Positions 1 through 64,000 of a stretch of DNA of 64,000 nt are shown here, piece after piece. Position 1 is the first letter of the stretch, and each line of letters opens with the position of its first letter. Source of the stretch: Alphaproteobacteria bacterium (GTDB taxonomy: Bacteria > Pseudomonadota > Alphaproteobacteria > UBA7985); NCBI GenBank assembly GCA_965658725.1, contig CBFHUI010000001.1, forward strand, positions 16,567 through 80,566, in the 5' to 3' direction. The translations under genes were made by a program, and so were the position numbers. The notes beneath the pieces are model-generated. The model was not told where the DNA came from. It made no database searches and saw only the letters and a list, made by a program, of their open reading frames with translations.

Positions 1-1231
1 GATCACGGTCGAGAATAGCGCAAGGGCGCTTGCTGTGATTGCCGCGCGGTTTTTTGGCCCCCTGCCCCAACGGCTCCAGGCTGTAACCGGCACCAACGGC
101 AAAACCTCTGTCGCGCACTTTGTCCGATTGCTCAACGGAGAGGACAGCGCGGTTTCCATTGGCACTCTGGGGATGATGCCCAGCGGCCTGTTCGATATGC
201 CCTCGCTCACCAGCCCAGACCAGATTGCACTGGCCCAGGGTCTCGCTGCAGCCGCTGCAAGCGGTCGAACGATAGCGGTGGTTGAGGCCTCGTCCCACGG
301 ACTGGATCAAGGGCGGTTGGACGGACTGCTGTTCGATCAAGCCGGTTTCACCAACCTCAGCCGCGACCATCTGGATTATCACCCGACCATGGAGGCCTAC
401 TGGCACGCCAAGCGACGGCTTTTTGCCCAAAGGCTGCGCCCCGGCGGGCAGGCCGTTATCGACGAGCGCGCGCCCCAAACGGACGAACTGGATGCGCTGG
501 GCGTGCCGCTGTTTCGACTGGGTGCGCTGGACAGTGCAACGGCCGACTTGGGCTTTCAGGCGGAACCGCAGGCGAGCGGTCTCGCCTTTTCCTTTCGCCT
601 TGATGGGCAGCATTACGACCTTGATCTACCGCTGTTTGGTACGTTTCAGGCGGAGAACATCGCTGTGGCACTGGGGCTGGCGCACTTGGGCGGGGTGGAC
701 CGCCTTGCCGAGCGCCTCGCAGCGCTCCCGGCAGCGCAGTTGGGCGTGCCGGGCCGGATGATGCCCGTTGTGCACCATCCAAAGCCGCCTCATGGTCCGG
801 TGCTGGTAGACTATGCCCACACTCCCGACGCGCTCAGCACTGTTCTCCGAGCCGCTCGGCCGCACTGCACAGGACGGCTGATTGTCGTGTTCGGCGCAGG
901 TGGCGACCGTGACCCGGGCAAGCGTCCGCTGATGGGCGCAGCAGCGGCCAGTTCTGCCGACCACATCATCATCACCGACGACAATCCACGCAGCGAAGAC
1001 CCAGCCCTGATCCGCGCCGCAATCCAGCAAGCCGCGCCCGAGGCCGAAACCATCAGCGACCGCGCCGCGGCGATAGCTGCTGGCCTTGCCCGAATGCAGC
1101 CCGATGACCTGCTACTCATCGCGGGCAAGGGTCATGAAACCGGCCAGATCGTGGGCGATACCACGCTGCCGTTTGACGACATTGAGCACGTGCGCCGCGC
1201 GAGCCGGAACCATTGGGGAGAAACAGCGTGA
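1..1231 (+). CDS. murE: UDP-N-acetylmuramoyl-L-alanyl-D-glutamate--2,6-diaminopimelate ligase, 5'-truncated by window edge (frame open back to nt 2)
   Basis: Mur ligase motifs (TGTNGKTS P-loop). Position immediately upstream of murF in the dcw order. The ORF continues without a stop to the window start. Confidence 0.88.
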   Translation, partial: ITVENSARALAVIAARFFGPLPQRLQAVTGTNGKTSVAHFVRLLNGEDSAVSIGTLGMMPSGLFDMPSLTSPDQIALAQGLAAAAASGRTIAVVEASSHGLDQGRLDGLLFDQAGFTNLSRDHLDYHPTMEAYWHAKRRLFAQRLRPGGQAVIDERAPQTDELDALGVPLFRLGALDSATADLGFQAEPQASGLAFSFRLDGQHYDLDLPLFGTFQAENIAVALGLAHLGGVDRLAERLAALPAAQLGVPGRMMPVVHHPKPPHGPVLVDYAHTPDALSTVLRAARPHCTGRLIVVFGAGGDRDPGKRPLMGAAAASSADHIIITDDNPRSEDPALIRAAIQQAAPEAETISDRAAAIAAGLARMQPDDLLLIAGKGHETGQIVGDTTLPFDDIEHVRRASRNHWGETA

Positions 1232-2577
1232 GCCTCTGGACGGCACAGGATATTGCGCAGGCAACTGGCGGCTCCCTAATCGGCGCTGCAGATACCGCTG
1301 TTCACGGGGTCTCGATCGACACTCGCAGCCTCTCCCAAGGCGACCTGTTCATCGCCTTGCGCGGTCCCAACCACGACGCCCACGACTTCGCCACCAAAGC
1401 AGCCGAAGACGGGGCAAGCGTGCTGCTGGTCGAACGAGTTCAGAGCACGCGCGCCGCCCAAGTGCTGGTCCCGGATACAGTCCGAGCCCTGGAAGCGCTG
1501 GGCCGGACGCGGCGGGATGAAATCAGTGGGTTTGTGCTTGGTATCACCGGCTCCGTCGGCAAAACCGGCACCAAGGAACTCGCAGCCGCTGGCTTTCGAG
1601 CACTGGGTCGGACCCATGCGACCCAAGGAAACCTGAACAACCACTTCGGCGTCCCCCTGACACTGGCTCGCATGCCGCGGGACACAGAATTCGCCGTGAT
1701 CGAAATGGGGATGAGCGCGCCCGGAGAAATCCGCGCGCTGACGCAGATGGTGCGCCCGGATGCTGCGATAATCACGTGGGTCTCCGCCGCGCACAGCGCT
1801 TTTTTCACCAGCACGGAAGAGATTGCCCGAGCCAAGGCTGAGATCTTCGAAGGCCTAGCGCCGGGAAGCGTTGCGGCCATCCCGGCCGACAATGACTATT
1901 GCGCCCTGCTCCGCGACCTTGCCGGACCGGCGCGGATCCGCACGTTTGGCACATCACTCGAAGCCGATGTTCAAGTCACGTTTGATGGGTCGCACGGTAC
2001 GTTGAGTCAGTTTTCCGTGGACGGTCACCGCCTCAAACTCGCGTTGCCAGGCGCGCAGTGGGGCAACGCTGCAGGAGGCCTTTTGGCGGCGCTGCCTGAA
2101 GGCGCAGACGCGGCGGCTTTTCTGCGAGCACTCAGCAGCGTCGAGCCGCTCAAAGGTCGAGGCAAGCGGTTCAGCATCGACCTTCCAGACGGCGGCACAG
2201 CAGCGCTGATCGACGAATCCTACAACGCCTCACCCGCTGCCGTTGAAGCCGCGCTGCGCCTCTTGGTCGCGACACCGACCAAAGGTCGCAGAATAGTGCT
2301 GCTGGGTGACATGCTCGAACTCGATCACCCTGAAACAGAGCATGCCGCAATTGGTGCGTTGATTGCCGGACTGCCCATTGACAGCGTTCATGTCAGTGGA
2401 TCATTCGGCCTGCACACCCTTAGCGCAGTGAAATCCGAGCAGCGCGGGTGCGCTGCACCTGATCCTGAGTCACTCTACACAGAACTTGCACAGTCTTTTC
2501 ATGATGGAGACTTATGGCTAGTCAAAGGGTCACTCGGGTCAAAAGTTCACACCATCGTCGATAAGCTCACGACCTAA
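1228..2577 (+). CDS. murF: UDP-N-acetylmuramoyl-tripeptide--D-alanyl-D-alanine ligase
   Basis: N-terminus VSLWTAQDIAQATGG is typical of MurF. Mur ligase P-loop GITGSVGKTGTKE. The GTG start at 1228 overlaps the murE stop (GTGA); the ORF track offers 1213 as an alternative start. Confidence 0.88.
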   Translation: MSLWTAQDIAQATGGSLIGAADTAVHGVSIDTRSLSQGDLFIALRGPNHDAHDFATKAAEDGASVLLVERVQSTRAAQVLVPDTVRALEALGRTRRDEISGFVLGITGSVGKTGTKELAAAGFRALGRTHATQGNLNNHFGVPLTLARMPRDTEFAVIEMGMSAPGEIRALTQMVRPDAAIITWVSAAHSAFFTSTEEIARAKAEIFEGLAPGSVAAIPADNDYCALLRDLAGPARIRTFGTSLEADVQVTFDGSHGTLSQFSVDGHRLKLALPGAQWGNAAGGLLAALPEGADAAAFLRALSSVEPLKGRGKRFSIDLPDGGTAALIDESYNASPAAVEAALRLLVATPTKGRRIVLLGDMLELDHPETEHAAIGALIAGLPIDSVHVSGSFGLHTLSAVKSEQRGCAAPDPESLYTELAQSFHDGDLWLVKGSLGSKVHTIVDKLTT

Positions 2578-2603
2578 TGTTCACCAGCCGGTAAAGCGCT
2601 CTC

Positions 2604-3692
2604 ATGTTGCCTCTTCTGCTCGGTCCTTACGCCGACGATTACGCCATCGCCAATCTGCTCAGCTACACGTCCACCCGCGGCGGGCTGGCGGTGTTTACGG
2701 CGCTGATCATCTGCCTGTTTGTCGGTCCGCCGATCATCAACTGGCTGCGGTCAGTTCAGAAAAAGGGGCAGCCGATCCGCACCGATGGGCCGGAAAGTCA
2801 CCTGCTGACCAAGAAGGGGACGCCGACCATGGGCGGGGCGATGATCCTGCTGTCCATGCTGGTCTCAACACTGATCTGGGCGGACCTGTCCAATCCTTAC
2901 ATTTGGATCGTGCTGTTTGTAACCAGCGGCTATGGCCTGCTGGGCTTTATCGACGACTACATGAAAGTGTCCAAGCAGACGCCGGAAGGCATCGCCGGAC
3001 GGTTCAAGATCGTCGGGCAGGTCTCCATCGGCTTGATTGCTTGTGTCATGATCTACGTGTTCTCGCCGGAAGCCCTGCAAGGCACCCTGCTGTTTCCAGT
3101 GTTCAAGGACTGGTACTTGCCGCTTGGCGTGTTCATCATCCTCTTCGGCCTTTTCGTCATCGTGGGCAGCTCCAATGCCGTGAATCTGACTGACGGTCTG
3201 GACGGTCTGGCCATCGTGCCGATCATGATTGCAGCGGGGTCTTTTGCCATCATTGCTTATGTTGTGGGCCGGCCAGACTGGTCGGCTGATCTTGCGCTGA
3301 ACATGGTTCCGGGCACGTCGGAGCTGGCCGTACTTTGTGCCGCACTGGTTGGGGCCGGGCTGGGGTTTCTCTGGTTTAACGCGCCACCGGCGCAGGTTTT
3401 CATGGGCGACACCGGTTCGCTGGCTGCAGGCGGCGCGATCGGCACCATCGCAGTCATCACGAAGCACGAACTCGTGCTCGCGATCATCGGCGGTCTGTTC
3501 GTCATGGAAGCGCTGTCGGTGATCATTCAGGTGACGTCCTTCAAGCTGACCGGAAAGCGGGTGTTCCGCATGGCCCCAATCCACCACCACTTTGAAAAGA
3601 TGGGCTGGCAAGAGCCAACTGTGGTCATCCGGTTCTGGATCGTAGCCGTGGTGCTCGCGCTCATCGGGCTGGCGACACTCAAGATTCGCTAA
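2604..3692 (+). CDS. mraY: phospho-N-acetylmuramoyl-pentapeptide transferase
   Basis: Polytopic membrane protein with the MraY signature [13 protein letters not shown] and HHHFE near the C-terminus. Canonical dcw position. Confidence 0.93.
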
Positions 3693-3711
3693 CGCTGAAA
3701 GGCACCCGTCG

Positions 3712-5073
3712 ATGATCCCGCTCACCCACCTGCGAGGGCAGAAAATCGCTGTACTGGGCCTGTCCCGAACCGGGCGGGCAACGGTTCAGGCTGCGCTGGC
3801 GGGCGGGGCACAGGTAGACGCTTGGGACGATAATCCCAACAACCCGATCCCTGAAGGCGCGAACCGCTTCGACTTCTCCGCGCAGGGGTTCAGCGACCAC
3901 GCGGCGCTGGTTATGTCGCCGGGCATCCCCCTTACCCACCCAAAGCCCCACAACGCCGTCCTGCTCGCCAAGGCCGCAGGGGTTCCAGTGCTGGGGGATA
4001 TCGAGTTGCTCTGGCGGGAACGGCAGACCCAGAACCCCTTCATCGGCATCACCGGAACCAACGGCAAGTCCACCACCACCGCCTTGCTCGGTCACGTCTT
4101 GCAACAGGCCGGAGTGCCAGCGGCGGTTGGCGGAAATATCGGGGAAGCGGTGCTTTCGCTCACACCGCCAGCAACGGGCGCGCCCTTTGTGCTGGAAGTG
4201 TCGAGTTACCAGCTCGATCTGTGCCGCAGCACGGAGTTTTCCGGCGCAGCGCTGCTCAATATCACGCCCGACCACCTGTCCCGTCATGGCGGCTTGACGG
4301 GTTATATCGACGCAAAACTGCGCATTTTTGCGCGGCAAAGCGCAGGCAACCTCGCGTTGGTCGGTGTGGATGATGAGCACGGCAAAACGATTGCTGCCGC
4401 CCTCGCCAACCACAGCCGCGCGACCGTCCTACCTGTCACCACCGCACGCCCGCTTGAGCACGGGATCTCAGCCTACGGCGGTGACTTGCGCCTGAATGGT
4501 CAGCACATCCTCGACTTGCGCGACCTGCCCCGGCTTGCTGGCGCCCACAACGCGCAGAACGCAGCGATTGCGACCGGGCTGGCTTGGCACGCCGGGCTAA
4601 GTGAAGCGCAGATCGTTGAGGGCCTGCGCAGCTTCCCCGGCCTTGCGCACCGTCAGGAACTGATCGGCAGCCGAAACGGGCTGACCTTTGTCAACGACAG
4701 CAAAGCCACCAACGCCGAAGCCGCCGCCGTCGCCCTTCGCGCCTTCAAGTCGGTTTACTGGCTAGCGGGCGGCCAAGCCAAGGAGGGCGGTCTGGGCGCG
4801 GCGATGCACGATCTCGACACTGTGAAAGCGGCCTTTGTCTATGGCGAATGCGCGCAAGATTTCGCCAACCAACTGGCAGGCAAGCCCTTCTCCACACAGG
4901 TTTTTTCGACGCTGGAGGCCGCTTTTGGCGCTGCTTTGGCCACAGCCGAGGCCGATTCTCTAGATTCTGCGACGATTTTGCTGGCTCCTGCTGCCGCTTC
5001 GTGGGATCAATTCTCATCTTTTGAAGCCAGAGGCGATGCTTTTCGAGCCTTGGCGGACGCGCATTTGACTTAG
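3712..5073 (+). CDS. murD: UDP-N-acetylmuramoylalanine--D-glutamate ligase
   Basis: Mur ligase P-loop GITGTNGKSTTTALLGHVL. dcw order after mraY. Confidence 0.9.
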   Translation: MIPLTHLRGQKIAVLGLSRTGRATVQAALAGGAQVDAWDDNPNNPIPEGANRFDFSAQGFSDHAALVMSPGIPLTHPKPHNAVLLAKAAGVPVLGDIELLWRERQTQNPFIGITGTNGKSTTTALLGHVLQQAGVPAAVGGNIGEAVLSLTPPATGAPFVLEVSSYQLDLCRSTEFSGAALLNITPDHLSRHGGLTGYIDAKLRIFARQSAGNLALVGVDDEHGKTIAAALANHSRATVLPVTTARPLEHGISAYGGDLRLNGQHILDLRDLPRLAGAHNAQNAAIATGLAWHAGLSEAQIVEGLRSFPGLAHRQELIGSRNGLTFVNDSKATNAEAAAVALRAFKSVYWLAGGQAKEGGLGAAMHDLDTVKAAFVYGECAQDFANQLAGKPFSTQVFSTLEAAFGAALATAEADSLDSATILLAPAAASWDQFSSFEARGDAFRALADAHLT

Positions 5074-5085
5074 GGATATTTTGAC

Positions 5086-6207
5086 ATGAGCCATGTCTCC
5101 CGCTCGGACACGTCGCTGATTGGACGTTGGTGGTGGACCGTTGACCGCCCGACCATCTTTATTGTTCTGGCGCTGCTCTCGCTGGGCGCCCTGTTGTCTT
5201 TTTCGGCCTCGCCTGCCATGGCTGAGCGTCTGAACCTCGAAGCCTTCTTCTTCGTCAAGCGCCACCTGATTTTCCTGCTGCCGTCTGTAGCGCTGCTGTT
5301 TGGGCTGAGCCTGTTCAGTCCCGTGTGGATTTGGCGGCTTTGCCTTGTGGGCGTGATCGGCGGGTTTGCCGCGATGATTCTGACCCTCTACGTCGGTGAA
5401 GCGGTCAAAGGCGCCGAGCGGTGGATTGACCTTGGCGTGGTGAAAATCCAGCCCTCTGAATTCATGAAGCCCGCCTTCTTTGTCATTTCCGCGTGGTTGT
5501 TCGCGCTGCATCGGCGCATGGGACAGAGCTGGGCACTCCCGGTTAATGCGGCCATGCTGGTCGGTATGCTGACGCTGCTCATCCTGCAAAAGGATCTGGG
5601 TCAGTCGGTTTTGTTTGCCTCCGTTTGGGCCATCCAGCTGTTTCTGGCGGGCTACCCGCTGCAGTGGATGTTTGGTCTGGCGGGTCTGGGCATCGGTGGC
5701 CTCGTTGGGGCTTACAACTTTATGCCGCACGTCAAAAACCGGGTGAACCAGTTCCTCGACCCCAACGCCGACCGCTATCAAATCGATCGCGCAGCACAGG
5801 CGTTTAACGATGGGGGATGGCTGGGCGTGGGACCGGGGGAAGGCAAGGTGAAGAACGCCATCCCCGACGTGCACAATGACTTCATCTTCTCCGTGCTCGG
5901 GGAAGAGTTCGGGCTGATCGCCTGCGTATGCGTGGTGCTGATTTTTGCGCTGCTGGTGTTGCGCGGCATTGGTCAGGCGGTGCGGTTTGACAGTCTGTTC
6001 ACTTCGCTGGTTGCTCTGGGGCTGATTTGCCAACTGGGCCTGCAGGCGATGATTAACATGGCTTCCACCCTCGCCATGATCCCGACCAAGGGCATGACCC
6101 TGCCGTTTCTCAGCTACGGTGGCTCCTCGCTGCTTTCACTGGCGGTTTCAATGGGCATCTTCCTCGCTGTCACCCGACGGCGGCCCCGGCAAGAGAGTTT
6201 CCTATGA
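5086..6207 (+). CDS. ftsW: SEDS-family peptidoglycan glycosyltransferase FtsW
   Basis: 10-TM FtsW/RodA-like protein located between murD and murG, with a 4-bp overlap onto murG. Confidence 0.85.
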   Translation: MSHVSRSDTSLIGRWWWTVDRPTIFIVLALLSLGALLSFSASPAMAERLNLEAFFFVKRHLIFLLPSVALLFGLSLFSPVWIWRLCLVGVIGGFAAMILTLYVGEAVKGAERWIDLGVVKIQPSEFMKPAFFVISAWLFALHRRMGQSWALPVNAAMLVGMLTLLILQKDLGQSVLFASVWAIQLFLAGYPLQWMFGLAGLGIGGLVGAYNFMPHVKNRVNQFLDPNADRYQIDRAAQAFNDGGWLGVGPGEGKVKNAIPDVHNDFIFSVLGEEFGLIACVCVVLIFALLVLRGIGQAVRFDSLFTSLVALGLICQLGLQAMINMASTLAMIPTKGMTLPFLSYGGSSLLSLAVSMGIFLAVTRRRPRQESFL

Positions 6208-7286
6208 GCCTCATCGTCCTCGCAGCAGGCGGCACCGGCGGGCACGTTTTCCCCGCCATGGCCCTGTCCCGTGCCCTGATCGCACGCGGGCATGAGGTCC
6301 GGTTGCTGACCGATGCGCGCGGGTTGCAGTACGCGGGCGACTTCGACCCCGATGCCATTGACGTGATTTCCGCAGGCGGGCTGGTCTCTGGCGCGCCGCT
6401 CCGGCGCTTGGCAGGCGTCCTGCGCCTGCTCAATGGGTATCGACAGGCACGTGGGCATCTGCGGCGCTTGAAGCCAGCGGCCGTTGTCGGCTTTGGCGGC
6501 TTCCCGTCTGCCCCGCCCATGGTTGCCGCCCAGCACATGGGCATTCCCACGCTCATGCACGAACAGAATGGCGTCATGGGCCGCGCCAACGTCTTTGTCG
6601 CGCGCGGCGTCCGGCAGATCTCAGCCGCTTTCCCCGACGTCGATTGCGTCCCCAACGCCGCGCAGCACAAGGTCCACGTGGTCGGCAACCCAATACGGGC
6701 CGATATCGCGGCGGTAGGCGAAACAGAGTTCAAGCCTTCTGCCAATGCGTTGCGCTTGTTCGTGTTTGGCGGTTCCCAGGGAGCGGCCGTGTTTGCCCGC
6801 CTGATCCCCGATGCGCTGGAACAGCTGAGCGATGAAGCACGCGCGCGGATCAGCCTGACCATCCAGATCCGTGAAGAAAACCACGCTGCTGCTGAGCCGC
6901 GCTTGAGCGCTCTGGGACTACAGCACCTCACCATCGCCCCCTTCTTCGCCGACATGCCCCAGCAGCTCACCGACGCCGACGTCATCGTGAGCCGCTCCGG
7001 CGCAACGACGGTGCACGAAATCGCAGCTGCGGGGCGTCCGGCGATCTTTGTACCGCTCGCTGTACACAAGGATGACCAGCAGGCCCGGAACGCCCGCCTG
7101 CTCACCCAGCCCGGTGCAGCCTTCCTAGTCCGCGAAGGAGAAAGCGCAGCAGTTGAACTTGCCTCGCATTTGACAAAAATACTCAATACGCCATCCCTGC
7201 TGTCAGACATGGCATTCCGCGCACGAGCGAGCGCTTTGCTCGGCGCTGCGGACAAGCTGGCGCTCATGGTCGAGCAGGAGATATAA
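6204..7286 (+). CDS. murG: undecaprenyldiphospho-muramoylpentapeptide beta-N-acetylglucosaminyltransferase
   Basis: N-terminal [13 protein letters not shown] motif of MurG. dcw position. Confidence 0.9.
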
Positions 7287-7291
7287 GCGAC

Positions 7292-8737
7292 ATGGCCTCT
7301 TTGAACTCATCCATCCGGCACATGCCGCTCGATACTGGTGTTTTTCACTTCGTTGGCATCGGCGGTATTGGCATGTCGGGGATCGCGGAGGTGCTGAAGA
7401 ACCTCGGCTATGAGGTTCAAGGCTCCGATATCGGGGAGAGCGCCAACGTCAAGCGCCTGCGCACGCTGGGCATCGACGTCAAAATCGGCCACCACGCCGA
7501 GCACGTCGCCAACGCAGCCGTGCTGGTGGTGTCTTCCGCGATCAAGCAAGACAATCCCGAACTGCTCGAAGCCCGCGCGCTGTCCCTGCCCGTGGTTCGC
7601 CGCGCGGACATGTTGGGAGAGCTGATGCGCCTGAAGTGGGCCGTTGCCGTCGGCGGCACCCACGGCAAGACCACGACCACGTCACTTATCGCCTGCCTGC
7701 TGGATGCGGGCGGCAAGGATCCGACGGTGATCAACGGCGGCATCATCAACGCTTACGGCACCAACGCGCGCTTGGGCGAAGGCGACTGGCTGGTGGCCGA
7801 AGCGGACGAGAGCGACGGCACCTTTACCCGCCTGCCCGCCACGGTCTCTGTGGTTACCAACATCGACCCCGAGCACCTTGACCACTACGGCAGCGTAGAA
7901 GCCCTACACGAAGCCTTCCGCGCCTTCATGGGCAATATTCCGTTCTATGGGTTCGCTGTCGCTTGCACGGACGATGAGACCGTTCAGGGCCTGTTGCCCG
8001 ATGTCGAAGACCGCCGCGTCCTAACCTATGGCTTCAACCCGCAGGCCGACTTGCGCGCGGTGAACGTGCGCAGCAACGGTGTCGGCATGATCTTCGATGT
8101 TCACGTCACCGACCGCGTCAGCCCTAGCGGTACGTCTATGGTCATCGCGGACATTGCGCTGCCAATGTTCGGCGATCACAACGTCTCCAACGCTGTTTCG
8201 GCCATCGCGGTTGCACTGGAACTGGGTGTAGAGCCCGAAGCGATTCAGAAGGGCTTTGAAGGCTTTGGCGGGGTTAAGCGGCGCTTTACAATTACCGGCA
8301 GTTGGAACGACATCACCGTGGTTGATGACTATGGTCATCACCCCGTAGAAATCACCGCCGTCCTGCGCGCTGCCCGCCAACGGGTCGCAGGGACGGGAGG
8401 GAAGATTCACGCGATTCATCAGCCCCACCGCTTTACCCGGCTCAAGGACTTGTTCGAAGACTTCTGCACCTGCTTCAATGAAGCAGACAGCGTGCAAATC
8501 GCTGACGTTTACGCTGCTGGCGAGACGCCGATCGAAGGGTTTGACGCCGCGACGCTGGTCGCAGGCATTCAGGCGCGCGGCCATCGTCAGGCTGCACAGA
8601 TGACACACGAAGACGACCTCGCCGCTTGGGTCCGTGACAACGCCGCGCCCGGCGATCTGGTGGTCTTCCTCGGCGCGGGCAGTATCACCACGTGGGCCAA
8701 TGCCCTCCCCGGTGCGCTGGAGACGCTTGAGCCGTGA
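7292..8737 (+). CDS. murC: UDP-N-acetylmuramate--L-alanine ligase
   Basis: [29 protein letters not shown]-terminus and Mur ligase P-loop [11 protein letters not shown]. Confidence 0.9.
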
Positions 8738-9693
8738 CTTCGCTCATCAGCCGGTTGCCCGAGGTCCGGGGGAGCTATCGCGAGAACCACGCGATTGCGC
8801 CACTGACGTGGTTCCGTGTTGGCGGTCCTGCCGCGGTGTTTTACCGGCCCGCAGACGCCGAAGACCTCGCCCACTTCCTCACCCACCGTCCCGCTGATGT
8901 GCCGATCTATGTGCTCGGCGTCGGGTCGAACACGCTGCTGCGTGACGGCGGCTTCCCCGGCGTGGTGATCCGCTTGGGCGGTAAGGGCTTTGGCGATGTT
9001 TCAGTGACGGGCCAGACGCTAACCGCGGGCGCTGCTGCGCTTGACGCGACTGTAGCGAAAACCGCTGCGCGCGCGGGCCTGAAAGGGTTGGGTTTCTACG
9101 CTGGGGTTCCGGGCACCATCGGCGGTGCGTTACGGATGAACGCAGGCGCCCATGGTGGAGAGACCCGCGACACGCTGGTCTCCGCCTGCGCCGTCTCCCC
9201 TGACGGGCGCATCCATGACCTGCCTGCCGCTGATTTGGGGCTGAGTTACCGGCACTGTGATTTGCCCGCTGACTGGATTTTCTTGTCCGCGACCTTCAAC
9301 TGCGAACCGGGCGACCCGGACGCGCTGACAGCAGAACTGGCAGAGGTGCAGGAGACCCGAGAGGCGACCCAACCGATCCGCGAAAAGACCGGCGGTTCGA
9401 CCTTCAAAAACCCGCCCGCCGATGCCCCGCACGGGCCGTCAGCCTGGAAGCACGTCGACGCAGCAGGGTGTCGTGGCCTGCAGATTGGCGGCGCCCAAGT
9501 CTCTGAAAAACATTGCAATTTCCTGATCAATACCGGTGATGCGACTGCCTATGATATCGAGCAGTTGGGCGAAACCGTCCGCGCCCGCGTTCATGCAAAC
9601 AGTGGCGTCCTGTTGCAGTGGGAAATCCGCCGTCTTGGCGTATTTGAACCGGATCGCAGCGTTCGAACAGCCGAAGAGGTGCTGGGCCTGTGA
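8734..9693 (+). CDS. murB: UDP-N-acetylenolpyruvoylglucosamine reductase
   Basis: FAD-binding PCMH-type reductase, 319 aa, overlapping the murC stop (GTGA). dcw position between murC and ddl. Confidence 0.85.
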
Positions 9694-10616
9694 GCAAGAC
9701 TGTCCTCCTGCTACTCGGCGGTCTTTCGGCTGAGCGTGATGTCTCCCTAACCAGCGGCAACGAAGTACAGCGGGCGTTGGAAGAAAGCGGTTATCGCGTC
9801 CTGCCCTTTGACCCCGGTTGGGACGTTGGGGAGAAGCTACCAGCGGCGCTCTCGGATGGGGTGGATGTCGTCTTTAATGCGCTGCATGGGAAGTGGGGCG
9901 AGGATGGTAACATTCAGGGCCTGCTAAACTTCGCGCGCGTGCCCTATACGCATTCAGGCGTACTGGCGTCTTCGCTGGCTATGGATAAGCAGCTGTCCAA
10001 GCTCATTTTCGCGGCCGTCGGCATCCCTATCGTTCACGACGTGACCGTCACAGTTGATGATCTGCGTCAGGGCGACCCGCTGGCTCGGCCTTTCGTGATT
10101 AAACCCAGCCGGGAAGGGTCTTCCGTCGGGGTCAGGATTTTGCGGGCAGGCGATGCTTTGGACCTGTCCGGTCTGGATGCATACGACGCGCTCATGGCTG
10201 AAGACTTTGTAGCAGGGAGGGAGCTGACGGTTTCTGTATTGCAAGACCGGGGTGCACAGCCGCGCGCGCTGGCCGTGACGGAGCTCAAGACCAAGACCGC
10301 CTTCTATGACTACGAGGCAAAGTACAGCGCGGACGCGGAAACGGAGCACGTGGTCAACCCCACCGACCTACCCCGCGATGTGCACGATAGCCTGCTGCGC
10401 TGGTCGGAGGCTGCACACGCGGCGCTGGGATGCCGGGGTGCGACGCGGTCAGACTTCCGTTTTGATCCCGACTCTGGTCGAATCGCGATTCTTGAGGTAA
10501 ACACACAGCCAGGGCTGACCCCGCTCAGCCTGCTGCCGGAGCAAGCTTTAGCTGTCGGTATGGATTTTAAGGCCCTCGTGGCATGGATGGTTGAAAACGC
10601 GGAATGCGACGCCTGA
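9690..10616 (+). CDS. ddl: D-alanine--D-alanine ligase
   Basis: ATP-grasp protein with SREGSSVGV and the Ddl C-terminal region. 4-bp overlap with murB. Confidence 0.9.
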
Positions 10617-11647
10617 CAGGATTTTGGCGGAAAGACGGGCACGTCGAAGCGTCTGAAGAGACGCATAAGGTGGATTATGACGACCACGACCTCGACGATG
10701 CTGGTGAGTTCGCCCCGAGATATGACGACGATGACCCCGGGTCAGCGCTAGAGCAGCGGCGGCGCAAGCTGTCGCGTGCTTCGCGTCACCGCCGCATCAG
10801 CACCTTCCTGCGCTTCGCTGTACCAGTGCTTGTTGCCGTTACGCTGGGCGGCGGGGGTCTATGGAGCTGGCAAAGCGGCCGCTGGGACATCGCCAGCATT
10901 CGCGGCGCACACGCTGCCCAGATTGCTGGCGCAGCCGTTGGCCTGCGGATCGAAGAATTCTCGATCTCTGGCCGCCGCTATACCCGCGAATCTGACATCG
11001 TTGCCGCCGTCGGTGCCTACTACGGCGATCCCATCCTTGGCATTGAACCCGAAAGCGCCAAGCTGCGCGTTGAGGGCTTGCCCTGGGTGGCACGAGCCGA
11101 GGTTGAACGCATCCTGCCGAAAACCATTTCCGTGCGCGTGATCGAGCGCGTGCCTCTCGCGATCTGGCAGAGCAACGACTTACACCAGATTATCGACACC
11201 AACGGTGAAGTCATCCTTGACCAGTCAGCCTCTGACTTTCTCGACTTGCCCGTCGTCTCAGGCGATGGCGCTGAGGAAGCGGCGGCAGAATTGCTGTCCG
11301 TGCTGAGCATTGTGCCGTCGATCCGCCAGTATGTTGTTGCCGCCGAGCGGCGCGGAGACCGGCGCTGGGATCTGTTCCTGACGCTGGGAATCAAGGTACA
11401 GCTCCCCGACGAAAATGCTGACCTGGCCCTGCGCCGCCTATCTGAGGCCGAAGGACGCTATGGGCTGTTCAACCGGGACATTGTAAACATCGACATGCGT
11501 GTCCCCGATCGAATGATCGTTCGAAAGCGGGACGAATCCGATCCATCTGATCTCGATTTGTTCTCGAATGAAAAGAATGTTTCGACGTTTTTTCAGGATA
11601 GTAGCGAAAATAGCTTAACTCCCGCGTCAGATTCGTTTACATTATAA
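10604..11647 (+). CDS. ftsQ: cell division protein FtsQ (POTRA domain), with an unusually long acidic cytoplasmic N-terminal extension; start codon uncertain
   Basis: Single TM helix (FLRFAVPVLVAVTLGG), then a POTRA/FtsQ beta domain (IEEFSISGRRYTRESDI ... LPWVARAEVERILPKTISVRVIERVPLA). Lies between ddl and ftsA. The N-terminal 70 aa are rich in Asp. Confidence 0.78.
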   Translation: MRRLTGFWRKDGHVEASEETHKVDYDDHDLDDAGEFAPRYDDDDPGSALEQRRRKLSRASRHRRISTFLRFAVPVLVAVTLGGGGLWSWQSGRWDIASIRGAHAAQIAGAAVGLRIEEFSISGRRYTRESDIVAAVGAYYGDPILGIEPESAKLRVEGLPWVARAEVERILPKTISVRVIERVPLAIWQSNDLHQIIDTNGEVILDQSASDFLDLPVVSGDGAEEAAAELLSVLSIVPSIRQYVVAAERRGDRRWDLFLTLGIKVQLPDENADLALRRLSEAEGRYGLFNRDIVNIDMRVPDRMIVRKRDESDPSDLDLFSNEKNVSTFFQDSSENSLTPASDSFTL

Positions 11648-11777
11648 GGCGTCGCGGAGTGTCTCCTATTTTGTGTGACGGTTTCCGCACCGACGTCTGA
11701 ATTTTTCCAGACGTGATTTTGTAATGAATTCAGCGCTCGGTTTCTGAGTGCGCATTTGATGGAACTTATTTTAGCCT

Positions 11778-13061
11778 ATGCGAACGCTCCGTTCACATCG
11801 CGGCTTATACGGGGTCTTAGACGTTGGATCGTCGAAGATTACGTGCCTCGTGATAAACGCGACCAACCCTCGTTCACCGCGCATTCTGGGCATGGGGCAC
11901 CGTGCTTCCAAGGGTATGCGTGCGGGCGAGATTGTGGACATGGATGCCGCGCAGGAAGCGATCCTCGCGACCGTCACGGACGCTGAAGACGCCGCAGGCC
12001 TCACCATCGAAGACATGTTCGTGTGCTATTCTGGTGGAAAGCCGCGCAGCCAGCTGGTTGATCTTGAGATCGACGTGAGCGGCCACGCGGTCAGCGAGAC
12101 CCACGTCAGTGCGCTGGTTTCCTATGCCGCGCAGACCCTGCCCTTTGAGCAGGAAAGCGTGCGCCCCATGCACCGGCTCCACACCCTGCCCGTTGACTAC
12201 CGGGTGGACCGCAATCACGGCATCAGCGACCCGCGCGGGATGACGGCAGAGCGGCTGGGTTCGCGACTGTTGGCCGTATCAGTCTCTCGCTCCAGCCTCG
12301 ACAACATCATCGACGCGATCGACAAGTGCCACTTGAACATCCGCGGCGTCATGGTGGGTGGATTGGCGAGCCATTACTCGGTGATGACCGAGGAAGAGAT
12401 GCAGCTGGGCGCGTGCCTGGTGGAAATTGGCGCGTCGGTTTCGACACTGGTTGCCTTTAGTGGCGGCGGTGCCGTGCATCTGGAGACGCTGCCCATCGGC
12501 TCCGATCACCTCACACGCGATCTGGCAGCCGCTCTGAACTGTAACATTGCAGCGGCCGAGCGGATCAAGACGCTCTACGGTTCTGCGCTGAGTAACCCTT
12601 CTGACAGTGACCGCGAAATCCGACTACCTCAGGAAGCCATGAACGGCGGGCTGGTGGGCAGTGACCGGATCACGCGCTCTTTCGTTGTTGGGATTATTCA
12701 ACCGCGTTTGGATGAGATGCTGAGCATGCTCAAGCAGCGGATCGATCATCCAAACCTTCGTAAGTACGCGGGTCGCCGCGTTGTTTTCACCGGCGGAGGC
12801 GCAAACCTCACCGGCCTGCGCGACTACGCAACCATGGCGCTTAGCCGCCAAATCCGAATTGGACGCCCTCGCGAGATCACCGGGATTCCGGCTTCCCGCG
12901 TTGGCTTTGAACTATCTGCCGCTCTGGGCTTGGCGCATTTCACCGCCACAGCCGGAACCAAAGCAGCTGCCAGTTCAATGGGTGCTGCCCCGCTGCAGCA
13001 GAAGTCCTTGCTTCAGTCCATACCGTTGGTGGGTGGGCTTTTTTCAAAGAGGGCGGCGTAA
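11778..13061 (+). CDS. ftsA: cell division protein FtsA (actin-like ATPase)
   Basis: LYGVLDVGSSKITCLVI N-terminal phosphate-1 motif and FtsA/actin fold features. Position between ftsQ and ftsZ. Confidence 0.85.
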   Translation: MRTLRSHRGLYGVLDVGSSKITCLVINATNPRSPRILGMGHRASKGMRAGEIVDMDAAQEAILATVTDAEDAAGLTIEDMFVCYSGGKPRSQLVDLEIDVSGHAVSETHVSALVSYAAQTLPFEQESVRPMHRLHTLPVDYRVDRNHGISDPRGMTAERLGSRLLAVSVSRSSLDNIIDAIDKCHLNIRGVMVGGLASHYSVMTEEEMQLGACLVEIGASVSTLVAFSGGGAVHLETLPIGSDHLTRDLAAALNCNIAAAERIKTLYGSALSNPSDSDREIRLPQEAMNGGLVGSDRITRSFVVGIIQPRLDEMLSMLKQRIDHPNLRKYAGRRVVFTGGGANLTGLRDYATMALSRQIRIGRPREITGIPASRVGFELSAALGLAHFTATAGTKAAASSMGAAPLQQKSLLQSIPLVGGLFSKRAA

Positions 13062-13136
13062 AAAGACTGTCCTCAAAAATAATAAGACCAAACGGTTACA
13101 GCGACAAAGTCGCATAAGATACTAGTGGAGATTATT

Positions 13137-15179
13137 ATGTGTGCTCTTAATTTGGGCGTTCCAGATCAGAAGTCGGTGTTTAAGCCGCGCATTCTGGTCC
13201 TTGGCGTTGGTGGCGCCGGTGGAAACGCCGTAAACAATATGATTCAAGCCGACCTCCAAGGGGTCGAATTTGCTGTTGCGAACACCGATGCGCAGGCGCT
13301 CGAGATGTCTTTGAGCGATCGCCGGGTGCGACTGGGTACTATGGCCACACAGGGCCTGGGCGCGGGCGCAAACCCTGTTGTGGGTCGCGCGGCTGCCGAA
13401 GAATCGCTGCAGGATGTGCTTGACGAAATCGGCGACGTAAACATGGTCTTCATCACTGCTGGCATGGGCGGCGGCACCGGAACTGGTGCAGCGCCATTGA
13501 TTGCTAAGGCTCTGAAAGAACGCGGTGTTTTGACCGTCGGCGTCGCGACCAAGCCCTTTGCATTTGAAGGCATCGTCCGCATGCGTCAGGCTGAAGAAGG
13601 CATCGATCTTTTCGCCGGTGCCGTCGATACACTGATCGTCATCCCGAACGAAAACCTCTTCCGCATTGCCAACGAGCGCACGTCGTACGCGGACGCGCTG
13701 AAGATGGCTGATGAAGTGCTTTACGACGGTGTTCGGGCCATTTCCGACCTGATCGTCCGTCCGGGTAACATCAACCTCGACTTCGCCGATGTTCGCGCAC
13801 TGATGACCGTCATGGGCAAGTCAATGATGGGGACAGGTGAAGCCGAGGGCGAGAACCGGGCGATGGAAGCCGCTGAGTTGGCCATCTCCAACCCACTCCT
13901 GGACGACATCAACCTTGCATCGGCCAAAGGCGTGCTGCTGAACATTTCCGGCGGTCCAGACCTGACCATGTACGAAGTCGATGAAGCCGCAAAGCGGATC
14001 ACCCGCGAGGTTCTCCCAGACAGCAACATCATCACCGGCACCTCGATCGATCCGAACCTCGAAGGCTCCGTCCGGGTGTCTGTGGTCGCTACAGGCATTG
14101 ACGAAGAAGCAAACGCCAAGGCTGGTACGCCGCCGAGCGCCTTTGCTCGACCCGAGCCGCAAGTCGCAACCCCTGCGCCGCTGAAGCCACTGGCTGCGAA
14201 ACCAGCTGCAGCGCCGATCAACACCACGCCTGCCGCAGCCCCCATGGCACGCTCCTCGTTCAACGTGACGGGCGCGGGTGGTGTGGTTCACACCATTCAG
14301 GGCACCCCAGGCACGATGGAGTTCGCGCGCTCGGTCGCCAATCCGCCTAAGCACGCGACACAACCAAGCGCCCCTGAGGCCGCTCCTTCCACCACGCAGG
14401 CTACGGTGCCAATTGCAGAGGCCAAGCCACGCAATCCGATTGCACCCCTGCCAGAATCCCTGCTGACCCCACCCGCTCGCAACGAGATGATGGAGTTCCG
14501 GGAGATGCAGGCGACGCAGACTGCCGCAACCGCTTCAGCTCTGCGGGAAGAACCTGCACCGCAGCCTGCCCCGCAGGTTCGCGAAACCCAGTCGGCCTTT
14601 CCTTCCCCTGAGCTGCGCCAGAGCAAACTGCTCCGCGCACAGCACGAAGCGGCACAGCGCCCGGCAATGGACAACTACACGCACCAGCCAGAGCCAGCGC
14701 CGGCGCCTATGGCATTCGAGGCACCTGAACCCGCCCCTGCGGTAACGGTTCCAGAAGCCCCCGTAGTATCGCGCGAGCCAGAGCCAAGGACGATGTTCGA
14801 GCCGCTGGTCGAGACCGCATCCTACGAGCAGGAAACCCAAGAAGAGCTGTTCTACGAGCCAGAGGAGCAGCAGCGTCCAGCCGGTCCAACCAGCGCTCTG
14901 GGTCGCCTCTTGGGTCTGGCGCGCGGCGGCTTCTCCCAGCGTCCAAGCGCTGAAGACGTCCACGAAGCGGAATACCGACAGTCCATGCATGAAAGCGGCT
15001 TCGACCGCTTGGGCTCGGAGACTGCACCAGCCGCGCCGAGCGCTGGCCGTGGCCTAAACTCCGCTGCGCAGCGTCCTCCGCTCACCAGCATTTCCACCAC
15101 ACCAACCGACAGCGCTGAAATGGATCTCGACGAATCCGAGATGAACATTCCGGCATTTCTTCGCCGTCAGATGAATTAA
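13137..15179 (+). CDS. ftsZ: cell division GTPase FtsZ with a very long disordered C-terminal linker
   Basis: Tubulin signature [10 protein letters not shown] and N-terminal [18 protein letters not shown]. Conserved C-terminal peptide [22 protein letters not shown] Shine-Dalgarno 7 nt before the ATG at 13137 (the ORF track starts at 13125). Confidence 0.9.
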
Positions 15180-15236
15180 GCGCCCGGTAAGCGCTTAAGT
15201 CATATTTCCACCGACTTACCACCAACATTCTCCACG

Positions 15237-15272
15237 GGGCGGAGTGCTAAGGCACTTCCGCCCTTTCTTTTT
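15237..15272 (+). terminator. rho-independent terminator after ftsZ
   Basis: Hairpin GGGCGGAGTGC-TAAG-GCACTTCCGCCC (about 11 bp stem with a 1-nt bulge) followed by TTTCTTTTT. Confidence 0.6.
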
Positions 15273-15310
15273 GCCGTGAGCTGACGCACACCGGCAGGAA
15301 CGTTGAAACC

Positions 15311-16249
15311 TTGGTCGGGTCTGTGGTCACTCAAAAAACCCTCGCGCAGCCACTGCGCCTCGCTGGTATGACTTTGCACGCAGGGGTTCCCGTCTCCTGC
15401 ACCATCGCGCCAGCACCGATCGGCCACGGGCTCGTGTTCCGTCGTCTCGATGCCTTGCCCGAGGTCGCGGACGTGCCTGCCTCCCCCGAGACCATCGTCA
15501 CCGCGCCCATGTGCTCTCGGATCGCCAATGAAGGCGGGTCGAGCGTCTCCACCCTTGAGCATCTGATGGCGGCGTTTCGTTCGTTTGAGGTGAGCAATGC
15601 GCTGATCACGCTGGACGGACCAGAAGTGCCCATCCTTGACGGCTCGGCCCTACCATGGCTGCGAGCCTTGCAGGACGCAGGGATCGAAGACCAGCACGCG
15701 CCCGCACGGGTCATCCGTCTGCTCCGCCGGGTCAGCGTGAGCGATGGCGATCGTCAAGCCGTGCTCGATCCCTTGGCGGACCATGAAACCGAGGCCCGCT
15801 TTACCGCTTCCATCACCTTTGACGTCGCCTCCATCGGTGAGCAGTCGTTTACCAGCGGCTGCACGCCCGAGGCTTTCGAATGCGACCTTGCGCCGGCGCG
15901 CAGTTTCGTGGTGGCATCTCAACTGCCCGGTTTACAGTCTAAGGGGCTGGTGCGAGGCGGCTCGCTGGCCAACGCGGTGGTGTTTGACACGGCTGGTGTT
16001 CGCAACCCGGAAGGTCTGCGCTTCAACGACGAACCCGCACGGCACAAGGTGCTTGATGCTGTCGGTGACCTGTATCTGGGCGGGGTGCAGATCCAAGCGC
16101 ACTACCGCGGCACCAAGGCAGGTCACGCGCTGCACGCCGCGCTCTTGCGTGCGCTATTCGCTGATGCAAGCGCATGGACTTGGGATGAGGCGACTGATCG
16201 AGACGCCGAGGCGCGCAAAGTAGTGGCATTCCGCTCGGCTCAGCGGTAA
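15311..16249 (+). CDS. lpxC: UDP-3-O-acyl-N-acetylglucosamine deacetylase
   Basis: N-terminus QKTLAQPLRLAGMTLHAGVPVSCTIAPAP...GLVFRRLD matches the LpxC pattern (E. coli KQRTLKRIV...GVGLHTG). TTG/GTG start (15311 or 15323). Confidence 0.88.
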   Translation: MVGSVVTQKTLAQPLRLAGMTLHAGVPVSCTIAPAPIGHGLVFRRLDALPEVADVPASPETIVTAPMCSRIANEGGSSVSTLEHLMAAFRSFEVSNALITLDGPEVPILDGSALPWLRALQDAGIEDQHAPARVIRLLRRVSVSDGDRQAVLDPLADHETEARFTASITFDVASIGEQSFTSGCTPEAFECDLAPARSFVVASQLPGLQSKGLVRGGSLANAVVFDTAGVRNPEGLRFNDEPARHKVLDAVGDLYLGGVQIQAHYRGTKAGHALHAALLRALFADASAWTWDEATDRDAEARKVVAFRSAQR

Positions 16250-16264
16250 AACACTGGCAAGATT

Positions 16265-17140
16265 ATGCGGGTACCCTCAAGCAACCCGCGCCCGGCCAAT
16301 GAGGATGGTTTACGGCACGTGAAAGCGTTTCTGCCCCTAGTTCTTGCGCTCGTCGCAGCGGCGACCCTGACCGCTTGCGAGGACCGCGAAGACCGTATCG
16401 AGCGCCTCCAGACGGACGCGGATACGATCGAAGAGCTGTCCATCGAAGCCCAGCGCTCGGCCAACGCGGGCCGGTTGGCCGAAGCCGCACGCCTGCTCGA
16501 TGAGATTGACCGGCAGTTTCCAACCTCTCCCGAAGCCCCGCGCGCGCTGGTCCTTGCCGGGCGGTATTACTTCGAGGCGCAGGAATACGAACTCGCTACG
16601 GCCATTCTATCCCGGTTCATCCGCGATCACGGTGGCCATCCGGACATCGCTTACGCTTACTATCTGCGCGGCGTGTCGTCGTACCGCTCCGTATCTGACG
16701 TGGACAAGGACGAGGGCGATACCTCAAACGCCGAAGCGCATCTGCGCGCGACCATCGATCAGTTTGCCGGGACAGACTATGCGCTTGACGCCAGCGTCAA
16801 GCTTAACGCGATCAAGAACCAGCGCGCCGCGAAGGAGCTGGTTACGGGCAAGTTCTATCATCAGCGCCGCGAGTATATGGCCGCGCTGAATCGCTATCAG
16901 AACGTGATCCAGGACTACCCGGACTCGACCTACGTCGAAGAAGCCCTCTACCGGATCATCGAAGTCTACCGCTCGCTGGGTTTGACGGCGGAGGCAAAAA
17001 ACACCGCTGTCGTTCTGGGTCACAACTTCCCGGACAGCCAGTGGTACTATAAAGCTTATGAGATTGTCGAAGGCCGCCTACCGGATCATATTGACCAGAG
17101 AAGCGGCGGCTTTTGGGGCGGTCTCAACCCCTTTGGCTAA
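16265..17140 (+). CDS. bamD: outer-membrane protein assembly factor BamD (ComL), TPR lipoprotein
   Basis: Lipobox LTAC after a hydrophobic signal, with TPR-like repeats. Conserved position after lpxC and before recN. The true start is possibly the GTG at 16319. Confidence 0.78.
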   Translation: MRVPSSNPRPANEDGLRHVKAFLPLVLALVAAATLTACEDREDRIERLQTDADTIEELSIEAQRSANAGRLAEAARLLDEIDRQFPTSPEAPRALVLAGRYYFEAQEYELATAILSRFIRDHGGHPDIAYAYYLRGVSSYRSVSDVDKDEGDTSNAEAHLRATIDQFAGTDYALDASVKLNAIKNQRAAKELVTGKFYHQRREYMAALNRYQNVIQDYPDSTYVEEALYRIIEVYRSLGLTAEAKNTAVVLGHNFPDSQWYYKAYEIVEGRLPDHIDQRSGGFWGGLNPFG

Positions 17141-17212
17141 CGCCAGCCTCCGCGCCCTTCGCCACTTGGCGTGAGGGCGTGGCCGGCCCTGTTCTGCGGA
17201 TTTAGAGGCAGC

Positions 17213-20982
<3,770 letters not shown>

Positions 20983-20988
20983 CGGAGG

Positions 20989-21960
20989 CTAGTGGAAGTC
21001 GATGGACTTGGACCAGTCCTGACAGCGTCGGTTCAGTTGCCGTGGTGCGCTGGCGCGGTGGTTCCGCATCAGCAGGATGGACCACGGCCCTCGCCGGATC
21101 ACGTGCAGACCGCGAAAACCGTGCGCCTGAAACGTGCGAGCGACCCGCTGCTCCTGCTTCCGCAACAGCCCCGCGAGCACAACCAGACCGCCTGGCGTCG
21201 TGACGGACGCAATTGCTGGGGCCAGGTTAATGAGGTGGCCCGACAGGATGTTGGCGAGCACAACCTCGTAGCGCGCACCCTGACGCACTGCTTGGTGGCT
21301 GATCCCGGCTGCTGGGACAAAGCGGGTGAGGCTTCCGACCCGGTTTTGGCGCGCGTTGACCTGGGCCACGCGCACGGCTTGCGGATCGATGTCGGAGCCG
21401 AGCATGGGCTGGCGCGTCGCCTTGCACCAAGCCAACCCCAGCACTCCAGACCCCGTCCCCATATCCAGCACGTTCAAGGCCCGTCTACCCTTGGTCTTTA
21501 CGATCTCGGAGACCATTTCCAGACACCCGTGGGTGGTCTCGTGGTGCCCTGTGCCAAAGGCGTTTTGTGCGTCGATGATCAGTTCGTGCGCGCCGTGGGG
21601 GGCGCGCGTGCTGTCGTGGCTACCGCGCAGGAAAAACCGGCCTGCATGGATCGCCGTCAACGCCGACTGGCTCTCTGCCACCCAATCCACGTCGGGCAGC
21701 GTCTCGATGACAAAGGCCGTATCGCTCCGTCCGGTGATCTGATCGCCTAGATCAATCAGCGGTTGGATGTCTTCGGCATCGGGGCGCAGGTCGAGGTAAG
21801 CCAAGACTTCAAGGTCATCGCTGTCGCGCAAATCCACCCCCGTATCAATCAGCGGCGCGCGACGCCCCACCACGGCGCCGGGCAGACCGCTAAGCAGGGC
21901 TTCATAGGTTTCCGCCTGCTCCCGCGGGACGGCAACAGTTACGAGGAAAGTTTCGGCCAT
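20989..21960 (-). CDS. prmA: ribosomal protein L11 methyltransferase
   Basis: PrmA-like SAM-MTase motifs FGTGHHETT and VLDMGTGSGVLGL. Convergent with ligA, leaving only a 6-bp gap. Confidence 0.78.
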   Translation of the reverse strand: MAETFLVTVAVPREQAETYEALLSGLPGAVVGRRAPLIDTGVDLRDSDDLEVLAYLDLRPDAEDIQPLIDLGDQITGRSDTAFVIETLPDVDWVAESQSALTAIHAGRFFLRGSHDSTRAPHGAHELIIDAQNAFGTGHHETTHGCLEMVSEIVKTKGRRALNVLDMGTGSGVLGLAWCKATRQPMLGSDIDPQAVRVAQVNARQNRVGSLTRFVPAAGISHQAVRQGARYEVVLANILSGHLINLAPAIASVTTPGGLVVLAGLLRKQEQRVARTFQAHGFRGLHVIRRGPWSILLMRNHRASAPRQLNRRCQDWSKSIDFH

Positions 21961-21971
21961 GGGAATGCTTC

Positions 21972-24386
<2,415 letters not shown>

Positions 24387-24478
24387 GGGACGAATGTAGA
24401 ACATTGCCACGCCCCTCGCCATCGAGATTACGCGTTTGAGGGACGGGTTCAACGGTATCGGATGGGGAAAACCAGTCT

Positions 24479-25630
24479 GTGAAGAACGTCAAAGTCGAAG
24501 ACCGCAACCTAAAGGGTGACTTTCAAGGAGCGAACTTTAACCTGCGCGTGTTTCGCTTTGGCGCAGCCCAGCCGGGTAAGCCCAAGGCTTACATGCACGC
24601 CGCTCTGCACGCCGATGAAACCCCCGGCATGCTGATCCTGCACCACATGCTTCCCAAGCTGCAGGCCGCTGCAGAGGCGGGTCTGATTGATGGGGAGATC
24701 GTGGTGCTGCCGCAGGCCAACCCCCTGGCCGGCGCTCAAGTGATGTTCAGCGACACCCACATCGGCCGCTTTGACCTCGCCAGTGGGCAAAACCACAACC
24801 GGGGCTGGGAACTGCTGACCCCCGGCGTCGTGGAGGCCATCGGTGCCGTGCTCGGCGACGACGCAGAAGCCAACGTTGCCCATATTCGGCGGATCGTGGG
24901 AGAGGCGCTCGCAGCGCGGGAGCCCACTAGGGTGCTGGAGCGCTTCCGCAAGGAGATTCTGAGCCTTTCCTACGATGCCGATATTGTCTTCGATATGCAT
25001 TGCGACGATGAAAGCGGCAGGCACCTGTTCATTCTCCCCGACCAGTGGCCCGACTGGGCCGATATCGCGGCTGCAAGCCGGTCCATGGTGGCACTGACCG
25101 CGGCAGACAGCGGTGGCGGCTCTTACGACGAATGTATCTCCACGGTCTGGACCCGCTTGCAGACCCGTTTCCCCGACCACCCCATTCCTCTCGCCTGCCC
25201 GGCGGCAACCTTTGAGTACGCAGGCTGGAGCGATGTGGAAGACGACGTGGCAGCGGAGGACGCGCAGCACTTGTTCAGCGTTCTGTGCTCGCGCGGCTTC
25301 ATCAATATGGAGCCCACCCCCCTGCCACCGCTAGAAGCCGAAGGCCTACCGCTAGAGGCGACGGAGATGCTGCGGACCGACGTGCCGGGGATCCTGACCT
25401 ACCGCGTTGTGGTCGGTGAGCAGGTGAGCAAAGGCCAGCATGTCGCCGACATCATCGACCCCACGGAGCTGGACCCGGTCAAGGCGCGCACGCCGATCCA
25501 TGCGACGACAGACGGCTTCATCCTGTCTCGCCGCACGCGCAAGCTGATGTTCCCCGGCGAAAGCATCATGAAGATCGTTGGGACGGAAATCCTGGAAAGC
25601 CGCAAAGGCGGCTACTTGCTCGAAGACTAG
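24479..25630 (+). CDS. succinylglutamate desuccinylase/aspartoacylase (AstE/AspA) family zinc deacylase
   Basis: N-terminal Zn-binding motif AALHADETPG and an overall length of about 380 aa typical of the family. GTG start. Confidence 0.65.
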   Translation: MKNVKVEDRNLKGDFQGANFNLRVFRFGAAQPGKPKAYMHAALHADETPGMLILHHMLPKLQAAAEAGLIDGEIVVLPQANPLAGAQVMFSDTHIGRFDLASGQNHNRGWELLTPGVVEAIGAVLGDDAEANVAHIRRIVGEALAAREPTRVLERFRKEILSLSYDADIVFDMHCDDESGRHLFILPDQWPDWADIAAASRSMVALTAADSGGGSYDECISTVWTRLQTRFPDHPIPLACPAATFEYAGWSDVEDDVAAEDAQHLFSVLCSRGFINMEPTPLPPLEAEGLPLEATEMLRTDVPGILTYRVVVGEQVSKGQHVADIIDPTELDPVKARTPIHATTDGFILSRRTRKLMFPGESIMKIVGTEILESRKGGYLLED

Positions 25631-25637
25631 CGCGGGT

Positions 25638-27425
25638 TCAGTCCGACTTTTCCCGGCTCCAATCCGCTGCTGTGGGCAGGTCTTCCTGCCCCTCGGCGAC
25701 CAGCATGGCACGGTGATAAGCGTAGGAAACGTCGAAGTCGTGGATCAGTCCAATCAACCGGTTGGATGTTTCATCGAGCACCACGGGCACATGCGCCTCG
25801 CCCTTCTCCACAAAGCGTTTCATCGCCGTGGTCAGATCGCAGTTTGCAGTCACCGAGAGGGCGGAGTTGGCCACGTCGGCGGCTGTGTTCTCCGGGTCAC
25901 GCAGCGCGGAACGGGAGGTTTCGAGCGTGATGAAGCCTTCGAGCTTACCGTTCTCCGTTACGACAAACACCCGCCCCCACCGGCTGCCAATCAGCCGATC
26001 GAGCGCTTCTGGCGCGGGCATGGAGGGCGGAACAGTATCGACCTTGGTATCAAGGATTTCGGATACGGACGTGTTTTGTAGCAGGGAGACATCCTTGCCG
26101 TCGCGAATATCCAGCCCGAGCATCTGCAACTGCCGGGTAAAGAACGAATGCCCTGTCAGGGTCCGTGCCAGACCGACTGCGAACACAACGGCGACCATGG
26201 AACCCACCGCCATGGGGTAGGAGCCGGTTAGCTCGAACACCATCAGCACAGTGGAAATCGGTGCGCCGAGGACAGCGGCGGCGGTCGCGCCCATGCCGAC
26301 GATCGCGTAAGCGGCTGGATCCGACGTTGCCCAAGGGGCCAGCGCCACCACCTGACCAAAGCTAGCACCCAGCGCAGCGCCGATCAGCAGCGCAGGCGAG
26401 AACACACCGCCACCAAAACCCAACCCCTGACACACCGCCGCGCAGACAACTTTACCGATGAGCACAGCCAGCAGCAGCATCAGTCCGTATTGACCCGCCA
26501 GCGTCAGCTGGGTCGCTTCATAGCCGATACCGAGCACTTGGGGCAGTTGGATAGCGATCAGGCCGACGATAAGCCCAGCAATCGCAGGACGGCTCCACCA
26601 CGGCAGATTAAAGCTGTCTGCGAGGCGTACGATGCGGAAGGTCAGCACGATAAACAGCACGGCGACCAGCCCGCTCACCCCGCCGAGCAGACCGAACAGT
26701 GGGAAGTCTGCGGCTCCGGCAGCGACGATCTCCGGCATGACAAAGGCCGGGTCATCACCCCGGATCGCACGGCCTACCAGCGTGGCGGCCAGCGCAGCGA
26801 GGACGCACGGCGCAAACAGGGAGAAGGCATAGTGCCCCACCACCACTTCCAGCGCGAAAAACACCCCCGCGAGTGGCGCGTTGAAGGACGCGGCGACAGC
26901 GGCCGAGACCCCACAAGCCAAGAGCGTACGGCGGATGCGCGGTTCCAGCCCCAGCGCCCTCGCGCCCCACGCGCCAATGGTTGCGCCCCAGTGCACCATC
27001 GGCCCCTCGCGGCCAACCGACGCGCCGAAGCCCAGCGAAATGGCATTGAGAGACGCGGCCTTGATCCCGTCGCGAAAGCTCATTCGTCCGCGGCGCAGAG
27101 CTGAGGCGGCGATGACATTGGCGACACCCGGCGGACGCGGCAGGTTGGGGTAGAGCACGGCCATCAGCCCGCCAACGATCAGCCCCCCGACCAACGGGCC
27201 AGCAAAACGCCGCCACCACGGCTGTTCGTCCAGTCCGGAAATCAGCAACTCTTCTCGGGTGCCCAGCGCCAGCCATTGCACCCAGGAAATCGCTTCAAGG
27301 AAAACAACAGCCGCCAGACCGACCAGTCCTCCCACCACCAACGCCAGCACCGTCGCCAGCAGGAGCCCCCGCTGACGAAAAGCCAGTTGCGGTGAGCCTG
27401 CGTTGCGGGTGGAAGGTTCGGGCAT
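25638..27425 (-). CDS. ClC-family chloride channel / H+-Cl- antiporter with C-terminal CBS pair
   Basis: GREGP selectivity motif, GxFxP motif, 10+ TM helices and a C-terminal CBS domain region. Convergent with the deacylase at a 7-bp gap. Confidence 0.85.
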   Translation of the reverse strand: MPEPSTRNAGSPQLAFRQRGLLLATVLALVVGGLVGLAAVVFLEAISWVQWLALGTREELLISGLDEQPWWRRFAGPLVGGLIVGGLMAVLYPNLPRPPGVANVIAASALRRGRMSFRDGIKAASLNAISLGFGASVGREGPMVHWGATIGAWGARALGLEPRIRRTLLACGVSAAVAASFNAPLAGVFFALEVVVGHYAFSLFAPCVLAALAATLVGRAIRGDDPAFVMPEIVAAGAADFPLFGLLGGVSGLVAVLFIVLTFRIVRLADSFNLPWWSRPAIAGLIVGLIAIQLPQVLGIGYEATQLTLAGQYGLMLLLAVLIGKVVCAAVCQGLGFGGGVFSPALLIGAALGASFGQVVALAPWATSDPAAYAIVGMGATAAAVLGAPISTVLMVFELTGSYPMAVGSMVAVVFAVGLARTLTGHSFFTRQLQMLGLDIRDGKDVSLLQNTSVSEILDTKVDTVPPSMPAPEALDRLIGSRWGRVFVVTENGKLEGFITLETSRSALRDPENTAADVANSALSVTANCDLTTAMKRFVEKGEAHVPVVLDETSNRLIGLIHDFDVSYAYHRAMLVAEGQEDLPTAADWSREKSD

Positions 27426-27477
27426 CGTCGTTAGGGGGCCTTCACGTCATCTGCATCTTCAATAGTGGCGGGGGCGA

Positions 27478-28023
27478 TTATCGCACCATGGACTTGCCGG
27501 GGGGCAGCCCGATCGAGCGGCTGATCCACGTGGGCTTTTCCCAGTCCTTCTGCACCGCCCAAACGGCGTCAAAAGCGTCGATCACTTCTTGCCGGAAGGG
27601 CGCAGAGCGGCGGGTTTCCAGCGAAACGGAGAGCGACATCCATTCCATGGTCGAGGACAGGAATTCACTGCCGTCCTCGTTGATCCCGTACATGGTCTGG
27701 GCGATGTGCATGCGCTTGCTGTCGTAGTCGTAGAGCTGATTGTGCACGCGGTAAGCCTGACCTTCCATCAACTCGCCGAGGTACTGGATATGACCTTCGA
27801 GCGTCATGGTGGTCATTCGCGTGCGCTGCCGCGCTGCGGCGTCAAAGTCGAGGGTGTCAACGAAGCCATCAAGGCCGTGATCGAAGGCAACGAGGTAATA
27901 GGCAACGTTCATGTGGCCGTTGTAGTCAATCCACTCAGGCAAAACGGTCCCGCGCGTCTCAAAGCCCCCTTCAGCGGCGATCCGCACCACTTCCGCATCA
28001 AATCCCACAACGGCCTCCTCCAT
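27478..28023 (-). CDS. hotdog-fold acyl-CoA thioesterase (4HBT-like)
   Basis: YNGHMNVAYY-type thioesterase-superfamily signature. 181 aa. Lies 52 bp upstream of the ClC gene on the same strand. Confidence 0.55.
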   Translation of the reverse strand: MEEAVVGFDAEVVRIAAEGGFETRGTVLPEWIDYNGHMNVAYYLVAFDHGLDGFVDTLDFDAAARQRTRMTTMTLEGHIQYLGELMEGQAYRVHNQLYDYDSKRMHIAQTMYGINEDGSEFLSSTMEWMSLSVSLETRRSAPFRQEVIDAFDAVWAVQKDWEKPTWISRSIGLPPGKSMVR

Positions 28024-28102
28024 AACAGGGAATGGAAGGCGTTATAGACCCTGAGTCGCGCGGCGCTAGGGGTTAGATCGATTTCGAGCGAAGAAACCCG
28101 TC

Positions 28103-29476
28103 TCAGCTTGGGGTGCGCATGGTCACGAGTTCTTCAGCGCTGGTGGGGTGAATGCCAACGGTGGCGTCGAAGTCAGCCTTCTTCGCCCCCATCTTCATCG
28201 CCACGGCAAAGCCCTGCATCATCTCCGCCGAATCCCGTCCGACGATGTGCATGCCAAGCACCCGATCGGTTGTGCGATCGACGACCAGTTTCATAAAGCT
28301 CCGCCCCGGATTGCCCGACAGTGTGTTGCGCATGGGTCGGAACGAGGAGCGGTAGGTCTCGACATCCGCCCCCTGCGCCCGTGCCTCTTCCTCAGTCAGA
28401 CCGCAGGTCGCGATTTCGGGGTTGGAGAACACTGCCGTTGCGATGGTGCTGTGGTCCATGCGGGTCGGCGTATTCTGGAACACCGTCTTCACAAAGGCCA
28501 TGGCTTCATGCAGGGCAACGGGTGTGAGTTGGACACGATCGGTGACGTCACCGACGGCATAAATGTTGGGGACTGAGGTCTGACCCAGCTCATCGACAAC
28601 CACTGCACCGCGCTCGTTCAGCGCGATCTGGCCGTCTAGGCAGAGGTCTGCGGGCGTGTTCGGCGAACGGCCCGTAGCAAACAGCGCCTGATCCACCGAC
28701 AGGACCTCCCGGTCGCTCAGCGTCACACGCAAGGCGCCATCCGCGCCCTCGCGGCTCATCTCGGTAATCGACTGACCCATATGCAGGTGCAGGTTCTTGT
28801 GGTGCTCCAACTGCTCGAAGAAGAACTGACGCACGTCGCCGTCAAAGCCCCTCAGTGGCTTGTCACCGCGATAGACCAAGTGCGTTTCCGCTCCCAGCCC
28901 GGCAAAGATCGAGGCAAACTCAACAGCAATGTAACCGCCGCCATAGACCACCACCCGCTCAGGCAGAGCGTCCAAGTGGAAGGCTTCATTAGAGGTGATG
29001 GCGAGGTCTGCGCCGGGGATGTTCGGGACCGTCGGGTGGCCGCCGGTGGCAAGTAGGATTTTGTCCGCCGTCACCGTCCGCTCATCACCGCTATCGTTGT
29101 CCCGCAGGACGATGGTGTGTGGATCAGCGAGGTGCGCGCGCGCCTTGAAGGCTTCGACACCGGCGTTTTTCAGGGTGTTCTGATAGGCGTTTTCGAGGCG
29201 CTGGATCTCTTTGTCTTTGGCTTCAATCAACCGTTCCCAGCTGAAGCCCGCCACGGAGGCGTCGTAGCCATAGCCTGCCAGATCGGCGACGTCCTCAAAC
29301 CCGTGCGCGGCGTAGGACAGCAGCTTTTTCGGCACACAGCCCCGAATGACGCAAGTGCCGCCCATGCGGTATTCCTCGGCCAGACCAACCTTGAACCCCA
29401 GCGGGCCGGTGAACCGCGCCGCTCGAACCCCGCCGGAACCGCCACCGATGACAAACAAATCATAGTCGTAAGCCAT
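28103..29476 (-). CDS. gor: glutathione-disulfide reductase (pyridine nucleotide-disulfide oxidoreductase class I)
   Basis: N-terminus MAYDYDLFVIGGGSGGV (FAD fold). Redox-active disulfide GGTCVIRGCVPKK. C-terminal dimerisation domain. The ORF track extends a further 879 nt upstream but overlaps the divergent SRAP gene, so the start is set at the ATG at 29476. Confidence 0.85.
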   Translation of the reverse strand: MAYDYDLFVIGGGSGGVRAARFTGPLGFKVGLAEEYRMGGTCVIRGCVPKKLLSYAAHGFEDVADLAGYGYDASVAGFSWERLIEAKDKEIQRLENAYQNTLKNAGVEAFKARAHLADPHTIVLRDNDSGDERTVTADKILLATGGHPTVPNIPGADLAITSNEAFHLDALPERVVVYGGGYIAVEFASIFAGLGAETHLVYRGDKPLRGFDGDVRQFFFEQLEHHKNLHLHMGQSITEMSREGADGALRVTLSDREVLSVDQALFATGRSPNTPADLCLDGQIALNERGAVVVDELGQTSVPNIYAVGDVTDRVQLTPVALHEAMAFVKTVFQNTPTRMDHSTIATAVFSNPEIATCGLTEEEARAQGADVETYRSSFRPMRNTLSGNPGRSFMKLVVDRTTDRVLGMHIVGRDSAEMMQGFAVAMKMGAKKADFDATVGIHPTSAEELVTMRTPS

Positions 29477-29593
29477 AATTGCCAACCCTTTCGGACACCT
29501 TTTCCCTGTGCAGGTGCTACACTTGTGCATGAGACGGGCAAGTTTAAACCGCCCTCTGTTCTGACGTGACTCCCAATTGCGAGGTTCTGCCCC

Positions 29594-30370
29594 GTGTGTG
29601 GCCGCTATCACATCACCCGACCGCTTGAGGCCGTGGCCGAGGTTTTCGACGCCATCATCCCGGACGAAATCCGCGACGCGGCCGCCGACCAACTGCCGCG
29701 CTACAACATCGCGCCGACGCAAATGGTGCCGATCATTCGGATCGAGGTAGAAGGCCCGAACCGCGGTGCGCGGATCTTGGACTTTGCGCACTGGGGCCTG
29801 GTGCCCTCTTGGGCCAAGGATACGTCTATGGCAGCGCGGATGATCAACGCGCGGGTGGAAACGGTGGCGGAGAAACCTTCTTACCGGGGTGCTTTTCGTC
29901 ACCGCCGGTGCCTGATCCCCACGTGCGGTTTCTATGAATGGAAGACGGTCAAGCCAGAGGCTGAAAAAGCCTACAAGCAACCGTATCGCGTGCACTTCAG
30001 CGATCAGCGGATGATGGTCACGGCGGGGCTGTTCGAAGTCTGGCAGGACGCCGATGGGAGTGCGCTTGGCACGTGCTCCATGCTCACCACCGCAGCCAGC
30101 CCGGCCATGAGCCCTTTGCATCCGCGCATGCCGGTGGTTCTGGATACGGAGGACGAGTGGGACGCCTGGCTGGCACCACGCGCAGAGCCTGAATTGCTGC
30201 TGTCCCTGTGTCAGTCTTACGATGGGGCAGATTTCGCCTATCACGCCGTTGATCGGGCTGTGGGACAGGTGCGAAATGAAACGCCGACCCTGCTGCATGC
30301 AATAGACGAGACACCTGCACCAAATTTGCAAGCGCCGACCGCAGATCCGTCGCAAGGAAATTTATTCTGA
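29594..30370 (+). CDS. yedK: SOS response-associated peptidase (SRAP/YedK, abasic-site DNA-protein crosslink enzyme)
   Basis: MCGRY N-terminus (catalytic Cys2) and a conserved SRAP core (NIAPTQ..., HWGLVPSW, NARVET, CLIPTCGFYEW). Confidence 0.8.
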   Translation: MCGRYHITRPLEAVAEVFDAIIPDEIRDAAADQLPRYNIAPTQMVPIIRIEVEGPNRGARILDFAHWGLVPSWAKDTSMAARMINARVETVAEKPSYRGAFRHRRCLIPTCGFYEWKTVKPEAEKAYKQPYRVHFSDQRMMVTAGLFEVWQDADGSALGTCSMLTTAASPAMSPLHPRMPVVLDTEDEWDAWLAPRAEPELLLSLCQSYDGADFAYHAVDRAVGQVRNETPTLLHAIDETPAPNLQAPTADPSQGNLF

Positions 30371-30442
30371 ATTGTATTCTTTATTCCTCAGTTCAGCAGG
30401 CTTAAGAAGCAGTGACACCTGTAGCGAAGACATCGTTCGACC

Positions 30443-31804
30443 ATGACCTTTGAACACCCTCTGAACATCGTCATCCTTGCCGCTGGCAAAGGCACGCGGA
30501 TGAAGTCTGCGACCCCGAAAGTCCTGCATGCCGCTGCCGGTCAGTCACTGGTGGAGTGGGTGTTGGCAGCGGCAGAGGCGCTGTCGCCCGCGCACCTGCA
30601 TTTGGTGATTGGACCAGAATCGGAGGCGATGCTCGATACCCTGCCTTGGGCCAGCCGTCACAGCGTCACCGTCCAGCGCGAGCGCAAAGGCACGGGCCAC
30701 GCGGTCATACAGGCGGAGGCTACGCTGTCTGGCGCGCCGGGCTACACGCTGGTGCTCTACGCAGACACGCCACTGGTCACCGCTGACGCGCTCTCGCAAT
30801 TCGTCGTCGGCGCCATGGCAGATCGCGCTGACGTGGCGCTGAGCGTGTTCGAGGCCCACAATCCCGGCGGCTATGGCCGCGTTCTGCTGGACGAAGAAGG
30901 CCGCCCGGAGCAGATCGTCGAGGCCAAGGACGCAACGCCTGAGCAATTGGCCGTCACCCTGTGCAATGGCGGCCTGATGCTCGCGCGCAATGACGTGCTC
31001 TTTAACCTGTTGGCCCTCACCACAGACAAAAATGCGTCAGGCGAGTTCTACATCACAGATATTGTTGGCCTTGCGCGGACCCGTGGGCTTCGCACGTCAG
31101 CGACCCTGTTTGACCCCAACCTTCTGGCCGGAGTGAACAGCCGCGCAGAGCTTGCGGCAGTGGAAGCCGTTCTACAGAGCCGCTTGCGGGGGGAGATGAT
31201 GGCACAGGGCGTGACCATGATCGCTCCAGACACGGTCACACTTTGCCACGACACCGTTGTCGGCGCGGATACGGTGATCGAACCCAACGTTTTCTTTGGC
31301 CCCGGCGTGACGGTTGGCCAAGGGTGCCGCCTGCGGGCGGGCTCCTACTTCGAAGGCGCGACGATTGGCGACGACGCCATCATTGGGCCCATGGCCCGCC
31401 TGCGCGAAGGCACGGTGCTGAGCGATACGGTCAAAGTCGGCAACTTCGTTGAAATCAAAAAGGCGCATCTGGCCAAGGGCGCAAAGGCCCCGCACCTGAC
31501 GTACGTGGGTGATGCGGAGGTGGGCGAGAAAGCCAACCTCGGGGCTGGGACGATTACCTGCAACTACGACGGCGTAAACAAGCACCGGACCGTGATCGGC
31601 AAAGGGGCCTTTATCGGCTCAAACGCTGCGCTGGTTGCCCCGGTTACTATCGGTGACGGCGCGCTGGTGGGCGCAGGTTCGACCATCACTGAAGACGTTC
31701 CCGCCGATGCCATCGTCACAACGCGCGGGACGCGCAAGGTCAAGGAAAGCGCGGCCCAGCGCTACCGCGACCGCCTGCTCGCCATCAAAGCCCGCAAGGG
31801 CTGA
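30443..31804 (+). CDS. glmU: bifunctional UDP-N-acetylglucosamine pyrophosphorylase / glucosamine-1-phosphate N-acetyltransferase
   Basis: N-terminal LAAGKGTRMKS nucleotidyltransferase motif and C-terminal left-handed beta-helix hexapeptide repeats. Confidence 0.9.
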   Translation: MTFEHPLNIVILAAGKGTRMKSATPKVLHAAAGQSLVEWVLAAAEALSPAHLHLVIGPESEAMLDTLPWASRHSVTVQRERKGTGHAVIQAEATLSGAPGYTLVLYADTPLVTADALSQFVVGAMADRADVALSVFEAHNPGGYGRVLLDEEGRPEQIVEAKDATPEQLAVTLCNGGLMLARNDVLFNLLALTTDKNASGEFYITDIVGLARTRGLRTSATLFDPNLLAGVNSRAELAAVEAVLQSRLRGEMMAQGVTMIAPDTVTLCHDTVVGADTVIEPNVFFGPGVTVGQGCRLRAGSYFEGATIGDDAIIGPMARLREGTVLSDTVKVGNFVEIKKAHLAKGAKAPHLTYVGDAEVGEKANLGAGTITCNYDGVNKHRTVIGKGAFIGSNAALVAPVTIGDGALVGAGSTITEDVPADAIVTTRGTRKVKESAAQRYRDRLLAIKARKG

Positions 31805-31863
31805 CCCGCTGAACTGAAGCCACCACCAACGCCTCTCCCAATAGCAACCAAGGACAGAGTCTC

Positions 31864-33687
31864 ATGTGCGGTATCATCGGAATTCTGGGAAGCGACGGCG
31901 TTGCAGAAGACCTTGTGGACGGCCTCAAGCGGCTCGAATACCGGGGCTATGACAGTGCCGGGATCGCCACTCTGGTCGGTGAGAGCATCGAACGGCGTCG
32001 GGCTGAAGGCAAGCTGAAGAACCTCGCCGCTGCCGTTCGAACCACCCCCATCAGCGGTCGCACCGGCATCGGTCATACCCGCTGGGCCACCCATGGCGTG
32101 CCGAACGTTACCAACGCGCACCCTCACTCGGACGGCCAAGTGGCCATCGTCCATAACGGGATCATCGAGAACTTCGACGCCCTTCGGGAAGAGCTCCGTG
32201 GCAGGGGGGTTGAGTTCTCCTCTGACACTGACACAGAAACCATCGTCCACCTGATCTCCGCCGCCATGAGCGATGGGCTGGAGCCGGTTGCAGCCGTGCA
32301 ATCGGTGATCGGGCGACTGCAGGGTGCGTTCGCGCTGGCCATCGTCTTTGCCGGGCATGACGACCTGATGATCGGCGCGCGCAAGGGCTCTCCGCTGGCG
32401 ATCGGTTATGGTAACGGGGAGATGTATCTGGGATCCGACGCCATCGCGCTCGCGCCGCTGACCTCTACGCTGAGCTACATCGAAGACGGCGATTGGTGCG
32501 TTTTGACCCGCGCCGGTGCGACAGTCTACGACGCCAGCAATCAGGAAGTTCAGCGCCCCATCGTGAAAAGCCAGTTGACCGGCGCTCTGATCGGCAAGGG
32601 CAACTATCACCACTTCATGCAGAAGGAAATCCACGAGCAACCAACGGTCGTGGGCGATACCCTTCACGCGCATTTCAACGCCGTGGAAAAGCGCATTCAC
32701 TTCCCCCAGCTCGACATCGATTTCAAGGCGCTCGAGCGACTGACGATTACCGCCTGCGGTACAGCCTTTTTTGCCGGGTTCACCGCGAAATACTGGATGG
32801 AGTCGCTCGCCCGCATCCCGGTCGAGCTGGATATCGCCTCTGAATTCCGGTACCGCGAAGCGCCCATGCCCAAGAACGGCGCGACCATTGTGCTGTCGCA
32901 GTCGGGGGAGACGATCGACACGCTCGAAGCCCTCCGCTACTCGCAGAGTCAGGACACCCCCGTCCTCGCCATCGTCAACGTCGCAGAGAGCGCGATTGCG
33001 CGCGAGTCAGAAGCGGTGCTGCAGACCCTTGCCGGTCCAGAAATCGGCGTGGCTTCGACCAAGGCATTTACGACGCAGCTCACCGTGCTCGCGGGACTGG
33101 CGCTCTGGGCTGGGCGGCAACGCGGCACTATTGATGCGGCGACCGAGGCCCGGCTGGGTCAGGCGCTGGTTCAGGTGCCCGCATTGATGGCCGACGTTCT
33201 CAACCACGACGACAAGATCAAAGAAATCGCCGCAACCATCGCTGAAGCCCGCGACGTGCTCTACCTTGGTCGTGGGTCTATGTTCCCCTTGGCTATGGAA
33301 GGCGCGCTGAAGCTCAAGGAAATCTCCTACATCCATGCTGAAGGCTATGCTGCCGGAGAGATGAAGCATGGCCCGATCGCACTGATCGACGACGACGTCC
33401 CGGTTGTGGTTTGTGCGCCCTCGGGGCCGCTGCTGGAAAAGACCGCATCGAACGTGGAACAGGTTGCTGCCCGCGGCGGGCGTTTGATCCTGATCACCGA
33501 CCAGATCGGCGCGGACCGCCTGGGCGGGGTGGCGGAAGACGTCATCGTCATGCCCACGGTAGACACCTTCGTCGCACCCCTGCTCTACGCCCTGCCCATA
33601 CAGCTGCTCGCCTACCACACAGCGGTTCACAAGGGCACGGATGTGGATCAACCGCGCAACCTCGCCAAATCAGTCACCGTGGAATAG
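31864..33687 (+). CDS. glmS: glutamine--fructose-6-phosphate aminotransferase
   Basis: MCGIIG N-terminal nucleophile and two SIS domains. Ends ...SVTVE. Confidence 0.93.
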   Translation: MCGIIGILGSDGVAEDLVDGLKRLEYRGYDSAGIATLVGESIERRRAEGKLKNLAAAVRTTPISGRTGIGHTRWATHGVPNVTNAHPHSDGQVAIVHNGIIENFDALREELRGRGVEFSSDTDTETIVHLISAAMSDGLEPVAAVQSVIGRLQGAFALAIVFAGHDDLMIGARKGSPLAIGYGNGEMYLGSDAIALAPLTSTLSYIEDGDWCVLTRAGATVYDASNQEVQRPIVKSQLTGALIGKGNYHHFMQKEIHEQPTVVGDTLHAHFNAVEKRIHFPQLDIDFKALERLTITACGTAFFAGFTAKYWMESLARIPVELDIASEFRYREAPMPKNGATIVLSQSGETIDTLEALRYSQSQDTPVLAIVNVAESAIARESEAVLQTLAGPEIGVASTKAFTTQLTVLAGLALWAGRQRGTIDAATEARLGQALVQVPALMADVLNHDDKIKEIAATIAEARDVLYLGRGSMFPLAMEGALKLKEISYIHAEGYAAGEMKHGPIALIDDDVPVVVCAPSGPLLEKTASNVEQVAARGGRLILITDQIGADRLGGVAEDVIVMPTVDTFVAPLLYALPIQLLAYHTAVHKGTDVDQPRNLAKSVTVE

Positions 33688-33776
33688 AGCCCCAGCCCCT
33701 CTCCGCGCCCCTACCCCTTCTTTCTGGGAGGGGGTAAAAGCCTAGTCCTGCCGTTCATTCAACGAGGATTCTGGCC

Positions 33777-34730
33777 GTGCTGCTGCCCGAAAGCCCGGAA
33801 AGCTTTGCCCAAGCCGCCGCTCTGCTCCAGCAGGGGCGACAGGTGGCGTTTGCCACCGAGACCGTCTACGGCCTGGGCGCAGATGCGACGCAGGGCGAAG
33901 CGGTGGCGGGCATTTATGCCATCAAGGGACGGCCCAACTTCAACCCACTCATCGCTCATTTCGCCAGCGCCGAAGCCGCGTTTGCGGTAGTGCAGGCAAA
34001 TGACCGGGCCAAGCGGTTGGCAGAGGCGTTTTGGCCCGGCCCACTCACGCTGGTCCTACCCCGCGCTGACACTTGCCCAATCTCCCACCTCGCGAGCGCG
34101 GGGCTGAGCACGCAAGCGGTGCGGGTGCCGCAGGTGTCTGCGGGCTTGCGTGGCGTGCTGAGCGGCTTCACCGGCGGCATCGTTGCGCCCAGCGCCAACC
34201 CCTCAGCCCGACTCTCACCCACAACAGCCCAGCACGTCCTAGACGGCCTTGGCGAACGAGTGCCACTGGTGCTCGACGGTGGGCCTTGCACGGCTGGCGT
34301 GGAAAGTGCCGTTGTCGATCTCAGCGGTGAGATGCCCAAGCTGCTCCGCCATGGCGCACTCTCGAAGGCCGACATTGAAGCCGTGCTGGGCGAGCCATTG
34401 ATGCTAGATGTGGACCCGGCGGTCAAAACATCGCCGGGGCAGATGGAAGTCCACTACGCCCCGAGCAAAGCACTGATCCTCGACGCCCGCTCTGCTGCGC
34501 CGGATGAGGCGGCGCTGGTTCTCAACGACGCCAGCGGATTTGAAGACGCCTGCACGCTGGAACGGCTGAGCCCCAACGGCTCGGATGTCGAGGCCGCTGC
34601 CAACCTGTTCGCCGCGCTGCACCGACTTGACGCCAGTTCGGCGCGGTCTATCGTGGTCGCGAAACTGCCTGAACACGGGCTGTGGGCGGCGATCAACGAC
34701 CGCCTTAACCGTGCTGCTCGCAGGCAATGA
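33777..34730 (+). CDS. tsaC: L-threonylcarbamoyladenylate synthase (Sua5/YwlC/TsaC type, with C-terminal Sua5 domain)
   Basis: YrdC-domain motifs (VAFATETVYGLGADATQ, IYAIKGRPNFNPLIAHF). 317 aa. Confidence 0.8.
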   Translation: MLLPESPESFAQAAALLQQGRQVAFATETVYGLGADATQGEAVAGIYAIKGRPNFNPLIAHFASAEAAFAVVQANDRAKRLAEAFWPGPLTLVLPRADTCPISHLASAGLSTQAVRVPQVSAGLRGVLSGFTGGIVAPSANPSARLSPTTAQHVLDGLGERVPLVLDGGPCTAGVESAVVDLSGEMPKLLRHGALSKADIEAVLGEPLMLDVDPAVKTSPGQMEVHYAPSKALILDARSAAPDEAALVLNDASGFEDACTLERLSPNGSDVEAAANLFAALHRLDASSARSIVVAKLPEHGLWAAINDRLNRAARRQ

Positions 34731-34737
34731 GGCGCAC

Positions 34738-36165
34738 GTGACAAACGATCCCTTTCTGTCCCATCTTGAAGCCGTCGTCGGCCTCTCTGGCTTGATTACT
34801 GACGCTGAACGGCTTGCGCCCTACACCCGCGAGTGGCGCGGAAAGTACCTGAGTGGCGCCCTCGCCGCAGTGCGACCCGCAAGCACAGAAGAAGTCTCCG
34901 CCGTCGTCCGTCTGTGCGGGGAACACGGCGTTGCCATCACACCCCAAGGCGGCAATACGGGGCTGGTCGGCGGCTCCGTCCCCGTGGACCCCAAGCGTGA
35001 AATCGTGCTCTCCCTGGACCGCATGGCTCAGGTCGAGGATGTCGATGCCGCCGGCAACACGATGCTGGTGCAAGCCGGCTGTATCCTCGCCGACGCCCAA
35101 GCCGCAGCAGAGACGGTAGACCGATTGTTTCCGCTGTCACTGGGCGCGGAAGGCACCTGCCGGATTGGCGGAAACCTGTCCACGAACGCAGGCGGCATTA
35201 ACGTCATTCGCTACGGCAACATGCGTGATCTTGTGCTTGGACTGGAAGTGGTGCTCGCCGATGGGCGTGTTTGGAACGGCCTGAATCGCTTGCGGAAGGA
35301 CAACACCGGTTACGACCTCAAACATCTGTTCATGGGCGCAGAAGGGACCTTGGGGATTATCACCCGCGCAGTGCTCAAGCTCTTTCCCCGGCCCAAGGAG
35401 CGGGTGACCGCGTGGCTTGCCTGTGAGACGCCGAGCCAGTGTCTTGAAGCGCTGAATCGCCTCCGTGCCCGGCTTGGTGACGCGGTGCTGGCAGGGGAGA
35501 TTATTCCCGCCATCGCGGTGGATCAGTGCCTCGCCCAAATCCCCGACACCCGCCCCCCTCTAACCCCTTCCCCGCCTTGGTCGCTACTGGTCGAAGTCGG
35601 CGTTTTCGATGAAGCGGACGCGGTGCGAGCGACAGTCGATCAGGTGCTCGAAGGCGCGTTGGAAGACGGTGTGCTCTACGACGGAACCGTCGCGCAAAGC
35701 CTCGACCAAGCTGCCGCCTTCTGGAAAATCCGCGAAGGCCTGCCAGAGGCCGAGGTCAAAACCGGCCCATCGATCAAGCACGATGTTTCCGTGCCAGTGA
35801 ATGCCGTGCCTGAGTTGATCGAGCGCGGTTCTGCGCTTTTGGTCGAACTCTACCCCGGCGCGCGCCCCGTGCCGTTTGGCCACTTGGGCGACGGTAATCT
35901 GCATTTCAACTTGTGCGCCCCGTCCGAAGCCATCGGCGACACGGCGGCCGAAGCAGCATTTCTGGCCGCGTGGGACCGGATCAACCAGCGCTTTCACGAT
36001 CTCGTCGCGGAGCTGGGCGGGTCTATTTCCGCAGAGCACGGTATCGGTCGGCTGAAGAAAGACGAGCTGGCGCGCACAGCTGACCCAGTGGGGCTGGACC
36101 TCATGCGGACGTTGAAAGACGCGCTGGACCCGGACGGCCTGCTGAATCCTGGCAAGATCCTCTAG
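34738..36165 (+). CDS. FAD-linked oxidase (GlcD / D-2-hydroxyacid dehydrogenase family)
   Basis: FAD-binding PCMH domain with the PQGGNTGLVGGS motif, plus a C-terminal FAD-oxidase domain. GTG start at 34738, chosen because the ORF track start (34585) overlaps tsaC. Confidence 0.72.
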   Translation: MTNDPFLSHLEAVVGLSGLITDAERLAPYTREWRGKYLSGALAAVRPASTEEVSAVVRLCGEHGVAITPQGGNTGLVGGSVPVDPKREIVLSLDRMAQVEDVDAAGNTMLVQAGCILADAQAAAETVDRLFPLSLGAEGTCRIGGNLSTNAGGINVIRYGNMRDLVLGLEVVLADGRVWNGLNRLRKDNTGYDLKHLFMGAEGTLGIITRAVLKLFPRPKERVTAWLACETPSQCLEALNRLRARLGDAVLAGEIIPAIAVDQCLAQIPDTRPPLTPSPPWSLLVEVGVFDEADAVRATVDQVLEGALEDGVLYDGTVAQSLDQAAAFWKIREGLPEAEVKTGPSIKHDVSVPVNAVPELIERGSALLVELYPGARPVPFGHLGDGNLHFNLCAPSEAIGDTAAEAAFLAAWDRINQRFHDLVAELGGSISAEHGIGRLKKDELARTADPVGLDLMRTLKDALDPDGLLNPGKIL

Positions 36166-36172
36166 CCGGTTC

Positions 36173-36901
36173 CTATTCTTCCTTTACCGCATCCTTGATC
36201 CGGCGGATCAGGGTCAGAGGATCCATAGCGTTGCTGTCGTTGCGTGCCTTGTGCGACTTCGACGGCCCGGTGAGGTGCACAGAGTAGTGAAGGTGAGTTC
36301 GGCTGCCCCAATCCACCAAGCGACCGACACTGTACCCCGCCTTGATTTCATCGCCCTTCTTGAGCGTTGGATGCGGTTGGATATGCCAAAAGGTGTGTTG
36401 CCGCTCGCCATCGGTGAGGACCAAACCGCTGTCGGTGCCGCTGTTCTTCACGTAGATCACTTCACCAGTCACCGGGGTATAGATCACCGTCCCAACGTCG
36501 GCAGCAATGTCGATGCCGGAGTGGAAGTCTCGCTTGTTGTTCAGCCGCCGCCAGCCAAAATCGGAAGTGAAAATCGCATCTTCATAGGGCGCGATCAGCG
36601 GCAGTTCTCGGCTCCACGGCTGCTGATCGAAGTCCTTTGGCACCGAAGAGGGTCGCTTCCGCGGGTTGAAGGAGGCATTGGAGTCCATCGCCTGCTCGCG
36701 CCACTCAAGCTGCATGGCCAAAGACGCCGAAATGGCCTCGCGGTCCCCGGTCACGAGATCCTTGAGACTGGATGTCGTCTTGATCAGACCGTCCGATCCA
36801 AAGCCATCAATCGAGCCGCAGCCTGAGAGACTGACGGACACGACGATGGTCGCCGCAAGACCTGAAATAAATCGAAAACCGAATGGCATAGTGGGGAGCA
36901 C
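36173..36901 (-). CDS. M23-family peptidoglycan metalloendopeptidase, lipoprotein
   Basis: Lipobox LSGCGS. Zn-ligand motifs HSGIDIAA and HLHYSVH. Convergent with the FAD oxidase at a 7-bp gap. Confidence 0.75.
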   Translation of the reverse strand: MLPTMPFGFRFISGLAATIVVSVSLSGCGSIDGFGSDGLIKTTSSLKDLVTGDREAISASLAMQLEWREQAMDSNASFNPRKRPSSVPKDFDQQPWSRELPLIAPYEDAIFTSDFGWRRLNNKRDFHSGIDIAADVGTVIYTPVTGEVIYVKNSGTDSGLVLTDGERQHTFWHIQPHPTLKKGDEIKAGYSVGRLVDWGSRTHLHYSVHLTGPSKSHKARNDSNAMDPLTLIRRIKDAVKEE

Positions 36902-36998
36902 TCGCGATATGCACTTCTTAGGAATATTCCATACCAGCCAGCAACCAGAGTGCCACCTGTAATCTGCACTGTGCTTATGCGCGTTTCAGCATGACTGC

Positions 36999-38070
36999 TC
37001 AGTCAAGCGTGTCCACATCGCTATATTGTGCCTGAACTTCGAGGTATTGCTGGAGTCCCCGGTGCTGCGGTGCAACCAGACCGGAGCGGAGAGCCGCCTC
37101 CTGATCGAGCAATCCTAATGCAGGGTGCATAGACTTGAAGAAATCAAAGTCAGAATAGGCCGCTTGCAGCAGTTCGATCACCCGCCCGTGCGGCACGTCC
37201 TCTCGTGTGACAAGGGTCACTGCCAACCCGATTGTCTCGACAGGACCGCTCAGACGATAGGCCTCAGGTGGGACAACGATGGACTCAAAAAATGGGTTTG
37301 AGTCGACCAGTACCTCGATCCCGTCACTGGCCAGCGGCACCATCCGCGCGCCGCATTCCCAGATTGCGATCTCAGCCGATGCAGATGGCATCACCGAGGG
37401 GAAAATCACGGCGTCGAGGTCGTTGCTGCACAGCCCGTCGATCTGTTTGGCAATAGACCCTTCTTCGATGTAGCCCATCTGGGAGATCCCAACCTCTGAG
37501 GCAAACAGAGCGGCTTGAGCAAGCGTCCGCTGAGAGCTACCGGCCGCGCCCAAGCCAACGCGAGCATTGGACAGGTCGCGCAGAGACTGCGCCGTTGTCC
37601 CGGAACTGAACAGGACGTGCAAGGGAAGGACGCCAAACGAGAACACTGACCGCAGGTCTTCAATCGCGTCTTCGCCCGTGTAGTCGGCTTCTCCGTTATA
37701 GGCAAAGTACTGGCGATCAGACTGCACCACGGCAAAGTCCACAAAGCGGTCGGCCATGAGCGCGAGGTTTTCCGCTGAGCCTGTTGTTGCACGAACCAGA
37801 CACGTCGGCGCATCCGGGTCTGCCTGCACGTTGTAGACCGTGCACAGCGCGCCGGCCATGGCGAAGCCCAGCCCGCTCGCCGGACCTGCAGAGACCACAA
37901 AAGCATTGCCGCCCGCACCGGGGCTTAGCGCGGGCGCGAGAGTGAGCGACGGTTGGCCAGAAAGGCTGTTTGCCGGCTCTTCATCGTTCAGCTGCGCACC
38001 CGCGGTCGGCATCAGTGCCGCGCTCAACATCATTAGAAACAGCAAGCCCAGGCTGCGCGCTGCGTTCATG
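36999..38070 (-). CDS. periplasmic solute-binding protein, TAXI-TRAP / PhnD-like fold (orphan, no adjacent permease)
   Basis: Signal peptide MNAARSLGLLFLMMLSAALMPTAGAQ. Type-II periplasmic-binding-protein-like composition with a glycine-rich SAGPASGLGF segment. Family assignment rests on weak motif resemblance only. Confidence 0.45.
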
Positions 38071-38115
38071 GTCAACGACTCCAAAGATAACCCGAGTGTT
38101 ATACGCCCAGACGGA

Positions 38116-38880
38116 CTAGAAAACCAAGCCACGACCGTGGCGTTGGATCTCCTCCATTTCCGCGCTTACCGTGTCATCTTCAAGGCGAACGACGATACCG
38201 GGTGAGAGCGTGATGCCGGCCTTTGCTTCGCGCCGCCCCTGCACCACGACACGGTTGGCATCGCGCCCGCGTTTGGGCCAGACCGGGCAGACCCGGATCG
38301 CGCCAATGCGCGGGGATAGCAGGCCCAAAATCTCATGCAAGCGGTCGGCCCGATGGATCACCGTAATATAGCCCCGCTCCCGCACCCAATAGAGCATCGC
38401 GTCGATCCATTCTGCCAAATCGACTTCGGACTCGCGCTTGGACTTGTCGGCATGCGCCAGACCGCTGACCCGACCCTTATCTTCGGGAATATAAGGCGGG
38501 TTGCTGATCACGTGGTCAAAGCTGCGCGCGGCGAGAACCCCGCCCTTGGCACGGACATCACCCCGCACGAACTCCACGCGGTCGGAAAGACCATTTCGAC
38601 AGGCATTCTCCTCTGCGAGCGCATGGATCGCGGGCTGTACCTCCAGCCCGCACACACGGACATCGCTCACACGCCGCGCCAAACACAGGCCCGCTGTCCC
38701 GACCCCACAGCCAACGTCAAGAATTGTTTGCCCGGCCACCGCCGGTATTGCCGCGCCCAGCAAAACCGCATCCATACCGGCGCGATACCCGGCCTTTGGC
38801 TGCAATACAGTAAGAGCACCGCCGAGGAAACTGTCCTCGGTGATCTCGAAATCTGCGGTTGTTGGCCGGGTCAAATCCAT
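38116..38880 (-). CDS. tRNA1(Val) (adenine37-N6)-methyltransferase-like SAM methyltransferase (TrmN6/YfiC family)
   Basis: SAM-binding motif ILDVGCGVGTAG and the N6-adenine MTase motif NPPY. Confidence 0.65.
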   Translation of the reverse strand: MDLTRPTTADFEITEDSFLGGALTVLQPKAGYRAGMDAVLLGAAIPAVAGQTILDVGCGVGTAGLCLARRVSDVRVCGLEVQPAIHALAEENACRNGLSDRVEFVRGDVRAKGGVLAARSFDHVISNPPYIPEDKGRVSGLAHADKSKRESEVDLAEWIDAMLYWVRERGYITVIHRADRLHEILGLLSPRIGAIRVCPVWPKRGRDANRVVVQGRREAKAGITLSPGIVVRLEDDTVSAEMEEIQRHGRGLVF

Positions 38881-38971
38881 TGCTTTTCAGGGGCTTCGGT
38901 CGATGAACCCTGGAAAGCTAGCCCATTACGCTTCGAAATCGCGACTCAAAATGTTGTATTTCGGAGAAAAT

Positions 38972-39397
38972 TTAGACGTTTTTCCCAAAAACACCGGAAT
39001 GGTCGATAAGACTATCACAAAGCGAATCGTCAGCGCGCACCTTGAGATGATTGTTGCCCAGTGCACGATCTACCAAAACGATAAAGGCATTCCAGCGAGT
39101 CTGCTCCATCTGATCTTCGTTGAGCTTGCCCAGCCCCAGCTTCACAGCCCGCTGCAAGGTCTTCTCGGTTTTGCGAAGAATGGCCTTCCGGTGGCTCGAC
39201 TTGATGTCGCACTGGTCAACCATCTCGGTCTTGATCAGGGTTCGCCAGACATCAAAGGAAATCGTCTGGCCCATCACTGTATGCGCAACAGTCCAAACCG
39301 GCTCGTCCGAAGGCGCTTCGGGGAACAGCCGCTGCTGCTCCTGACCAGCATTGGGGTCGAGGGCGGGGTCTGGGGTCAAATCTTCAGTCATGGACAC
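38972..39397 (-). CDS. hypothetical protein, compositionally atypical (low GC in 3' half)
   Basis: 141-aa ORF with no recognisable motifs. The first 100 nt at its 3' end are about 39% GC, against roughly 60-65% elsewhere. AT-rich flank at 38881-38971. Confidence 0.45.
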   Translation of the reverse strand: MSMTEDLTPDPALDPNAGQEQQRLFPEAPSDEPVWTVAHTVMGQTISFDVWRTLIKTEMVDQCDIKSSHRKAILRKTEKTLQRAVKLGLGKLNEDQMEQTRWNAFIVLVDRALGNNHLKVRADDSLCDSLIDHSGVFGKNV

Positions 39398-39441
39398 TCT
39401 GCTTTCAAAAGGCTCAGCACCTGAGCACGGTGCCCACAGCT

Positions 39442-39900
39442 TTAATGGCTAAAGCCGCGCTTTTCAAAGTATCGCTGATGGTAGTCTTCTGCAGGGTAGA
39501 ATTCTGAGGCGGGTGTGACTTCTGTGGCAACCTTTCCCCGGCGCACGGCAACAGCCTCGCAGGCTGCTTGCGCTGCGTCGCGCTGCGCTTCGTCCTTATA
39601 GAAAACACCGGAGCGATACTGCGTACCGATGTCCGGGCCCTGGCGGTTGACTTGAGTTGGGTCGTGCATGTCGAAGAAAGCGTTGAGCAACGTGCCAAAG
39701 TCGGTCTTGTCATCGTCAAAGACGACCCGCACTGCCTCCGCATGGCCAGTCGCGCCGGTGCAGACTTGGCCGTATGTCGGGTTGACCGTGGTACCCCCGG
39801 TATAGCCGCTGATCGCGTCCTTAACGCCCGGCATTTTGCGGAAAGTATCTTCGATGCTCCAGAAGCATCCAGCGGCGAAAATCGCTTCTTTTTCAGCCAT
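39442..39900 (-). CDS. msrA: peptide-methionine (S)-S-oxide reductase
   Basis: MAEKEAIFAAGCFWSIE active-site motif. 152 aa. Confidence 0.9.
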   Translation of the reverse strand: MAEKEAIFAAGCFWSIEDTFRKMPGVKDAISGYTGGTTVNPTYGQVCTGATGHAEAVRVVFDDDKTDFGTLLNAFFDMHDPTQVNRQGPDIGTQYRSGVFYKDEAQRDAAQAACEAVAVRRGKVATEVTPASEFYPAEDYHQRYFEKRGFSH

Positions 39901-39987
39901 GGTGTTGGGTTCCTTGTTTGCGAGGATCAGAACCCAGAAGTAAGCGCCCGCCGCGCGCTCGACAAGCGCGCGCGGTGGGACAAATGG

Positions 39988-40458
39988 CTACATGCGGTCT
40001 ACGTGAGCGTTCGAGACAAATTCAGTCTCGTAACTGCCAACAGCAGGGTGGCTGCCCAGTTGGGTTTTCAGCAGGTCGGAGATTGAGCCAATCGATTGGC
40101 CCAGCACCTTCATCCGAAGCTTGGGCTGACCCGCGATTTCGGCGATTTCGAGCACTTGATGATTGGAAGAAAGACGAGTGATCAGGTCGCCCAGATCGGC
40201 CTTATCGCTGCCTTTGACCATGATCGTTGCATAGGCCGTCTGGCGATAGCCGAGCACCCCACGATCAACCCGCGCGTGATAGCCCAGAACCACGCCGGTC
40301 CGCTCCAGCTTGCGCACCCGTTCGTAACAAGGCGTCGGGGAGAGGTTCACGCGCTTGGCAAGCTCCACGTTGGAAATGCGCGCATTCTCCTGCAATTCAG
40401 CGACAATCAGACGATCCGTCTCGTCAAGTCCATCTTCTCTGCGGCGTGCTTGTACCAT
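39988..40458 (-). CDS. lrp: Lrp/AsnC-family transcriptional regulator
   Basis: N-terminal HTH (DRLIVAELQENARISNVELAKRVNLSPTPCYERVRKLE) plus a C-terminal RAM domain. ATG start at 40458 (MVQARR). Confidence 0.8.
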   Translation of the reverse strand: MVQARRREDGLDETDRLIVAELQENARISNVELAKRVNLSPTPCYERVRKLERTGVVLGYHARVDRGVLGYRQTAYATIMVKGSDKADLGDLITRLSSNHQVLEIAEIAGQPKLRMKVLGQSIGSISDLLKTQLGSHPAVGSYETEFVSNAHVDRM

Positions 40459-40714
40459 AGTGGCCTTCCCTGCTCCGTCTATCGCATCTGTAACACCGCA
40501 GGTAAGGGCATTCAATTACGATAGTTATGATTCAGTTACCATTTACATCTAATTCTTTAGAGAAGTGAATACCATGCGAACAGATGCCTGTCACCAACGC
40601 GTGTGAGCAAACGTCGTGGAGAAATGCAGGGGGGCGGCGTAAACTCTTTCTCAGACCGGGTGCGCTCAAGCCGCGCTCGCCAACGCAATCGCCGAAGAAA
40701 GAGGGGTCGAGACT

Positions 40715-41641
40715 ATGCTGCAGCGTCGCCTGCTCTGGTCATTGCTTGGATACTTCAGCCTGCTGGTTGTGATATTCACGGCGATTATGCTGATTCCAGG
40801 GCTTGGATTGGCAATGTCTTCGTCCAGCGTGGGTCTTGGCGCGATGCTGCGTCAGCTGGTGGCACCCCTTCCGTCGCTGTGGATGACCCTTCTGCCGACG
40901 GTGTTCATGCTGACAGTGCTGGTGACTTTCTCGCGCCTAAGCTTGTCTGGCGAGGTGCGAATTTGGCGGGCGGCAGGGACATCTGTCTGGCCGTTTGCAC
41001 GCGCAACCGCGCTGCTCGGCTTGATCTTTGGCGCTACCATCACCGGCCCGTTTTGGCAGATCGCTCAACCAAAAGATGTTCTCCACCTGCCTTCTGAGGG
41101 AGGAATATACATTAGCGATGGCCCTGAAGCATGGTTGTCCGCACCGTCGGCTGCGCCGGCAGCAGGGCAGAGGATTCATCTATTCAACAAGGCAGGTGAC
41201 GTCATCGAAGCGATCGTCCTTGCGCCCATTGAGGGCGATGCGCTTCGGCTGGGTCAAGGATGGCAAAGCGATGGAAGCGCCGTAACTCCTTTTGACACCC
41301 TGAGCCTGACAGTGGAACTGGCCTCACCAGTGGAATCCACCACGGCGTCGATAATTAATCTCCAGGGGCTTGCCGTCCGGCTGTCCTATCCTGTCCTACT
41401 AGCTGCCGTGGGTCTGCTCATGCTGCCGTTGGCGCTCAGCATTGATGGTCAGCGATTCACCGTTCTGAAGATCACCGCAGCCTGTTTGCTGGCGCTCAAC
41501 GCGCTTTTCCTGCTGCTGATGACCGACGCACTGGCCGAGGCAGGGCTGTGGGATGGACGGTTGTTCTTTCCCTTGCGTGCAGGGCTGGTGCTCGCATTGG
41601 CCGGGCTGCTTCTGCTGCTGACAGAGGAGCGCGCCGCTTGA
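40715..41641 (+). CDS. LptF/LptG (YjgP/YjgQ) family permease, short and solitary
   Basis: Characteristic LptF/G N-terminal region (LLPTVFMLTVLVTFSRLSLSGEVRIWRAAGTS), a periplasmic domain of about 120 aa and three C-terminal TM helices. RBS GAGGGG upstream. Confidence 0.55.
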   Translation: MLQRRLLWSLLGYFSLLVVIFTAIMLIPGLGLAMSSSSVGLGAMLRQLVAPLPSLWMTLLPTVFMLTVLVTFSRLSLSGEVRIWRAAGTSVWPFARATALLGLIFGATITGPFWQIAQPKDVLHLPSEGGIYISDGPEAWLSAPSAAPAAGQRIHLFNKAGDVIEAIVLAPIEGDALRLGQGWQSDGSAVTPFDTLSLTVELASPVESTTASIINLQGLAVRLSYPVLLAAVGLLMLPLALSIDGQRFTVLKITAACLLALNALFLLLMTDALAEAGLWDGRLFFPLRAGLVLALAGLLLLLTEERAA

Positions 41642-41715
41642 GAAGCGCAGCCTAAAGCTCTCTCCTTTTCGCGGCAGTCTCTGTGCTGCTGAACGGGCCC
41701 TGCTGCCGCCCACTC

Positions 41716-41756
41716 AACAAAAAAGCCTCCCCAGACGTCCGGGGAAGCTTTTTTTC
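41716..41756. terminator. bidirectional rho-independent terminator between the LptF/G-like gene and rpoC
   Basis: AAAAAGCCTCCCCAGACGTCCGGGGAAGCTTTTTTT: a stem of about 11 bp flanked by an A-tract and a T-tract, readable from both strands. Confidence 0.65.
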
Positions 41757-41785
41757 ATGAGGCTGTTGAAAGCCCAGAAGCTGGC

Positions 41786-46153
<4,368 letters not shown>

Positions 46154-46194
46154 TCAAGTGCGCTCCCCATCCCGCTAGGCGACGAGGTCGCGGC

Positions 46195-49100
46195 TTATTC
46201 GAACGGATTGATCTCTTCATCCGGGCGCTGGCTTGGCGCTCGTGCGCCTTCGCCGAAGACAGACTGAAGCGTCGGCTCTTCCCCGCCTGCACCGTTTTCG
46301 ATCACGTTGCTCTGGCGCAAGTCTACGTTCAGACACAGCGCACGGAGTTCCTTGATCAGAACGTTGAAGGATTCAGGGATACCGGCTTCAAAGTTGTCGT
46401 CGCCGCGGACGATGGATTCGTACACCTTGGTACGACCCGCCACGTCATCCGACTTCACCGTCAGCATTTCCTGCAGCGTGTAAGCGGCACCGTAGGCCTG
46501 GAGCGCCCAAACCTCCATCTCACCGAAACGCTGACCGCCGAACTGGGCCTTACCGCCCAGTGGCTGCTGCGTTACCAGCGAGTAGGGGCCGATCGAACGC
46601 GCGTGGATCTTGTCGTCCACCAGGTGATGCAGCTTGAGCAGGTACTTGTAGCCCACGGTCACAGGGCGGTCGAAAGGATCGCCGGTCCGGCCGTCGTAGA
46701 GCTGCACCTGACCCGAGCCATCAAGACCCGCGTACTCCAGCATCTTCACGATGTCGGTTTCTTTAGCACCATCGAACACTGGCGTTGCGAACGGCACACC
46801 CGAGGTCACGTTACCCGCGATTTCGAGCTTGTCGCTCTCTTCGAGGCCTTCGAGCTCCTCCGGGTCGTAGACATCCGACAGGCGCTGGTTGATTTCAGCC
46901 ATCGCCCCTTCGCGGCCCATCTTGTAAGCCCGCAGCGCATCGCCAATTTGGCGACCAATGCCCCGCGCGGCCCAGCCGAGGTGGGTTTCGAGGATCTGAC
47001 CAATGTTCATCCGCGATGGAACGCCCAGCGGGTTCAGAACGATGTCAACCGGCGTACCGTCTTCAAGGAACGGCATGTCTTCGGACGGATTGATCTTGGA
47101 GATCACACCCTTGTTGCCGTGACGCCCGGCCATCTTGTCGCCCGGCTGCAGCTTACGCTTCACCGCGACGTAGACCTTGACCATCTTCAGCACGCCCGGT
47201 GGCAGTTCGTCACCGCGCTGGATCTTCTCGACTTTGTCTTCGAACCAACGCTGGATCACGTCCACCTGGTCGTCGAACTCCTGACGCAGGTTCTCCAGAA
47301 CCTTCATCGCCTCGTCGTTCTCAACGGCAATCTGCCGCCACTGACCCGGCGTGAATTGGCCCAAGATGCCTTCGTCGATCGCTGCACCCTTCTGGATGCC
47401 TTCCGGACCGTCCTGCACGACCTGCCCCATGAGCACGTCTTTCAGGCGGGAGTAGAAGGACCGCTCGATGATCGCGCGCTCGTCGTCGCGGTCTTTGGCG
47501 AGGGTTTCGATTTCCTGACGCTCAATCGCCAACGCACGCTCATCCTTGTCCACGCCACGGCGGGAGAAGACGCGAACGTCAACGATGGTACCAACAGCAC
47601 CCGGAGGCAGGCGCAGCGAGCTGTCGCGCACGTCAGAGGCTTTCTCACCGAAGATCGCCCGCAGGAGCTTTTCTTCAGGCGTCATCGGGCTCTCACCCTT
47701 TGGCGTCACTTTACCAATCAGAATGTCGCCCGGCTGCACTTCCGCACCGACGTACACAATGCCAGCCTCATCGAGGTTGCGCAGCGCGTCTTCGCCGACG
47801 TTTGGAATGTCGCGAGTGATTTCTTCAGGGCCGAGTTTGGTATCACGCGCCATGACTTCGTATTCATCGATGTGGATCGAAGTGAAAACGTCGTCGCGCA
47901 CGATGCGCTCGTTGATGAGGATGGAGTCCTCGAAGTTGTAACCCTGCCACGGCATGAAGGCCACGAGCACGTTCCGGCCCAGCGCCAGTTCGCCAAGGTG
48001 CGTGGACGGACCATCAGCGATGATGTCGCCCTTCTCCACCCGATCGCCGACCTTTACCAGCGGACGCTGGATGATACAGGTAGACTGGTTGGAGCGCTGG
48101 AACTTGGACAGGCGGTAGATTTCAACGCCAGTCTCAGTGTCGGTCGCGAAGTCCATTTCCCGGATCACGATACGGCCCGCGTCCACCTGATCAATCACAC
48201 CCGAGCGGCGTGCGATCACGGTTGCGCCGGAATCCCGGGCAACGGTGGCTTCCATGCCGGTTCCCACGAAGGGAGCCTCTGCACGGATAAGCGGAACCGC
48301 CTGACGCATCATGTTCGAGCCCATCAGAGCACGGTTTGCATCGTCGTTCTGCAGGAATGGCACCAGCGATGCTGCCACGGAGACCAGCTGCTTTGGCGAG
48401 ACGTCGATCAGATCAACGTCAGTCGGCAGGGCCACCACGAATTCACCGTTCGACCGTGCAGTCACAAGGTCTTCGGTCAGGAAATTCTTCGCATCGATCG
48501 GCGCGTTGGCTTGAGCGACGGTATAGCGCTGCTCTTCCATCGCAGAGAGGTAGACCACTTCGTCGGTGACCTGACCCTTGGACACTTTGCGGTAAGGAGA
48601 CTCAATGAAACCGTACTGGTTCACCCGGGCGTAAGTCGCCAGCGAGTTGATGAGACCAATGTTCGGGCCTTCCGGGGTTTCGATCGGGCAGATCCGGCCG
48701 TAGTGCGTCGGGTGCACGTCGCGGACTTCAAAGCCCGCACGCTCCCGCGTCAGACCGCCTGGCCCAAGCGCCGACAAACGACGCTTGTGCGTAATCTCTG
48801 AAAGCGGGTTGGTCTGGTCCATGAACTGCGAGAGCTGGGACGAGCCAAAGAACTCACGCACCGCAGCCGCAGCGGGCTTGGCGTTAATCACGTCCTGCGG
48901 CATCACCGTGTCGATATCGACCGAGGACATACGCTCCTTGATCGCGCGCTCCATGCGGAGCAAGCCGACGCGGTACTGGTTTTCCATCAGCTCACCGACA
49001 GAACGCACGCGGCGGTTGCCGAGGTTGTCGATGTCGTCGATATCGCCGCGGCCGTCTTTCATTTCAGACAGGTTGCGAACGATTTCGAGGACGTCTTCCT

Positions 49101-50481
49101 TGCGCAGCACGCGCAGGGTGTCTTCCGTATCGAACAGCTCACGGTCAGCATCGCGAGCGGTCGCGGCCAGACGCATGTTCATTTTCACCCGGCCAACAGC
49201 CGACAGGTCAAAACGCTCTTCATCGAAGAACAGGCCAGAGAACAGCGCTTCAGCGGTTTCCAGCGTTGGCGGCTCGCCCGGGCGCATGACACGGTAGATG
49301 TCGATCAGTGCTTCTTCGCGGGTCGCATTCTTGTCAACGGCCAGCGTATTCCGAATGTAAGCACCGCGGTTGAGGTGATCGATGTCGAGGGTGTCGAGCG
49401 TGGTAACGCCTTTTTCCAGCAGCTCTTCGAGCAGTGCTTCCGACAACTCGTCGCCCGCCTCAGCCCAGACCAGACCGGTCTTTTTGTCAAAGGCATCGGA
49501 CGCGAGGTAGCGGCCAATCACGTCTTCGCGGCTGACGAGCAGCTGCGTGACGGTCTCGGCCAGCTTCTTGGCTTTGCGTGGGGTGATCTTATCGCCCGCC
49601 TTCGCAACGACTTCACCGTCTGCGGCGTTGACCAGATCGTCCACCAGCTTCTTGCCGGAGTATTGCGTTGCGTCAAAGGCTGTGCGGAACTGACCGTCGC
49701 CCGCAACCTCAAAGGAAATGCGGTCGTAGATCAGGCCGAGGATTTCTTCGCGGCTCATGCCAGTCGCTTGGAACGGCGCCAGCGACTTGCCTTCTGCCGC
49801 CGCTTCCGCACGCTCACCGGCGGTGTGCTTGGAATCCAGCGCCATCAGCAAGGTCGTGGCCGGCAGCTTCCGTCGGCGGTCGATGCGGACGTACAGCAGG
49901 TCTTTCGCATCGAATTCGAAGTCCAGCCAGGAACCGCGGTACGGGATCACCCGTGCGGAGAACAGCAGCTTACCCGAGGAATGCGACTTGCCTCGGTCGT
50001 GGTCAAAGAACACGCCGGGGGAGCGGTGCATCTGGGAAACGATCACGCGCTCCGTGCCGTTCACGATAAAGGTACCGTGGTCGGTCATCAGCGGCATGTC
50101 GCCCATGTAGACGTCTTGCTCCTTGATGTCGCGGACCGAACGAGAGCCGGTGTCTTCGTCAACGTCCCAGACCACCAGCCGCAGCGTCACTTTCAGCGGC
50201 GCGGCAAAGGTCAGGCCGCGCGACATGCACTCGTCCTCGTCGTACTTCGGCGACTCAAGTTCGTAGCGGACGAACTGCAGCTCGGAACGATCGGAGAAGT
50301 CTTTGATCGGGAAAACCGACTTGAACACTTCTTCCAGACCGGAAGTACCGGCGTCAGGCTTCTGCAGGAAACCGTCGTAAGAAGCGCGCTGCACTTCAAT
50401 CAGGTTCGGCATCTGGACCGCTTCGCGGATACGGCCAAAGGACTTCCGGATGCGTTTCCGCTCGGTAAACGACTTACCCAT
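46195..50481 (-). CDS. rpoB: DNA-directed RNA polymerase subunit beta
   Basis: N-terminus [18 protein letters not shown]...[10 protein letters not shown] plus conserved beta regions. 1428 aa. Confidence 0.95.
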
Positions 50482-50839
50482 GGATATAGGGCCCCCTTTT
50501 TTGGGTCATTTCTGCCAGCACGTCTTCACTCACAACAACGTGGATGGTCGGGGGCTGTCCCTGCGTTAAAGGGTACAAAAGCCGCTTGAGTTCGGGGTCT
50601 AAAGACCGTGAACTGCCTGTTCGGAGCCGAAGCGTCCGGTTTTTTGTATTGAGTGTGTGCTGACAACCATCACTGTCAGCGTGCAGAAATACGCCGGTGG
50701 GACCAATTTCGCAAGACTTCGAGGCTTTGCGAATTGTCAAGGCAGCCGTGTGTCAGAGCGCTCTGTTCCGGGGGTCAAGTGTGATTTTTTCGCCGCCGAG
50801 GTGTACCCCTCGCCCCAATCGCCCCATCCTTTTGCACCC

Positions 50840-51205
50840 CTAACGCACGTCCGCGCCGCGCTCGACAGAGTCGGCGACCATGGCGAGCAGGCTTTCGCGG
50901 TATGTCTCTATCAGCTCGACGGAAGAGCATTTGACGTGCCGCAAGTCCTTTCCCGTTCCTTCCAGCAGCCCCTTTGGATTGCTCAAGTGTGCACCGTTAA
51001 AGAACTGAAGATTAACCCGCGCCTTAAGCGGAATCAGCGCGATCAGGTTCTCCGTCCCACGGTGAAACATCAGCTGCCCCCACTTGATGCTTTCGTCCAG
51101 AGCCGGCGCGCCGACCCCCTCCTTCACCAGCTCATAGAGGGCGTCGTAAAGGGGTTGGTGCTCATCTGGGACTTTGGCACGAGCAGCGGTGTAGGCGTGA
51201 GACAT
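50840..51205 (-). CDS. DUF1801 (YdhG-like) domain protein
   Basis: 121-aa protein matching the YdhG/DUF1801 pattern (IKWGQLMF..., LIALIPLKARVNLQFFNG). Confidence 0.5.
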   Translation of the reverse strand: MSHAYTAARAKVPDEHQPLYDALYELVKEGVGAPALDESIKWGQLMFHRGTENLIALIPLKARVNLQFFNGAHLSNPKGLLEGTGKDLRHVKCSSVELIETYRESLLAMVADSVERGADVR

Positions 51206-51213
51206 GGACGTGC

Positions 51214-52308
51214 TTACTTTCGTAACAGCGGGAACAGTGGCGGCGGCGGTTTGCGATGCCCGTGCTTGCCCTTGGGCGGATGCTTGTGGGGGCGATCCTT
51301 GCCCAGCCCTTTGCGGCCTGGTCCCCGGAACGGCCCGCGTGGACTGTTCGACGGCAATACGCGGCCTGAAATCTGGAACAAACCGCCGCGCCGCTCGAAC
51401 CGACCATGGAGCCGCGCGCGCAAACCTCGCTCGCCCGGTTCCGCCTGTCCGATTATGCCCGGCACCGACACCGCATGACCGTCGATGATGAGCACGCCAT
51501 CTTCACCGCCGGGCAACCCAGCAAGCACCAGATCATTCACTCTCGCAGGCTCAAAAACGCTCAGCGGTCGGGTGATGATGTCGCGTGCCTGAATCACAGA
51601 CGCACCGTCGGTTGCGATCAACAGCGGCCCCTGCACCGTCGCGCGCGTTCCGGTCTGCAGAACCTGATCACCGGTCAGCGCCACCCGAACCCCCGCCACC
51701 CGACCGTCCGAGGTAACAGGGCCAGTGACGACCGCGTCCCGTCCGTCAGTCGGCTCAACATGGGCGGCCTGGATCGTGCCGCGATGATCACGCAGCCCGG
51801 TCACCACGACCCATGCACGCGGCAGCAGTCCACTCGCATCGGTGAGTTCTGAAAGTTCAACCTGCTGGCCCAGAACGCGCAAAAGGGTGCGGCTACGCCC
51901 GGTTTCGACGGCCTCGACTGGACCAACAAGCGCGAAAGTCGCGTCGATCCGCGTGGCCTGTAGCGCCCCGTCGGCGTCGGTTACAGCCTCAACGGCAACC
52001 GTCTGCCCAAGAGCGAGATCGGATTCCTGAGCCGGTCGGCCATTCAGGGTAATGACAGCAGTCTCAGGAATTTCAACGCGCATGTCGTTGACCCAGATCG
52101 AGGAAAACCCTTCGATCAGGCCAAAGATCCCCGTGCCACCAATGCCGGCATCGATGCCGGTTCCCCCGATGCCCGCGTCAATGGTCGCATCGATGCCAGT
52201 GCCGCCGATGCCAGCCCCCGCCTGCCCCCACCCAGCTCGGGCGAGTGTCAATGAGGAGCCAGCCAACAGGGTCAGTGCACTGCGTCGCGTCAGGCGATCC
52301 CGCCTCAT
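51214..52308 (-). CDS. Tat-secreted repeat protein of unknown function (GIGGTGIDA nonapeptide repeats, three beta-rich modules, His/Lys/Pro-rich tail)
   Basis: Twin-arginine signal RRDRLTRRSALTLLAGSSLTLARA with AxA cleavage site. Three direct repeats of GIGGTGIDA. C-terminal KGLGKDRPHKHPPKGKHGHRKPPPP tail. 4-bp overlap with the upstream gene. Confidence 0.55.
   Translation of the reverse strand: MRRDRLTRRSALTLLAGSSLTLARAGWGQAGAGIGGTGIDATIDAGIGGTGIDAGIGGTGIFGLIEGFSSIWVNDMRVEIPETAVITLNGRPAQESDLALGQTVAVEAVTDADGALQATRIDATFALVGPVEAVETGRSRTLLRVLGQQVELSELTDASGLLPRAWVVVTGLRDHRGTIQAAHVEPTDGRDAVVTGPVTSDGRVAGVRVALTGDQVLQTGTRATVQGPLLIATDGASVIQARDIITRPLSVFEPARVNDLVLAGLPGGEDGVLIIDGHAVSVPGIIGQAEPGERGLRARLHGRFERRGGLFQISGRVLPSNSPRGPFRGPGRKGLGKDRPHKHPPKGKHGHRKPPPPLFPLLRK
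52123..52230 (-). repeat. in-frame nonapeptide repeat region (GIGGTGIDA x3) within the secreted protein gene
   Basis: DNA shows repeated GATGCCGGT/GATGCCAGT units encoding GIGGTGIDA-TIDA-GIGGTGIDA-GIGGTGIFG. Confidence 0.5.
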
Positions 52309-53153
52309 TCATCTGCCTCGTCTTGATAGAAGTACACCCCTATACGAACCCGCTGGCCCGCTGCATCCCCTCTCGGGTCAGCGCCTGTGTCCTCTTCTGA
52401 CGCCGCCAAAGCCGCCATATCCTGCAGCAGTGACATCCCCTTCGCCGCGATGGCCTCTCGCAGGGCAGCGGCTTGGGTGGATGAAACTCTTGGGCTGAAC
52501 ATAGCGCGTTCAAAGAAGCGATCTTCAGGCGCCGCCGAAATGTTATGCACGGCTGCGCTCAAGTGATCGCCGACGTTGGCGGCGAGGAAGCCTATGCTCT
52601 CGGTGGAATTGGCTTCGGGCAGGTAAGCAGCGGCGGTCAGCTGAAAAGTGCCGTCCTGCAGCGCTTCGACCAGTCCGGCCGCGATCAGCCCTTCAAGCAC
52701 GGATTTAGCGCGAACCTCAGGGCCGATTTCCTCGACCAGTCCGGCAAAGCTCTGCCCTCCTTCACCCCGCATGGATAGTGGCAGGGGTATGGGTCGGCCA
52801 TCGGCGTGCTGGTAGCTTTCATGTGTAGACCAGCGCGCCACTACGCGCGCCGAAGGGCTATCATGACTCGCCCGCGCCACCGGACTCGTTGCGCCGCCCG
52901 CCGCATCTGCGCGCTCGCTCAGCCAACGCGACACTTCACGGCGATGGATGCCAGTCGCGACGTGCAACGACGACGTGGTGATTTTGGACCCGCTGCGCTC
53001 GAACTGACGAAAAGCTGCCTCTAGCGTCGCGTCCCGCAGAGCGCTTTCCAACATGGCATAGGAAAGGCCCATCCGCAGACCGCCCGAGGCGAGTTCGTGC
53101 ATGAGCCGCTCGGCAGCGGCAAGATAGGCGGTTTTCGGGTCGGTTTCTGACAT
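52305..53153 (-). CDS. hypothetical cytoplasmic protein with predicted helix-turn-helix (possible regulator)
   Basis: HTH-like segment KITTSSLHVATGIHRREVSRWLSE. No signal peptide. Translationally coupled (ATGA) to the downstream secreted repeat protein. Confidence 0.5.
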   Translation of the reverse strand: MSETDPKTAYLAAAERLMHELASGGLRMGLSYAMLESALRDATLEAAFRQFERSGSKITTSSLHVATGIHRREVSRWLSERADAAGGATSPVARASHDSPSARVVARWSTHESYQHADGRPIPLPLSMRGEGGQSFAGLVEEIGPEVRAKSVLEGLIAAGLVEALQDGTFQLTAAAYLPEANSTESIGFLAANVGDHLSAAVHNISAAPEDRFFERAMFSPRVSSTQAAALREAIAAKGMSLLQDMAALAASEEDTGADPRGDAAGQRVRIGVYFYQDEADE

Positions 53154-53244
53154 GGGCCCACTGGCTCGGTTATGGGAGGCAATACGCAGCGCGATCGCCC
53201 TTTATCCCCGCCAGTCTAGGTCACTATTGAGCAAAACGCTCACG

Positions 53245-54405
53245 TTATTTCGCATCACCCGACGTCTGCGGACGCAACGCGCCGCCCAGCGCCGCCATGA
53301 CCAAGGCCAGGACAACCAGCAGCAGAAACGCCAACCGCATGGACGTCAGCTCTGCCAGTCCACCCAGAATGGGCGGGCCGAGCAGAATGCCCCCGTAGCC
53401 CAACGTAGCGACACTCGCTATCGCTGTTCCAGCGGAAACATCCTTTTGCGACGCTGCGCGGGTGAAAGCCATTGGGACAATTGTGGCGTAGCCGATGCCC
53501 ATGAGTGCAAAGCCCAGCAAGCCGAGCCAATACGATCCCGCCACCACTGCAATCAGCGCGCCCATGGCCGCAATTACACCGCTGATGCGCGTCATCAAAA
53601 CGGGCCCGAGCCGAGCGATGATTCGGTCGCCAAGCAGGCGCGTGACGACCATCATCACGGAAAACGCCGTATAGCCCAGCGCCGCCCGTGCTTCATCAAC
53701 CTGCGCGGCTTCGATCAGGAAAGTCGCGCTCCAATCCACCATTCCGCCTTCGCCAACGGTCGTGCAAAATGCCACCAAACCGACAAGGATCAGCATGCCA
53801 CGCGGCAGGGTGAACAAGGGCGCATCCGGGTTGGCTTCCGCGCGCTCTGAGGCCCAAGGGATCGCGCCGAACGGCAGGCACAGTGCGGAAAACACAACCG
53901 CAGCCAAGAAGAAATGCAGCGTGGTCCCCAGCCCCATGCTGCCCGCAACATAGCCACTCAAAGCACCTAGCCCTGTACCCAGTGAAAACATGGCGTGGAA
54001 CGACGACATGATTGGCCGTGGCGCGCGCTTTTCGACTTCGGTGGCCCACGCGTTCATGCTCACATCCATGGAGCCGTGCGCCGCGCCGAACAGGAACATT
54101 GTGGCGCCCAGCATCACCACCGAAACCGGCGTCAGAGCTATCAGGACCAGCGACAGACCATAGACTGCCGCGATCAGCCGCGTCATACGGGCCGCGCCAA
54201 AGCGGTCGGCAAAGCGCCCCGCAAGAGGAAAACTTGCCAGCGCTCCGACCGCCATTACGAGCAGCAAGATGCCGAACTGACCTTTATCGAGACTCTGATT
54301 TTCGCGGATGGTGGGAATGCGGCTGGCCCAGATGCCGAGCAACGCGCCGTTGAGCACGAACATCGCAGAGACGGCACGCCATGGGGTCAAAAGTCCTGCC
54401 AGCAC
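53245..54405 (-). CDS. MFS transporter
   Basis: 12-TM major facilitator pattern, including the GRFADRFGAARM loop motif. GTG start with GGAGGAGG Shine-Dalgarno. Confidence 0.75.
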   Translation of the reverse strand: MLAGLLTPWRAVSAMFVLNGALLGIWASRIPTIRENQSLDKGQFGILLLVMAVGALASFPLAGRFADRFGAARMTRLIAAVYGLSLVLIALTPVSVVMLGATMFLFGAAHGSMDVSMNAWATEVEKRAPRPIMSSFHAMFSLGTGLGALSGYVAGSMGLGTTLHFFLAAVVFSALCLPFGAIPWASERAEANPDAPLFTLPRGMLILVGLVAFCTTVGEGGMVDWSATFLIEAAQVDEARAALGYTAFSVMMVVTRLLGDRIIARLGPVLMTRISGVIAAMGALIAVVAGSYWLGLLGFALMGIGYATIVPMAFTRAASQKDVSAGTAIASVATLGYGGILLGPPILGGLAELTSMRLAFLLLVVLALVMAALGGALRPQTSGDAK

Positions 54406-54483
54406 CGCGCGGCCTCCTCCAATTTTTGTCGATAAAGCCTAACGGCTCCGCCACGCTTTACCAGCCTTCAGAGTGCGATCGCA

Positions 54484-54526
54484 GACAAAAAAGAAGGCGC
54501 TGCATCGTGTGATGCAGCGCCTTCTT
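54484..54526 (-). terminator. rplL terminator/attenuator hairpin (bidirectional)
   Basis: Perfect 16-bp inverted repeat AAGAAGGCGCTGCATC-GTGT-GATGCAGCGCCTTCTT, followed on the minus-strand transcript by UUUUGUC. Confidence 0.7.
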
Positions 54527-54558
54527 TTGGAAAAATCCACTGAAAACAGGGACGCGTC

Positions 54559-54942
54559 TTACTTGAGTTCGACTTCTGCGCCTGCTTCTTCCAGCTTCTT
54601 TTTGATTTCTTCAGCTTCGTCCTTGGACGCGCCTTCCTTAACAGGCTTCGGAGCACCTTCAACGAGGTCCTTCGCTTCCTTCAGGCCCAGACCGGTGATG
54701 CCGCGGACTTCCTTAATCACGTTGATCTTCTTTTCGCCAGCGGCTTTGAGGATCACGTCAAATTCAGTCTGTTCTTCACCAGCAGCAGCGCCAGCGTCAG
54801 CACCAGGTGCCATCATCATCATGCCACCAGCAGGAGCAGCAGCGGATACGCCCCACTCTTCTTCAAGCTTGGTTGCGAGTTCAGCAGCTTCCAGAACGGT
54901 GAGCTTGCCAAGTTCGGCTACGAGAGCGTCGAGATCAGCCAT
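54559..54942 (-). CDS. rplL: 50S ribosomal protein L7/L12
   Basis: [23 protein letters not shown] ... alanine-rich hinge ... C-terminal domain ending AEVELK. 127 aa. Confidence 0.92.
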
Positions 54943-55003
54943 TTTCTTTAGTTCCAATCTATCGGGATATTACGAGAATTGAGTTCAGTTGAGAGCCGCC
55001 AGA

Positions 55004-55519
55004 CTAGGCGTCTTCCTTCGCGCCATAGGCTGCGAACACGCGAGCCAGCTTTGCAGCTGGAGCGTCCACAACGCCTACGATCTTGGATGCAGGTGCATTC
55101 AGCAGACCAATGAGCTGAGCGCGCAGCTGATCGAGCGATGGCAGCTTGGCCAGCTGTTCGATCTCAGCAGCAGACAGCACTTTGCCGTCCATCGCACCGC
55201 CAAGGATTTCAATCTTGTCGAGATCCTTAGCAAACTCAGAAAGCGCCTTTGCTGGACCCACCGGCTCGTCAGAGTACGAGATCGAGGTTGGGCCGGTCAG
55301 CAAGTCACGAATGTCATCGAAAGCGCCGCCTTCAGCAGCGAGCTTTACCAGACGGTTCTTGACGACACGGTGCTTGGCACCCGCTTCACGCATCCGCGCA
55401 CGCAGGTTCTGAGCTTCAGTTACGGTCATACCGGACTGGCGAGAGACCAGTACGATAGCGCTTTCTTCGAAGGCCGACTTAAGCTCGGCGACGAGGGCTT
55501 CCTTTTCAGAACGATCCAA
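55004..55519 (-). CDS. rplJ: 50S ribosomal protein L10
   Basis: LDRSEKEALVAELK... matches the alphaproteobacterial L10 N-terminus. TTG start at 55519 preceded by a perfect GAAGGAGG Shine-Dalgarno (the ORF track extends to 55558). Confidence 0.88.
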   Translation of the reverse strand: MDRSEKEALVAELKSAFEESAIVLVSRQSGMTVTEAQNLRARMREAGAKHRVVKNRLVKLAAEGGAFDDIRDLLTGPTSISYSDEPVGPAKALSEFAKDLDKIEILGGAMDGKVLSAAEIEQLAKLPSLDQLRAQLIGLLNAPASKIVGVVDAPAAKLARVFAAYGAKEDA

Positions 55520-55833
55520 GGGAACGCCTCCTTCATTGTTGAGCCGGCTCGCACGCAAGCGCGCAGGCCAACCGGTTCGTGGTTACGACTGGACAACAAG
55601 TTTTCGGAGAAAAACGGCTTGCCCCCTGTCGCTGGCGTCTGAAACGCCCCAGGCGGCTTGGCAGTGTTCTTACTCGTCTGCGCGGGCGGTAATTAAGAGT
55701 CGTGACGACTCACCTGCGGTCTTGGACAGTCGAGCGTGGGTATAAGCCCCCGCCCGCAAGACTCAACCGCAAAGACGCTTATGCGCTTGCATGGCTGAGC
55801 CCGACCGGCTGAAGGGCTTAGGGGTTAAAGGGC
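55520..55833 (-). promoter_or_regulatory. rplJ 5' leader/promoter region (expected location of L10-leader autoregulatory RNA)
   Basis: 314-nt non-coding gap upstream of rplJ. Assigned from position only; no structure was computed. Confidence 0.3.
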
Positions 55834-57144
55834 TTAGGCAAACACCCGAGCGAAAATCGTATCGACGTGCTTGAAGTGGTAATCGAGGTCAAAGAACCCA
55901 CGCAGGGCTTCTTCACCAAGCGCGTCAACGACTTGCTCATCCTCCAGCAAGCGGTCGAGCAGTTGACCGCCGTTGTGCCAGGTATCCATCGCGTTCGCCT
56001 GCACGATCCGATAAGCGTCTTCCCGGCTCACACCAGCTTGCGTCAACGCGAGGAGGATGCGCTGGCTGTGCACGAGACCACCCATGCCGTCGAGGTTGGC
56101 CATCATCCGTTCCGGGTAGACCACCAGCTTTTCGATCACCCCGGCCAAGCGGTGCAAGGCGAAATCGAGGGTGATGGTCACGTCGGGCGCGATCATGCGC
56201 TCGACCGACGAATGCGAGATATCACGCTCATGCCAAAGCGCGACGTTCTCCATCGCTGGCAGCGCTTGGGCGCGGACGTAGCGCGCAAGACCAGTGAGGT
56301 TTTCGGTCAGCACGGGGTTGCGTTTGTGCGGCATGGCCGATGAACCCTTCTGACCTTTGGAGAAGAACTCTTCTGCCTCACGCACTTCCGAACGCTGCAA
56401 GTGTCGGATTTCCACGGCAATGTTCTCCAGCGCTGAAGCCATGAGGGCGCAGGCGTTGAAGAAGTTCGCGTGGCGATCGCGCGGAATAACTTGCGTTGAA
56501 TGCGGCTCAACCGTCAGGCCCAGCTCGCTGGCAACGTGCGTTTCAACCGCCGGGTCGATGTTGGCAAAGGTGCCAACCGCGCCAGAAATGGCGCAGGTGG
56601 AAACCTCGTCGATCGCCGTGGCGAGACGTTCATGACAGCGCTTGATCATGGCGAAGTAGCCCGCAAGCTTCAGCCCGAAGGTCGTCGGCTCCGCATGGAT
56701 CGCGTGGGAGCGGCCGATGGTCGGGACGTCCTTCAACTCATGCGCGCGGGTCTTGAGGGCTTCGAGCAAACGGTTTGAACCGGCAAGCAGCAGGTCGCCC
56801 GCTTCCTTGAGTTGCACGGCCAGCGTGGTGTCGAGCACGTCGGAGGAGGTCATGCCCTGGTGTACAAACCTGCTCTCATCCCCCACCAAACCGGCGAGGT
56901 AGGTCAGGAAGGCAATGACGTCGTGTTTGACCTCGGCCTCAATGGCGTCGATCGCGGGCACGTCGATGTCACGAGCTTCCATCTGCGCGCGGACCTTCCA
57001 AATGGCCGCCGCCGCGCTTTGCGGCACGACGCCAAGGTCAGCCTGAGCTTGAGTGGCGTGGGCTTCGATGAGGTACCAGATGCGAAACTTGTTCGCCGGT
57101 TCCCAGATGGCAACCATATCAGGACGGGAGTAGCGGGGGATCAT
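55834..57144 (-). CDS. purB: adenylosuccinate lyase
   Basis: Fumarate-lyase family signature GSSAMPHKRNP, with PurB-specific N- and C-terminal regions. 436 aa. Confidence 0.9.
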   Translation of the reverse strand: MIPRYSRPDMVAIWEPANKFRIWYLIEAHATQAQADLGVVPQSAAAAIWKVRAQMEARDIDVPAIDAIEAEVKHDVIAFLTYLAGLVGDESRFVHQGMTSSDVLDTTLAVQLKEAGDLLLAGSNRLLEALKTRAHELKDVPTIGRSHAIHAEPTTFGLKLAGYFAMIKRCHERLATAIDEVSTCAISGAVGTFANIDPAVETHVASELGLTVEPHSTQVIPRDRHANFFNACALMASALENIAVEIRHLQRSEVREAEEFFSKGQKGSSAMPHKRNPVLTENLTGLARYVRAQALPAMENVALWHERDISHSSVERMIAPDVTITLDFALHRLAGVIEKLVVYPERMMANLDGMGGLVHSQRILLALTQAGVSREDAYRIVQANAMDTWHNGGQLLDRLLEDEQVVDALGEEALRGFFDLDYHFKHVDTIFARVFA

Positions 57145-57168
57145 GGGGCGGGCCTCGGACCGTGTTTC

Positions 57169-57900
57169 TTAGATGAGTCCCTTGCTCTTTAAAGAGACGT
57201 GGCCCGACTTACCAATGATCAGATGGTCATGCACCTTTACGCCCAACGGTTGACCCGCTTCGATGATGCGGTTGGTTATGGTGATGTCTGCTTGCGACGG
57301 CGTGGGATCACCGGAGGGGTGATTGTGCAGCAATATCAATGCAGAAGCCCCCAACTCCAAAGCCCGCCGGAGCACTTCGCGTACGTAAACCGGCGCCTGA
57401 TCGACCGTTCCGACCCCCTGACGCTCGTGCTTCAGCAAGCGGTTCTTGGTGTCGAGGAAGAGGATGTGAAACTCTTCAATCCGCGCATGGCTGAGTTGGA
57501 CGCGGCAGAATTCAAGCAAAGCGTCGAAGGACGACAGCAGCGGTCGGTCCGCAATGTTTGCAGCCGCCAGCCGCCGCGCGCCTTCCCGGACCACTGCAAT
57601 CGCGGCAATCGCTGCCTCACCCACCCCATCAACGCGCTTGAGCTCATCAGTACTCGCGGAGAGGACCGAGCCAAGCGTTCCGAAATGGTGGATAAGGTTC
57701 TTGGCCAAAGGTTTGGTGTCGCCGCGCGGGCGCGCTGCGAACAGAAGGACTTCGAGCACTTCATAATCCGCCATCGCTTCCGTCCCTCCCTCTATCAGCC
57801 GCGCACGAAGGCGATGGCGATGGCCCAGCGTGTCTGAAGCAGAAGCAGTTTCTGGAGCGGGTGAAGGCGCGTGAGAGTCGTGAAGCAAATGGACCACCAA
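57169..57900 (-). CDS. radC: RadC-family JAB-domain protein (UPF0758)
   Basis: C-terminal JAMM motif HNHPSGDPTPSQAD. Helix-hairpin-helix N-terminal part. Confidence 0.8.
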   Translation of the reverse strand: MVVHLLHDSHAPSPAPETASASDTLGHRHRLRARLIEGGTEAMADYEVLEVLLFAARPRGDTKPLAKNLIHHFGTLGSVLSASTDELKRVDGVGEAAIAAIAVVREGARRLAAANIADRPLLSSFDALLEFCRVQLSHARIEEFHILFLDTKNRLLKHERQGVGTVDQAPVYVREVLRRALELGASALILLHNHPSGDPTPSQADITITNRIIEAGQPLGVKVHDHLIIGKSGHVSLKSKGLI

Positions 57901-58026
57901 AGTAGGAAAGAATGGACGTAGGCCCCCAGAACTCGCGGCCTGAATTCTACTTATAGTGCAATTTTGTCATATTATTGCAATTTAAATGATTTATGCGAGC
58001 GGACAAATTCAGCCTCGCTCCCGCCC

Positions 58027-58860
58027 TTAGAGGTAAGGCGGTTGTTCGAAACCCTTGGGCGAGTTTGTAAAGATCTCAAACCCGTCCGCTGTAACCCCCA
58101 CCGAGTGCTCGAACTGAGCGGATGACTTGCGGTCGCGGGTGCGAGCGGTCCAGCCGTCTTCTTCGTCGATATCGACCTTGTAGGTTCCAACGTTCAGCAT
58201 GGGTTCGATGGTGAAGAGCATCCCCGGCACCAGCTCGATGCCCTTCCCCGGCTTACCAAAGTGGAAGATGTTCGGGGCCATGTGAAAACTTTCACCAAGC
58301 CCGTGGCCGACGAACTGGCGCACGATTGAAAAGCCTGCTTTCTCACCATGCTTCTGGATCGCCGCACCAACATCGCCCAGCGTCGCGCCGGGCTTTACCG
58401 TGTTGATACCCTTCCACAGGCATTCGTACGTCACGCGCACCAGCTTTTCCCGCGTGGGAAAGGTGGAGCCGCCGACAATGTACATGCGCGAGGTATCGCC
58501 GTGCCAGCCATCGACGATGACAGTGACATCAATGTTCAAGATATCCCGATCTTCAAGCACCACATCATCAGCCGGAATACCGTGACAGACGACTTCGTTG
58601 ATGGATATGCAGGAAGCGTGCTGGTAGCCGCGATAGCCGATGGTTGCGCTGACCGCGCCGGCGCCTTCGACAAAGTCCTGAATCCGCTTGTCGAGTTCTG
58701 CCGTGGTCACGCCCGCAACCACGAACTCAGTGATCATATCCAACGTCTCCGCCGCCAGCCGCCCCGCTGCGCGCATGCCGTCGAAGTCTTCAGCCGTGTG
58801 CAGCGTGATAGGGCCGGAGCTGTCCGGGTGGTCGTAGAGCTGGCGTTGAGCGGGAAGCAT
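58027..58860 (-). CDS. map: type I methionine aminopeptidase
   Basis: Pita-bread fold with metal ligands (D..D..H..E..E pattern: NEVVCHGIP, DGWHGDTS, HGLG). 277 aa. Confidence 0.9.
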   Translation of the reverse strand: MLPAQRQLYDHPDSSGPITLHTAEDFDGMRAAGRLAAETLDMITEFVVAGVTTAELDKRIQDFVEGAGAVSATIGYRGYQHASCISINEVVCHGIPADDVVLEDRDILNIDVTVIVDGWHGDTSRMYIVGGSTFPTREKLVRVTYECLWKGINTVKPGATLGDVGAAIQKHGEKAGFSIVRQFVGHGLGESFHMAPNIFHFGKPGKGIELVPGMLFTIEPMLNVGTYKVDIDEEDGWTARTRDRKSSAQFEHSVGVTADGFEIFTNSPKGFEQPPYL

Positions 58861-58869
58861 AAGTGCGGT

Positions 58870-59575
58870 CTAGTCCTTGATCGGGATGGGGTGCGTGACC
58901 CGGATTTCTTGCGCAGAGACATGGCACACGTAGGCGTAGGCTTCCACCCCCGCTTTGCACGCACGGTCAAAGGCTTCGGCGTAGCCCGGATCAATGTCAG
59001 CAGCGACGTCAAAGGCATCGCAGTCGTCCCGCTGAACGCAGAACACCATCACAGCGCGATTCCCTTGCGCCACCTGCTCCGCCAACTCGTCGAGGTGCTT
59101 GGCCCCGCGCGTCGTTACCGAGTCCGGGAACTCGGCGAGGCGATCGGTGCGGCGTAGGTGGCAGTTCTTGACCTCGACGTAAGCAGGAGGCCGGGCGCTG
59201 TCTTCGAGCAGTAGGTCGATGCGGCTGTTGATGCCGTACTTCACCTCACGGCGCAGGCCCTCATAGTCCTGAAGCTCGGTAATCACGCCTTCGCGAATGG
59301 CTTCTTCGATCAGCGCGTTAGGCCGCCCCGTGTTGATCCCGACCCAAGTGCCTTCGTCTTCGATCATCTCCCACCGATAGTCGTACTTCCGCGATGGTCC
59401 GGGGTCATGCACGAGCACCGTCGCGCTCCCCGGCGCGGTCAGACCCATCATCGTTCCGGTGTTGGGGCAGGAGGCGGTTATGACCGAGCCATCAGCAAGC
59501 CGATGGTCAGAAAGGAAGCGCTTGTACCGCTGAACCAGCGTCGCGCTAACCATCTGCCCCTTGTCCAGTAACATT
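58870..59575 (-). CDS. sfsA: sugar fermentation stimulation protein A homologue (SfsA nuclease-fold protein)
   Basis: N-terminal segment VSATLVQRYKRFLSDHRLADGSVITASCPNTG matches the SfsA N-terminal pattern. About 235 aa. The six-frame ORF continues artefactually for 3.3 kb antisense to pyc. Confidence 0.78.
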
Positions 59576-59694
59576 GGCTTACTCCAATCGTTGCTAATGC
59601 ATGGCCCCTGCGAGTCTCTGGCCGTTGCCCGTCGTAACAAATCCATCATTAATGTCGCAATCGAAACACGTAATGCCGACGAGGACCACCCACC

Positions 59695-62600
59695 ATGGCC
59701 CCACGCCCCATTCGCAAGCTGCTTGTCGCGAACCGTTCCGAAATTGCCATCCGCGTCTTTCGCGGCGCAACAGAACTGGGCATCCAGACCGTCGCGGTTT
59801 ACGCCCACGAGGACCGCTTTGCCCTTCACCGCTTCAAAGCCGATGAAGCTTACGAAATCGGTGTCGGGATGGAACCAATCGCGGCGTATCTGTCGGTCGA
59901 AGAAATCATCCGCGTTGCCTTGCTCTCCGGCGCAGACGCCATCCACCCCGGCTACGGCTTCCTGTCTGAGTCGCCCGAACTGGCTGCTGCGGCTGAGGAG
60001 GCCGGGATCATTTTTGTCGGGCCGAAGACTCAGACGCTGATCGATCTGGGCGACAAGGTTGCCTCGCGCAAGCTCGCTGACGCTGCCGACGTACCCACGG
60101 TGCCCGCAACCGACGCCCTGCCCGATGGCGCAGACGCGGCGAACGAAGCTGGCAAGCGCGTTGGCTTGCCGGTGATGGTCAAAGCCAGTTGGGGCGGCGG
60201 CGGTCGCGGCATGCGCCGTGTCTATGACGCCGACAAGCTCGCCGACGAAGTCGCAGCCGCCAAGCGCGAGGCCGCCGCTGCCTTTGGCAAGGACGACGTC
60301 TACCTCGAAAAGCTGATCGAGCGCGCGCGCCACGTAGAAATTCAGGTCTTCGGCGATACCCATGGCAACGTTACCCACCTGTTCGAGCGCGACTGTTCCG
60401 TCCAGCGACGCAACCAGAAAGTGGTCGAGATGGCCCCGGCGACCTGGCTGGACGAAGACGTTCGGCAAGGCATGTGTCAAGCCGCTGTGCGGCTGGCGAA
60501 GGAGTCTGGTTACCAGAACGCCGGTACGGTCGAATTCCTCTACGACGTGAACGACGGCGCCTTCTACTTCATCGAAGTGAACCCCCGCATTCAGGTGGAG
60601 CACACGGTGACCGAGGAAGTCACCTCGGTCGATATCGTTAAAGCTCAGTTGCTCATCGCAGGCGGCGCAACGCTGGAAGAAGCGGGCATTCCCGCTGATG
60701 AAGAAGCCCGCCGCCCGCGCGGCGTCGCGATCCAGTGCCGTGTCACCACTGAAGACCCGGAAAACGCCTTTGTACCCGACTATGGCAAGATCGTTGCCTA
60801 CCGCTCGCCCGCCGGTTTTGGCGTGCGTCTGGATGGCGGGACGGCCTTTGCCGGGGCTGTTGTAACGCCTCACTATGACTCGTTGCTGGCCAAAGTGACG
60901 GTAACCGCGCCGGATCGGGATCAGGGTATCGCCCGGATGAACCGCGCGCTCGCCGAGTTCCGCATCCGGGGCATTAAGACCAACCTCCCCTTCCTCCAGC
61001 GCGTAATCCGTCACGATGATTTCCGCACAGGCGTTCTGACGACGCGATTCATTGATGACACGCCGGAGTTGTTCCACTTCCCAACCCGTCGCGACCGCGC
61101 GTCCAAGCTGCTCCGCTTCCTTGGCGAGGTCGTCGTCAACGGCAACCCGGAAATGGAAGGCCGCCCGGCCGTAGCACGGGCGCCGCTGCAGCGCCTGCCG
61201 CTGGTTGATGCAGACACGCACAACCGTGAAACGGCCAAGACTGTTTTTGACCGCGACGGCGCGGACGGCCTGGTTTCTTGGATCAAAGCTCAAGACCGCC
61301 TGCTGGTCACGGACACGACTTTCCGCGACGCGCATCAATCCCTGCTCGCCACCCGCATGCGGACCGCCGACCTCGTCGCGCCAATGCAGGCATACGAGAA
61401 CGGGCTGCGCGGTCTGTTCAGCCTCGAAGTCTGGGGCGGGGCGACTTTTGATGTGGCGTATCGGTTCCTCAAAGAAGACCCTTGGAAGCGGCTGGCGCAG
61501 ATGCGCGAAGCGGCGCCAAGCCATCTGTTCCAAATGCTGCTGCGTGGCTCGAATGCCGTAGGCTACACCAACTATCCCGACAACGTGGTCAAAGACTTCG
61601 TGAACCGGGCCTTTGACAGCGGGCGTGGCGTGGATGTGTTCCGCGTCTTTGACAGCCTGAACTGGGTCGAGAACATGCGCGTAGCGATTGACGCTGTTAT
61701 TGACGCGGGCGCGATCTGCGAAGCAACGATCTGCTACTCCGGCGACCTGCTCAACCCTGCGGAAGACAAGTACACGCTGAGCTACTACGTCGAAATGGCC
61801 AAGCAATTCGAAGCCGCTGGCGCACACACGCTGGCGATCAAGGATATGGCCGGGGTCGCTCGTCCCGCAGCGGCGGCCAAGCTGGTCGAAACGCTCAAGG
61901 GCGAAGTCGGCCTTCCGATCCACTTCCACACGCACGATACCTCGGGCGGTCAGGTTGCTTCGGTGCTCGCGGCCAGTGCGGCCGGCGTGGACATCGTCGA
62001 TGCCGCCATGGACCCTCTCTCCGGGCTCACGTCCCAGCCGAACCTCGGCACCATTGTCGAATCCCTGCGCGGGCTGGAGCGGGACACGGGCCTGCCCCGC
62101 GATACATTGGACAAAGTCGCCCATTACTGGGAAGGCGCGCGGCGTCACTACGCTGCTTTCGAGGCCGACATGCGCGCGGGTTCCTCGGATGTCTTCGAGC
62201 ACGCCATGCCGGGCGGGCAGTACACCAACCTGCGCCAGCAAGCGCGCAGCCTTGGCATCGAGCACCGCTGGCCCGAGGTGGTGAAGCGTTACGCCGAGGT
62301 CAACCGCCTGTTTGGCAACATTGTCAAAGTCACGCCGTCCTCCAAGGTCGTCGGCGACATGGCGCTGTTCATGGTATCTCACAATCTCACGCCCGAAGAC
62401 GTGGTGGACCCGGATAAGGAAGTCGCCTTCCCTGATTCGGTCGTCTCCTTCTTCCGCGGTGATCTGGGCCAGCCGGTTGGCGGCCTCCCGGAGAAACTCC
62501 AGACCAAAGTCCTGCGCGGCGAAGCCCCGCTGTCCGAGCGTCCGGGAGCATCTCTGCCGCCCGTGAATTTCGCCAAAATCCGCACGGAACTGGCCGAGAC

Positions 62601-63156
62601 CTTTGGCCGCAAGCCCGAGGATGTGAGCGATCAGGATATCGCGGCTTACGTGCTGTATCCGAAAGTCTTCCTCGACTTCGCCAGCCACCGCCGCGACTTC
62701 GGCGATACCTCTCTGCTGCCCACGCCCGTGTTCTTCTACGGGCCGGAAGTTGGCGAAGAACTGTCGGTTGAGATTGACGCAGGCAAGCGTCTGATCATCC
62801 GCCTTCTCGCAGTCTCTGACCCGGATGCCAAGGGCCGCCGGACGGTGTTCTTTGAGCTCAACGGTCAACCCCGCAACGTCGTCGTTCAGGACGCCCACGC
62901 CGCAGCGGACAGCACGGCCCGCCCCGTCGCAACCGGCGCGCCGGGCGAAGTCGCTGCTCCGATGCCGGGCGCTATTGTGACCGTCAACGTCACGGTCGGT
63001 GATGAAGTCAAAAAAGGCGACGTCCTGCTCTCGCTCGAAGCCATGAAAATGGAAACCAGCGTCTACGCCGATCAGGATGGAAAAGTCGAAGAAGTCTTCA
63101 TCCGGGCCGGCGATCAGGTCGATGCCAAGGACTTGTTGCTCAAGTACGAAGCCTAA
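59695..63156 (+). CDS. pyc: pyruvate carboxylase
   Basis: Biotin carboxylase domain, carboxyltransferase TIM barrel (FHTHDTSG), and C-terminal biotinyl motif EAMKME. 1153 aa. Confidence 0.95.
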   Translation: MAPRPIRKLLVANRSEIAIRVFRGATELGIQTVAVYAHEDRFALHRFKADEAYEIGVGMEPIAAYLSVEEIIRVALLSGADAIHPGYGFLSESPELAAAAEEAGIIFVGPKTQTLIDLGDKVASRKLADAADVPTVPATDALPDGADAANEAGKRVGLPVMVKASWGGGGRGMRRVYDADKLADEVAAAKREAAAAFGKDDVYLEKLIERARHVEIQVFGDTHGNVTHLFERDCSVQRRNQKVVEMAPATWLDEDVRQGMCQAAVRLAKESGYQNAGTVEFLYDVNDGAFYFIEVNPRIQVEHTVTEEVTSVDIVKAQLLIAGGATLEEAGIPADEEARRPRGVAIQCRVTTEDPENAFVPDYGKIVAYRSPAGFGVRLDGGTAFAGAVVTPHYDSLLAKVTVTAPDRDQGIARMNRALAEFRIRGIKTNLPFLQRVIRHDDFRTGVLTTRFIDDTPELFHFPTRRDRASKLLRFLGEVVVNGNPEMEGRPAVARAPLQRLPLVDADTHNRETAKTVFDRDGADGLVSWIKAQDRLLVTDTTFRDAHQSLLATRMRTADLVAPMQAYENGLRGLFSLEVWGGATFDVAYRFLKEDPWKRLAQMREAAPSHLFQMLLRGSNAVGYTNYPDNVVKDFVNRAFDSGRGVDVFRVFDSLNWVENMRVAIDAVIDAGAICEATICYSGDLLNPAEDKYTLSYYVEMAKQFEAAGAHTLAIKDMAGVARPAAAAKLVETLKGEVGLPIHFHTHDTSGGQVASVLAASAAGVDIVDAAMDPLSGLTSQPNLGTIVESLRGLERDTGLPRDTLDKVAHYWEGARRHYAAFEADMRAGSSDVFEHAMPGGQYTNLRQQARSLGIEHRWPEVVKRYAEVNRLFGNIVKVTPSSKVVGDMALFMVSHNLTPEDVVDPDKEVAFPDSVVSFFRGDLGQPVGGLPEKLQTKVLRGEAPLSERPGASLPPVNFAKIRTELAETFGRKPEDVSDQDIAAYVLYPKVFLDFASHRRDFGDTSLLPTPVFFYGPEVGEELSVEIDAGKRLIIRLLAVSDPDAKGRRTVFFELNGQPRNVVVQDAHAAADSTARPVATGAPGEVAAPMPGAIVTVNVTVGDEVKKGDVLLSLEAMKMETSVYADQDGKVEEVFIRAGDQVDAKDLLLKYEA

Positions 63157-63187
63157 CGCCCTGCCGCGTCATTGCAGATCATTCCAG

Positions 63188-63221
63188 CCCGGCCAAGAGT
63201 CTCCTTTTGGCCGGGTTTTTC
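63188..63221 (+). terminator. rho-independent terminator after pyc
   Basis: CCCGGCCAA-(10 nt loop)-TTGGCCGGG followed by TTTTT. Confidence 0.65.
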
Positions 63222-63356
63222 TTAGGGGTACGCGCATGCACAAGGCACGCATGACTTTGCTTCACCGCAGAATCCGGCTAAACAGCGGGCTACTTTGGCG
63301 AGATGATCGTTGTGGGGTTTCCGCCGCCCCGTTCACAGCTGTAGAGCCCGTCTGAA

Positions 63357-64000
63357 TGGACCAACTCCGCATTGCGGTGGCGCAGATTAACCCCACGGCC
63401 GGGGACATTTCGCACAATCTCGACCTCCACATCGCCGCTTACGAAGAGGCCGCCGAAACCGCCGATCTGGTGGTTTTTGCTGAAGGCTCGCTGACTGGAT
63501 ACCCAATTGGCGATCTGGTGCTGCACGAGCAGTTCCTGAAAGATTGCCTGCGCGCAAACGACCGGCTTGTTGAACTGACCGAGGGCGAAGGCCGTCCCGG
63601 GATCCTGTTCGGTACGGTTGCGGTAGACGAAGAAATCGAACCGCCCTTCTATGCCTATGCCGCCAAGCACCGCCGGATGAAGGGCCAGACCTTCAACGCC
63701 GCACTGATGGCGGAAGGCGGCGAAGTCATCGGCAAGCGCTACAAGCGCTCTCTGCCCACCTTTGGCCCTTTTGACGAGGCGCGCTGGTTTGAGCCGGGGC
63801 CACTGCAAGGGCCGATCATGTTCCGCGGCGCGAAAATCGGCCTGCAAATCTGTGATGATGCTTGGCGTGAAGATGGCCCGGAAACGCTTGAGGAAACCGG
63901 GACTGACCTTCTGATCGCCCTAAACGCTTCGGGCTTCACCGCCGACATGATGGACCAGCGCCACGCGGCTATGTCGCGGCTGTCGCAGATCCACGGCTAC
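63357..64000 (+). CDS. nadE: glutamine-dependent NAD+ synthetase, N-terminal CN-hydrolase domain (3'-truncated by window edge)
   Basis: MDQLRIAVAQINPTAGDISHN matches the nitrilase-domain start of NadE. The frame stays open to the end of the window. Confidence 0.72.

Follow-up and report, generated by a model that had tools for sequence, protein, structure and literature searches.

The window, i.e. the whole 64-kb stretch of DNA analysed here, carries on its minus strand the genes map (58027-58860), radC (57169-57900), purB (55834-57144), rplJ (55004-55519), rplL (54559-54942), four non-ribosomal genes, rpoB (46195-50481) and rpoC (41786-46081), in this order. All were called with Pfam profiles, including Peptidase_M24 for map, RadC for radC (also recognized by NCBIfam RadC), Lyase_1 and ADSL_C for purB, Ribosomal_L10 for rplJ, and Ribosomal_L12 and L12_N for rplL. 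The rplJ gene (L10, 171 aa) starts with TTG within a raw ORF that extends to 55558, and rplL (L7/L12) codes for 127 aa; both calls are also found in independent assemblies. Beyond map lies sfsA, while pyruvate carboxylase is encoded on the opposite strand. The pairs rplJ-rplL and rpoB-rpoC are still adjacent, with spacers of 61 and 113 nt, respectively. However, rplL and rpoB are not separated by a short spacer of ∼150-600 nt; from the stop of the former to the start of the latter there are 4077 nt, holding a cassette of genes for an MFS_1 transporter (53245-54405, 386 aa; Pfam MFS_1), a DUF6502 protein (52305-53153, 282 aa; PF20112), a DUF5666 protein (51214-52308, 364 aa; PF18914) and a DUF1801 protein (50840-51205, 121 aa; PF08818). 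Matches of the MFS protein to NCBIfam lie far below the cut-off. The cassette has a GC content of 0.59-0.65, the mean of the window being 0.611, and both GC and GC3 resemble those of the neighbouring genes. In agreement with these data, the earlier note had placed purB, then radC, map and sfsA, instead of rplA upstream of rplJ, and had described four co-oriented non-ribosomal genes of host-like GC between rplL and rpoB; the length it gave for the spacer upstream of rpoB, 358 nt, was obtained again on recomputation.

At least eight metagenome assemblies, independent of one another, show the same gene order, as do all eight of the related species-level MAGs (GTDB representatives labelled "Geminicoccus sp." or Rhodospirillaceae), which come from different studies and one of which presents the locus on a 700-kb long-read contig. 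It also occurs in further, more distant contigs of the clade, down to 51% DUF6502 identity, so that map-radC-purB-rplJL-cassette-rpoBC is common to every relative with an RplJ identity of at least 87% and to every in-clade DUF6502 locus. Identities within the clade have fallen to 51-68% for the cassette proteins, compared to 94-96% for the flanking rpoB. Meanwhile, the nearest other alphaproteobacteria (RplJ identity of 58% or less) are mostly canonical. The split is thus real and old, and it is fixed in an uncultured marine alphaproteobacterial lineage; the view that this is an old rearrangement and not a recent island, put forward in the earlier note, is borne out by the clade-wide order and the lack of mobility genes.

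The tblastn searches with Tuf, SecE, NusG, RplK and RplA of a canonical relative gave no match within the 64-kb window, and RplK and RplA had no match within 10 kb in the clade loci either, whereas the outgroups have both. No RpsL was detected by a motif search of the window. Hence rplKA, nusG, secE, tuf and rpsL, which the canonical outgroups carry, are missing from the window and from the clade loci, and rplKA was not located in this lineage. The rplK-rplA position upstream of rplJ is occupied by map, radC and purB, the same three genes in all clade loci. Downstream of rpoC, a convergent LptF/G-like gene stands in place of rpsL, which directly follows rpoC in six outgroups. The broken link between rpoC and rpsL is a point missing from the earlier note.

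The conserved cargo of the cassette is a two-gene module consisting of DUF6502 and a multi-OB-fold DUF5666 protein that is probably exported. The former scores 84.6 bits against a gathering cut-off of 27 and covers profile positions 5-262 of 268, and the latter reaches 42 bits (cut-off also 27) in one stretch, the structure model showing extra OB-fold repeats that are not scored by the profile. The DUF5666 protein harbours a putative twin-arginine signal (TRRSAL), GIGGTG repeats and ∼4-5 tandem OB-fold domains, and its tail is basic. Its N-terminus, MRRDRLTRRSALTLLAGSSLTLARA, was compared by sequence alone with the pattern of twin arginines, hydrophobic stretch and AxA, and RR is part of the family consensus. 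The product previously described as a Tat-secreted repeat protein is a member of DUF5666, in which the putative signal and the repeats are seen together with the tandem OB folds. Likewise, the so-called HTH protein belongs to the DUF6502 family, its HTH/winged-helix domains being predicted from partial matches of a structure model that is itself only moderately confident.

The two genes of the module overlap by 4 nt, and 8 nt separate DUF5666 from DUF1801. A 15-bp palindrome, TGAGCGTTTTGCTCA (53228-53242), precedes the DUF6502 start by 75 nt and represents a candidate operator; in other clade members it occurs up to three times at intervals of ∼30 nt, and distant DUF6502 loci have TG(N)GCAAATTGC(N)CA upstream. 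Pairs of DUF6502 and DUF5666 with an overlapping stop and start also occur in unrelated contexts in Mesorhizobium loti, Azospirillum and many metagenome loci. As to the function of the cargo proteins, we infer that DUF6502 probably binds DNA and regulates through the palindromic operator in front of its own gene, and that DUF5666, with its several OB folds, would be translationally coupled to it and exported by the Tat/Sec route.

The rplJ upstream region (55520-55790, minus strand) contains a conserved promoter-like element, TTGAGT (55766-55761) and TATACC (55744-55739) separated by 16 nt, and then a ∼220-nt leader in which hairpins are conserved. In an alignment of 8-10 clade sequences this region is nearly invariant from ∼55790 on and unconserved farther upstream, and one helix of the leader shows compensatory changes. 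No Rfam family, L10_leader and the other ribosomal-protein leaders included, gave a gathering-level match in the window, and the Rfam scan of 50300-56000 returned weak unrelated matches only; L10-L12 autoregulation presumably takes place at this leader. Downstream of rplL lies an intrinsic terminator (54483-54532, minus strand) composed of an 18-bp perfect stem (54489-54506/54511-54528, arms 100% complementary), a 4-nt loop and U6, with an A-run upstream of the hairpin that gives it a bidirectional look. Folded over 91 nt, the terminator region reaches -41.9 kcal/mol (z = -6.7 versus shuffles). A hairpin had already been reported after rplL, and its position is corrected here from 54484-54526 to 54489-54528. 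The hairpin and T-run are retained in all clade members via compensatory changes, and canonical outgroups have a hairpin and T-run at the equivalent position; by its position, the terminator is homologous to the rplL-rpoB attenuator of canonical clusters. As a unit, rplJL has thus retained the promoter-like element and the conserved leader at one end and a strong terminator of the intrinsic type at the other.

Upstream of rpoB, a conserved region (50482-50750, minus strand) includes a candidate promoter formed by TTGCGA (50714-50709) and TATTTC (50691-50686) with 17 nt in between. Across 12 aligned clade sequences the identity is 81%; conservation starts abruptly at ∼50750, ∼270 nt upstream of rpoB, and comprises an invariant TTG-N17-TA..TC element, while TTGACA at 50740-50735 is conserved only within the sub-lineage of the window. 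A generic promoter scan found no promoter, and the rplJ and rpoB candidates are consensus-like matches with atypical -10 hexamers ending in C. The candidate promoter is followed by a leader of ∼200 nt with predicted structure, in which covariation is mostly confined to one hairpin and most predicted pairs are invariant, the sequences being closely related. It is most likely from this conserved promoter of their own, and through the structured leader, that rpoBC are transcribed. No hairpin with a U-run was found between the cassette and the rpoB leader, and for this reason cassette transcripts may add to rpoBC transcription; in some clade members the two are only 25-60 nt apart.

The content of the cassette varies among clade members. 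The MFS gene is present in the window and in loci L011, L012, L017 and L072-74 and absent from L014-16 and L064, and DUF1801 is limited to the lineage of the window and L017. Most clade members have an opposite-strand ORF of ∼120 aa right after rplL, the MFS gene, in the sub-lineage of the window, being the only one to adjoin the rplL terminator in the same orientation. Judging from this distribution, the ancestral cassette consisted of the module and a small divergent gene for a secreted protein, which the lineage of the window has lost while gaining MFS upstream and DUF1801 downstream. MFS and DUF1801 are thus later additions, the former specific to the sub-lineage.

The arrangement is best explained, with good though not full confidence, by an ancient, lineage-specific break-up of the tuf-secE-nusG-rplKA-rplJL-rpoBC-rpsL supercluster into a self-standing rplJL unit, a cargo module and separately transcribed rpoBC. 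The breaks would have occurred at three junctions, rplA|rplJ, rplL|rpoB and rpoC|rpsL. Since in E. coli all three are transcription-unit boundaries or attenuation points, the separated pieces should be able to work alone.

A different arrangement of transcription, in which the rplJ promoter reads through the hairpin and the cassette into rpoBC as a single long growth-rate-controlled operon, would have the accessory genes expressed in step with ribosomal proteins. It accords with the common orientation of all genes from rplJ to rpoC in the window, the narrow gaps within the cassette (-4 and 8 nt) and the missing terminator before rpoB, as well as with the place of the rplL hairpin; in E. coli the canonical hairpin at the rplL-rpoB position is a partial attenuator, and some read-through into MFS is therefore possible. 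Nevertheless, this reading is unlikely. The rplL terminator has an 18-bp perfect stem and U6, and in most clade members, where the gene after rplL lies on the opposite strand, read-through would be antisense. Furthermore, conserved operator-like and promoter-like elements precede DUF6502 and rpoB, respectively, and the rpoB leader is fixed while the cassette content varies. Promoter use, autoregulation and read-through levels are deduced here from sequence features, and on these grounds (the perfect terminator, the opposite-strand gene at the head of the ancestral cassette, the palindrome of DUF6502, and the promoter-like element and structured leader of rpoB) co-transcription of the core genes of the cassette from rplJL, and with it the ribosomal-operon control by read-through proposed in the earlier note, seems unlikely.

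It could also be argued that the DUF6502 regulator and its operator-controlled promoter have been kept as a signal-responsive input to the synthesis of the RNA polymerase core. Throughout the clade the module invariably lies next to the rpoB leader, on its upstream side, with no terminator in between and, in some members, the short spacing mentioned above. However, the same module exists in other bacteria without a link to rpoB, rpoB has a conserved promoter-like element of its own, and in a young clade a conserved position can reflect no more than inheritance, which makes such coupling rather improbable. Even less credence can be given to a recent, horizontally acquired genomic island between rplL and rpoB. 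The occurrence of the DUF6502-DUF5666 module in unrelated contexts of many other bacteria indicates that it has moved during evolution, and the presence of MFS, DUF1801 and the small ORF varies by sub-lineage; yet the module occupies exactly the same site in every clade member examined, its proteins have diverged far more than rpoB, GC and GC3 are those of the neighbours, and Pfam, repeat and tRNA checks revealed no integrase, transposase, flanking repeat or tRNA that would mark a mobile island. Finally, a chimeric contig joining rplJL, unrelated DNA and rpoBC is refuted, nothing having been found in its favour, because the rplL-MFS junction recurs in at least eight contigs that were assembled independently from different runs and samples, and the DUF1801-rpoB junction in three, and the eight species-level MAGs, including the long-read contig, have the identical order.

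The break-up thus favoured is not without parallel. Among 39 evaluable outgroup alphaproteobacterial loci, rplL is separated from rpoB in 15 (a gap of 1.4-4.3 kb in ten, inverted rpoBC in two and no rpoB within ∼9.5 kb in three), the gap being below 1 kb in the other 24. The Sphingomonadales-type and Micavibrio loci, from the same class, resemble the window in that rplL and rpoB are 1.4-4.3 kb apart or rpoBC is inverted or relocated, and in many of them rplA and rplJ are several kb apart. Their inserts (sulfotransferase, alpha/beta hydrolase, PAS-GGDEF-EAL and DOPA-dioxygenase-like genes) are, however, unrelated to the cassette, so these splits arose independently of that of the clade. Since similar splits are known elsewhere, including Mycobacterium tuberculosis and Bacillus subtilis, the locus is only mildly unusual, and less exceptional than the earlier note implied.

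In E. coli, the operon is organized around PL11, PL10 and the rplL-rpoB attenuator. The window shares with the canonical cluster of E. coli, Vibrio and most Alphaproteobacteria the adjacency of rplJ-rplL and of rpoB-rpoC, an rplJ with its own upstream promoter-like element and long leader, a hairpin with a U-run after rplL and a long rpoB leader; unlike it, the window has purB instead of rplKA upstream of rplJ, four unrelated genes (3.9 kb) between rplL and rpoB, and no rpsL after rpoC. [quoted passage not shown] The order in B. subtilis, rplK rplA rplJ rplL ybxB rpoB rpoC ... rpsL (PMC4634966), likewise places a co-oriented non-ribosomal gene, ybxB, between rplL and rpoB, but this is a single gene within one described transcription unit, and rplKA and rpsL are still linked.

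M. tuberculosis offers a further likeness, as there too unrelated genes separate rplL from rpoB and rplKA lie apart from rplJL. In strain H37Rv, rplKA are Rv0640-0641, at a distance from rplJL at Rv0651. The rplJ-rplL pair corresponds to Rv0651-0652 and rpoB-rpoC to Rv0667-0668, a convergent regulator gene, Rv0653c, follows rplL, and rpoB has a 360-nt 5' UTR for which a role in attenuation was suggested (PMC3207917). Belonging to a different phylum, the mycobacterial split is of independent origin, and its insert is larger and unrelated in content, with toxin-antitoxin genes and regulators but no DUF6502/DUF5666 module.

The minus-strand gene order read in the earlier note was confirmed by the ORF listing together with Pfam scans. 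On that strand the window carries map (58027-58860), radC (57169-57900), purB (55834-57144), rplJ (55004-55519, with a TTG start after AGGAGG, within a raw ORF reaching 55558), rplL (54559-54942), an MFS_1 transporter gene (53245-54405), a DUF6502 gene (52305-53153), a DUF5666 gene (51214-52308, overlapping DUF6502 by 4 nt), a DUF1801 gene (50840-51205), rpoB (46195-50481, preceded by a 358-nt spacer) and rpoC (41786-46081). The GC content of the four genes lying between rplL and rpoB (the cassette) ranges from 0.59 to 0.65 against a window mean of 0.611, and is thus host-like, as had been noted before; their GC3 lies within the range of the neighbouring genes. None of the four proteins was assigned to an NCBIfam subfamily. 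A 1342-aa ORF (58870-62898, minus strand) is a high-GC artefact with sfsA at its 3' end, its remainder running antisense to a 1153-aa pyruvate carboxylase gene (59695-63156, plus strand); rpoB and rpoC are likewise overlapped by long antisense ORFs.

The other members of the supercluster were not found near this locus. A tblastn search with the proteins of Algihabitans albus (L020), a relative with the canonical order, gave no match to Tuf, SecE, NusG, RplK or RplA in the 64-kb window, and rplKA was found neither there nor in the 10-kb flanks of the clade loci; an exact look-up of the pyruvate carboxylase, intended to extend the contig toward rplKA, returned no match. In six outgroup loci rpsL is located a few hundred bases 3' of rpoC. 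The corresponding region of the window (36173-41700) contains a convergent LptF/G-like ORF, an AsnC regulator, msrA and a methyltransferase gene and no rpsL-rpsG-fusA, and a motif scan of the window detected no RpsL N-terminal motif. Since linkage to both rplKA and rpsL is missing and rplL is separated from rpoB, three junctions of the supercluster are broken rather than two. The match of the LptF/G-like ORF covers just the N-terminal third of the profile. No tRNA or tmRNA genes, and no Rfam families at gathering score, were detected in the entire window.

When the DUF6502 protein was looked up by exact sequence, it was found on 13 contigs belonging to different ENA and Logan assemblies. The gene order of the window is common to the 10 contigs listed; the rplL-MFS junction is covered by eight of them and the DUF1801-rpoB junction by three, and this recurrence of identical order and junctions in contigs from different assemblies rules out an assembly artefact. 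In two near-identical contigs (L001 3989-4390, L002 4113-4514) radC is called as a 91-aa fragment, 89% identical to the RadC of the window over half its length, and the RplJ of L001 is 94% identical to that of the window while the adjacent proteins are 100% identical; these differences point to strain-level variation or recombination confined to the surroundings of radC and rplJ.

An RplJ scan with one genome per GTDB species revealed eight MAGs with 87-95% identical RplJ, labelled Geminicoccus sp. MED756/SP156, Rhodospirillaceae bacterium or Alphaproteobacteria bacterium; the taxonomic placement of the clade follows these labels. The order map-radC-purB-rplJ-rplL-[cassette]-rpoB-rpoC is present in those MAG loci that are long enough to judge, and also in more distant members reached via DUF6502 homologues with 51-57% identity. 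Across the clade loci rpoB is 94-96% identical, as against 51-68% for DUF6502, 52-57% for DUF5666 and 71-76% for the MFS transporter. This difference indicates that the cassette is old relative to the clade and fast-evolving, and the proposal of an old, fixed rearrangement is supported by the order shared across the clade. DUF6502 and DUF5666 occur in all clade loci covering the rplL-rpoB slot, the MFS gene in one sub-lineage only, and the DUF1801 gene only in the lineage of the window and in clade member L017. A mobile-element origin of the cassette was rejected, given that the window has neither flanking repeats nor tRNAs at this site.

The constant part of the cassette is found well beyond the clade. 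Homologues of DUF6502 with 30-36% identity are widespread in metagenomes (325 matches confirmed in a JGI scan), and at many loci they are immediately followed by a DUF5666 gene, the stop and start codons usually overlapping. The pair is present in cultured hosts, namely Mesorhizobium loti (L152, 5135-7101) and Azospirillum sp. A26 (L153, 5096-7434), as well as in the comparison loci L066, L069 and many of L082-L151. Its neighbourhoods vary and include genes for fasciclin-domain proteins, multicopper oxidase, flavocytochrome c sulfide dehydrogenase and histidine kinase, and its occurrence in such unrelated surroundings marks it as a self-contained module. DUF6502-DUF5666 is, by all appearances, a widespread, translationally coupled two-gene module of Proteobacteria. 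In the DUF5666 protein, a signal reading MRRDRLTRRSALTLLAG...ARA at the N-terminus is combined with GIGGTG repeats and a basic tail. Our best guess is that the module consists of a regulator and an exported ligand-binding protein. No literature on DUF6502 was found, and DUF5666 is only mentioned in passing.

Upstream of DUF6502, most clade members carry a 15-bp palindrome, TG(A/T)GC-N5-GC(G/T)CA, in three copies at ~30 nt spacing. The window has a single copy (TGAGCGTTTTGCTCA, 53228-53242), situated 75 nt 5' of the DUF6502 start codon. Restricting the centre to A/T leaves 37 occurrences of this strict form in the 1.45 Mb of all fetched loci; of 80 distinct regions upstream of DUF6502, 22 contain it. 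Distant lineages have copies at -29 (TGCGCAAATTGCGCA), -60 (TGGGCAAATTGCGCA) or -108 and -128 (TGTGCAAATTGCACA) relative to DUF6502. In the looser form TG(N)GC-N5-GC(N)CA, whose centre is A/T-rich, the palindrome is located at 7814-7889 in clade member L064, at 1034-1048 in L069, at 9935-9949 in L099 and ~108 nt upstream of the DUF6502 gene in L143. It looks like a candidate operator for the module's own regulator. Just upstream of DUF6502, nearly all clade members also encode a divergent ORF of ~120 aa on the opposite strand (minus strand; L064 7408-7770, L017 6807-7178, L011 2476-2835, L016 11139-11519). Its product appears to be secreted, having a signal peptide, two invariant Cys residues and a GKGKGK tail, and matches no Pfam or NCBIfam entry. 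The window has no such ORF between 53154 and 53244; judging from the relatives, this lineage has lost it by deletion, along with all but one of the three palindromes.

The ~270 nt 5' of rplJ are nearly invariant in the clade alignment, and the stretch just after purB is unconserved. The conserved block begins with TTGAGT-16 nt-TATACC (55766-55739). Hairpins are conserved within the rplJ leader (55520-55790, minus strand): compensatory changes occur in one, and another has an internal loop of sequence UUAA. The L10-L12 recognition site of E. coli includes a UUAA bulge. The rplJ leader may be an L10-L12 autoregulatory site; it gave no match to the Rfam L10_leader. After rplL, a hairpin with 18-nt perfectly complementary arms (54489-54506/54511-54528) is followed by U6; folded within 91 nt, it reaches -41.9 kcal/mol (z = -6.7). 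It is kept in every clade member by compensatory substitutions, with an A-run before and a T-run after, and where the small ORF comes next it would terminate transcription in both directions. A hairpin and T-run occupy the matching position in canonical outgroups, which identifies the site of the rplL terminator in the clade as the old attenuator position. Between the terminator and the MFS gene, an alignment of the MFS-bearing lineages contains TGG(T/C)AA-16 nt-TAGG(N)T in three of four, an element that may be promoter-like.

In the clade alignment, conservation sets in abruptly again ~270 nt 5' of rpoB. The element TTG-N3-17 nt-TA-N2-TC (50714-50686 in the window) is invariant in all members, and the sub-lineage of the window has an extra TTGACA at 50740-50735. 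A generic sigma-70 scan detected no promoter in 50000-58000. The terminator rule of that scan missed the rplL hairpin, so statements on promoters are based on the clade alignments; both candidate -10 hexamers obtained in this way (rplJ and rpoB) end in C, which is atypical. The ~200-nt rpoB leader has 81% mean identity and a consensus structure with 96.8% of cells pairing. Most predicted pairs never vary, compensatory changes being found mainly in one hairpin with single ones in two more helices, all among nine distinct, closely related sequences. The leader (50482-50700, minus strand) is predicted to form a multi-helix structure, and the start codon lies inside a small conserved hairpin. An nhmmer search with the leader alignment detected no homologue in any outgroup locus, and Rfam searches (whole window at gathering score, 50300-56000 at E <= 1) allowed neither the leaders of rplJ and rpoB nor the region of the rplL terminator to be assigned credibly to a family.

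The expression of these genes can be considered in the light of E. coli, where the PL10 promoter precedes rplJ and an attenuator lies between rplL and rpoB. The simplest reading is that the supercluster broke where E. coli has transcription-unit boundaries or attenuation points, that is, at the PL10 promoter before rplJ, at the rplL-rpoB attenuator and at the end of rpoC. Candidate control elements, all conserved, accompany each of rplJL, the cassette and rpoBC. The earlier suggestion that read-through from rplJL places the accessory genes under ribosomal-operon control loses ground in view of the strong terminator, the opposite-strand orientation of the first gene of the ancestral cassette and the operator-like site, although low-level read-through past the terminator into the MFS gene of the window may occur. 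No hairpin with a U-run separates the last cassette gene from the rpoB leader in any member, the gap being only 25-60 nt in some, and as no terminator is seen there, cassette transcripts may run into rpoBC. It could be supposed that an operator-controlled module, kept clade-wide directly upstream of the rpoB leader without a terminator, gives a signal-responsive input to the synthesis of the RNA polymerase core and, with the structured leader, amounts to a lineage-specific rewiring of rpoBC. RNA polymerase dosage would then be unusually regulated in abundant marine bacteria. The evidence does not favour the cassette feeding transcription into rpoBC, and we consider such rewiring very improbable. 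Separately controlled units are the more probable reading.

The next relatives (RplJ <=58% identical) mostly have the canonical order tuf-secE-nusG-rplK-rplA-rplJ-rplL-rpoB-rpoC. Among 39 judgeable outgroup loci, the rplL-rpoB gap is <1 kb in 24 and 1.4-4.3 kb in 10, rpoBC is inverted upstream of rplJ in two (Erythrobacter and Croceibacterium; L037, L052), and in three (Sphingomicrobium and Croceibacterium MAGs) rpoB is not found within ~9.5 kb. The inserts encode a sulfotransferase, an alpha/beta hydrolase, a PAS-GGDEF-EAL protein or a DOPA-dioxygenase-like protein and are unrelated to that of the window, which argues for independent events at the same junctions; rplA and rplJ are also apart in many of the loci with split rplL and rpoB. 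The unrelated inserts were seen in L026, L027, L029, L031, L039, L046, L060, L061, L063 and L057, from Sphingomicrobium-like MAGs, several alphaproteobacterial MAGs and Micavibrio, and the sulfotransferase insert recurs in four outgroup loci.

The “universally conserved” supercluster can be cut at natural transcription-unit boundaries without harm, and such cuts arose several times independently in the sampled Alphaproteobacteria. Annotation and phylogenomic pipelines built on this synteny meet a documented exception in this clade. The rplL-rpoB slot also draws attention to a widespread uncharacterised module, composed of a regulator-like DUF6502 protein and an exported multi-OB-fold DUF5666 protein and equipped with a candidate operator, for which cultured hosts such as Mesorhizobium or Azospirillum would allow testing. 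The split itself stands, and what is weakened is the exceptional status the earlier note gave it, since rplL is also separated from rpoB in 15 of the 39 outgroup loci and there are published precedents. In M. tuberculosis, rplL (Rv0652) is followed by a convergent tetR gene (Rv0653c), and rpoB is Rv0667, with a 5' UTR of 360 nt (PMC3207917); in B. subtilis, ybxB sits between rplL and rpoB (PMC4634966). A preprint describes the locus as universally conserved, yet reports that rplKA is split from rplJL in Bradyrhizobium and Actinomyces (10.1101/2025.04.14.645983). Set beside these systems, the arrangement in the window is a fresh example of an already known type of cluster split.

Follow-up and report, generated by a model that had tools for sequence, protein, structure and literature searches.

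Heterocyst differentiation in filamentous cyanobacteria is controlled by the master regulator HetR, of which several structures have been solved (PDB 3QOD, 4IZZ, 4J00, 4HRI and 4YRV). The protein forms an intertwined homodimer that releases DNA when an RG(S/T)GR peptide is bound to its hood, and inhibitors that carry this motif include PatS, PatX and HetN. HetR consists of a DNA-binding domain, a flap and a hood, and binds a 17-bp inverted repeat at sites that include its own promoter (PMC4649674, PMC4192349). After export of the inhibitor PatX, PatP cleaves it to give the hexapeptide HRGTGR (PMC12756182). HetR has so far been treated as specific to cyanobacteria, and its flap and hood have been described as novel folds. 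In Firmicutes, the RNPP systems (Rap-Phr, NprR-NprX and PlcR-PapR) consist of TPR regulators with small pro-peptides as partners, which Opp takes back into the cell.

We analysed a 64-kb stretch of DNA, referred to throughout as the window, and found a pair of overlapping minus-strand genes between rplL and rpoB. The pair and its junction are as follows:

52305..53153, minus strand: DUF6502 gene, 282 aa (open reading frame; Pfam DUF6502)
51214..52308, minus strand: partner gene, 364 aa, encoding a GGTG-repeat/DUF5666 protein that is predicted to be exported (open reading frame; Pfam DUF5666)
52305..52308, minus strand: ATGA stop/start overlap, translational coupling (read from the sequence)

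Based on the computational evidence, this locus is fairly likely to be a copy of a two-gene cassette that is self-contained, autoregulated and found widely among Proteobacteria. The product of the first gene would be a transcription factor of the cytoplasm, about 280-320 aa long and built of three parts, namely a helical DNA-binding unit with a helix-turn-helix (HTH) at the N-terminus, a winged-helix-like domain in the middle and a helical domain at the C-terminus. A dimer of this protein most likely binds 17-bp palindromes with 6-bp arms ahead of its own gene, and would thereby control its own transcription together with that of the translationally coupled second gene. The product of the second gene would be exported to the periplasm or cell surface, by a twin-arginine-type signal here and often as a Sec lipoprotein elsewhere.

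Both open reading frames and the 4-bp ATGA overlap given in a preliminary description of this DNA were recovered when the sequence was re-read, and the placement of the pair inside the rpo/ribosomal cluster was likewise correct, with rplL and rpoB flanking. At the junction, the DUF6502 gene ends in ...gat gaa tga, which is overlapped by the partner start, ATG AGG CGG, and a Shine-Dalgarno-like GAGG lies 8 nt upstream. A promoter and terminator scan of the locus found nothing that matched the sigma-70 consensus, nor any convincing terminator within the cassette, and an Rfam scan of the whole window returned no RNA family.

The DUF6502 protein matches the Pfam family DUF6502 (PF20112) at 84.6 bits against a cut-off of 27, with residues 11-279 on profile positions 5-262 of 268. 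This full-length match replaces the earlier statement that the upstream product had no recognisable domain apart from an HTH-like segment. The protein is soluble and acidic, with no hydrophobic segment (maximum KD19 1.18) and a pI of 5.2. Two regions stand out by conservation:

52914..52985, minus strand: helix-turn-helix, residues 57-80, KITTSSLHVATGIHRREVSRWLSE (AlphaFold helices and conservation)
52551..52577, minus strand: NVGDHLSAA motif, residues 193-201, in the C-terminal helical domain (conservation)

The HTH-like segment had been picked out from the sequence, and it does fall on two consecutive helices of the AlphaFold model (60-67 and 71-86) and is the most conserved stretch of the family. 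Residues S61, G68 and R71 are invariant, A66, T67, R72, E73, V74 and R76 are nearly so, and the recognition helix begins H70-R71-R72-E73. In the NVGDHLSAA motif, N193, G195, H197 and A201 are invariant among 59 diverse sequences. We infer that this motif, or the C-terminal domain that holds it, is a candidate signal-receiving site. When the motif was used as a search pattern, 286 genomic relatives were recovered.

Across Alpha-, Beta- and Gammaproteobacteria the two genes are tightly conserved as a cassette. A genome scan covering these three classes placed a DUF5666 gene directly downstream of DUF6502 in about 67 of 79 informative loci, and the 4-nt start/stop overlap was present in 42 of the 64 loci with a DUF5666 partner. 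In the reverse direction, DUF6502 was directly upstream of all nine GGTG-DUF5666 proteins checked (9/9), in genomes including Bradyrhizobium elkanii, Mesorhizobium loti, Azospirillum, Hydrogenovibrio and Rhodoblastus. The same arrangement was found on Rhizobium chromids, and distant DUF6502 relatives (32-34% identity) are also followed by a DUF5666 gene, with stop and start overlapping. DUF6502 stands without a partner in six loci. In addition, six orthologous Comamonadaceae partners are not DUF5666 proteins by Pfam and still carry the GGTG motif; this replacement is one independent event only.

Neighbour clustering gave clade-specific synteny only, with no conserved third gene. An outer-membrane-barrel-like third gene occurs in a few gammaproteobacterial loci only. 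In the window, two accessory genes adjoin the pair:

50840..51205, minus strand: DUF1801 gene, accessory neighbour (Pfam DUF1801)
53245..54405, minus strand: MFS transporter gene, accessory neighbour (Pfam MFS_1)

The DUF1801 gene was found in three of ten clade genomes (the window and two relatives, L007 and L008), and it is not among the conserved neighbours elsewhere. The MFS gene is present in five and absent in four of the nine clade genomes in which the upstream region is covered. Both are clade-specific neighbours outside the conserved cassette. The preliminary description had proposed a regulator-effector module that included the DUF1801 gene; the conserved pair of undescribed function stands, and its co-occurrence across genomes, when checked, was very strong in both directions, but the DUF1801 gene drops out, being absent from the other seven clade genomes and from loci elsewhere.

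We identified a candidate operator in the region upstream of the DUF6502 gene:

53227..53243, strand unassigned: candidate operator GTGAGCGTTTTGCTCAA (written on the minus strand), a 17-bp 6-5-6 palindrome (motif class upstream of DUF6502)

This palindrome lies 74-90 nt upstream of the DUF6502 ATG, 1 nt past the MFS stop codon, and is the only match of at least 11/12 in the 64-kb window. It is imperfect and present in a single copy; relatives in the window's clade carry two to three copies. The consensus is GTGGGA-W5-TCCCAC, with the general form xTGNNN-W5-NNNCAx and an A/T-rich 5-bp spacer. Of 87 loci, 72 have the strict pattern within 260 nt ahead of DUF6502, whereas shuffled sequence yielded 1.8 on average and at most 7; in the other 15 loci it was not detected. 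The palindrome occurs at 4.82 per kb in the upstream regions and at 0.152 per kb elsewhere. In Mesorhizobium and Bradyrhizobium, further candidate sites stand ahead of glycosyltransferase genes.

The half-sites also vary together with the recognition helix at residues 70-73. An HRK[D/E] helix goes with the half-site xTGG[G/A]A in 115 of 118 cases and an xRRE helix with xTGxGC in 51 of 56, and these relations hold across class boundaries. At a Rhodoblastus locus outside the derivation set, an NRRE helix is accompanied by three GTGTGC sites, as the relation predicts. From the upstream palindrome and this covariation, DUF6502 is very probably an autoregulating dimeric transcription factor, with dimeric binding, autoregulation and its sign all inferred. 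Another factor could bind the palindromes. The cognate palindrome and its covariation with the recognition helix also favour the earlier view of the upstream product as a DNA-binding regulator.

The partner protein, for which 186 homologues were collected, has an overall pI of 10.2 and matches Pfam DUF5666 (PF18914) at 42 bits against 27 in two stretches, the better of which covers residues 69-122 on a 60-residue domain HMM. We recognised four regions in it:

52234..52308, minus strand: signal peptide, residues 1-25, carrying TRRSAL, a twin-arginine-like motif, and a cleavage-type site, ARA (sequence)
52120..52212, minus strand: three GIGGTG motifs, residues 33-38, 46-51 and 55-60, the last continuing into GIFGLIEGFSSIWVN (sequence and conservation)
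51931..52128, minus strand: first DUF5666 beta domain, strongly conserved, residues 61-126 (Pfam and domain-1 HMM)
51217..51411, minus strand: C-terminal basic tail rich in Arg, Lys, His, Pro and Gly, residues 300-364 (composition, pI 12)

Neither protein had been assigned to a characterised family, and both in fact match Pfam DUF families above the gathering score, although the families themselves are uncharacterised and their entries carry no function. Homologues in public records already bear the DUF6502 and DUF5666 names. NCBIfam holds no family for either protein, and no solved relative of either was found by sequence. The literature library searched yielded no paper characterising DUF6502 or DUF5666, the latter appearing only in gene lists, and nothing on the pairing, the operator, the GGTG/GIGGTG motif or HetR-like proteins outside cyanobacteria. 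The two Pfam families are thus what was already known; the GxGGTG motif of the partner, the palindromic candidate operator and the HetR-like predicted fold are new.

The partner N-terminus, MRRDRLTRRSALTLLAGSSLTLARA, fits the twin-arginine consensus at motif level, and TRRSAL is conserved in the window's clade; no match to the TAT_signal HMM was reported in Pfam or NCBIfam. Tat export of the window's partner is predicted from this motif, as had been proposed. As a feature of the family, however, the Tat signal does not hold: the RR motif is found in only 41 of 120 partners, a lipobox in 39, and many are Sec-type lipoproteins. These figures bear on an export-coupled alternative, in which DUF6502 would bind the unexported partner precursor in the cytoplasm, in the manner of a Tat proofreading chaperone or a FlgM-type export-sensing switch; translational coupling would fix the stoichiometry of the two proteins, and export of the partner would release the regulator. 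The pair is inseparable in both directions, the frequent 4-nt overlap implies fixed stoichiometry, and signal peptides of the twin-arginine type are seen in the window's clade and many Rhizobiales. Yet the numerous Sec lipoproteins cross the membrane unfolded, DUF6502 shows no resemblance to the TorD/DmsD or NapD families, and the six loci without a partner also speak against such a chaperone. In addition, the conserved HTH and the covarying palindromes point to DNA binding as the primary activity. We consider this alternative very unlikely.

Directly after the signal peptide, the partners carry one to eight copies of G-x-G-G-T-G, most members having two. The motif was present in 105 of 105 retrieved homologues, a word-biased set, and also in nearly all genomic partners. 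Copies are spaced 8-36 residues apart across the family and are usually preceded by Asp ([D-x]-G-x-G-G-T-G). Among 31 diverse partners, G55, G57, G58, T59, G60, G63, F68, S70 and V73 are invariant. Three GIGGTGIDA nonapeptides with a period of 9 had been reported in the window's protein. Three GIGGTG hexapeptides are indeed there, but they start at residues 33, 46 and 55, giving spacings of 13 and 9, and IDA follows only two of them; the third reads GIGGTGIFG. This last copy leads straight into the first DUF5666 domain, a predicted beta-barrel. The GIGGTG copies use differing synonymous codons (Thr is ACT, ACC and ACG) and Tandem Repeats Finder detected no DNA repeat, so the repeat is kept at the protein level.

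A loose resemblance of these repeats to the RTX unit GGxGxDxUx had also been noted, which would make the partner a calcium-binding secreted effector with its GIGGTGIDA units as a small beta-roll. GGTGIDAGI of the window's clade does fit the GGxGxD of the nonapeptide, and copies 2 and 3 are nine residues apart. Against this, no HemolysinCabind (PF00353) match appeared at E up to 1, the hydrophobic position is out of register, and Asp stands before the motif and not at the RTX position. The irregular spacing in the window and across the family, with two copies in most members, is no better suited to a beta-roll. The partner carries an N-terminal signal peptide in place of a C-terminal type-1 secretion signal, and T1SS genes are not nearby. 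Membership of the RTX repeat family was ruled out by the blank HMM result, the spacing and the differing export route, and the effector reading is extremely unlikely.

Of the three beta-strand-rich modules described earlier, one is a strongly conserved first domain, which scores 80-96 bits with the domain-1 HMM in all partners, whereas the rest are weakly related repeats. Weak Pfam matches to DUF5818, CcmE and the FlgD Tudor-like domain, all below threshold, suggest a small beta-barrel fold for the DUF5666 domains, with likeness to periplasmic beta-barrel or OB-like domains. The basic C-terminal tail was described correctly, in keeping with its composition (10 R, 7 K, 5 H, 12 P and 11 G in the last 65 residues). 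Its sequence is variable within the clade, it is absent from betaproteobacterial partners, and it is probably disordered.

The DUF6502 protein was modelled with AlphaFold2 without templates (pLDDT 83, pTM 0.65). When this model was searched against the PDB with Foldseek, the top six matches were all HetR (E 2.3e-4, probability 1.0, about 317 columns, TM-score below 0.4), and a poorer model gave the same result, with HetR closest. Among solved structures the predicted fold therefore most resembles HetR, with no sequence similarity detected. Neither Peptidase_S48 nor HetR_C of Pfam matched DUF6502 at E up to 1, and in the reverse scan HetR matched these two families and not DUF6502. With hhalign, comparison of a DUF6502 profile with HetR and of 209 DUF6502 with 81 metagenomic HetR sequences gave probabilities of 0.1-0.3%, the HetR alignment being of very low diversity (Neff 1.6). 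Pfam in both directions and the profile comparisons thus provided no sequence link to the HetR family.

This resemblance raises the possibility of feedback of the HetR-PatX type. The exported partner would be processed outside the cytoplasm, and a short GGTG peptide, possibly D-x-G-I-G-G-T-G, would re-enter the same or neighbouring cells and bind the C-terminal domain of DUF6502, altering DNA binding as RG(S/T)GR does for HetR. On this view, Gram-negative bacteria would use the cassette for cell-cell or autocrine signalling by peptide. In its favour, no solved fold is closer than that of HetR, and PatX provides a precedent for an exported protein cleaved by PatP to HRGTGR (PMC12756182). The sole invariant feature of the partner is a short Gly-Thr-Gly-containing motif near its mature N-terminus, and its variable copy number and spacers, usually with Asp-x ahead, resemble a multi-copy precursor. 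However, the last motif is continuous with the first beta-strand (GIGGTGIVGxIxxFGSIxVNG), which fits a structural role, and the partner is a folded protein of 300-500 aa and no small pro-peptide. The neighbourhood has neither a conserved peptidase nor a conserved peptide importer, and GGTG differs from RG(S/T)GR. The motif is kept where the remainder of the partner has been replaced in Comamonadaceae, although this case counts only once. In Rhizobium, a perfect palindrome lies downstream of the pair, ahead of an 82-aa open reading frame containing SSGGTGR, but such a GGTG match would arise by chance at about 5-10% for the sequence inspected. Overall, peptide feedback of this kind appears unlikely. 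The broader proposal that DUF6502 is a distant relative of HetR and the cassette a proteobacterial counterpart of HetR-PatX, with the partner as precursor or carrier of a GGTG peptide that feeds back on the C-terminal domain, is quite unlikely.

If the proposal were true, the cassette would be a peptide-based signalling system of Gram-negative bacteria that counts more than 5000 clusters at 50% identity and occurs in model rhizobia. A proteobacterial family of about 5000 such clusters that shares the domain order of HetR, has an operator of similar geometry and comes with an obligatory exported partner would provide an evolutionary context for HetR. If instead the cassette is just a repressor of a periplasmic beta-barrel protein, the result would be a usable annotation of modest general interest. 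DUF6502 and DUF5666 have been made tractable by a predicted operator, a candidate recognition code (HRKD for GGGA and NRRE for GTGC) and culturable hosts, among them Rhizobium johnstonii 3841 (pRL12; RL_RS33240 and RL_RS33235), Bradyrhizobium elkanii, Mesorhizobium loti and Azospirillum lipoferum. The invariant GxGGTG at the partner's mature N-terminus offers a new handle, whether it serves as a signal, as a modification site or structurally.

In conclusion, the cassette shares features with both groups of described systems. Like RNPP cassettes, it places a cytoplasmic regulator first, followed, often with an overlap, by an exported product with a short conserved peptide; unlike them, its partner is without any sign of processing or re-import. 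The differences from HetR lie in the hosts, which here are unicellular Proteobacteria with no heterocysts and no linked PatP-like peptidase, and in the partner, which is a large folded DUF5666 protein encoded downstream and translationally coupled, whereas that of HetR is a small peptide. On the other hand, DUF6502 (about 280-320 aa) and HetR (299 aa) are similar in size and share, as far as the DUF6502 model predicts, an N-terminal helical DNA-binding unit, a middle domain and a C-terminal domain in the same order. The HTH occupies residues ~57-86 in DUF6502 and ~55-80 (alpha4-alpha5) in HetR, with a T-G turn in both. The DNA target of HetR, and the candidate target of DUF6502 as judged from sequence, is a 17-bp 6-5-6 inverted repeat with G-rich and C-rich arms and sites at the regulator's own promoter; the likeness is one of geometry alone, and base-by-base identity of the hetP site with GTGGGA-N5-TCCCAC was rejected, as the GGG of the HetR consensus is one base closer to the dyad. 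Finally, each regulator is associated with an exported protein bearing a short Gly-(Ser/Thr)-Gly motif, which is GxGGTG in the partner described here and RG(S/T)GR in the inhibitors of HetR.

The 282-aa protein of the pair belongs over its full length to Pfam DUF6502 (84.6 bits), and the 364-aa protein downstream matches DUF5666 in two stretches (42 bits); the earlier view that the former has no recognisable domain beyond its helix-turn-helix (confirmed here at residues 57-80) does not hold. NCBIfam holds no family for either protein. DUF6502 is a large family, with 2519 clusters at 90% identity among scored candidates and, at 50% identity and E up to 1e-3, 5271 representatives, of which almost all are 250-330 aa long. 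The literature searched describes no function for DUF6502 or DUF5666, the latter appearing in expression tables only, and does not mention the GGTG motif. Both families are already catalogued, as DUFs; what is new relative to that literature is the association of the two, the operator with its recognition code, the GGTG motif and the likeness to HetR, the cyanobacterial heterocyst regulator. The pair lies in the following gene order:

55004-55558, minus strand, rplJ
54559-54957, minus strand, rplL, after rplJ
53245-54405, minus strand, MFS transporter gene
52305-53153, minus strand, 282-aa ORF (DUF6502)
51214-52308, minus strand, 364-aa ORF (DUF5666)
50840-51205, minus strand, DUF1801 gene
46195-50481, minus strand, rpoB, last in this order

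Direct reading of the sequence confirmed the ATGA overlap of the two ORFs, with GAGG 8 nt 5' of the 364-aa ORF start. In the window's clade of marine alphaproteobacterial MAGs (L007-L015, our numbers for fetched loci, and the window), the pair is always found between rplL and rpoB, in all nine related genomes spanning the interval. The MFS gene is present in five and DUF1801 in three of the clade genomes examined, the window counted; since both come and go, DUF1801, proposed in the preliminary description as part of the module, falls outside it. The rplL-rpoB junction, normally an invariant operon junction, is here interrupted by the pair. A strong intrinsic terminator, absent from the consensus-scan list, lies directly 3' of rplL (54487-54524, minus strand; GAAGGCGCTGCATC-ACAC-GATGCAGCGCCTTC, then TTTTTT), the MFS/DUF6502/DUF5666/DUF1801 block is inserted between it and rpoB, with a non-coding stretch of 358 nt ahead of rpoB. 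Rfam gave no family at gathering score anywhere in window positions 1-64000, and thus no ribosomal-protein leader near rplJ/rplL either. In the Rhodospirillaceae MAG L015, apparent frameshifts break DUF6502, DUF5666 and rpoB alike; these are probably assembly errors of a long-read MAG and not pseudogenes.

For two distant DUF6502 proteins (32-34% identity), the next gene is in each case a DUF5666 gene, its start overlapping the preceding stop. Scanning one genome per species gave 286 DUF6502 relatives; 80 of these, from Alpha-, Beta- and Gammaproteobacteria, were examined and, with two metagenomic loci, made up 82 non-redundant loci. A DUF5666 gene lies directly 3' of DUF6502 in about 67 of the 82; six orthologous Comamonadaceae loci carry a different lipoprotein gene in that position, six have no partner and three end too early to judge. 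The 4-nt start/stop overlap occurs in 42 of 64 loci. In the reverse direction, DUF6502 was immediately upstream on the same strand for all nine partners sampled (Bradyrhizobium elkanii, Mesorhizobium loti, Azospirillum, Hydrogenovibrio, Rhodoblastus and four MAGs), so the pair co-occurs across genomes whichever gene is taken as the start. The cassette is also found on Rhizobium chromids, including pRL12 of R. johnstonii 3841 (RL_RS33240 and RL_RS33235). Neighbour clustering of the loci revealed no further conserved gene.

Within 250 nt upstream of DUF6502 lies a 17-bp palindrome whose 6-bp arms flank an A/T-rich 5-bp spacer. Its form differs between groups: Rhodobacterales have GTGGGAATATTTCCCAC and GTGGAAAAATTTTCCAC, at about -95 and -35; sites of the GTGGGA type occur in Bradyrhizobium, Mesorhizobium, Azospirillum, some Burkholderiales and Halothiobacillus; Zoogloea and its relatives have ATGTGCAAATTGCACAT, Rhodoferax and Polaromonas have ATGGGATATATTCCCAT, and the window's clade has two to three copies of GTGAGC/GTGTGC...GCNCAC. 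A strict pattern, requiring xTG...CAx, no more than one arm mismatch and three or more A/T in the spacer, was present upstream of DUF6502 in 72 of 87 loci, against a shuffled mean of 1.8 and maximum of 7, at 32 times its density in the remaining sequence of the same loci. Within the 64 kb, a match of at least 11/12 occurs only once, at 53227-53243, which lies 74-90 nt 5' of the DUF6502 ATG. The upstream region is 91 nt with one palindrome in the window, as against about 700 nt with two to three in clade relatives.

The half-site co-varies with DUF6502 residues 70-73, where the recognition helix starts: HRK[D/E] is paired with xTGG[G/A]A (115 of 118 half-sites), H/N/T-RRE with xTGxGC (51 of 56), QRRD with TGTGT and SRRT with TGCGC. 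This relation holds across class boundaries and was borne out in loci fetched later, namely Rhodoblastus (NRRE, three GTGTGC sites) and two MAGs with an HRKD helix and two GTGGGA sites each. Together with the upstream palindromes, the co-variation provides good computational evidence that DUF6502 itself is the protein binding these sites, putatively as a dimer at its own promoter. Translational coupling would also suit DUF6502 as an export chaperone or export sensor, a role that fits neither this co-variation with DNA nor the Sec lipoprotein partners and that we consider very unlikely.

Several loci depart from the simple arrangement. DUF6502 orphans, which have no partner beside them, occur at L023, L054 and L075 (Lentibacter, Roseovarius) and at L048, L058 and L074; those of Rhodobacterales form a subgroup with a QRRD helix and ATGTGT palindromes, with greA downstream in two. 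Some betaproteobacterial loci have two DUF5666 genes, the additional one lying upstream of DUF6502 (L001, L051, L068, L078, L081) or in tandem after the first partner (L028, L057), and a palindrome ahead of the upstream copy in L051 and L078 suggests a three-gene operon. In Hydrogenovibrio L090 (5933-6700) and MAG L174 (5015-6409), the partner is followed by the gene of a signal-peptide protein that may be an accessory surface-export component; that of L090 has no Pfam match, and that of L174 has an aromatic last residue, as outer-membrane beta-barrels do. On the Rhizobium pRL chromids, the perfect palindrome, ATGGGAAAATTTCCCAT, is found downstream of the pair (L171 6903-6919; L172 5996-6012), ahead of an 82-aa hypothetical ORF (7068-7316 and 6226-6474, respectively) whose product, small and with no obvious signal peptide, has a GGTG motif as SSGGTGR. 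Extra GTGGGA-type palindrome pairs precede neighbouring glycosyltransferase and polysaccharide ABC-exporter genes in M. loti (L088, about 6605-6660) and B. elkanii (L087, about 3361-3419), which hints that the Rhizobiales regulon includes surface-polysaccharide genes.

The window partner begins with MRRDRLTRRSALTLLAGSSLTLARA and ends in a 65-residue tail of pI 12. GIGGTG stands at residues 33, 46 and 55. The preliminary sequence description holds overall, with small corrections to its three GIGGTGIDA copies of period 9 (the spacing is 13 and 9). Synonymous codons differ among the copies and Tandem Repeats Finder detected no DNA repeat; selection is therefore at the peptide level. G-[ILMTS]-G-G-T-G follows the signal peptide in virtually every partner. 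Among 120 homologues, a set biased by its word-based search with which the genomic partners agree, there are one to eight copies (mode 2), spaced 8-36 residues apart and usually preceded by Asp-x. Given this variable spacing and the lack of a HemolysinCabind match, we rejected an RTX-type repeat, to which the motif had been loosely likened. An RR motif is present in 41 of the 120 partners and a lipobox in 39, export signals varying by lineage; for the window protein, export by Tat is therefore plausible, but it does not define the family. The last motif copy runs on into GIVGxIxxFGSIxVNG, the start of the first DUF5666 domain, which is far better conserved than the remainder. Comamonadaceae partners begin with GSGGTG, yet have no DUF5666 by Pfam and show weak transthyretin/CarboxypepD_reg-like matches in its place; motif retention in the six counts as one independent event.

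In cyanobacteria, HetR is inhibited by PatX once this has been exported and cut by PatP to HRGTGR (PMC12756182). By analogy, GGTG-containing fragments of the partner might feed back on DUF6502, as would suit the multiple copies with variable spacers, survival of the motif through partner replacement in Comamonadaceae, and the Rhizobium SSGGTGR ORF behind a perfect operator. However, the last copy leads straight into a folded domain, there is no linked peptidase or importer, and we regard such feedback as unlikely. Taken as a whole, the proposal we favour, with fair confidence, is an autoregulated bicistronic cassette in which a HetR-like dimeric DUF6502 regulator would control its own gene and the translationally coupled, exported GGTG/DUF5666 partner, its C-terminal domain acting as sensor. 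This would be a regulator of the HetR type outside cyanobacteria, paired with an exported protein that bears a motif, and the hypotheses are directly testable in model rhizobia.

An initial AlphaFold2 model of DUF6502, built on 14 sequences, was mediocre (pLDDT 65); with 59 diverse sequences and no templates, a second one reached pLDDT 83 and pTM 0.65. The latter has four N-terminal helices including the helix-turn-helix (residues 1-86), a linker, a winged-helix-like helix-helix-hairpin middle domain (100-175), and a C-terminal domain of two long helices bearing the invariant NVGDHLSAA. HetR was the top Foldseek match in the PDB with both models, and filled the top six places with the better one (E 2.3e-4, probability 1.0, about 317 aligned columns, TM 0.35-0.37). 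HetR comprises a DBD (1-98), flap (99-216) and hood (217-299), the latter two reported as novel folds, and PatS6 binding to the hood leads to DNA release (PMC4649674); among the DNA that it binds are the 17-bp inverted repeat GAGGGGTCTAACCCCTC and its own promoter (PMC4192349). Sequence similarity between DUF6502 and HetR was undetectable by Pfam both ways and by profile comparisons, and the TM-score is below 0.5. We read the predicted architecture and DNA-binding geometry as HetR-like, and common descent of the two is plausible, at about an even chance.
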